From: Acaryochloris marina S15
GTDB lineage: Bacteria > Cyanobacteriota > Cyanobacteriia > Thermosynechococcales > Thermosynechococcaceae
Reading direction: 5' to 3'
Length of the DNA stretch: 32,000 nucleotides
Assembly (NCBI RefSeq): GCF_018336915.1
Contig: NZ_CP064924.1
Location: 120,001 to 152,000 of the forward strand
Below, piece by piece: positions 1-32,000 of the stretch. The translations under genes were made by a program, and so were the position numbers. Numbering within the stretch: position 1 is the first letter of the stretch; every line of letters begins with the position of its first letter. The notes below the pieces were generated by a model. That model did not search any database. It had not been told where the DNA came from and worked only from the letters and a program-made list of their open reading frames with translations.

Positions 1-576
1 ACAAATTCCTTCAATGGCTCAGGGGATTCATGCTTGGTGGCAATGGGTGACTCAAGCGCTAAAGGTAGCCACAGATGATCTCGATCTACAAAACTGGGTA
101 CTCATGTACCTATTACCCTGGGCTTATTGGCAACAGCAAACGGACAAAACTCGGCATCCTCTACTCAAGGCAGATTATCGAAAGGCGACTGAACAAGCTT
201 ATGCCCGGTTACTCAAGCACCCCATGACTCAACAAATGAACTCTCAAGAAAGCCAGGAGTGGGTAGACTGGGCGCAATGGATGAGTACGAAGTATCAACG
301 GACTTCCTCCGCAGTTGAAGGACGTAATGGTTATCTATCCCGATTGCATCATGCAGCCCGAGGGTTTCGGAAGAATCCTTGAAAGTGCTCACCATCATCC
401 ATAATTTTGACCTCAAAAGAGCAGATGGGACCACCGCAGCACAACGGCTTTTTGGGCATCCTTTTCCTGATGTGTTTGAGTCGGTTGTTAACTCTATGGG
501 GGAATTGCCAGTGGCACGTCAGTCCTCAATGAAAAAACGGCCTAACCCTTTAACCCAAGCTATTTTCCCGGCTTAA
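1..576 (+). pseudogene. Transposase C-terminal fragment (family unresolved). It runs off the window start and has an internal frameshift.
   Basis: ORFs 14-382 (frame open back to base 2) and 379-576 read ...KYQRTSSAVEGRNGYLSRLHHAARGF and ..LKVLTIIHNFDLKRADGTTAAQRLFGHPFPDVF. This resembles a conserved C-terminal pattern of a cyanobacterial DDE-transposase group. The two halves are in different frames, with the shift near 370-381. Confidence 0.5.
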
Positions 577-1140
577 ATTGATACCCTAAATTGGGACGCT
601 CAGAGACAGCAAACTCATCAAAAAATACGATGTGCTCACCTGGTTGTAGCGATTGCAGTTTTTTTACTGCTGCTACCCATTCTTGCTGGGCTTGCGGATC
701 AGCATTTGCATAGTCGCGGTGGGCTCGCTGGTAAGACAACCCCAACTCCGAGAGCAATTCATAAATACGAGAGTCTTTCAACTGCACCTCGAAGCGTTGC
801 TCAATTACAACTGACAAAATAGCCCCGTCCACATATTGCGATCAATGCCATAGTCTGTCGGGTGTTGTGTTAGCACCATTTCTTTGAGTTGCTGTTGTTG
901 TTCTGGAGGCAACCGACTTGGTTTTCGATGTCGAATGGGTTGGACTAAACCTCTCAGTCCGCCGTCGAGAAATTTGTCTATCCAACACGTTAAAGTGTCA
1001 TAGCGACACCCTACTTGCTTACTCGCTTGGGCACGACTCTGTCCTTCATGCAGGAGTTTAATAGCGGTTAATCGCTGGCGAATGTATTGTTGTTGATTGC
1101 GATTGTAGAATTTCTGCCACTCATCTACATCAAAGGCTTA
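577..1140 (-). pseudogene. IS630-family transposase remnant (wHTH N-terminal half up to the first catalytic FFDE). It is frameshifted and 3'-truncated.
   Basis: Hand translation of the minus strand over 1137-833 gives AFDVDEWQKFYNRNQQQYIRQRLTAIKLLHEGQSRAQASKQVGCRYDTLTCWIDKFLDGGLRGLVQPIRHRKPSRLPPEQQQQLKEMVLTQHPTDYGIDRNMW. A 1-nt frame change follows, into ORF 832-560 (DGAILSVVIEQRFEVQLKDSRIYELLSELGLSYQRAHRDY...GEHIVFFDEFAV). There is no start codon (TAA at 1138-1140), and the rest of the DDE domain is missing where the element at 1-576 abuts. The outer boundaries are fuzzy. Confidence 0.6.
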
Positions 1141-1325
1141 TCTCGAAAGGCTTGTGTTCAGTTCACTGCGTCTATTTACTTTCTTCTCGATTTTACAGCG
1201 GGAAGGGAGTAAGTGGGGATACCTAGTGGGTTTCAGGTGGTGCAGCGGGGAGCGTTCTATGGGGTGGGGTTTATATTGAGAAATAAGGGTACTTGGCGAA
1301 CAATGATTTCTGAAGGTGGAAAGAC

Positions 1326-1769
1326 ATGGTTAGAGCTTTACTCAGGTTTGGTTCTGGGAATTTCGACTTACTTGAGATTTTGCGGGGAGGGCCAGATGCT
1401 TGGAACCAGTGGCGTGAGGAGAATCCTAATCAGGAGATAAATCTCAGCGGTGCTGACCTCAGCGGTGCCAACCTCCACAGTGCCGACCTCCACAATGCAA
1501 AACTAAGCAGTGCAAAACTCAACGGTGCCGATCTCCGCAGTGCCGACCTTAGCGATGCAAAGCTCAACGATGCGAACCTCACCCGTGCAAAACTAAGCAG
1601 TGCAAAACTCAACAATGCGAACCTCGTTGGTGCCAACCTTTTTGGTGCCCACCTCTTCAATACCGATTTCACGAATGTCAACCTCAGACGTGCCGAACTC
1701 TTCGGTGCTATTCTTTTTGAAGAAACTAAGATTGATCCTAAATGGCTTCCTAAACCTCATCCAAGATGA
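1326..1769 (+). CDS. Pentapeptide-repeat protein
   Basis: 147-aa ORF with about 18 consecutive A(D/N)LxX pentapeptides (GADLSGANLHSADLHNAKLSSAKLNGADLRSADLSDAKLNDANL...). Confidence 0.9.
   Translation: MVRALLRFGSGNFDLLEILRGGPDAWNQWREENPNQEINLSGADLSGANLHSADLHNAKLSSAKLNGADLRSADLSDAKLNDANLTRAKLSSAKLNNANLVGANLFGAHLFNTDFTNVNLRRAELFGAILFEETKIDPKWLPKPHPR
1441..1725 (+). repeat. 15-bp-periodic coding repeat (two pentapeptides per unit) inside the pentapeptide-repeat gene
   Basis: Units such as ctcagcggtgctgac / ctcagcggtgccaac / ctccacagtgccgac / ctaagcagtgcaaaa recur head to tail. This also explains the antisense ORF 1430-1681. Confidence 0.8.
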
Positions 1770-1790
1770 GATCTAGAGTTTTTAGATCTT

Positions 1791-1836
1791 GGGTGTTTTT
1801 GCATAGATTCCGTTAGGGGCTTATGCAAAAACACCC
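1791..1836 (+). terminator. Stem-loop 22 nt downstream of the pentapeptide gene (possible terminator)
   Basis: Perfect 15-bp inverted repeat gggtgtttttgcata (1791-1805) / tatgcaaaaacaccc (1822-1836) with a 16-nt loop. No clear T-tract follows, so terminator function is uncertain. Confidence 0.4.
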
Positions 1837-1897
1837 TACATGTATCAACAATTTTGATTCTTTTGATTAATTTCCAATAAAAGGTACCCATCGATAT

Positions 1898-3119
1898 TCG
1901 GTAGTCAGGTGAGATTATCTCAGCCCCTATTCTGTAGAAGCCATATAAACCGGTGCTCTGAGGATCTGAGCTTCGGTCCAAATGTGTTCAGTTAATCCAA
2001 CTGCCATGGCAGGAGTTCTCTGTTGAAAGCGCTTTTTACCCTCGGTACTTCTAGAGGAGTTCGTAAACTGCGATGCTCTCTCACCCAGTTGTAAACTGTA
2101 GCACTCCACCAAGCAACGGCCTGACGAGTATTACTGCGATGAGCGAAAGCAAGTGAGCGTCTGACTTGATGAGCATTCATCCGTCGTGCAGTGCCATTGA
2201 AACGCTCCACAGTTGAGGTGTTGGGAATGTTGTACCCTATTTCATCTAGCGCTTGATTGATCCGTTGCCAGCTCCCATGAGCTTTGCTCACCTCTACGGC
2301 TTCTAACTTTTGTCCCTGACGATGCTTGATGACTTGGACGTGGGCAAGGGTTCGAGGAATCCGATACTTGGGGTTGGGAGGTCGACCCATCGTGCTTTGA
2401 CGGGGGGAGGTAAGACACCCCGAAGATGACCGGAAAGAGAGTGCGATAACTCGCTTCTCCATCGGTCATCAGCACCAGGTCTTGGGGATGAGCTAGTCGT
2501 CTGTGACTGCCTTGCATCAGCCTTTCTATCAGGTCTGTGTTACGGGGACCAACGGCCACGTGGACAATGAATTTACTGGCGGCATCAATGGATACCGCAT
2601 CCCAACACTGCTGCTTTTTGCTGGCGACGTATCCATGACGCTCGTCCATCTCTAATACGTCGATATCCAATTGCTGAGCTTCTTGCTCATGAAAGTCCTG
2701 GGCATGCTGACCAAATTTGAGGGTCAAACGTTTCACCGTATCCGGATGGGTGTAGGTCAGACGTGATGTTCCTTTGATAGACGTTCCTTCTGCAATTTGA
2801 CGACCTACTTCTATTGCTCGAGATTCAGGGATTTTTGTATTCCAAAAGGCAGTGTTCTTGCGTTCACTGAACTCTGCTCCACAGCTATGACAGCGCAGAT
2901 ACCGTATTCGATCTTGTCCGTAGACTTTACGTACTGTTAAATTCTCAAGGCCCGCTTGACCATAGCTTTCACAGTTAGAGTTCACGCAAGCTAGCTCTGA
3001 AAGTAATGGCCTTTTTTTCTCTTCCATGGGAGTATCTTGGCTCAATAACTCCCTTCAGCAATACCTTTTTTGAGCTTCCCTTAGCTAGAGGGGCTGAGAT
3101 AATCTCACCTAACTACCGA
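1898..3119 (-). mobile_element. IS1-family insertion sequence, decayed
   Basis: Terminal inverted repeats cggtagtcaggtgagattatctcagcccct (1899-1928) and aggggctgagataatctcacctaactaccg (3089-3118) match at 29/30 positions. They enclose an IS1-type transposase gene. I found no flanking target-site duplication. Confidence 0.75.
1927..3045 (-). pseudogene. IS1-family transposase broken by two frameshifts
   Basis: Frame a (3045-~2400) carries a Zn-ribbon (CVNSNCESYG...RCHSCGAEFSERKNTAFW), an HTH, and the DDE residues LEMDERHGYV and LMTDGEASYRTLFPVIFG. Frame b (~2420-~2050) reads GRPPNPKYRIPR...TSTVERFNGTARRMNAHQVRRSLAF. Frame c (~2050-1927) reads QQRTPAMAVGLTEHIWTEAQILRAPVY. The VERFN..R..R motif is typical of IS1 InsB. 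Confidence 0.75.
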
Positions 3120-3576
3120 GCATTCAAGGCATCGCAGTGGGTTCAATTTCTTAGCCAATCTTCTGGGGGCTTGATTGCTTACTCCTATCATCCAATGAAA
3201 CCGTCGTTAGATTTAACTCCCGATGAACTAAAAGCTTTGCCTGCTGCTATTGTCTAGCGTCGAACTCACGTTGCACCCAGGTAAATACGTCAACTCTCGA
3301 TCGGACTAGTCCCTTTGGATGAGTTCAGACTCTTTTTTTGAGTCCGAGGGCCGATCCCAAGGGGGTAAAACCCTAATTTAATAGGGGTATGACCTAGATT
3401 CTGATATTGAACGGGAAATACACTCAGCATTGCCATTTTTCCCAATAGACCTATTGCTTGAATCAAATTGAGCCTGGGCTAAGAACCCTGTCGATTCAAA
3501 GGCTGATCTCTGAAATTCATAAATACTCAATTCCTGATTTTCGAAGCACTCTAATCCATATCCCATCAAAGTTGAG

Positions 3577-4587
3577 ATGAATGTTATGACAACTCAGACC
3601 CTTCGCCCTCCTCCCAAAACTTCACATCGTGGTCATAAGCAGAGGGGGATGACAGATAACGTCCGCCTATATCTTCGAGAGATTGGCCGATATCCCTTGC
3701 TGACACCCACTCAGGAATTGCAGTTTGGTAGAGAAGTCCAAGCGATGATGGAATTGCAGGGGCTGAAACAAAAGTTGGCTCAGGATAACGAAGTAGAGCC
3801 TTCTATGGAGACTTGGGCCGAGGCTGCTGATCTGGAGGTGTCGGAACTCGAAGCCAAGCTAGATCAGGGCAAAAAAGCCAAGCAGGCCATGATTACGGGA
3901 AATCTTCGTCTAGTCGTGACCATTGCTAAAAAGTACAAAGACCATAACTTGGAATTCCTGGATTTGATTCAAGAGGGAACCTTGGGGCTTGAAAGAGCAG
4001 CGGAGAAATATGACCCTCAACGAGGTTTTCGCTTCTCGACCTATGCCTACTGGTGGATTCGCCAGGGAATTACGCGCGCGATCGCAGATCAGAGTCGCAC
4101 CATCCGTCTTCCCATTTATCTGACGGAATACTTCAATAAGATCAAGCGAGCCCAGCGAGAACTATCTCAATCTTTAGGCCGCAGCCCCACAACATCAGAG
4201 ATTGCTCAAGCTCTGTCCTTGCCTCCAGAAAAAGTTCGAGAATATCTTCAACTTTCACACCACACTCTGTCTATCGATCTGAAAATTGGTGATGATCAAG
4301 ATAACTCTATCGTAGACTTCATCGAGGCATCCAATCCCCTACCGGAAGAATTTGTCACGGGCAAAACCCTGAGTGAGTCTCTCCAGCAGTTGTTAACCAC
4401 CCTCACTCCTCAGCAGCGAGAAGTACTCACCCTGCGCTATGGGTTGATCGATGATCGTCAACTCTCCCTCGCTGCTGTAGGCCGTCGTATGGATATCAGC
4501 AGCGAACGAGTCCGCCAATTGCAAATGGATGCTCTTAAACGCCTACAAAAGCATAAACCAGCAATCGCTGATTATCTTGTGAGTTAA
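3577..4587 (+). CDS. RNA polymerase sigma-70 family factor (RpoD-like, group-2 type)
   Basis: 336 aa. Region 1.2 is YLREIGRYPLLTPTQELQFG. Region 2 is NLRLVVTIAKKY...DLIQEGTLGLERAAEKYDPQRGFRFSTYAYWWIRQGITRAI. Region 3 is IRLPIYLTEYFNKIKRA. Region 4 is LSLAAVGRRMDISSERVRQLQMDALKRL. Confidence 0.9.
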   Translation: MNVMTTQTLRPPPKTSHRGHKQRGMTDNVRLYLREIGRYPLLTPTQELQFGREVQAMMELQGLKQKLAQDNEVEPSMETWAEAADLEVSELEAKLDQGKKAKQAMITGNLRLVVTIAKKYKDHNLEFLDLIQEGTLGLERAAEKYDPQRGFRFSTYAYWWIRQGITRAIADQSRTIRLPIYLTEYFNKIKRAQRELSQSLGRSPTTSEIAQALSLPPEKVREYLQLSHHTLSIDLKIGDDQDNSIVDFIEASNPLPEEFVTGKTLSESLQQLLTTLTPQQREVLTLRYGLIDDRQLSLAAVGRRMDISSERVRQLQMDALKRLQKHKPAIADYLVS

Positions 4588-4652
4588 GAAAAATTACTCA
4601 ACATGACTGAATAAAACTGATCAAGATACTTCTGGTCAAAGGGAAAATCATC

Positions 4653-7463
4653 ATGACTGTAGAGGAACCAGAGCAACGTCACAACCCTCAATGGCAAACC
4701 CTGGATGCCAACGTTGTCCTTCTGCGTTTAGAGAGTGACCCAATCCATGGCCTCACGCCAGATCAGGTCAATCAAAGACAACAGCTGCATGGTCGCAATG
4801 AATTGCAAGAAGTTTCCGGTCGCTCCACCTGGAATATCTTGATCGATCAATTCAAAAACATCATGCTGTTGATGTTGATTGCTGTCGCCATTGTCTCAGC
4901 TGTTTTGGATTTACAGGATCAGCAATTTCCCAAGGATGCTGTCGCTATTTCAGCTATTGTTCTGTTAAACGGTTGGCTAGGCTTTTTGCAGGAGAGTCGG
5001 GCAGAGCAGGCTCTAACAGCTTTAAAGTCAATGACCTCGTCACGGGTCCGAGCGATTCGCCAAGGCCAGGAGTGGGAAATTGATGCTAAAGACTTAGTAC
5101 CAGGGGATATTATCTTCTTGGAAGCTGGGGTGCAGGTGCCTGCTGATGGCCGGTTATTGAGTTCGGCAAGTCTTTCAATTCGTGAATCAGCCCTAACGGG
5201 AGAAGCAGAAGCCGTCACCAAACAATCTGAGTTGATCTTGACAGAGAACGCAGCTCTAGGTGATCGACATAATCTCATCTATCGCGGAACAGAGGTGATT
5301 CAGGGACGCGGAACTGCCATCGTCACTGCCACAGGCATGGAGACGGAATTGGGAAAAATTGCGGCCATGCTGCAATCTGTGGAAACAGCCCCCACACCTC
5401 TTCAACAGCGAATGGGCCAGTTAGGAAACGTGTTGGTTACAGGATCAATGGTGCTTGTAGGACTCGTCGTCCTGGGAGGTATCTTGCGGGAAGGCAACCT
5501 CAGTATGGTGGATGACCTGCTGGAGATATCCCTGAGTATGGCTGTAGCCGTCGTGCCCGAGGGCCTACCCGCCGTGATTACGGTCACTCTGGCCTTGGGA
5601 ACCCAACGAATGGTGCGCCGCCAAGCTTTGATTCGGAAGCTCCCCGCTGTGGAGACATTGGGGTCTGTCACGACGATCTGTTCCGATAAAACGGGGACCC
5701 TCACTCAAAACAAAATGGTGGCTCAGCAGATTCACCTCTTTGCGGACCACTTGAGCGTCAGCGGTATGGGATACGAGCCTGTCGGAGAATTCTTAGAACA
5801 GGGCTATGCTATATTACCCGCTCAACACCCTGCCCTGGGAATGCTGTTGGTGGCTAGTGCCCTCTGTAATGATGCCGCTTTACAAAAAGAGAAAGGGCAA
5901 TGGGCCATTATGGGTGACCCCACGGAAGGCGCACTCTTGGTCTTGGCTAGCAAGGCGGGGCTGGGACCCGTTGAGCTACAAAACGCCTTCCCTCGATTGA
6001 CGGAGGTTCCCTTTACCTCTGAGCGGAAACGCATGAGTGTGATTTGTAAAACCGCCCCATCTCAGGCCCATCATCTTGGATTTACTCAACCTTACGCCCT
6101 ATTTATGAAGGGGTCACCTGAGTTGGTTTTGGAACAATGTCACCAAATACAAATTCAGGCAATTATTCAGGGAATAACCGATGCGGATCGCAATCGCATC
6201 CTCATTCAAAACAACAAGATAGCGAGTCAAGGACTACGGGTGATAGGTCTTGCTTACAAACCTCTAGCCGTATGCCCTGAGACCAAAACCTTGGACAATG
6301 TTGAGCACGACCTGATTTGGTTGGGGTTGGTGGGCATTGTAGATGCGGCTCGTCCTGAAGCAAAAGCTGCCGTTGCTCGTTGCCGACAAGCAGGGATTCG
6401 CCCTGTGATGATTACGGGTGATCATCAACTGACAGCGATGGCTATTGCCCATAAAATTGGTATCGCTAAGGCGGGGGATCCCGTCTTGAGTGGTCAACAA
6501 TTGGCCCAACTTTCGCCCCAGGAGCTGGAACAACAGGTTGAGCGAGTCAATGTTTATGCTCGGGTCGCTCCAGAGCACAAACTACAGATTGTCCAAGCCT
6601 TGCAACGTCGAGGGGCCTTTGTGGCCATGACAGGAGATGGCGTAAATGATGCCCCCGCGCTCAAGCAAGCGGATATTGGGATTGCCATGGGGGTTACGGG
6701 TACCGATGTCAGTAAAGAAGCCAGTGACATGGTTCTTTTGGATGATAACTTTGCCACCATCGTCGCCGCTACAGAAGAGGGGCGAGTGATTTATACCAAT
6801 ATTCGCCGTTTTATTAAATATATTTTGGGTAGCAATATTGGTGAAGTGATTACCATTGCCTCAGCACCTTTATTGGGGTTGGGGGGTGTTCCACTATCCC
6901 CACTTCAAATTCTATGGATGAATTTAGTTACTGATGGATTACCCGCTTTGGCGCTAGCGATGGAACCTGCTGAAGCAGGTGTGATGCAACGACCTCCCCA
7001 TAATCCCCGTGAAAGCATTTTTGCCCGTGGTCTGGGATGGTATATGGTCCGCATTGGTTTGATGCTGTCTATCTTGACGATTAGTCTGATGATCTGGGCA
7101 TACAGCTATACCCAAGCACCGGGCTACCCAGGTGATCCAAACACCTGGAAAACGATGGTCTTTACAACATTATGTCTAGCTCAAATGGGGCATGCGTTGG
7201 CAGTACGCTCAGATACTCAGCTAACGTTTCAGCTCAATCCCTTATCTAATCCATCCTTACTGGGAGCTGTCACTGTGACTACAGTGTGCCAACTGTTTGT
7301 TCTGTACGTTCCTTTCCTCCAAACTTTTTTCGATGTTCAGCCTTTGAGTTGGTTAGAATTGCTGATTTGTTTGGGGTTCAGCACTCTCATGTTTGTTTGG
7401 ATTGAACTTGAGAAAGTGGTGTTTCGTTGGTGGCATCATCGAGGGTTGAGCAATAAATATTAG
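4653..7463 (+). CDS. P-type cation-transporting ATPase, type IIA (Ca2+-ATPase / PacL-like)
   Basis: 936 aa. It has an N-terminal cation-ATPase motif ([18 protein letters not shown]), an actuator SALTGEAE, the phosphorylation site [17 protein letters not shown] and the hinge [22 protein letters not shown]. Multiple hydrophobic segments occur at both ends. Confidence 0.93.
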
Positions 7464-7521
7464 AGCATGCATAGTAAGCGACCATGGTGATGGGTTATGG
7501 TTCCATCAATCAGAGCTCGTT

Positions 7522-7776
7522 CTAACAGATTCTGGGGTCACTCAAATATCGTAAGCGACCATGGTCGCTTACCAGAAATGACTTATGTGTACACCGTAGC
7601 CCAAGAGCAAGGGTTAGAAGCAAAACTAATGCTAAAGACCCATCGAACTGCCAAACTAAAAAACTAACGAGTATCGTATAGGAATTTTGCAATGCAAATA
7701 GAATTGCTATTAACGAGATAATAAGGGCGAAAATAACGAGTATTGGCATATGAATGATCATTGAGCGATAGGGCAA
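7522..7776 (-). CDS. Small membrane protein with a LapA-like (DUF1049) domain
   Basis: PILVIFALIISLIAILFALQNSYTILVSFLVWQFDGSLALVLLLTLALGL matches the FALQN...V.F..W.F.GSLAL pattern of DUF1049. The last ~25 codons (including VSDHGRL) are encoded by a palindromic element, so the true C-terminus is uncertain. Confidence 0.5.
   Translation of the reverse strand: MPYRSMIIHMPILVIFALIISLIAILFALQNSYTILVSFLVWQFDGSLALVLLLTLALGLRCTHKSFLVSDHGRLRYLSDPRIC
7551..7572. repeat. Perfect 22-bp palindrome gtaagcgaccatggtcgcttac. Its 15-nt half-copy also occurs at 7474-7488.
   Basis: The palindrome was read directly from the sequence. It lies between the convergent ATPase (+) and LapA-like (-) genes and could act as a bidirectional hairpin. 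Confidence 0.6.
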
Positions 7777-8073
7777 AACTACTGTCTACTGAACGTAGAA
7801 ACTGAGCAGGATAGTTTTGATCATGCCATATTCTGGAAGTTGTAGAAAATTCATAGGCAAAGGACTTACTCTACCTGGACTGAAGCCCTACCAAGGTTTC
7901 CTAGCCTTCAGGAAGGATTAGGGATGATGTTTTAGACTAGCTCTAGACTAGTTTTAGGCTTTTTCAGACAAGGAGTTAGCAGCATTTCTAAATCATTATT
8001 TATTAGCTTTACTAGGGATTTATTCAAGAGAGAAAAAGCTAAATCAAGTTCTATCCTTCATCTGCTTCTAGGG

Positions 8074-9657
8074 TTGTTAACGATAGCATTATGTTTTTTG
8101 CTGCATCATCCCAGCGCTGCTCAGTACCCTTTCTCAATTCCCACTGAACAGCTCGCTGCAGAATCAACGTCTCAAAATCCTCAAGATGAAGAGCTAAATA
8201 GCTTTTCTAGCCAAATCTCTACGGATTGGATTTGGCTAGATGGGAGGCGATTATTTCAAATTGCTGCGGCCCGAAATCTTATCTCTGAGCGCAAACAGAT
8301 CGTGCAGGAAAACCTGCAGAAAATTCAGCGAAATTACCTCACCTCAGATCAGGTTGAACCTCAAGTAGAGATTAAAACCCTCAATAATTTACCCGTTCTA
8401 AGCGTCAATAATCAGAATCTAATTACGATTACTTCCCTTGACACGAATCTACGTGCAGTTGACTCTGGTGCCTTAACCACTGATATCCAAAACATTGTCA
8501 TTTCAGCCTTGAAGCAATCTAGGACTGAGCGCCAACCCCAATACTTGAAACAGCAGGGGATACTTTTATCTGGGATTTTGTTCGCTGTATTGATCATCAA
8601 TGGTCTTATCTGTCTACTTCAAAGACGGTTATATCGTTCTTCCAAGGGCAATACGGCTAGTACCGTTGACTTTATGACCCGACTCCCTACATTGAATTCT
8701 TGGGATGGGCTAAATACTCTACTTCGCCAAGTCCTTAGTTTGGGCCACGTTTCAATCTGGTTTGCTGGAGTGCTGATCTGCATGGATCGATTTCCGTATA
8801 CTCGTCCGATTAAAATTTGGATTCTAAGAAGCTTATCCTTGCCCCTTACAGTCTCTTTAGTGGGAGTATGCACTTACTTCATGGTGCGGTTCAGCTGGGC
8901 TCTCATCAATCGTTTTGCCCTAGCCTTAACTGTGAGTCCGTTATTAACGCCGATTGTATCAAGACGATTGCAGTTGAGAATCTCAACGATTACTAGGGTC
9001 GTTAAGGGAATTGCAATTCCGATTTGGGGGAGTATCGGTATTATTGTGATTTTGATCTTGTTCAAAGTTGATGTTGGCCCCTTATTGGCCGGAGTTGGTC
9101 TCATCGGTGTGGCCATCTCTCTAGCATCACAAGGCATCATCAAAGATGCAATTAATGGGTTTCTTGTCATTGCAGAAGATCAGTTTGGAGTGGGTGACAT
9201 CATTAAAGTGGAGGGTTTTACTGGAACAGTTGAAACACTGAATTTGCGGATAACGCAGATTCGCAATGCTGAAGGACAACTGATTACTATTCCAAATAGT
9301 GAAATCAAGATTGTGGCAAATCTCTCTAGTGACTGGTCAAGAGTAGATCTAAATATCCCAATCCCCTACGAATGCGATCTTGATTCGATGCTGGATCTAA
9401 TCCTTGATACAGCCCAAAAGATGGCAGAGGATCCTAAGTGGGCTCCTGAAATTCTTGAATCTCCACAATTAATGGGCTTGGATGACTTTAGTCATCGTGG
9501 ACCCATGATTAAAATTTGGATTAAAACTCAACCCCTTAAACAATGGGCCGTATCACGGGAGCTACGACGGCAACTAAAGTTGGCCTTTGATACAGCAGGT
9601 ATTGCTATTCCTGTTCCTCAATATTCAATTGAAGTCAATAACCATCACCGTGATTGA
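8074..9657 (+). CDS. Mechanosensitive ion channel, MscS family (paralog 1)
   Basis: 527 aa. The MscS core reads GVGLIGVAISLASQGIIKDAINGFLVIAEDQFGVGDIIKVEGFTGTVETLNLRITQIRNAEGQLITIPNSEI, preceded by several TM segments and an N-terminal extracytoplasmic domain. The start is uncertain: the frame is open from 7936 with no in-frame ATG or GTG, and the first canonical start is TTG at 8074. Confidence 0.85.
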   Translation: MLTIALCFLLHHPSAAQYPFSIPTEQLAAESTSQNPQDEELNSFSSQISTDWIWLDGRRLFQIAAARNLISERKQIVQENLQKIQRNYLTSDQVEPQVEIKTLNNLPVLSVNNQNLITITSLDTNLRAVDSGALTTDIQNIVISALKQSRTERQPQYLKQQGILLSGILFAVLIINGLICLLQRRLYRSSKGNTASTVDFMTRLPTLNSWDGLNTLLRQVLSLGHVSIWFAGVLICMDRFPYTRPIKIWILRSLSLPLTVSLVGVCTYFMVRFSWALINRFALALTVSPLLTPIVSRRLQLRISTITRVVKGIAIPIWGSIGIIVILILFKVDVGPLLAGVGLIGVAISLASQGIIKDAINGFLVIAEDQFGVGDIIKVEGFTGTVETLNLRITQIRNAEGQLITIPNSEIKIVANLSSDWSRVDLNIPIPYECDLDSMLDLILDTAQKMAEDPKWAPEILESPQLMGLDDFSHRGPMIKIWIKTQPLKQWAVSRELRRQLKLAFDTAGIAIPVPQYSIEVNNHHRD

Positions 9658-9729
9658 CTTGGTAATCAAGCTCATTTCAAGCTCATGCGATCTGATTTGG
9701 CAAATATTATCACAGGCATCTTGTAGAAA

Positions 9730-11463
9730 ATGGCTCATCGTAAACGTTTATCTTTTCTGAGTAAATTTTATGACCTACGTCTTCTACGATGGTTCTCCAT
9801 CGCTCTATTGACGACTTGTTTAATCGTTATTGGTCACAATGGCCCTCTCTCTGTTACAGCCCAAACACAACAAACAGCAGCGATTCAAGTTGATGGAGTC
9901 ACACTGTTTCAAGTTAGCTCTTCTGAAGATTTTCCTGCTGAAAAACGTGCCAAAGATGTGAATACCCTTTTGCAAAAGCTCATTAAATCACCTGCTACTG
10001 CTACCATAACCATTGATAATTCTGAAAATCTGCCCGTTCTTAAAGTCAATCAAGGGAATGATCAGGAAAGTCTCTACTTACTCTCTATCAATCGACGAGA
10101 TGCTCAAGGCAATCCACTTCAGGCAACGGCGTCAGACTGGCGTCAGAAAATTCAAAAAGCGATTGATCGGGGTAAAGATGAACGGGCAAATATCGGATTA
10201 CTGGTTTGGCAGTCTGCGGCATGCTTGGTCTTCGCCGTTATTATCCATTGGCTATTAGGAAGATTCTGGCGGAGAAAATTAGTTGGTTTACTTCCCCAGG
10301 CTACTGTTGACCCAACGACTGGACAACAACCCCAGAGCCTACAGTTCTTAATCAAGGTCATTCTCTTTCTGCTTAGGCTTGCACTTTGGTTATGGGCTAT
10401 TAGCTATATCGGAGAGCTACTTCCCTGGACTCGGATTTGGATAAATCGAGTGATCAGTGTTCTGACAGAAACTTTTGGAACTCAGTTCATTCCTGCGGGG
10501 AATAGATCTTATTCTGTTTCAGACGTTGCCCTGTTGATAATTTTGCTAGTGTGCGTACTTAATCTTGCTCGAACAGTACAGCACTTGCTACGAACAAGAG
10601 TACTTAGCGCCACAGGACTAAGTCGGGGGGCGCAAGAAGCGGTTGCTTTTGTCGCAAACTATGTCTTGCTATTTCTGGGGACATTGGTTTTGCTACAGTT
10701 ATGGGGTTTTGACTTAAGCACCTTAACTGTTTTTGCTAGTGTTCTAGGTGTTGGGATAGGTCTGGGTTTACAAGGGTTTGCTAAAAACTTCATTAGTGGG
10801 ATGGTCCTGATCTTTGAACAACCGATCAAGGTAGGTGACTTCGTCAAAGTTGGAGAATACCAAGGAACTGTGGAGCGAATCAATGTACGAAGTACTGAAT
10901 TAAGGACCCTTGATCAAGTTTCCATCATTGTTCCAAACTCAGAACTATTAGAATCTAAAGTGTTGGATTGGGACCATGGATCATCTATTTCTCGTCTGCA
11001 AATTCCAGTAAAGGTTGCTTATAGTGCAAGTCCAACCACTGTTAGAGAAGCCTTGATGGATGCCGCCAGGGATTACTCAAGTATTCTCAAAGATCCTCCC
11101 CCGCGCGTATTTTTTACTGAATTTGGAGATCACTCGTTAAATTTCTTACTATTGGTTTGGGTTGATGAACCTCAAAAGCAATTTGCCATCAAAAGTGATC
11201 TAAATTTTAGAATCGAGACTATTCTCAGACATCGAAAAATTGAAATCCCTCTGCCACAAAGAGACTTAAATATTCGCTCCGGCACGTTGCCGTTAGGTTT
11301 ACCAGATGAGTTAACCACGTCATTGACTGAACTCTCTCAGTGTATGCAGGCATGGGTAAAACTGCAGGCTCTCTCTCTAAATACAGAACCAAAAACAAAT
11401 TTCAATCCTAATCCATTACCAAATTCCCAAGAAGATTCTTCGGTTCAAGATGAGAACAAATAG
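9730..11463 (+). CDS. Mechanosensitive ion channel, MscS family (paralog 2)
   Basis: 577 aa. The core reads SVLGVGIGLGLQGFAKNFISGMVLIFEQPIKVGDFVKVGEYQGTVERINVRSTELRTLDQVSIIVPNSEL. It has the same N-terminal domain layout as paralog 1 (VDGVTLFQV... versus LDGRRLFQI...). Confidence 0.88.
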   Translation: MAHRKRLSFLSKFYDLRLLRWFSIALLTTCLIVIGHNGPLSVTAQTQQTAAIQVDGVTLFQVSSSEDFPAEKRAKDVNTLLQKLIKSPATATITIDNSENLPVLKVNQGNDQESLYLLSINRRDAQGNPLQATASDWRQKIQKAIDRGKDERANIGLLVWQSAACLVFAVIIHWLLGRFWRRKLVGLLPQATVDPTTGQQPQSLQFLIKVILFLLRLALWLWAISYIGELLPWTRIWINRVISVLTETFGTQFIPAGNRSYSVSDVALLIILLVCVLNLARTVQHLLRTRVLSATGLSRGAQEAVAFVANYVLLFLGTLVLLQLWGFDLSTLTVFASVLGVGIGLGLQGFAKNFISGMVLIFEQPIKVGDFVKVGEYQGTVERINVRSTELRTLDQVSIIVPNSELLESKVLDWDHGSSISRLQIPVKVAYSASPTTVREALMDAARDYSSILKDPPPRVFFTEFGDHSLNFLLLVWVDEPQKQFAIKSDLNFRIETILRHRKIEIPLPQRDLNIRSGTLPLGLPDELTTSLTELSQCMQAWVKLQALSLNTEPKTNFNPNPLPNSQEDSSVQDENK

Positions 11464-11475
11464 GGTATGCTCTGG

Positions 11476-11964
11476 CTAAACAGCATTAAAACTGAAAATA
11501 TTCTCCTTATACTCTTCCTCACCTGATACCACCAGATCAGCCACCGCAGCACCAGACTCAACCAGCTCTTCATGAGTCGGCATGACATTAGCCTGCCATT
11601 CCTGAATCACACTAGACTCTGACCTCAGTTTCTCCTTACCATCCCTAATAATCCTGCAATTCATCCGCAGATCATCTGGAGTCTCGACGTAAACCTTGAA
11701 GTCCAGATATTCCAGGATTTCGGATAGGGTTAGCACAAAGATGCCCTCAACAATAATGATCGGATGTGGATGGACTAGCTCAGTCTCTCTTTTCCGGGAA
11801 TTGGTGATCATGTCATAAACAGGCAATTCCGCAGAGTAACTAGACCGCAGCCATTTCAGATGAGTGATCATCAATCCCGTGTCCAGAGCTTCTGGGAGAT
11901 CGTAGTTGCCACAGGGCATATAGCGATAATAGCGATCGTGGCTGAGAAGCAAGGGCACAGCCAT
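11476..11964 (-). pseudogene. Uridine kinase / phosphoribulokinase-family protein lacking the P-loop (N-terminally truncated)
   Basis: The 162-aa ORF begins MAVPLLLSHDRYYRY... and aligns by eye to Udk from the D.YY motif onward (NYDLPEALD, ELPVYDM, IIIVEGIF, DFKVYVETPDDLRMNCRIIRD). The Walker A segment that normally precedes D.YY is absent. The upstream in-frame sequence contains TGA, TAA and TAG. Confidence 0.7.
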
Positions 11965-12022
11965 TGTAGCTATACTCTATCCCAACAACCTTTAAGTTCA
12001 CGGCACGGTCGATCGAGATGTA

Positions 12023-12985
12023 CTAAGGTATATTTAGCTTCCGCCCAGAAACTAAATACATTACTGCTCCACCGCTTGTATGAAATTTTTCATTGAGAAG
12101 AGATTGTTCAACTGACTTGTTTTTTCTCAACATCTGCACCCAGTAATCTGTAAAACCCTGATCAGTTCCACCACCTGCTAGATAATATCGTAGAGATTTA
12201 TCTCGACTCCAACGCCCTCGCTCAACCCAATCCAAATATAGCTGCTTTGAAACTTGTTGTTCTCTAGATGCATAGGGAGGAAATAGAGGAGATACCTTAT
12301 CAGATATGTATGTTTGGATGTTTTGTAGCCCAAGCTGAGAGAAATAACCAGGAATCAAGTCTCCCAGTGAACTATTGCCTTCACCTAAGTTAGATTTTCC
12401 CCGTTCACAGATCGCATGAAATTCTACATCCTTGCAAATCTGCTCTATCGGTTCTCCCGCGCTTAAGTTACTAAATATCAGTACACCTGCTAAGTTATTA
12501 GGCTCTGCTACGGCAAGCAGTCCCCCTGGCTTCAGGACACGCATCATTTCCCTCAATACTGTAGTGGGATTAGCTATGTGAATTAGAACTGTTTGGCAAG
12601 TCACTAAATCGAATTGGCAATCCGGGAAAGGGATTGCATTAGCATTACCTTGTGCATAGCTGAACCGTTTCTCTATCCCAAGATCTTGTGCTCGTCGTTC
12701 TGCTTCTTCTACCCATTTGGGTTCTTGATCAATTCCAACCACAGTGGTGTGAACTGGCAGGATTTGAGAGAGAACTTGTCCCCAATGCCCTTGGCCACAG
12801 CCAACATCTAGCACTGTGTTAACATCCTCAACTTTCCATCTTCGCCCCATCAACTGCAAAAAGTCTAGATTCCACCAGAAGTCTCGCGCTTCACCAAAAT
12901 AGTCTGCTGAATGAAGCTTCTTCCCAGTCTGCTCAAACACTAGAACTCTCCAAAAAAAATGCTGATGCTTAAAAGTCGATTTCAT
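12023..12985 (-). CDS. Class I SAM-dependent methyltransferase
   Basis: 320 aa. Motif I is VLDVGCGQGHWG, followed by an acidic loop VVGIDQ, FDLVTCQTVLIHI, and motif post-II LKPGGLLAVAEP. Confidence 0.85.
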   Translation of the reverse strand: MKSTFKHQHFFWRVLVFEQTGKKLHSADYFGEARDFWWNLDFLQLMGRRWKVEDVNTVLDVGCGQGHWGQVLSQILPVHTTVVGIDQEPKWVEEAERRAQDLGIEKRFSYAQGNANAIPFPDCQFDLVTCQTVLIHIANPTTVLREMMRVLKPGGLLAVAEPNNLAGVLIFSNLSAGEPIEQICKDVEFHAICERGKSNLGEGNSSLGDLIPGYFSQLGLQNIQTYISDKVSPLFPPYASREQQVSKQLYLDWVERGRWSRDKSLRYYLAGGGTDQGFTDYWVQMLRKNKSVEQSLLNEKFHTSGGAVMYLVSGRKLNIP

Positions 12986-13016
12986 TCACGAATCTAGAGA
13001 CCAGTATTGCAGCTCT

Positions 13017-13172
13017 TTATCCCAAGGTTCCAGGCAGATGGCTGATGAATAGTGGGTTATGAAACTGATTGACCAGAGCTGGGATGGTCTTGCCTGCACC
13101 ACTACCGCTAGCAATATCGATGTCCATGCACTGCGATAGATAATGATACCGATCCTGGCCATTGGTAAACAT
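13017..13172 (-). pseudogene. 51-codon relic encoding a kinase P-loop (possible 5' part of the truncated Udk-like gene)
   Basis: Hand translation of the minus strand from ATG 13172 gives MFTNGQDRYHYLSQCMDIDIASGSGAGKTIPALVNQFHNPLFISHLPGTLG*. IASGSGAGKT is a near-canonical Walker A, as in Udk IGIAGxSxSGK[ST]. PLFISH parallels PLLLSH at the start of ORF 11964-11476. It is too short to appear in the ORF track. Confidence 0.4.
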
Positions 13173-13350
13173 ATTTTCTCAGCCTCATGCATAGTTAGAA
13201 ATTGGTCGCTTGAGCATTATGTAGTGAACTCGTCTTGACGCAGTTACCAAAAAGACTGAAACTTTCAAAAATATAAGATTCAGAATATAGTTCAGTTCTT
13301 AAAGGTACAGTTAGTATTGCTTCAATCTTTCTCCAAGCACCCCCTTCTTA

Positions 13351-14133
13351 GTGAGTGATGTCAATATGGCGAAATGCCGAATAATAGCAATATTCAATCA
13401 AGCCGGAGGCGTGGGTAAAACTACTATCACAATGAATCTTGGATATCACCTTGCTACTCATTCCAAAAAGGTTCTCCTAGTGGATATGGATCCACAGGCT
13501 TCCTTGACCAATTTTATGGGCTTAGAGGTAACTGAACTTAAAACAACAATATATGACGCACTAATGGCTGAAGATGTCGTGGACATTGAAGTATATTCCA
13601 ATATACATGGAATGGATCTAGCTCCTTCCAACATCAATTTATCTAATGCGGAACAAGAATTAGTGCTAGCTGAGCAACGTGAAATTAGACTGAAGGAACC
13701 GCTTTCAAAATTACAGGGTGATTACGATTTCATTTTGATTGATTGCCCTCCAAGTCTAGGGATCCTTAGTTATATCAGCTTAGTTGCTGCTACTGATGTT
13801 CTTGTTCCAATCCAAACACAGTTTAAATCTTTAATGGGAACTGATTTCCTATTGAGTACAGTCAGTAAGGTTCAAAAAAGACTGAATAAGAATTTGAAGT
13901 TTGCTGGATTTTGGCCAACTATGTATTCTGCTGGCAACGTTTTGGATAACCGGACACTTGAGACAATTACTGAGCAACTATCCCAAATTGCAACAATTTT
14001 TACTCCACTCCCTCGTGCTACTGCACTTGCAGAAGCATCTGAATATGGTCTCCCTTTAGCTCTCGCACCAAAAAAGAATAAACAGATTCTCCAAATATTT
14101 GATGAAGTGTCAACACTTATTGAAGATCTATAG
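13351..14133 (+). CDS. parA: ParA/Soj-type partition ATPase
   Basis: The deviant Walker A reads IAIFNQAGGVGKTTITMNLG, followed by LLVDMDPQASLT and ILIDCPPSLG. The start may be ATG 13366 rather than GTG 13351. Confidence 0.92.
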   Translation: MSDVNMAKCRIIAIFNQAGGVGKTTITMNLGYHLATHSKKVLLVDMDPQASLTNFMGLEVTELKTTIYDALMAEDVVDIEVYSNIHGMDLAPSNINLSNAEQELVLAEQREIRLKEPLSKLQGDYDFILIDCPPSLGILSYISLVAATDVLVPIQTQFKSLMGTDFLLSTVSKVQKRLNKNLKFAGFWPTMYSAGNVLDNRTLETITEQLSQIATIFTPLPRATALAEASEYGLPLALAPKKNKQILQIFDEVSTLIEDL

Positions 14134-15072
14134 ATGAACCGTCAAAAGCATCCTCCGGCCAAACGATCCATGCTGAATAACGTTTCTTTATTCACTGATG
14201 ATGACGATCCATCAGTGAAATCAGATCAATTGCTTATTAGTAAAATTAGCTTGCCCTCTGAACAACCACGTCGATATTTTGACGTAAAAAAGATGGATCA
14301 GCTATGCCAGTCAATCAAAAAACATGGGATTCTAGAAAATCTAATTGTTCGACCTTCTCCTAAGAGGGCAGATCGGTATGAACTTATTGCAGGTGAAAGA
14401 CGATACAGAGCTGCGAAAAAAGTTGGACTTAAAGAAGTACCAGTAAAGATACTTACGATAGACGATGAACAAGCTCTTCAAATAGCACTAGTTGAAAATC
14501 TTCAGAGAGAGGATCTCAACCCAGTAGAAGAGACTGAAAGCATCTTGCAACTACTTTCAATTCATCTAGACAAGCCAATTCCAGAGACTGTTTCGCTTCT
14601 TCATCGAATGCTAGATGAGGTTAAAGGTAAAGTTCCCCATAACGTTATGGGGAACAACGTAGTTGAGGCTGTGGAAGAGTTATTTACAGGTCTAGGACGC
14701 ATGGGATGGAAATCCTTTGTAGTCAACCGACTCCCTTTATTAAAACTCCCCTCAGAAATTCTTGAAGCATTGAGAGGGGGCAAGCTTGCTTATACAAAAG
14801 CGATAGCCATTTCCCGAGTCAAGGATGAGCAGGCCAGATCGAATGTATTGCATGAGTCAATTGAGAAGAATCTCTCTCTCTCAGAGATCAAAGCAATCAT
14901 CAATGGATTAAAATCGTCAGCGAACAAAAAAGTTCCAAAGACTGTTCAAAAATTTTACGATCGAGTATCTATAGTCACAACCAGACTCAAGAAATCCCAG
15001 GCTTGGACTGATAAGAATAAGCGGAAGCAAGCTGAATTGCTTCTAAAAGAATTAGAAAGTTTAGCTGAGTAA
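14134..15072 (+). CDS. parB: ParB/Spo0J-family partition protein
   Basis: The ParB N-terminal motifs are ENLIVRP...YELIAGERRYRAAKKVGLKEVPV and ALVENLQREDLNPVEE. The start codon directly abuts the parA stop (tagATG). Confidence 0.9.
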   Translation: MNRQKHPPAKRSMLNNVSLFTDDDDPSVKSDQLLISKISLPSEQPRRYFDVKKMDQLCQSIKKHGILENLIVRPSPKRADRYELIAGERRYRAAKKVGLKEVPVKILTIDDEQALQIALVENLQREDLNPVEETESILQLLSIHLDKPIPETVSLLHRMLDEVKGKVPHNVMGNNVVEAVEELFTGLGRMGWKSFVVNRLPLLKLPSEILEALRGGKLAYTKAIAISRVKDEQARSNVLHESIEKNLSLSEIKAIINGLKSSANKKVPKTVQKFYDRVSIVTTRLKKSQAWTDKNKRKQAELLLKELESLAE

Positions 15073-15085
15073 ATACCTATTAAGG

Positions 15086-15478
15086 GTGAGTCACATGATC
15101 ACCTACACCAAGACGACCCATGATCGCATCCTCCACCTGAGCTATCAAGTCTTACGACCAGGCTTTTCAATTGCAGAGGTCATCTTTCCAGAAGACCAAG
15201 ACCAGGAAACTCAACATTATGGGGCATTCGATCACCGAGGAGAAGTAATCTGCTGCATTACTCTCATTCTCTCGACTTGGCAGGGTAAACCCGCTTGGTG
15301 GCTAAGGGCAATGGCGACCGCTCCAGCCTGGAGGAACCAGGGGATTGGTACCAGAATGATCCGATACCTACTGGAAGACCTTCAAGAGTCTGATCTGGCC
15401 AGGCCGATATGGGGCATGTCCCCACCCATTCTTAAACATTCCTACAATCGCTTGCCCTCAACCGCCATACCTGTTTAA
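15086..15478 (+). CDS. GNAT-family N-acetyltransferase (small, possibly C-terminally shortened)
   Basis: The acetyl-CoA motif A region reads LRAMATAPAWRNQGIGTRMIRYLLEDL. At 130 aa, the C-terminal end (IWGMSPPILKHSYNRLPSTAIPV) is shorter than I expect for GNATs. Confidence 0.65.
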   Translation: MSHMITYTKTTHDRILHLSYQVLRPGFSIAEVIFPEDQDQETQHYGAFDHRGEVICCITLILSTWQGKPAWWLRAMATAPAWRNQGIGTRMIRYLLEDLQESDLARPIWGMSPPILKHSYNRLPSTAIPV

Positions 15479-15520
15479 ATCGTCACAACACATCAAAACT
15501 TGACGACTTAACTGAATCTG

Positions 15521-18500
15521 ATGTCGCAGCAAGACGACCTTGCCGAATTGTTCGCGGCTGAGTTCTTGGCGGGCAAAGCCTACGCTTCCATCGTAGAAGC
15601 CCGAAACCAGGCATCTCAGTTGCTGAATCAACCCGTGCATCCTGGCAGTCCCCTAGCAAAACTGGTGGATGAGTCAGTTGAAGCGGGGTTAGTTCGTGCT
15701 GCAAGGACGATCATCGGCCACTCTGAAGATCCTCTGAAAACATACACAGATCTAATCGACCTCACTGATCGCCAGCCCAGGCTAGCAGTCCGATCATCAA
15801 CTAGCGTCAAACAGCAGGCATACTCGACCCCGCTCCCCCTCGCCTATCTTGCGGCTAACCTCGCAGGAATTACGGCTGAGTCCTCTGTATATGAACCGAG
15901 TGCTGGGCATGGGGCATTAGTCCTGAATGCTACTCCTGAGAACTGTACAGTCAACGAACTGAACCCAGACCGGGCAGCAGATCTTAGACGGCAGGGTTTT
16001 ACCGTTACGGAGCAGGATGCCTCCACCTACTTGCCAGAGCAGCTCCATGACGTTGTGATTGCCAACCCTCCCTATGGTCGCATTTGGGGAGACGACAAAA
16101 GGGCTAAGCACTTTAAGACACCTGGCAATTCACGAGGCACTAGCCAGATTGATCAGGCGATTTCACTCCAGGCACTCCAAGTCATGAAGCCTGATGGTCG
16201 AGGGGTTTTGCTTTTGGGAGGCAAACCGGAAACAGACCCAGGGGAGAGAGCTGAAGCCTACAACACTATAGAAAGTCGGGGGTTCTTCTATGCGTTGTAT
16301 CAGCAGTACAACGTTACCCAGCACATCACGGTTGCTAGAGACTTGTACAAGAAACAGGGGGCACACTGGCCGCTGGACTTGATTGTAATTGAGGGAAGGG
16401 GGAAATCACAGCTACCTCTCCCCGCAGTGGAACCGCCTAAAATCTATGAATCATTTGAGGAATTGCGAGGACTATTAAATGACTCAATCCAGGCGACTAC
16501 CCAGCTACCAAGATTACCTGAAGTTCACAAAGGTCTGGATGCCCAAGGCACAGGGGGACCAGGCAATATTCTTGGTGAGAGTGCCAACAGATCTAGAGTC
16601 GATGGATCTGAGAGATTACCTGGAGTTGATGAACTGTCGGATGGAATGGATGTTCGAGAGTTGGATGAAGGACTTTGGGGAGACTCAGGAGGAACTTCAC
16701 CAGATGCTAACCAACACATTATTTCAACTGAATCCGGTCCAGAGTCCACCCATGCTTTACGAGGGGGGAGGAGAGACCAAAGAATTGATCCCAGTATGGG
16801 CGATGGCATATCAGTGGGGAGCCAGCCTCCTAGAATTCAACGAAACTTGGATGAATTGGTTCCTGCTGACCAATCCAGAAGTGGACTTCCCAGTGGATCT
16901 GACACTGCCTCCACCCATGTCCCAGGAGTCCTTGATGGCGAAGCACGACGAAGTGACAATCGATCAATTTCTGATGGAATTGAGAGCAGAATTCAAGTAA
17001 ACGATACCTTCATTGAGGATAGTGACATGGCAGCAGAGTTCAATACTGCTTATGTTCCCCGCAGCAAAGGCCGTAGCCCTAACACATTGATTCCTACTAA
17101 CATGGCTGTTTCTGCTCAGCAAGCATTAGATCGCTTCGAGCAAGAGCATGGAGATATCGACGAGTTTGTAATGGATCGCTTGGGATATGACTCCAAGGGA
17201 CAAATGTATGATGTCCTTTACGCCGAGCAAATTGACTCTCTCGCCCTGGCCTTTGACCAAAAAGACAAGGGCAAAATTTTCCTTAATGGTGACCAAACGG
17301 GAAACGGTAAAGGACGATTCGGAGCAGCCAATATTATTGATGCCCAGCGACAGGGCTATATTCCCATCTTTGTTACCCAGAAACCCAACCTCTATGCCTC
17401 CATGATCCAGGACTTGGCTGATATCGGCAGGCCAGGTTTTTCGCCTTTCATGACAGATTCCGAGTTAGATTTGCATCTTGAAGATGGTAGAACCTTAAGA
17501 ACCTCTGGACTCAAGGATCAAGAAAACGAGATGCATCGCCTCACCCAAATCGGACTAGGGGGATATGATGCAATTTTCACGTCTTACAACCAGCTTCAAA
17601 CAATTAGCAAAAAAGAACCCTATAGACGGCAGTTTCTACGAGCATTAGCAAGTCGGGCAGTGTTTATTTTTGATGAAGCTCACGAGGCAGGCGGTGGTTC
17701 ATCAAGTCAGAGTTGGAAGAGTAGTAATGCTGCACCTAATCGTGCTGAATTTGTGCGAGAGCTGGTTGATGCTTCGGCAGGTACTGTCTTCATGTCTGCA
17801 ACCGCTACCAAGAATCCAGCGGTCATGGATCTCTACGCGAGACGAACCGATGCCATTCATGCCGTTAACAGCATGGATAATCTAGAGAATACGCTTAAGG
17901 CTGGCGGCATCCCACTTCAGCAAATGATGGCAACTCAGTTTGTTAGCTCTGGGAATATGCTTCGCCGCGAGAGAACGTTCGAGAATATTAGCTTTAGTGC
18001 TAAGACCGTTCCTGTAGATCACGGGATTGCAGATAACATTGCCGCAATTATGCGAGGGATTGATCGGTTTGATCGAGCCAAGAGTAAAGCAATGGAGGAG
18101 CTTAACAAAGAAGTCAGAAAAGAAGCCAAATCAGCTAGCGAAGATAATGCAATCGGAAAATCCGGTGCATCTTCATTAAATTTCACTTCGTTGATGCACA
18201 ACGCCATTGACCAAGGGCTGCTCTCCCAAAAAGCAGAGGCGACTGTTCAAGAAGCTATTGCTGCACTGAAGCGAGGTGAGAAACCATTAATCGCTGTTGC
18301 CAATACAATGAATTCCTTTATTGCAGACTATGCAAAAGATAGGGAGATCAAAACTGGCGATGCAATTAATGTGACGTTTGGGGATGTATTAGAGCGATAC
18401 TTAACTCGCTCCAAAGATGTTCAAATCACTGATTATCAAGGCATCTCTGATACTCGCCCTATGACGGAAGCAGAGCTAGGAGTCGAAGCAGTTGAAGCAT

Positions 18501-21500
18501 ACCAAGAAGTACATGAGCTAATCGCTGACTCTGATTTCTCTTCCATTCCTCTCAGTTCCATTGACTACATGAAATATCGCCTTTCTCAAGAGGGCTATAC
18601 CGTCGATGAGATTACGGGACGAAAAAGCATTATCAATTATCAGGGAGGTGAACTAATCTATGGCCTGCGCTCAAATAGAGAGGTTAAGCCCCAGGCCAAG
18701 ATTGATGTGGTAAATCGCTTTAACGGTGGTGAATTAGATGTCGTAATCCTCAACCGCTCAGGGGCAACAGGTATCAGTCTCCATGCTTCAGAACGGTTTG
18801 CGGACCAACGCCCAAGGCACATGATCGTGGCCCAAGCAGAGCGTGATGTCAACCAAGTCTTTCAGATGTTAGGACGTGCAAATCGCTTTGGACAAGTCGT
18901 GGAACCCAAATTCACTTTGGTGATGGCCGATGTCCCCGCCGAGAAGAGACTCGGAGCCATGCTTGCTAAAAAGATGGCATCTTTGAATGCTAATACTACT
19001 GCCGCACGAGATTCAGATCTGAGCATTGGGAACGTCACGGATTTTGTCAATACCGCTGGAGAGGAGGTGGTTACAGAACTACTGGAAGAACACCCCGAAA
19101 TCGATGCTATGTTGTCCTATCCAAGTCAGGGAAGCGTTGGTGGGACTGATTTCCCTCTTATTAGTAGAACAACAGGCCGCATCCCCCTCTTACCCATCAA
19201 GCAACAAGCAGAACTGTACGACCTGATCGAAACCGAAACCACTGCCCTCATCCAACAGAAAGAAGCGATGGGCGAGAACGTCTTGGAGGCAGACAAGTTG
19301 GACCTCGATGCCCGCACAATTGCCAAGATGGAAGTTGTCCCAGCAGACGCCGCGATCAAGAGCGAGTTCACCGGGCCTGTCAATCTAGAAGTCGTCAATG
19401 CAAAAGTCACGACCAAGCCCCCGATGCAATTGGGAATCATCAACGATGTCCGTGAGAACTTGGGTCAGTCTAGGGTTAAGACGGTGGACGACCATGATTT
19501 TGATGCAATTGAAGACCAGGCCAAGGAGCAGAACCGAGGCTTAAGGAATCAGGTTGAGAATCGATTGAAAACCTATAGTCAGAAAGCAATGGGGGAGGCA
19601 AAAACCCCAGAAGCAGCAAGCCACTTAGAGACAAAATTCGACAAACAAATGGGGCATTTCCAATCGCTCACCAATCGCTTTCGGATTGGCAGCACCGTTC
19701 AGCTTTCTTCAGCAGAAGGCAAGGTTTCCTATGGGGTAATCGCCAACATTGCCGAGAAAGCCAAACCTCTGGGAAGTCCCGCAGCACTGACGAACTGGAA
19801 GATGCAGATCATCACTACTGAAGGCAAAAATATCTCTGTTCCTTTCTCAAAAATCAACTCTGGTAAACCTTCCGCAGTTAGCATCATGCCCCAAGGGAAA
19901 ACCTGGAGAGGAGAGAGCATTTATGAAGATTTTGATAGCAGGCAACAGAATCAGCGCACGGAAATGCAGGTCTTCACTGGCAATCTGATCAAAGCGTATG
20001 AGGAGAATCCTGAAGGCAAGTTCATTAACTTCACCACCAATCAAGGCCAGGTGCGCCAAGGGCTGATCATGCCCGACGACTTCGATATCACTCAGCAGCT
20101 CCGGGAACGTCCCGTGATATTTGAGGAACCCTATCAGGTCAAAGCATTCCTGACAGAGGTGACCAAGAATCTGGGTGTAGTCCATGACAACCCAGAGAAG
20201 AACCTGGCAATCAAGGCCGATGCATCAGCGAAATTGCGCGGCACCCCCATCGAGCATTTTGTGTTGACAGTGCCCAGCTCTACCCGTGTCGGCGGCACGT
20301 TTTTCTTGAATGAAGACTTGCTAGATGCTGCCCAGAGTGAGTTCTTCTCTGTCGCTCATCGGATGGAGATGCATGTTGCCCCTGAGAATCTGGAGGCAGC
20401 GTTGAAGGTGATCATGAAAGACGAGGGCATTCAGATCGCGGCCTTCGACTTCAAGGACATGGCACGGGATTACTTGGGTCAGATGCTGCCGACGATGGAG
20501 CAGATCGAGGAAAACCAATTCGAGCAGCAGGCCAACTTCGTACCTTACGTTGAGCCAACGAAGGGAACCGCAGCCCAGCTTGATATGCTGCTCCAGTCTG
20601 ATGCTGTAGAGCCGAGTGAAATCCCGCAAGTTGAAGCTGTTCAATCTGCACCGGACCAGGACACTACCCAGCCCACCCAGGACAACACCAAGCAGATTGC
20701 CCCACCCGCAAAGCAGGCAGGCAAGGCAGAGCAGTTTGTGGCCCAGTTCCTACATGAGGGGGGATTGGCCCAGGAAGTTCTGAAGGGTGATGATTTCCAC
20801 TTCAAGATCAAGAATGGACCCTATGAACCTCTGGTGGTGGAGCAGCATTCTGACCAGCTTTACCTGACTCACTACTATGAGCAGAATGGGGACTTATGTC
20901 TAGATTCTGAAATGGTCTTTGGAATTGATGGGCAAGGGAAGCTCAATCTTGAAGAGACAGCAGTTCAAAATCCATTTACTGGAGGGGAGTTGCGAGAACT
21001 GGATCGGGAGTTTGGGGGGCTTTTTGCCCAGAACATCGTCAATCAGGGCTTTGCACAAGCAGCTCTAGAGCAGTTGCCTGAGCTATTAAAGGAGCGAGAG
21101 GCAGAGCAGGTTGATGCACCTGAACCTGAAGTTCCAGAATCCGTTATCAAAAAAGTAGATGGTGCAATTGCATCCATCCAGTCATTTAATGAAGCCGTGG
21201 AGGCTGGTCGTTACCTGGATCAGCAGCATGGCGGCAATGGACGATACGAGTATGAAACGTTCCAGAAAAGATCAGTCACTTTCCCCAAAGAAACAATTTC
21301 CAAGTTTCGAGAAATGTGCCCGAAGAATGGGGTCGATGCAGAAAAAGTCTTAAAAGAGTTGGGGTATGTACCACCACTGGAGATGACCAATGCTGCTAAA
21401 GAATGGCTTAGAGAACCAGACAAAACCCAAACAATGGAGTCACAACAGACTGTTGCCGAGAATATCGAGCAGTCACCGCCAGAGACAGTTGTAGATTCGG

Positions 21501-21916
21501 ATATTCAAGAAGTCGCAGCAGAGAAGCCACCGAAGACACCTAGCCAGCCCACAGCAAAAGCGCAGCAGCCTCAGCAGGAAACACCGACCCAGCAAACAGA
21601 AGCACCCAAGCCAAAGCCCAAACCCCAGGCTAAACCAGAGGACTGGGCAATCTACAACTCAGCTTTGAAGCGGGGCCATCCATACCAGGCTAGAGCGAAG
21701 GATCGAGTAGCGGCTTATCAGGGAGGAGTACCGCTCGACACACGGGCGAGTATCGCGTTAGGCAAAGATTTTAAGGAGTTTACGAAGGAGCTGAATTCAA
21801 TTCGGGACTGGTATGGAGCAGCTAAACAATTAGATAGGAAAGCTCCTTACTTAGATCGTATCGCTAAGGTAGGCCAGATAGATCAGAAAATGGTGTCTGA
21901 GACAGCAAAGGTCTGA
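15521..21916 (+). CDS. Giant N6-adenine DNA methyltransferase + strawberry-notch/SNF2-like helicase fusion protein. Its 3' end is replaced by an IS insertion.
   Basis: The MTase part has motif I VYEPSAGHGALV and motif IV VVIANPPYG (~16058-16080). The helicase part has a P-loop LNGDQTGNGKGR (~17284), DExH FIFDEAHEAGG (~17664), and C-terminal lobe motifs VVILNRSGATGISLHA and VFQMLGRANRFGQV. This is the strawberry-notch pattern. The last 13 codons (QIDQKMVSETAKV*) are encoded by the IS left end, which starts at 21875. Confidence 0.9.
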   Translation: MSQQDDLAELFAAEFLAGKAYASIVEARNQASQLLNQPVHPGSPLAKLVDESVEAGLVRAARTIIGHSEDPLKTYTDLIDLTDRQPRLAVRSSTSVKQQAYSTPLPLAYLAANLAGITAESSVYEPSAGHGALVLNATPENCTVNELNPDRAADLRRQGFTVTEQDASTYLPEQLHDVVIANPPYGRIWGDDKRAKHFKTPGNSRGTSQIDQAISLQALQVMKPDGRGVLLLGGKPETDPGERAEAYNTIESRGFFYALYQQYNVTQHITVARDLYKKQGAHWPLDLIVIEGRGKSQLPLPAVEPPKIYESFEELRGLLNDSIQATTQLPRLPEVHKGLDAQGTGGPGNILGESANRSRVDGSERLPGVDELSDGMDVRELDEGLWGDSGGTSPDANQHIISTESGPESTHALRGGRRDQRIDPSMGDGISVGSQPPRIQRNLDELVPADQSRSGLPSGSDTASTHVPGVLDGEARRSDNRSISDGIESRIQVNDTFIEDSDMAAEFNTAYVPRSKGRSPNTLIPTNMAVSAQQALDRFEQEHGDIDEFVMDRLGYDSKGQMYDVLYAEQIDSLALAFDQKDKGKIFLNGDQTGNGKGRFGAANIIDAQRQGYIPIFVTQKPNLYASMIQDLADIGRPGFSPFMTDSELDLHLEDGRTLRTSGLKDQENEMHRLTQIGLGGYDAIFTSYNQLQTISKKEPYRRQFLRALASRAVFIFDEAHEAGGGSSSQSWKSSNAAPNRAEFVRELVDASAGTVFMSATATKNPAVMDLYARRTDAIHAVNSMDNLENTLKAGGIPLQQMMATQFVSSGNMLRRERTFENISFSAKTVPVDHGIADNIAAIMRGIDRFDRAKSKAMEELNKEVRKEAKSASEDNAIGKSGASSLNFTSLMHNAIDQGLLSQKAEATVQEAIAALKRGEKPLIAVANTMNSFIADYAKDREIKTGDAINVTFGDVLERYLTRSKDVQITDYQGISDTRPMTEAELGVEAVEAYQEVHELIADSDFSSIPLSSIDYMKYRLSQEGYTVDEITGRKSIINYQGGELIYGLRSNREVKPQAKIDVVNRFNGGELDVVILNRSGATGISLHASERFADQRPRHMIVAQAERDVNQVFQMLGRANRFGQVVEPKFTLVMADVPAEKRLGAMLAKKMASLNANTTAARDSDLSIGNVTDFVNTAGEEVVTELLEEHPEIDAMLSYPSQGSVGGTDFPLISRTTGRIPLLPIKQQAELYDLIETETTALIQQKEAMGENVLEADKLDLDARTIAKMEVVPADAAIKSEFTGPVNLEVVNAKVTTKPPMQLGIINDVRENLGQSRVKTVDDHDFDAIEDQAKEQNRGLRNQVENRLKTYSQKAMGEAKTPEAASHLETKFDKQMGHFQSLTNRFRIGSTVQLSSAEGKVSYGVIANIAEKAKPLGSPAALTNWKMQIITTEGKNISVPFSKINSGKPSAVSIMPQGKTWRGESIYEDFDSRQQNQRTEMQVFTGNLIKAYEENPEGKFINFTTNQGQVRQGLIMPDDFDITQQLRERPVIFEEPYQVKAFLTEVTKNLGVVHDNPEKNLAIKADASAKLRGTPIEHFVLTVPSSTRVGGTFFLNEDLLDAAQSEFFSVAHRMEMHVAPENLEAALKVIMKDEGIQIAAFDFKDMARDYLGQMLPTMEQIEENQFEQQANFVPYVEPTKGTAAQLDMLLQSDAVEPSEIPQVEAVQSAPDQDTTQPTQDNTKQIAPPAKQAGKAEQFVAQFLHEGGLAQEVLKGDDFHFKIKNGPYEPLVVEQHSDQLYLTHYYEQNGDLCLDSEMVFGIDGQGKLNLEETAVQNPFTGGELRELDREFGGLFAQNIVNQGFAQAALEQLPELLKEREAEQVDAPEPEVPESVIKKVDGAIASIQSFNEAVEAGRYLDQQHGGNGRYEYETFQKRSVTFPKETISKFREMCPKNGVDAEKVLKELGYVPPLEMTNAAKEWLREPDKTQTMESQQTVAENIEQSPPETVVDSDIQEVAAEKPPKTPSQPTAKAQQPQQETPTQQTEAPKPKPKPQAKPEDWAIYNSALKRGHPYQARAKDRVAAYQGGVPLDTRASIALGKDFKEFTKELNSIRDWYGAAKQLDRKAPYLDRIAKVGQIDQKMVSETAKV

Positions 21917-21957
21917 AAAGCTTATACTTCAGTGACTCTGAGCGTAGCGAATTAGTC

Positions 21958-22494
21958 ATGACTGAAAAACAAGCCCATCAAAATCGTACGGCAATTGTTC
22001 ATTTTGGTGCAACCAAACAAGACTATTTAGACCTGGTGCAAGCAGACAATCGCCGCCCCTTAATCGAGTATCTGCAAGCGCCCCTGACAGCCCAACTCTC
22101 TCCAGAACGTCATAAGCCCTGCTGCCGTGATACCAGTCGTTATACGCTCCATGCTTTACGAGAGCGCCAAGTTCAAGGGTGGTTAGGACCAGTCGAGACA
22201 ATCCCTATCTGTCGAGTGCGCTGCCAAAGCTGTCGAGCCGTTTTCACGGTTTTGCCCAGCTTTATCCTGCGCTATCGTCGTCAAGATGCCGACTGCTTGG
22301 GGAAACTGCTGGAGTTGAATTTAGGCATGGGACTGAGCAACAGAGAGACGGCTACGATTTATAGCTGGCAGGGAGCAGAGCGAGGTTGGCAACCCGGTTG
22401 GGTTTGGAGTCTGGTGCAGTGGTTGGGGAACTTGATGCCTGTGTATTTACTTTTACTGCGTCTGGGACTCACCCCCCGCCCATTTACTCAGTGA
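21958..22494 (+). CDS. Copy A transposase ORF1 (Cys-rich / HTH N-terminal part)
   Basis: 178 aa, reading ...HKPCCRD...CRVRCQSCRAVFTVLPSFILRYRRQDADCLGKLLELNLGMGLSNRETATIY.... It ends at TGA 22492-22494, overlapping the +1-frame ORF2. Confidence 0.65.
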   Translation: MTEKQAHQNRTAIVHFGATKQDYLDLVQADNRRPLIEYLQAPLTAQLSPERHKPCCRDTSRYTLHALRERQVQGWLGPVETIPICRVRCQSCRAVFTVLPSFILRYRRQDADCLGKLLELNLGMGLSNRETATIYSWQGAERGWQPGWVWSLVQWLGNLMPVYLLLLRLGLTPRPFTQ

Positions 22495-22829
22495 CGAGAA
22501 GTTTGCCAGTTTAGAGAGGGAGCAAATCTACTTGTTTTTGGTGGCTCAAGCTGAATTGATTTGGTATACCGAATTGATGAAGTCCACGGATGAGGATGCT
22601 TTTCAAGTCACCATCCATCGGTTTCTGACGGAAATGGACGCCGCCGCACAAGCCACAGGTCACTTAGATCAAGCACAACTGTATGTCCCCGCATCGGTGA
22701 CCACCGACGGCTGGGTCGCTTCTCAAAATGCTTGGATATCTGAGGTTGGCCTCGACTTGATAGAGTGCAAACTCCATGGCCAAAAACGGGTGAGTGCCAC
22801 GTTTGATGATTTCTCAAAGACCCACCCTG
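22436..22829 (+). pseudogene. Copy A transposase ORF2, 5' part (cut by insertion of copy B)
   Basis: The frame is open from 22436 (...HLLSDEKFASLEREQIYLFLVAQAELIWY...SKTHP). It then runs into the copy B IRL and stops. The remainder resumes at 24279. Confidence 0.75.
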
Positions 22830-22912
22830 CAGATAGATCAGAAAATGGTGTCTGAGACAGCAAAGGTCTGAAAAGCTTATACTTCAGTGACTCTGAGCGT
22901 AGCGAATTAGTC

Positions 22913-23448
22913 ATGACTGAAAAACAAGCCCATCAAAATCGTACGGCAATTGTTCATTTTGGTGCAACCAAACAAGACTATTTAGACCTGGTGCAAGCAG
23001 ACAATCGCCGCCCTTAATCGAGTATCTGCAAGCGCCCCTGACAGCCCAACTCTCTCCAGAACGTCATAAGCCCTGCTGCCGTGATACCAGTCGTTATACG
23101 CTCCATGCTTTACGAGAGCGCCAAGTTCAAGGGTGGTTAGGACCAGTCGAGACAATCCCTATCTGTCGAGTGCGCTGCCAAAGCTGTCGAGCCGTTTTCA
23201 CGGTTTTGCCCAGCTTTATCCTGCGCTATCGTCGTCAAGATGCCGACTGCTTGGGGAAACTGCTGGAGTTGAATTTAGGCATGGGACTGAGCAACAGAGA
23301 GACGGCTACGATTTATAGCTGGCAGGGAGCAGAGCGAGGTTGGCAACCCGGTTGGGTTTGGAGTCTGGTGCAGTGGTTGGGGAACTTGATGCCTGTGTAT
23401 TTACTTTTACTGCGTCTGGGACTCACCCCCCGCCCATTTACTCAGTGA
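22913..23448 (+). pseudogene. Copy B transposase ORF1, inactivated by a 1-bp deletion
   Basis: It is identical to copy A ORF1 except cgccgccctta versus cgccgcccctta. This gives ...DNRRP then TAA at 23015-23017. The ORF track only recovers the distal part (23170-23448). Confidence 0.85.
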
Positions 23449-24253
23449 CGAGAAGTTTGCCAGTTTAGAGAGGGAGCAAATCTACTTGTTTTTGGTGGCT
23501 CAAGCTGAATTGATTTGGTATACCGAATTGATGAAGTCCACGGATGAGGATGCTTTTCAAGTCACCATCCATCGGTTTCTGACGGAAATGGACGCCGCCG
23601 CACAAGCCACAGGTCACTTAGATCAAGCACAACTGTATGTCCCCGCATCGGTGACCACCGACGGCTGGGTCGCTTCTCAAAATGCTTGGATATCTGAGGT
23701 TGGCCTCGACTTGATAGAGTGCAAACTCCATGGCCAAAAACGGGTGAGTGCCACGTTTGATGATTTCTCAAAGACCCACCCTGATTGGCTACCTGACCAA
23801 CTCCAACAACTCAAAGATGATTTCGATTCAGTTCTAAATGCTTCTTCACTAGCGTCTTATTCCCAAAGGGTGCGACGCAATCGTGAACGCTATGGCCATG
23901 AACCGACGTTGCTCAAGCGATTGGATATTCTCAAGCACAAACGCTTTCTGTTTACGAATCACCTAAAACATAAAGACGCTTCCGCCTATTCTGCACCTTT
24001 AGATCGCTCCATGCGATTCTTGGACAAGAAGCTCATAAAATTTGGGCAATATCGAGCAGAGGATGCCATTAATCCCATGGTGAATGCCTGGGCGATTGTG
24101 AATAATCTACGACAGTTTCTCCCTGATGCGAAAAAGGCGGGGCAATCTTTAGCGGAACATTTCGGAGTTCAGCTCAAAGGTATGCCTTGGATGGAGGCTC
24201 TTAACCTATGCACCATGGGAAGTCTGGATATCATGCTTGCGCCTACTTTCTAG
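23390..24253 (+). CDS. Copy B transposase ORF2 (putative catalytic part, intact reading frame)
   Basis: The frame is open from 23390, and the first canonical start is TTG 23486. It contains SDEKF, SVTTDGWVASQNAW and a conserved-looking C-terminus, ...PLDRSMRFLDKKL...NAWAIVNNLRQFLP...AEHFG. The stop TAG 24251-24253 abuts the IRR. I could not assign a family by eye. Confidence 0.6.
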   Translation, partial: CLCIYFYCVWDSPPAHLLSDEKFASLEREQIYLFLVAQAELIWYTELMKSTDEDAFQVTIHRFLTEMDAAAQATGHLDQAQLYVPASVTTDGWVASQNAWISEVGLDLIECKLHGQKRVSATFDDFSKTHPDWLPDQLQQLKDDFDSVLNASSLASYSQRVRRNRERYGHEPTLLKRLDILKHKRFLFTNHLKHKDASAYSAPLDRSMRFLDKKLIKFGQYRAEDAINPMVNAWAIVNNLRQFLPDAKKAGQSLAEHFGVQLKGMPWMEALNLCTMGSLDIMLAPTF

Positions 24254-24278
24254 CAGACACCATTTTCTGATCTATCTG

Positions 24279-24755
24279 CACCCTGATTGGCTACCTGACC
24301 AACTCCAACAACTCAAAGATGATTTCGATTCAGTTCTAAATGCTTCTTCACTAGCGTCTTATTCCCAAAGGGTGCGACGCAATCGTGAACGCTATGGCCA
24401 TGAACCGACGTTGCTCAAGCGATTGGATATTCTCAAGCACAAACGCTTTCTGTTTACGAATCACCTAAAACATAAAGACGCTTCCGCCTATTCTGCACCT
24501 TTAGATCGCTCCATGCGATTCTTGGACAAGAAGCTCATAAAATTTGGGCAATATCGAGCAGAGGATGCCATTAATCCCATGGTGAATGCCTGGGCGATTG
24601 TGAATAATCTACGACAGTTTCTCCCTGATGCGAAAAAGGCGGGGCAATCTTTAGCGGAACATTTCGGAGTTCAGCTCAAAGGTATGCCTTGGATGGAGGC
24701 TCTTAACCTATGCACCATGGGAAGTCTGGATATCATGCTTGCGCCTACTTTCTAG
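24279..24755 (+). pseudogene. Copy A transposase ORF2, 3' part
   Basis: It is identical in translation to the C-terminal 157 aa of copy B ORF2 (HPDWLPDQLQQLKDDF...MLAPTF*). ORF-track entry 24237-24755 is read-through from the copy B IRR. Confidence 0.8.
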
Positions 24756-24788
24756 CAGACACCATTTTCTGATCTATCTGAGGTAGGC

Positions 24789-25157
24789 AATGAATATAAG
24801 CAGGGCAAACCGCTCTCCGATAGAGCCAGAACCACTATGAAGCAAGACATCAATCAATCTTCCTACAATCGATTTTCAGAAGGATTGAGTCAGGAGAACC
24901 CAGAGGTATTTCTAACCAGGCTGGCCGCGAATGCTTCAAAGGCAGGGCTGACGCCACCTAAAGTTATGGGTACTTTGTCTGTTGCTTCAGAAGTACAATC
25001 TATTCGCTACCAACAGGGAGAACAGGCTAGCCTCAAGTATTCCCGAAAGATCATGATGAAGGGATTAAAACTTAAAAACCAGGAGCGACCAAAAACCATC
25101 GTTCCACAACAACAACGAACCCAAGAAGTTAATCAAAACCGGGGAATTGGAAGATGA
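24789..25157 (+). pseudogene. Displaced 3' end (122 codons) of the giant MTase-helicase ORF
   Basis: Removing 21875-24788 (IS plus one TSD copy) joins ...DRIAKVG to NEYKQGKPLSDRARTTMKQDINQSS... in frame with no stop. 24789 is in phase with both 15521 and the ORF at 24837-25157. Confidence 0.85.
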
Positions 25158-25420
25158 ACGACGATCTCGAACTATCACCAGAAATTATTGAAGGCGCAAA
25201 AATCATTCGGTTGGGTCAATCATTGATCCAGCTAAAAAATGCAATGGAACACGCTGAAATAAGAGCAGGAGAATCTATCACGAATGCTGGGGCGCTTGAT
25301 AGAGCAGAGATTGTGACTGAGATTCAATCACTCCTCATCAATATCAAATCTATACGGGAAAAGCTGAAAAACCCCCAAATCCAGGAATGGACTGCGGCAG
25401 AGGAGGAGATTCCATTTTGA
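25154..25420 (+). CDS. Hypothetical 88-aa protein
   Basis: Its ATG overlaps the stop of the preceding reading frame (aGATGAac, a 4-nt ATGA overlap at 25154-25157). I recognised no motif. Confidence 0.45.
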   Translation: MNDDLELSPEIIEGAKIIRLGQSLIQLKNAMEHAEIRAGESITNAGALDRAEIVTEIQSLLINIKSIREKLKNPQIQEWTAAEEEIPF

Positions 25421-25655
25421 TGGAATGCTTGTCAACACTGGAAACACTAGTACATTGGCTTCCCTATCCTCCACCTCCTCTGATAACCCGCTATCTTGTT
25501 TCGAAAAGTTGGCTAGTTTCTTTTTAGGAGGATCAGTTCACACAAGATATCAAGTTCTTCTTCTTAAGATTGTCTATAGGAATATTTATATTTTTTATTC
25601 GTAGTAGCTTTATATTTCTAGTATTCTGACTGAGATGAATTCTATATAAAAAAGC

Positions 25656-28178
25656 ATGCGACTAAAAAATGTCTACATCCGTTTTTATAAATCATTCAAC
25701 TTTGATTACCTTAGAAAAAATCACCCAAAGGCTAAACCTAGCCCTTGGGATTTACTTGAAGATGGCCGATGGTATCCATATGTTCGAATTCCTATTGAAA
25801 AAGAAATTACAGCCGTCGTAGGAGCAAATGAGTCTGGTAAATCTCAGTTATTATCAGCCATTGAAAAAGGAGCAAATGTCAAAAATATTGATAGGTCAAA
25901 AGATTTTTGTCGATACTCTCAATTTTATACAATTGATAGAGACAAACTAAATTATCCTTCTATCGGTTTTGAATGGACCGATCTATCAGAATCAGAAAAA
26001 AATACGATAAATGAAATTGTATCTTATGAATTAAATAAAGATAAATCAAGCAAAGAAGATTCTGAGTCTAAAAAAGCAAATAAAAAAACTAAAGGCACTG
26101 AAGAATCTAGCATCGAAGCAGAGATATTACTCGACACCTTTAAAATTTTCTATACCAATATTGGAGATTATACAATATATATAAATACAGAAGACGAATG
26201 TATAAAACTGGATGAAAAGAGCATAGATAAATACAAGAATATACTACCTAATATTTTCCGAATTGATTCAGATATTGCTTTGCCAGAAAGCATACCTATT
26301 AGATGTTTGATCGAACAGGATCTAAAAGACAAATTATCTGACTTACCAACAGTCGATAGAAGGAGTAGATCAAGTTTTTTTCAAGGTATTTTTAATCTTT
26401 TTGATAATGATTCAGAAGATTTAAAAATTGAAGATGTTGAAAAAATAAAATCAGATCTTTCAAGCGATCTAACCCTTGAGAAAATCAACTTAGTTAAGTC
26501 ACTAATTTTTGATGTAGCTAATATTGATCTTAAATCAATCGAAGAATTGTCAGAAGCACTAAAAGAAGGAAATCAGGAAGGTGTAGTTAATGGGATTACA
26601 CAAACAATTACTGATAATCTGAGAAAAACATTGAATTTCCCAAGATGGTGGGAACAAGATAGAGAGTTTAATATTAAAGTAGATGCTAGAGATTATGATC
26701 TAGTTTTTACTATTATCGATAGAACACAAACAAACTATTCATTTGATGAAAGAAGTAATGGTTTAAAATATTTTTTGAGCTATTATATCCAGTACCGTGC
26801 TTATAAACCAAAAAATCTAAATAGCACTGAAATACTATTAATGGATGAGCCTGATGCATATCTCTCTAGTCAGGCTCAACAAGATCTTCTAAAAATATTT
26901 GAAGGATTTGCTAATCCTGAAGATCAACAAAATCCAGTCCAAGTTATCTATGTTACACATTCTCCATTCTTAATAAACAAAAATCATGCTGAAAGAATTC
27001 GTGTACTCGATAAAGGGGCTGGCGATGAAGGTGCCAGAGTTGTTAAAGATGCTAGCAAAAATCATTATGAGCCTTTAAGATCTGCATTTGGTGCTTTTGT
27101 AGGTGAAACTACCTTTATTGGGAACTGCAATTTATTTGTGGAAGGACTAGCAGATCAAATTCTTATTGCTGGAGCTTCAAATCATATTAGAAGACTTGAG
27201 AAAATATCAAATCTAGAAATTCTAGATCTCAATAAAATTACAATTGTACCTGCTGGCTCTGCTAGTCATATACCTTATCTAGTTTACTTAGCAAGAGGCC
27301 GAGACGTTGAGCAACCCCCTATTATTGTTCTCTTAGACAGTGACGCATCCGGTAATGATGCAATGAAAACTTTGAGTAGAGGGAAGGACAATGGTAATAA
27401 TAAACCGCTGAATAAAGAATTTATTCTGGAAATTAGAGATTTAGGCAGTAAAAAATCTATAGTTCCAACACATGAAAACTTAACTGAGATAGAAGATTTA
27501 GTTCCACTATCAATCTACGAACAATCAATTCAGCTTTATCTCAAAGAATTTTGTGGAGTCAATCAAGATAAAATAGAATCCATTTGCTCCAAAAAACTTA
27601 AGAATTCATTGGATTCAGAGAGGGGTACATTTAATAGTTTAGATAATTATGTAAGATCTAATTCTAAAGAGGAGTACCATTTGGAAAAAGTTGGCCTTGC
27701 GCGTAGTGTAATCTCAGTAGTTAAGTCAATTTATGATGAACACAATAGCTCAGGTAACACTAGTTATCCTGAGAAACTAGCCTCCTTTGAAAATAACTTT
27801 AAAGTACTCTTTGGTAAATTAAATTCTATGCAAGCTAAAGCCGAGTATTCTTGCTCGCAAGCTAAAGTTTTCGAAAGATTGAAGCGAGTAAAAAATCGTT
27901 TTTTTCAAGATAAAAATATTGATTCAAAAATCAAAAGAGAATCAGTAGTAAGAATGCTAGTTGAGATGGAAAACTCATTAGATGACAGTTTTGAAAGCAA
28001 CTATATTAGTTTGGCAATAAGTGAATTGCGCGAAACATACAAACTAAACATCGATTTACATGAGTTCATCTCAGATATTGAAAGACTTCAACTTGATATC
28101 AATAAGGTAATTTATGCTGGCAAGCGAGAAAGTCAAACATTTACTACTGAAGATCTTGAACCAGAGAGAGCATCTTAA
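25656..28178 (+). CDS. OLD-family-like ABC ATPase + TOPRIM nuclease fusion protein (840 aa)
   Basis: The ATPase motifs are Walker A AVVGANESGKSQLL (~25815), a signature-like ERSNGLKYFLS, Walker B EILLMDEPDAYLS (~26835) and an H-loop IYVTHSPF. The TOPRIM motifs are NLFVEGLADQILI (~27135), IIVLLDSDASGNDA (~27325) and TEIEDLVP. The gene is strongly AT-rich. Confidence 0.8.
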   Translation: MRLKNVYIRFYKSFNFDYLRKNHPKAKPSPWDLLEDGRWYPYVRIPIEKEITAVVGANESGKSQLLSAIEKGANVKNIDRSKDFCRYSQFYTIDRDKLNYPSIGFEWTDLSESEKNTINEIVSYELNKDKSSKEDSESKKANKKTKGTEESSIEAEILLDTFKIFYTNIGDYTIYINTEDECIKLDEKSIDKYKNILPNIFRIDSDIALPESIPIRCLIEQDLKDKLSDLPTVDRRSRSSFFQGIFNLFDNDSEDLKIEDVEKIKSDLSSDLTLEKINLVKSLIFDVANIDLKSIEELSEALKEGNQEGVVNGITQTITDNLRKTLNFPRWWEQDREFNIKVDARDYDLVFTIIDRTQTNYSFDERSNGLKYFLSYYIQYRAYKPKNLNSTEILLMDEPDAYLSSQAQQDLLKIFEGFANPEDQQNPVQVIYVTHSPFLINKNHAERIRVLDKGAGDEGARVVKDASKNHYEPLRSAFGAFVGETTFIGNCNLFVEGLADQILIAGASNHIRRLEKISNLEILDLNKITIVPAGSASHIPYLVYLARGRDVEQPPIIVLLDSDASGNDAMKTLSRGKDNGNNKPLNKEFILEIRDLGSKKSIVPTHENLTEIEDLVPLSIYEQSIQLYLKEFCGVNQDKIESICSKKLKNSLDSERGTFNSLDNYVRSNSKEEYHLEKVGLARSVISVVKSIYDEHNSSGNTSYPEKLASFENNFKVLFGKLNSMQAKAEYSCSQAKVFERLKRVKNRFFQDKNIDSKIKRESVVRMLVEMENSLDDSFESNYISLAISELRETYKLNIDLHEFISDIERLQLDINKVIYAGKRESQTFTTEDLEPERAS

Positions 28179-28287
28179 CGTTACAAAAAATTTTTCAATT
28201 CAATCAATACACTTCAGCAGAATAACAGCAGCCCCCCAGCCACCCAGCCCCCAAGTCCCCTCAGAGGCCAGGTACATCAGTCCTTGA

Positions 28288-28944
28288 CTAAGACTTTGCG
28301 GCCTCTTCCCTCATCATGCTAGACAGCGATGACTCAACTTTCTTCTTAGCAGTTCGACGCTTGCCCCCACCACTAGCCACAACTGGAGTTGGGTCTTGAG
28401 GAACGGCTAGCTCATCATCGAGCGGATCAGGGTCGAAGACCATAACAGAGGATTCCTCGACTTCGCTGATAGGCTTCTCCACCTCAGCCACAGATGCAAC
28501 CTCCTCCAGGTCTGCCAAAACATCAGGAGCCTGATCCTCAGCCTCGACCTCAGAAGTATCCTCAACCGGGCTGTCGGCCAGGAATGCCTGGGTCTGGACC
28601 TTGAACCAATCGATAGCTTTATCATGCAGTTCCCAGTGGGCATCAATCCGGTCTGTGAGCTGGGTCTTGATAAGCGTTTGGATGAACAACGTCTCTTGCC
28701 GACAACCTTTGCGGAAGACAGCCACAGCATTTCCTTTGACCTCATCAAAGATGGGGCCATGCTTCTGGCTCACTTTGGACAGGCCCCAAGAGCAGAGGAT
28801 AGTGAAGTTTTTCCAGCCCTGGATTTCCTTGTGAATGACGAACAGGAAGACTTGGCTTGCAGCCATGCCAACTTTTTTAGCGGCAGAGTCAATCACTTCG
28901 GTGGAGGCAGATTGTTCGATTTTGACGTTGGTAATCAGTTTCAT
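28288..28944 (-). CDS. Hypothetical protein with a ~120-aa N-terminal domain, a long acidic tract and a basic tail
   Basis: I prefer the start at ATG 28944 (MKLITNVKIEQ..., aagga 9-13 nt upstream) over the track start at 29070. The C-terminal half reads DSPVEDTSEVEAEDQAPDVLADLEEVASVAEVEKPISEVEESSVMVFDPDPLDDELAVPQDP, followed by GGGKRRTAKKKVE. Confidence 0.55.
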   Translation of the reverse strand: MKLITNVKIEQSASTEVIDSAAKKVGMAASQVFLFVIHKEIQGWKNFTILCSWGLSKVSQKHGPIFDEVKGNAVAVFRKGCRQETLFIQTLIKTQLTDRIDAHWELHDKAIDWFKVQTQAFLADSPVEDTSEVEAEDQAPDVLADLEEVASVAEVEKPISEVEESSVMVFDPDPLDDELAVPQDPTPVVASGGGKRRTAKKKVESSLSSMMREEAAKS

Positions 28945-29261
28945 GAGTGTTGTCCTTTGAATAACGAATAGTGGATAGGCACGACTGGCATGTGCAATCG
29001 AGTCGGCCCTGTTGATATTGAGAAAACGGAAAGGGAGGTCTTTGCCTCTTGGGGAATATACCCCCAACAAAAATCAGGCTCGATGTGGAGCCGTGGGCGG
29101 GATGGATTTGGAGAAAAAACTTTGGGTGGGAATGCCCCACTTCCTAACCACCAGGGTAGCGTGGATGGCTTTGTGCTACAAGGATTGGGGGATTAGGGTT
29201 TCTGATCGGTGGCGGGAGGGAGACTAGGCTTTGCTGATGATTAGTGTGCTTGTGATGAGAA

Positions 29262-29903
29262 TTACTGGAGATCCACAACCGAAGATTCGTGGATGACGAT
29301 ATGGCGAGTTTTATCGACCGATAGCCATCCTTTCTTTCGCAGTTCACCAAGAATGCGAGTGGCTGTAACACGAGTGGCCCCTACCAATTCTGCAATTTGT
29401 TGATGAGTTAATCTAACCTCAATTCTTACTCCATCTGGGGTCTTTTCCCCGATCTCTCTTGTCAGCAACAACAGCAACTCCTGAAAGCGATCGCTCACAC
29501 GACGATGCAGATTTAGAGCTAATAACGCTTCAGTTTGTTGTAACCGCCGATTCAATTGAACCTGAATCCCTTGTGCCAGAATAGGCGACTGCTCCAACTC
29601 TTGCTGACTGATACGCATGAGTACCACATCCGTTAACGCAGTTGCTGTATAGGGATCAATTTGAGTCAAGGGTAAACCAAAGGGCATCTCTGGACAAGCC
29701 AATCCTAGGATCGCTTCATTCCCATCACCATCTGAAGTATGTAGTTGAATGATTCCCCGGCACACGATCCAAATATCATGGGAATGCAAAACAATATTGA
29801 AACCTCTTTTAAATTCGTAGGTTTGGCGTCCTTGATAGACCTCTTCAAGTGACTGCGACCAATGGAAAGAGGATAATGCTGGTGAAATCTGCGTTTGTGA
29901 CAT
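29262..29903 (-). CDS. Crp/Fnr-family transcriptional regulator
   Basis: The cNMP-binding-like beta-roll reads IWIVCRGIIQLHTSDGDGNEAILGLACPEMPFG. The C-terminal HTH reads VRLTHQQIAELVGATRVTATRILGELRKKGWL. Confidence 0.85.
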   Translation of the reverse strand: MSQTQISPALSSFHWSQSLEEVYQGRQTYEFKRGFNIVLHSHDIWIVCRGIIQLHTSDGDGNEAILGLACPEMPFGLPLTQIDPYTATALTDVVLMRISQQELEQSPILAQGIQVQLNRRLQQTEALLALNLHRRVSDRFQELLLLLTREIGEKTPDGVRIEVRLTHQQIAELVGATRVTATRILGELRKKGWLSVDKTRHIVIHESSVVDLQ

Positions 29904-30298
29904 TGGTGCGTCCTAAGATCTGGCCCTTACTCTAAAATCTCAATATTGGGGTTAAATCCAAATTAAGAGAGATTGTCAATAGAGATATGATTATTTTCCT
30001 TCAGAGCCATGCTCAAGTTCAAACTGAACATTGAGATATGACCGCTAAAACCTTTGCCCTAAGTATACTAACAATTCTCTCGTGAAGGTGTGGGGGTTAT
30101 TTCACATAATTTCAGTTGAGAAATTTATCAATAGAACTATCAACGGAATCCATTGAGATTCACCTATTTTTTTAAACACCTTGCAATTCATCACAAACCA
30201 CAATATCGAAGCTAATAAGGTTATTCACCAACAAGTCATCGTTAAAGGCCATCAGAGCGTCTTGAACTACGATAGAAATATACCTTCGCGTATTCCTG

Positions 30299-31087
30299 AT
30301 GGCTTATCCCCTTTCAGCCACTAAACTCATCACCTACCAGCAGTGCCCCAAAGCCTACAACTTCAGATATGAGCGGGGACTCTCTTCACCCTCTGCCTTC
30401 GGATCGCCTGCCTTTGGGATTGCCCTTCACAAAACACTCGCAGATATCTACAAAGACTGGAACTACGATTACCCCCTCCCTTCCCTGGATTGGTTTGCCG
30501 TTTGCTGGCAGCACCATACTGGAGATCTGAAACCAGCCCAGATTCATGAGGGGTGGATGGCCTTGCAGCTCTATTACGAGAAATACGTTGCCCCGCTACC
30601 CATGATTCGCAAACCTCTTGGAGTTGAAGGAAAGATCAAGGCCAGCTTCCAGGTGAATAATATCGAGTTTTCCATCACAGGCCGTTATGACCGCTTAGAC
30701 TACACCGATAATGGTCTAGAGCTGATTGACTATAAGACCAGCAAGACGATTGGCCCATCCGATGGCATCGATCTACAGCTTGGATTGTACTTTTTGATTC
30801 TGGAGCAGGTCTACCCAGAGGCACTGGAAACGCTGAGTTTAATATATCTACGGCAAGGTCAGAAAGTTACGTTTGATGTGACGCCTGACCATCACCAGCA
30901 GGTACGAAAGTTGATCGGAGACATCGCGGTAAAGCTTAGAGCAGATGATGAGTGGAAACCAGAAGTTGGTGGGCACTGCAACCACTGCGGGTATCAGAAG
31001 TACTGCCCTGCGAAGTCCAAGAAGCCAGAGCCATTACCGGAGGGGACGAGGGAGGCGAGGCAAGTTCAGCTGGTTTTAGGGATTTGA
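30299..31087 (+). CDS. PD-(D/E)XK nuclease, Cas4/AddB-like, with putative Fe-S cysteines
   Basis: It has LSATKLITYQQCPKAY (N-terminal Cys), GRYDRLD, ELIDYKTSK (D...ExK), QLGLYFLI (QxxxY) and a C-terminal CNHCGYQKYC (CxxCx5C). Confidence 0.8.
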   Translation: MAYPLSATKLITYQQCPKAYNFRYERGLSSPSAFGSPAFGIALHKTLADIYKDWNYDYPLPSLDWFAVCWQHHTGDLKPAQIHEGWMALQLYYEKYVAPLPMIRKPLGVEGKIKASFQVNNIEFSITGRYDRLDYTDNGLELIDYKTSKTIGPSDGIDLQLGLYFLILEQVYPEALETLSLIYLRQGQKVTFDVTPDHHQQVRKLIGDIAVKLRADDEWKPEVGGHCNHCGYQKYCPAKSKKPEPLPEGTREARQVQLVLGI

Positions 31088-31115
31088 TTCAGCTCTCACG
31101 GAAAAGTGACCACAA

Positions 31116-31154
31116 CAGTAATGCCCTCTACCACAGTGGTAGAGGGCATTACTG
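31116..31154 (+). terminator. Strong stem-loop 29 nt after the nuclease gene
   Basis: Perfect 18-bp stem cagtaatgccctctacca (31116-31133) / tggtagagggcattactg (31137-31154) with a 3-nt loop. No U-tract follows, so it may be a stabiliser or terminator. Confidence 0.5.
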
Positions 31155-31500
31155 AATATTAAAAGAAAGTCCCTTCGACACTAGCAGCATCCATACCCCG
31201 TAATGCTTGGACTTTAGGTCTGCTAATCTGCGTCTTACCCTTTCGGTGTAAGTTGCCATTTCGGGGACTTAAACTGAGCTGGTGTGGGGGGTATGACAGC
31301 CCAATACATCTACTGTAGCTATCGATGCAATACAAATTAAACCGAAGAATTACTGAATCTTAAGAGATTTTTATGAGGAAATATCAGTGGTAGTGCGGAT
31401 TACAATCAAATATCTTTCTTTATTCTAGATATAGACCTAAATTTATCCAATTCTTTAAAGATTTAAGCAGACAATGGGGTCTACGAGTTTGTCATCAAAA

Positions 31501-31528
31501 TGCCGACCTAATATATGCATGGTCGGCA
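31501..31528 (-). terminator. Candidate rho-independent terminator for the minus-strand gene ending at 31649
   Basis: The 8-bp stem is tgccgacc / ggtcggca with a 12-nt loop. On the minus strand it is followed by tttt. Confidence 0.3.
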
Positions 31529-31648
31529 GTATTTAAATAAATATCAAAAAGCTGGCTTTTATATTTGTCGCCAACGGTATTTATGCTGTTAGTCTCATAA
31601 TGCGCTGAATTTCTATATTCCGGTAGGGTTGATCTACCCGAAACGCAG

Positions 31649-32000
31649 CTAATCCCTCATCCAACCTGGACAAGTATCGACCTCGCCTGTCTGGAATACA
31701 CTGAAGAGTTGTTCTGCAAACGCCACCGGAATAAACCAGTGGGCACAACCGATGTACAAATATGCATGGGCAGGTTCTCCCAGATAGAAAATTTCCAGGT
31801 TGATGTCACTATTTTGCTGCCAGATATCTTCTTCGTAGAGACTGGTTCCTCCTGGACAGATATAGGTGCAGATTAAACATTCATCGAAACTACCATCTTC
31901 CATATAGCCGATGTAGTTCTCTTGGTAAAAGTCAGAGGTTTTGAACTTGCGAATGACGATATGCAGCTCCCCTGGCCCCTGAATCTCCAGCTCTTGTCTA
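31649..32000 (-). CDS. Hypothetical protein, partial (5' end beyond the window)
   Basis: The track ORF is 31649-31903. The same frame stays open upstream to base 31999 (..RQELEIQGPGELHIVIRKFKTSDFYQENYIGYMEDGSF..). I recognised no motif. Confidence 0.45.
   Translation of the reverse strand, partial: RQELEIQGPGELHIVIRKFKTSDFYQENYIGYMEDGSFDECLICTYICPGGTSLYEEDIWQQNSDINLEIFYLGEPAHAYLYIGCAHWFIPVAFAEQLFSVFQTGEVDTCPGWMRD

Follow-up and report, generated by a model that had tools for sequence, protein, structure and literature searches.

An 840-residue OLD-family protein on an Acaryochloris marina plasmid belongs to a widespread long-form sub-family with its own helical C-terminal domain

Analysis of a 32,000-nucleotide stretch of Acaryochloris marina S15 DNA (hereafter the window, at its full length) has brought to light a plasmid gene whose 840-aa product is a long-form variant of the OLD family, part of a widespread, uncharacterised sub-family with a helical tail of its own. 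Our preferred reading, which we hold at a probability of roughly 0.6, is that of a stand-alone long-form OLD-family nuclease, acquired horizontally by the plasmid and most likely serving as a single-gene defence or exclusion system against phages or mobile DNA. It is a defence function that we infer for this gene, and single-gene defence by an ATPase-Toprim protein has precedents in Vc OLD (PMC12392090) and P2 Old (PMC12445682).

Gene and domain organization

The open reading frame of the initial annotation was recovered unchanged. Its product is identical (100%) to the A. marina protein WP_212666574.1 / QUY45528.1, which carries in RefSeq only the label 'AAA family ATPase'; its N-terminus agrees with the family consensus, and all of the motifs quoted in that annotation are present. 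The gene, its domains and its immediate surroundings are arranged as follows.

25656-28178, + strand: OLD-family gene, 840 aa, ATG start
25656-25985, + strand: ABC-ATPase N-lobe, aa 1-110, with invariant K62
25986-26660, + strand: domain inserted in the ATPase, aa ~111-335, from predicted secondary structure, in the position of the OLD dimerisation domain
26016-26135, + strand: K/E/S-rich low-complexity insert, aa 121-160, lineage-specific (gaps in 55-87% of homologues)
26661-26975, + strand: ABC-ATPase C-lobe, aa 336-440, with S367, G369, D397, E398 and H435 invariant
26976-27113, + strand: ATPase-Toprim linker, aa 441-486, aligning with Ts OLD
27114-27506, + strand: Toprim nuclease core, aa 487-617, from PF20469 matches in the family and the Ts OLD register
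27507-28145, + strand: all-helical C-terminal domain, aa ~618-830, pLDDT 87.7 when modelled alone
~25500-28200, no strand: low-G+C tract, 0.27-0.39 per 100 bp against 0.43-0.60 in the flanks
25500-25655, + strand: AT-rich upstream region, presumably the promoter/leader of the 840-aa gene
25425-25604: 59-aa ORF, probably spurious
24837-25157 and 25154-25420, + strand: two small ORFs of 106 and 88 aa, directly upstream, overlapping by 4 nt
15521-21916: Sbno-like helicase, 2131 aa, the nearest gene of general anti-restriction flavour

The original assignment of an OLD-type ABC ATPase joined to a Toprim domain is borne out by Pfam profiles for both parts and by the OLD fold of the structure model. 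In the ATPase, AAA_15 matches well over its cut-off (E=6e-17; 62.8 bits against 32.1), as does AAA_21 (E=1e-11; 45.8 bits against 27). The motifs are Walker A GANESGKS (aa 56-63, nt 25821-25844), a signature-like SNGLKY (aa 367-372, nt 26754-26771), Walker B LLMDEPD (aa 394-400, nt 26835-26855) and the H-loop VTHSP (aa 433-437, nt 26952-26966); invariance of K62, D397, E398 and H435 among 54 homologues gives the family the ABC-type ATPase expected of OLD proteins. The stretch of about 300 residues that separates Walker A from the signature had been singled out both for its length and for its richness in K/E/D/N. The length is that of a family-wide inserted domain (277-301 aa across the family), whereas the richness is no family trait: the K/E/D/N fraction is 0.37 in the 840-aa protein against a family median of 0.24, because the Acaryochloris copy has AT-rich codons and carries the insert at aa 121-160. 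By analogy with Ts OLD, the inserted domain would serve in dimerisation (PMC7049728). The linker that follows is among the family's most conserved segments (88-90% column identity), despite which it has the lowest pLDDT of the structure model.

The Toprim motifs FVEGLAD (aa 494-500), LLDSDASGND (aa 559-568) and (E)IEDLVP (aa 611-617) include E496, D500, D561, D563, E613 and D614, all invariant in the 54 homologues. The profile OLD-like_TOPRIM (PF20469) scores below its cut-off against the 840-aa sequence (18.2 bits against 23.2; E=0.0036) and matches 48 of the 54 family members at E<=0.01, the best of them at 8.5e-6. E496/D500 fall in register with E377/D381 of Ts OLD, and D561/D563 with its D431/D433. 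On the residue roles described in PMC7049728, metal A would be held by E496 and D561/D563, and metal B by D500 and E611-x-E613(-D614). This last motif is invariant or nearly so; its correspondence to Ts S478/E480 is one of order and spacing only, none of the alignments to Ts OLD extending to those residues. The Toprim domain has the conserved Glu and DxD of the OLD family, and the model recovers an OLD fold.

Searched by sequence against solved structures, the protein had a single significant match, Ts OLD (6p74; E=2.6e-7), in an alignment that covers the ATPase C-lobe and continues as far as the DxD motif. A profile of the Toprim and C-terminal parts found no OLD among solved structures by sequence; unlike the Class 1 structures, the family Toprim is too diverged for a profile match to solved OLDs. 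As a whole, the model resembled most closely GajA (8u7i_A, E=7e-9) and then the retron-Eco8 OLD (9lpa_B); Ts OLD was also among the best fold matches, and the ATPase heads of PtuA, SMC and Rad50 had similar scores.

The C-terminal domain

Past the Toprim core, some 225 aa are confidently predicted to form a helical fold that is seen only in the architecture of the ~840-aa family. The isolated domain has no match in Pfam, PADLOC, PDB sequences, PDB folds or BFVD, in line with the earlier remark that no motif could be recognised there. That an extension is present was also seen correctly; it is no peculiarity of the Acaryochloris gene but a defining trait of ~390 clusters. Within it the motif H-x-E-K678-V-G-x-A-R683 (nt 27678-27704) is invariant, as are R744, F749, Y820 and Q827. 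No K/R is conserved between aa 614 and ~640, the next invariant basic residues being K678 and R683, and the 65 aa from E613 to K678 resemble the 54 aa from E508 to K562 in the Bp protein (PMC7049728).

Two interpretations of this domain appear equally good: its first part may supply a catalytic Lys/Arg, or the domain may act as a sensor or regulator. The catalytic interpretation is suggested by the invariance of K678 and R683 together with the lack of a conserved K/R at the position of Ts R487. Under it, the proximal part (aa ~618-700, with the H-x-E-K-V-G-x-A-R motif) would be a Class 2-type helical domain donating the catalytic Lys, and the distal helices (aa ~700-830) could form a regulatory, trigger-binding or oligomerisation module. 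Since matches to GajA vanish without the ATPase, the link to the Class 2 helical domain is drawn from the invariant residues and their spacing only.

Distribution and genomic context

Members of the family are 802-939 aa long (median 841) and form ~390 clusters at 50% identity, from at least six phyla that include Cyanobacteria, Actinomycetota, Planctomycetota and Acidobacteriota. Relatives occur in 202 of 185,579 species-representative genomes (~0.1%), scattered over phyla at similar identity. All loci recovered by the searches are bacterial, no phage-encoded full-length homologue was found, and PLSDB plasmids hold just three full-length homologues. No characterised family spans the full 840 aa, which upholds the novelty first suspected, and no specific model in PADLOC v2.0.0 matches the family. 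Four family accessions and the name 'Acaryochloris' are absent from Dataset EV1 of PMC12796447; among the uncharacterised OLD clades U1-U11 of that work, U6 has a Micromonospora entry, and U7 has Planctomycetota and Streptomyces entries.

The shift in composition noticed in the initial annotation holds when computed. The gene has a G+C content of 0.32, where the remainder of the window has 0.465, and a GC3 of 0.21, where neighbouring genes have 0.35-0.58; its leader stands at 0.345, and the low-G+C tract corresponds approximately to the gene plus ~155 bp 5' of it. A sigma-70-like site lies at 25564-25592, the number of such sites not exceeding shuffle expectation. No direct or inverted repeats above chance flank the tract, and the window has no tRNA. 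The gene coincides with a break in synteny, and the plasmid block that adjoins it is conserved in both pREB4 and pMB01. The stretch ~24782-28243 is missing from related Acaryochloris plasmids, and the gene itself is absent from other Acaryochloris plasmids with the same flank. Of 75 loci examined across the family, 73 have a gene poorer in G+C than its flanks (median difference, -6 points), and the two closest relatives (L084 and L085) keep a G+C of ~0.32 in unrelated surroundings, where the flanks have 0.45-0.50. The contrast, here and in these relatives, supports the separate acquisition that had been proposed.

The proposal of a gene that stands alone is upheld as well. Over 80 genome loci no partner gene is conserved, whether among ORFs of >=80 aa or among small ones; the largest cluster of neighbours covers 5 of the 80 loci, all of them close Nostoc relatives, and the 124 nearest neighbours are spread over 176 Pfam families. 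With such heterogeneous surroundings, the family has the single-gene organization of Class 1 OLD. At the locus itself, the reported lack of an adjacent UvrD/GajB-like helicase, HNH or DUF4435 gene was confirmed. AbiEii adjoins both of the closest relatives, another member (P0005) is surrounded by Mrr_cat, SMODS, PRTase-CE and another AAA_15 ATPase, and neighbours elsewhere include integrases, DNA methylases and ResIII, PIN and STAND genes.

These surroundings bear on whether the protein might instead be an ATPase-nickase for housekeeping or genome maintenance, akin to Cran1 or to RecF/Rad50, that serves plasmid maintenance or repair. An OLD class with a cell-cycle, non-defence role does exist (Cran1, Class 5; PMC12796447), SMC and Rad50 heads are among the fold matches, and the plasmid region carries ParA/ParB. 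Many family loci, moreover, have ordinary metabolic neighbours, and one Nostoc group retains a synteny that suggests vertical inheritance. Set against this are the rarity and scatter of the relatives, the low G+C of the gene at nearly all loci, its absence from Acaryochloris plasmids that share the flank, the defence-type neighbours of several relatives, and contexts that vary without any conserved housekeeping operon. Class 5, in addition, is archaeal (Sulfolobales), vertically inherited and essential, whereas the ~840-aa family is bacterial, patchy and compositionally foreign. We regard a housekeeping role as unlikely.

The genes next to the 840-aa gene were viewed differently at first, when it was said to follow immediately on an anti-restriction-type gene. 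This is not so: the 106-aa and 88-aa ORFs directly upstream have no match in Pfam or PHROG. The Sbno-like helicase is 3.7 kb away, with duplicated IS-like debris in between, and its N6_Mtase match is sub-threshold (20.0 bits against a cut-off of 20.4). Downstream lies a 260-aa hypothetical gene on the opposite strand. The two small ORFs, which are translationally coupled, might form a multi-gene cassette with the 840-aa gene, for example as a regulator or antitoxin pair. Their overlap, shared strand and position, ending 235 bp 5' of the gene, would fit such a cassette, as would the absence of the whole segment from related Acaryochloris plasmids and an independent assembly contig that carries the small ORFs alongside the gene. 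No homologue of either was found, however, in the 80 loci or beside the closest relatives, neither has a recognisable domain in the two databases named, and their G+C of 0.43-0.44 fits the plasmid, unlike the 0.32 of the gene, which makes a cassette quite improbable.

Relationship to known OLD systems

Class 1 OLD proteins (P2 Old, Thermus scotoductus OLD 6P74, Vibrio cholerae Vc OLD and E. coli YbjD) are likewise partnerless single genes, often mobile, with an ABC ATPase that contains an insert, a linker and a Toprim domain with E...DxD...E ligands. The family differs from them in several respects. Class 1 has been delimited by a length of about 500-600 aa (PMC12392090, after Schiltz et al.) and family members are ~250-300 aa longer; Ts OLD is without a C-terminal helical domain (PMC7049728), of which the ~840-aa family carries one of ~225 aa. 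The catalytic Arg/Lys of Class 1 is in a loop ~7 residues past the metal-B Glu (Ts R487), where the family has no conserved K/R, and the ABC signature, described as degenerate in Class 1, has S367-x-G369 invariant.

A resemblance to PARIS (AriA and AriB), counted as OLD Class 4 (PMC12392090), lies in the pairing of an AAA_15/AAA_21-type ABC ATPase with a Toprim nuclease. In PARIS, phage anti-restriction proteins are the trigger and tRNA is cleaved, and the initial annotation had offered a PARIS-type single-chain fusion of AriA with AriB as an alternative. Such a protein would join the AriA ATPase to the DUF4435-type Toprim of AriB and share that mode of action. A length of ~840 aa is near that of AriA plus AriB, and the top PADLOC matches bear the AriA label (1.6e-19 and 7.4e-14). 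The models so labelled, however, share lengths and coordinates with Pfam AAA_15 and AAA_21 and are therefore generic. PARIS consists of two genes, and the 840-aa protein has no detectable DUF4435 or AriB; aa 471-840 alone give no PADLOC match and no DUF4435 (E<=10), the sole Pfam signal being OLD-like_TOPRIM. The ATPase-Toprim junction aligns without a break to single-chain Ts OLD, and the top 50 fold matches include no structure from PARIS. A fusion of this kind seems very improbable indeed. HEC-04, an Hma-embedded candidate, is a single-polypeptide ABC ATPase-Toprim that suffices for phage defence and requires both domains (bioRxiv 10.1101/2024.01.29.577857). The 840-aa protein is likened to it by domain content only; the best PADLOC HEC match is HEC-01A (2.4e-7), confined to the ATPase, and there is no strong HEC match.

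Class 2, or GajA (BcGajA 8SM3/8U7I; BpOLD CTR 6NK8), also has a helical domain past the Toprim core, which contributes the catalytic Lys (Bp K562; PMC7049728), and the invariant K678/R683 of the family have a comparable spacing. A GajB/UvrD-like helicase neighbours Class 2 genes, whereas none is conserved across family loci, and the isolated family domain has no detected similarity in sequence or fold to Class 2 structures. It is also far larger than the Class 2 domain, roughly three times its size. The retron-Eco8 OLD effector (Class 3; 9LPA, ~740 aa) is similarly long and was the second-best fold match; Class 3, however, needs a reverse transcriptase and msr/msd, none of which is near the 840-aa gene, there being no RT domain in neighbouring ORFs or among the commonest neighbour families listed for the family, and the C-terminal domain taken by itself has no match to this effector. 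Another alternative makes the protein an OLD of the retron type (Class 3) or the Gabija type (Class 2), with its partner lost or located elsewhere. It has the two best whole-model fold matches and several PADLOC GajA models (~1e-13) to its credit, but it is the least probable of the alternatives, with no UvrD-like helicase or reverse transcriptase adjoining the gene at this locus or 80 others, no Rfam RNA in 24000-29200, and GajA matches that are lost once the ATPase is removed.

A further possibility, which we put forward tentatively and think rather doubtful, is that the ~840-aa family constitutes a distinct, unnamed OLD class, one that combines Class 1 genetics with a Class 2-like completion of the active site by the helical domain and with distal helices, exclusive to the family and lacking any detectable structural relative, that act as infection sensor or auto-inhibitor in a self-contained sense-and-cut immunity. 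Surveys of Class 1 would then have missed it because proteins of >600 aa were discarded.

Conclusions

By analogy with characterised OLD systems, the stand-alone defence nuclease that we favour would work as follows. The ATPase heads, joined through the inserted domain, would bind and hydrolyse ATP, and hydrolysis would gate or license the two-metal Toprim nuclease in response to a sensed infection cue. Its target would then be DNA, nicked or cut in the manner of Vc OLD, Ts OLD and GajA, or else tRNA, in the manner of P2 Old and AriB, and cleavage would bring the invader, or the infected cell, to a halt.

Within a major immune family, no branch is understood as poorly as the single-gene OLD proteins, and reviews have raised the questions of whether they defend alone and of regulation (PMC10568477). 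The present family has perhaps been overlooked, being broad yet generically named in RefSeq, without a specific PADLOC v2.0.0 model and outside the 500-600 aa filter (PMC12392090). Its C-terminal domain, with invariant basic residues, offers a mutable handle on how a partnerless OLD nuclease is completed or controlled. For Acaryochloris, the gene marks strain-specific accessory content at a point where a large plasmid is prone to recombination.

An OLD-family ATPase-Toprim protein encoded in an AT-rich tract

The survey of ORFs in the window placed an 840-codon ORF at 25656-28178 on the + strand, whose product (the query) is 100% identical to WP_212666574.1 / QUY45528.1, an Acaryochloris marina 'AAA family ATPase' encoded on a 309,759-bp contig. 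The initial annotation had read this gene as an OLD-type ABC-ATPase joined to a TOPRIM domain, and all of the motifs quoted in its favour were located in the 840-aa product:

aa 56-63, Walker A, GANESGKS
aa 367-372, signature-like motif, SNGLKY
aa 394-400, Walker B, LLMDEPD
aa 433-437, H-loop, VTHSP
aa 494-500, Toprim motif, FVEGLAD
aa 559-568, LLDSDASGND
aa 611-617, EIEDLVP

Database comparisons bear out this reading. Pfam models AAA_15 (E=6e-17) and AAA_21 (E=1e-11) each matched the query over their cut-offs, while OLD-like_TOPRIM gave 18.2 bits on the query alone, below its 23.2 cut-off, and was matched at E<=0.01 in 48 of 54 aligned family members. Among solved structures, the sole significant sequence match is to the Class 1 OLD of Thermus scotoductus (Ts OLD, 6p74; E=2.6e-7), in an alignment that starts at Walker B, crosses the linker and reaches the DxD motif. 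Residues D561/D563 align with Ts D431/D433 and, in the family profile, E496 and D500 lie opposite Ts E377 and D381; these four Ts residues are ligands of metal A or metal B (PMC7049728). An AlphaFold2 model built from the 54 homologues (mean pLDDT 75.2) has GajA (8u7i_A, E=7e-9), the retron-Eco8 OLD effector and Ts OLD among its best PDB fold matches, with the heads of PtuA, SMC and Rad50 scoring close to these. On the combined strength of the Pfam ATPase matches, the Toprim signal across the family, the register with Ts OLD and the OLD/GajA fold matches, we regard the query as a bona fide OLD-family ATPase-Toprim enzyme, with a probability of roughly 0.9.

The linker between the ATPase and Toprim parts (aa 441-486, window 26976-27113, NKNHAERIRVLDKGAGDEGARVVKDASKNHYEPLRSAFGAFVGETTF) is among the most conserved segments of the family, at 88-90% column identity, yet it is the part that the AlphaFold model predicts least confidently (pLDDT 34-51). 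Its folding may depend on oligomerisation or on the binding of a ligand or nucleic acid.

The gene had also been described as an AT-rich island, and the computed shift in composition proved real and sharp. In 500-bp windows, G+C is 0.28-0.36 over 25501-28000 versus 0.43-0.53 on both sides; the OLD gene itself has a G+C of 0.32 and a GC3 of 0.21, against 0.465 G+C for the rest of the window and a GC3 of 0.35-0.58 for neighbouring genes. At 100-bp steps, the tract extends from ~25500 to ~28200, that is, the OLD gene and ~155 bp upstream. A scan for promoters and terminators returned site counts at shuffle expectation only. A G+C-rich, near-perfect hairpin at 25724-25749, within the 5' end of the gene, was picked up by the terminator scan on the minus strand; its stem of 10 pairs, broken by a single internal mismatch, closes in a loop of 4 nt (-14.5 kcal/mol, z=-2.4), and it spans codons ~23-31, a weakly conserved part of the protein.

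A widespread family of long-form OLD proteins

Protein searches recovered more than 100 full-length homologues of about 770-940 aa, with 43-65% identity and 93-100% coverage, and the 54-sequence alignment has a median length of 841 aa (range 802-939). Relatives occur in 202 of 185,579 species-representative genomes, in phyla that include Cyanobacteria, Actinomycetota, Planctomycetota, Acidobacteriota, Verrucomicrobiota, Deinococcota and Proteobacteria, and their identity to the query is alike from phylum to phylum. A phage collection contained no full-length homologue, and three PLSDB plasmids carried one (Deinococcus and two Rhodococcus).

The features singled out as unusual in the initial annotation are thus traits of the family, with a sole exception. 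Of the claimed stretch of about 300 K/E/D/N-rich residues between Walker A and the signature motif, the length holds throughout the family (277-301 aa), whereas the K/E/D/N richness does not, being 0.37 in the query against a family median of 0.24. The query also has a low-complexity insert, at aa 121-160, that is gapped in 55-87% of homologues. We therefore attribute the richness to AT-rich codons and see no functional signature in it.

The C-terminal helical domain

Residues ~618-830 form an all-helical block, modelled with a pLDDT mostly of 83-95 in the full-length protein and of 87.7 alone. The earlier statement that this extension bears no recognisable motif was upheld by every search: no family in Pfam or PADLOC even at E<=10, coiled-coil noise only when HMM profiles were run against PDB sequences, and, for the isolated model in Foldseek, best scores of E=0.5 against PDB folds and E=0.35 against the viral predicted structures of BFVD. 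When the domain profile was run on 1.84 billion representative proteins, it matched 390 clusters at E<=0.001. In the best 150 matches, the domain lies at ~580-830 of proteins of 770-940 aa, or in shorter sequences, and no case of a mobile module in another architecture was encountered. All seven matches inspected, five of them of 242-462 aa, belong to the same family and have the Toprim tail preceding the domain, for which reason the short matches look like fragments. By these sequence comparisons, the domain appears to be exclusive to the long-form OLD architecture.

Across the 54 homologues, the invariant residues of the domain are K678 and R683 (within the motif H-x-E-K-V-G-x-A-R), R744, F749, Y820 and Q827. 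The catalytic Arg of Ts OLD, R487, follows the metal-B Glu by 7 residues, while in the Class 2 protein BpOLD the equivalent Lys, K562, is supplied by a separate C-terminal helical domain 54 residues past E508 (PMC7049728). The query has no conserved K/R in the 25 residues that follow E613, and K678 is 65 residues downstream of that Glu, a spacing from which we propose that the proximal part of the helical domain may complete the active site, as in Class 2. The distal ~130 residues would then be a family-specific addition; this division of the domain is a tentative proposal of low confidence.

A stand-alone gene with a signature of mobility

Neighbouring ORFs of >=80 aa, surveyed within 5 kb at 80 genome loci, were never common to more than five loci, and those five belong to close Nostoc relatives. 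A six-frame search for small conserved peptides in 1.2 kb on each side returned only the tail of the OLD gene; apparent clusters of a conserved small ORF or antitoxin proved to be this disordered tail, in sense and antisense. The claim that the gene stands alone therefore survives the neighbourhood survey.

At 31 diverse loci, the 124 nearest ORFs represent 176 Pfam families, the commonest being phage integrase (4), N6_N4 DNA methylase (3), helicase domains (3), ResIII (2) and PIN (2); ordinary metabolic enzymes also occur. A methylase and a CHAT-TPR protein neighbour one family member (P0007), and an AbiEii gene adjoins each of the two nearest relatives, which are 65% and 60% identical to the query. 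In 73 of 75 loci the gene is poorer in G+C than its flanks (by a median of 6 points and by up to 20), and the A. marina sub-lineage maintains ~0.32 in three unrelated contexts, in keeping with the separate acquisition originally suggested. Variable neighbours, low G+C relative to flanks and defence-type neighbours, taken together, give the family the profile of an accessory gene that moves horizontally and that often, not always, lies in defence-type surroundings. That the gene studied here is both stand-alone and horizontally acquired is, in our judgement, highly probable.

Two loci deserve separate description. At 7599-10136 of L085, the locus of the 60%-identical relative, the gene is apparently broken in two, a 99-aa piece with AAA_15 and a remainder of 711 aa, with the AbiEii gene directly upstream; the break might stem from a frameshift or a sequencing error, or mark a pseudogene. 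At 952-18538 of L086, family member P0005 lies in a dense apparent defence island with GAF-Mrr_cat, a 623-aa SMC_N/AAA_15 ATPase, HATPase_c, MarR-like, SMODS, ORC/CDC6-like and PRTase-CE proteins.

Setting on an Acaryochloris plasmid

The window resembles a plasmid backbone, with a GNAT gene and IS fragments in addition to the following features:

3577-7463 and 8074-11463, a neighbouring pair of paralogous genes for MscS-type mechanosensitive channels, together with a P-type cation ATPase and a complete sigma-70 factor; accessory cargo with no bearing on the OLD gene
13351-15072, ParA/ParB
15521-21916, 2131-aa protein with Sbno-like helicase domains (AAA_34, Helicase_C_4) and DUF6908; N6_Mtase and ResIII matches sub-threshold, possibly also a methylase
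21875-24755, 100%-identical tandem duplications: 21875-22356 again at 22830-23310 (spacing 954-955), and 23777-24076 again at 24279-24578 (spacing 502)
24837-25420, two small ORFs (106 aa and 88 aa) that overlap by 4 nt and are translationally coupled
from ~28243, right flank: hypothetical protein, Crp/Fnr regulator, PD-(D/E)XK nuclease
30299-31087, the PD-(D/E)XK / Cas4-like nuclease gene, kept beside the Crp/Fnr regulator on pREB4

As a result of the tandem duplications, a DUF6431-containing ORF (21958-22494) and a 255-aa ORF (23486-24253) each exist in full and truncated copies, either because a gene pair associated with an IS was recently duplicated or through an artefact of assembly.

An anti-restriction-type gene had been placed immediately upstream of the OLD gene, a position that is in fact held by the two small ORFs. 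These have no Pfam or PHROG match, no counterpart at other family loci or in related Acaryochloris plasmids, and the same G+C as the plasmid. The gene meant was probably the giant helicase, the nearest candidate, 3.7 kb away, which we take to be of a kind found on conjugative elements.

The right flank recurs at 77-89% identity on three Acaryochloris plasmids (pREB4, pREB6 and pMB01), on two of which, pREB4 and pMB01, a response regulator and partition genes precede the shared block in place of the OLD gene. The stretch ~24782-28243 is missing from all PLSDB Acaryochloris plasmids. A discrete mobile element was rejected, since next to the gene the window shows neither direct repeats (target-site duplications) nor inverted ones (terminal or other), and no tRNA or integrase; a clean empty site in related plasmids was rejected because the left side differs. 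The gene thus lies at a synteny break, with no cleanly bounded insertion. The Crp/Fnr block next to the Cas4-like nuclease gene is also carried by other Acaryochloris plasmids.

Classification and possible function

Gene context is what sets the OLD classes apart (PMC10568477, PMC12392090), and on that basis the query is Class 1. It departs from Class 1 in three descriptors: its length is outside the 500-600 aa range, it has a C-terminal helical domain that Class 1 proteins are without, and it lacks the Class 1 catalytic Arg/Lys in the loop past the metal-B Glu. Proteins over 600 aa were dropped from the latest phylogeny of Class 1 (PMC12392090), and a RefSeq-wide OLD tree reported 11 uncharacterised clades, U1-U11, of which U6 and U7 include actinomycete and planctomycete entries (PMC12796447); four family accessions sought in the dataset of that tree were absent. 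Given a Class 1 context, three divergent descriptors and the reported uncharacterised clades, we file the family, provisionally, as a long-form OLD and not as categorically new.

Among the other classes, a single-chain fusion of AriA and AriB (PARIS, Class 4), which the initial annotation had entertained, draws on PADLOC 'AriA' matches. These cover the coordinates of the Pfam AAA_15 and AAA_21 matches, with models of equal length, and are therefore generic; the C-terminal half, stripped of the ATPase part, gives no AriB, DUF4435 or GajA signal at all, so this option was dropped. Gabija (Class 2) was rejected for want of a helicase partner, either at the query, as had been correctly observed, or conserved across the 80 loci. 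A retron (Class 3) is dismissed, there being no RT and no Rfam RNA nearby.

Beyond the observed domain architecture, invariant catalytic residues, single-gene status, mobility signature and C-terminal exclusivity, a mechanism for the long-form OLD may be sketched by reference to characterised relatives. The ATPase heads, paired by way of the inserted domain, would bind and hydrolyse ATP and thereby control a two-metal Toprim nuclease. Its substrate may be DNA, nicked or cleaved as by Vc OLD, Ts OLD and GajA (PMC12392090, PMC7049728), and could equally be tRNA, as for P2 Old (PMC12445682). The distal C-terminal helices might, more speculatively, sense a trigger or restrain the enzyme. Single-polypeptide ATPase-Toprim proteins able to defend alone include Vc OLD (PMC12392090) and HEC-04 (bioRxiv 10.1101/2024.01.29.577857), and by analogy a role in defence or exclusion seems the somewhat likelier one for this gene.

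The initial finding was real, reasonably interesting and, for the most part, correctly read. It overturns nothing, because the diversity of OLD proteins and the existence of unnamed clades were already recognised. What it exposes is an uncharacterised, widespread family of long-form OLD proteins with a private C-terminal domain, represented here by an AT-rich gene that a plasmid of Acaryochloris has freshly acquired, and this family offers a concrete, testable entry to how single-gene OLDs are completed and regulated.
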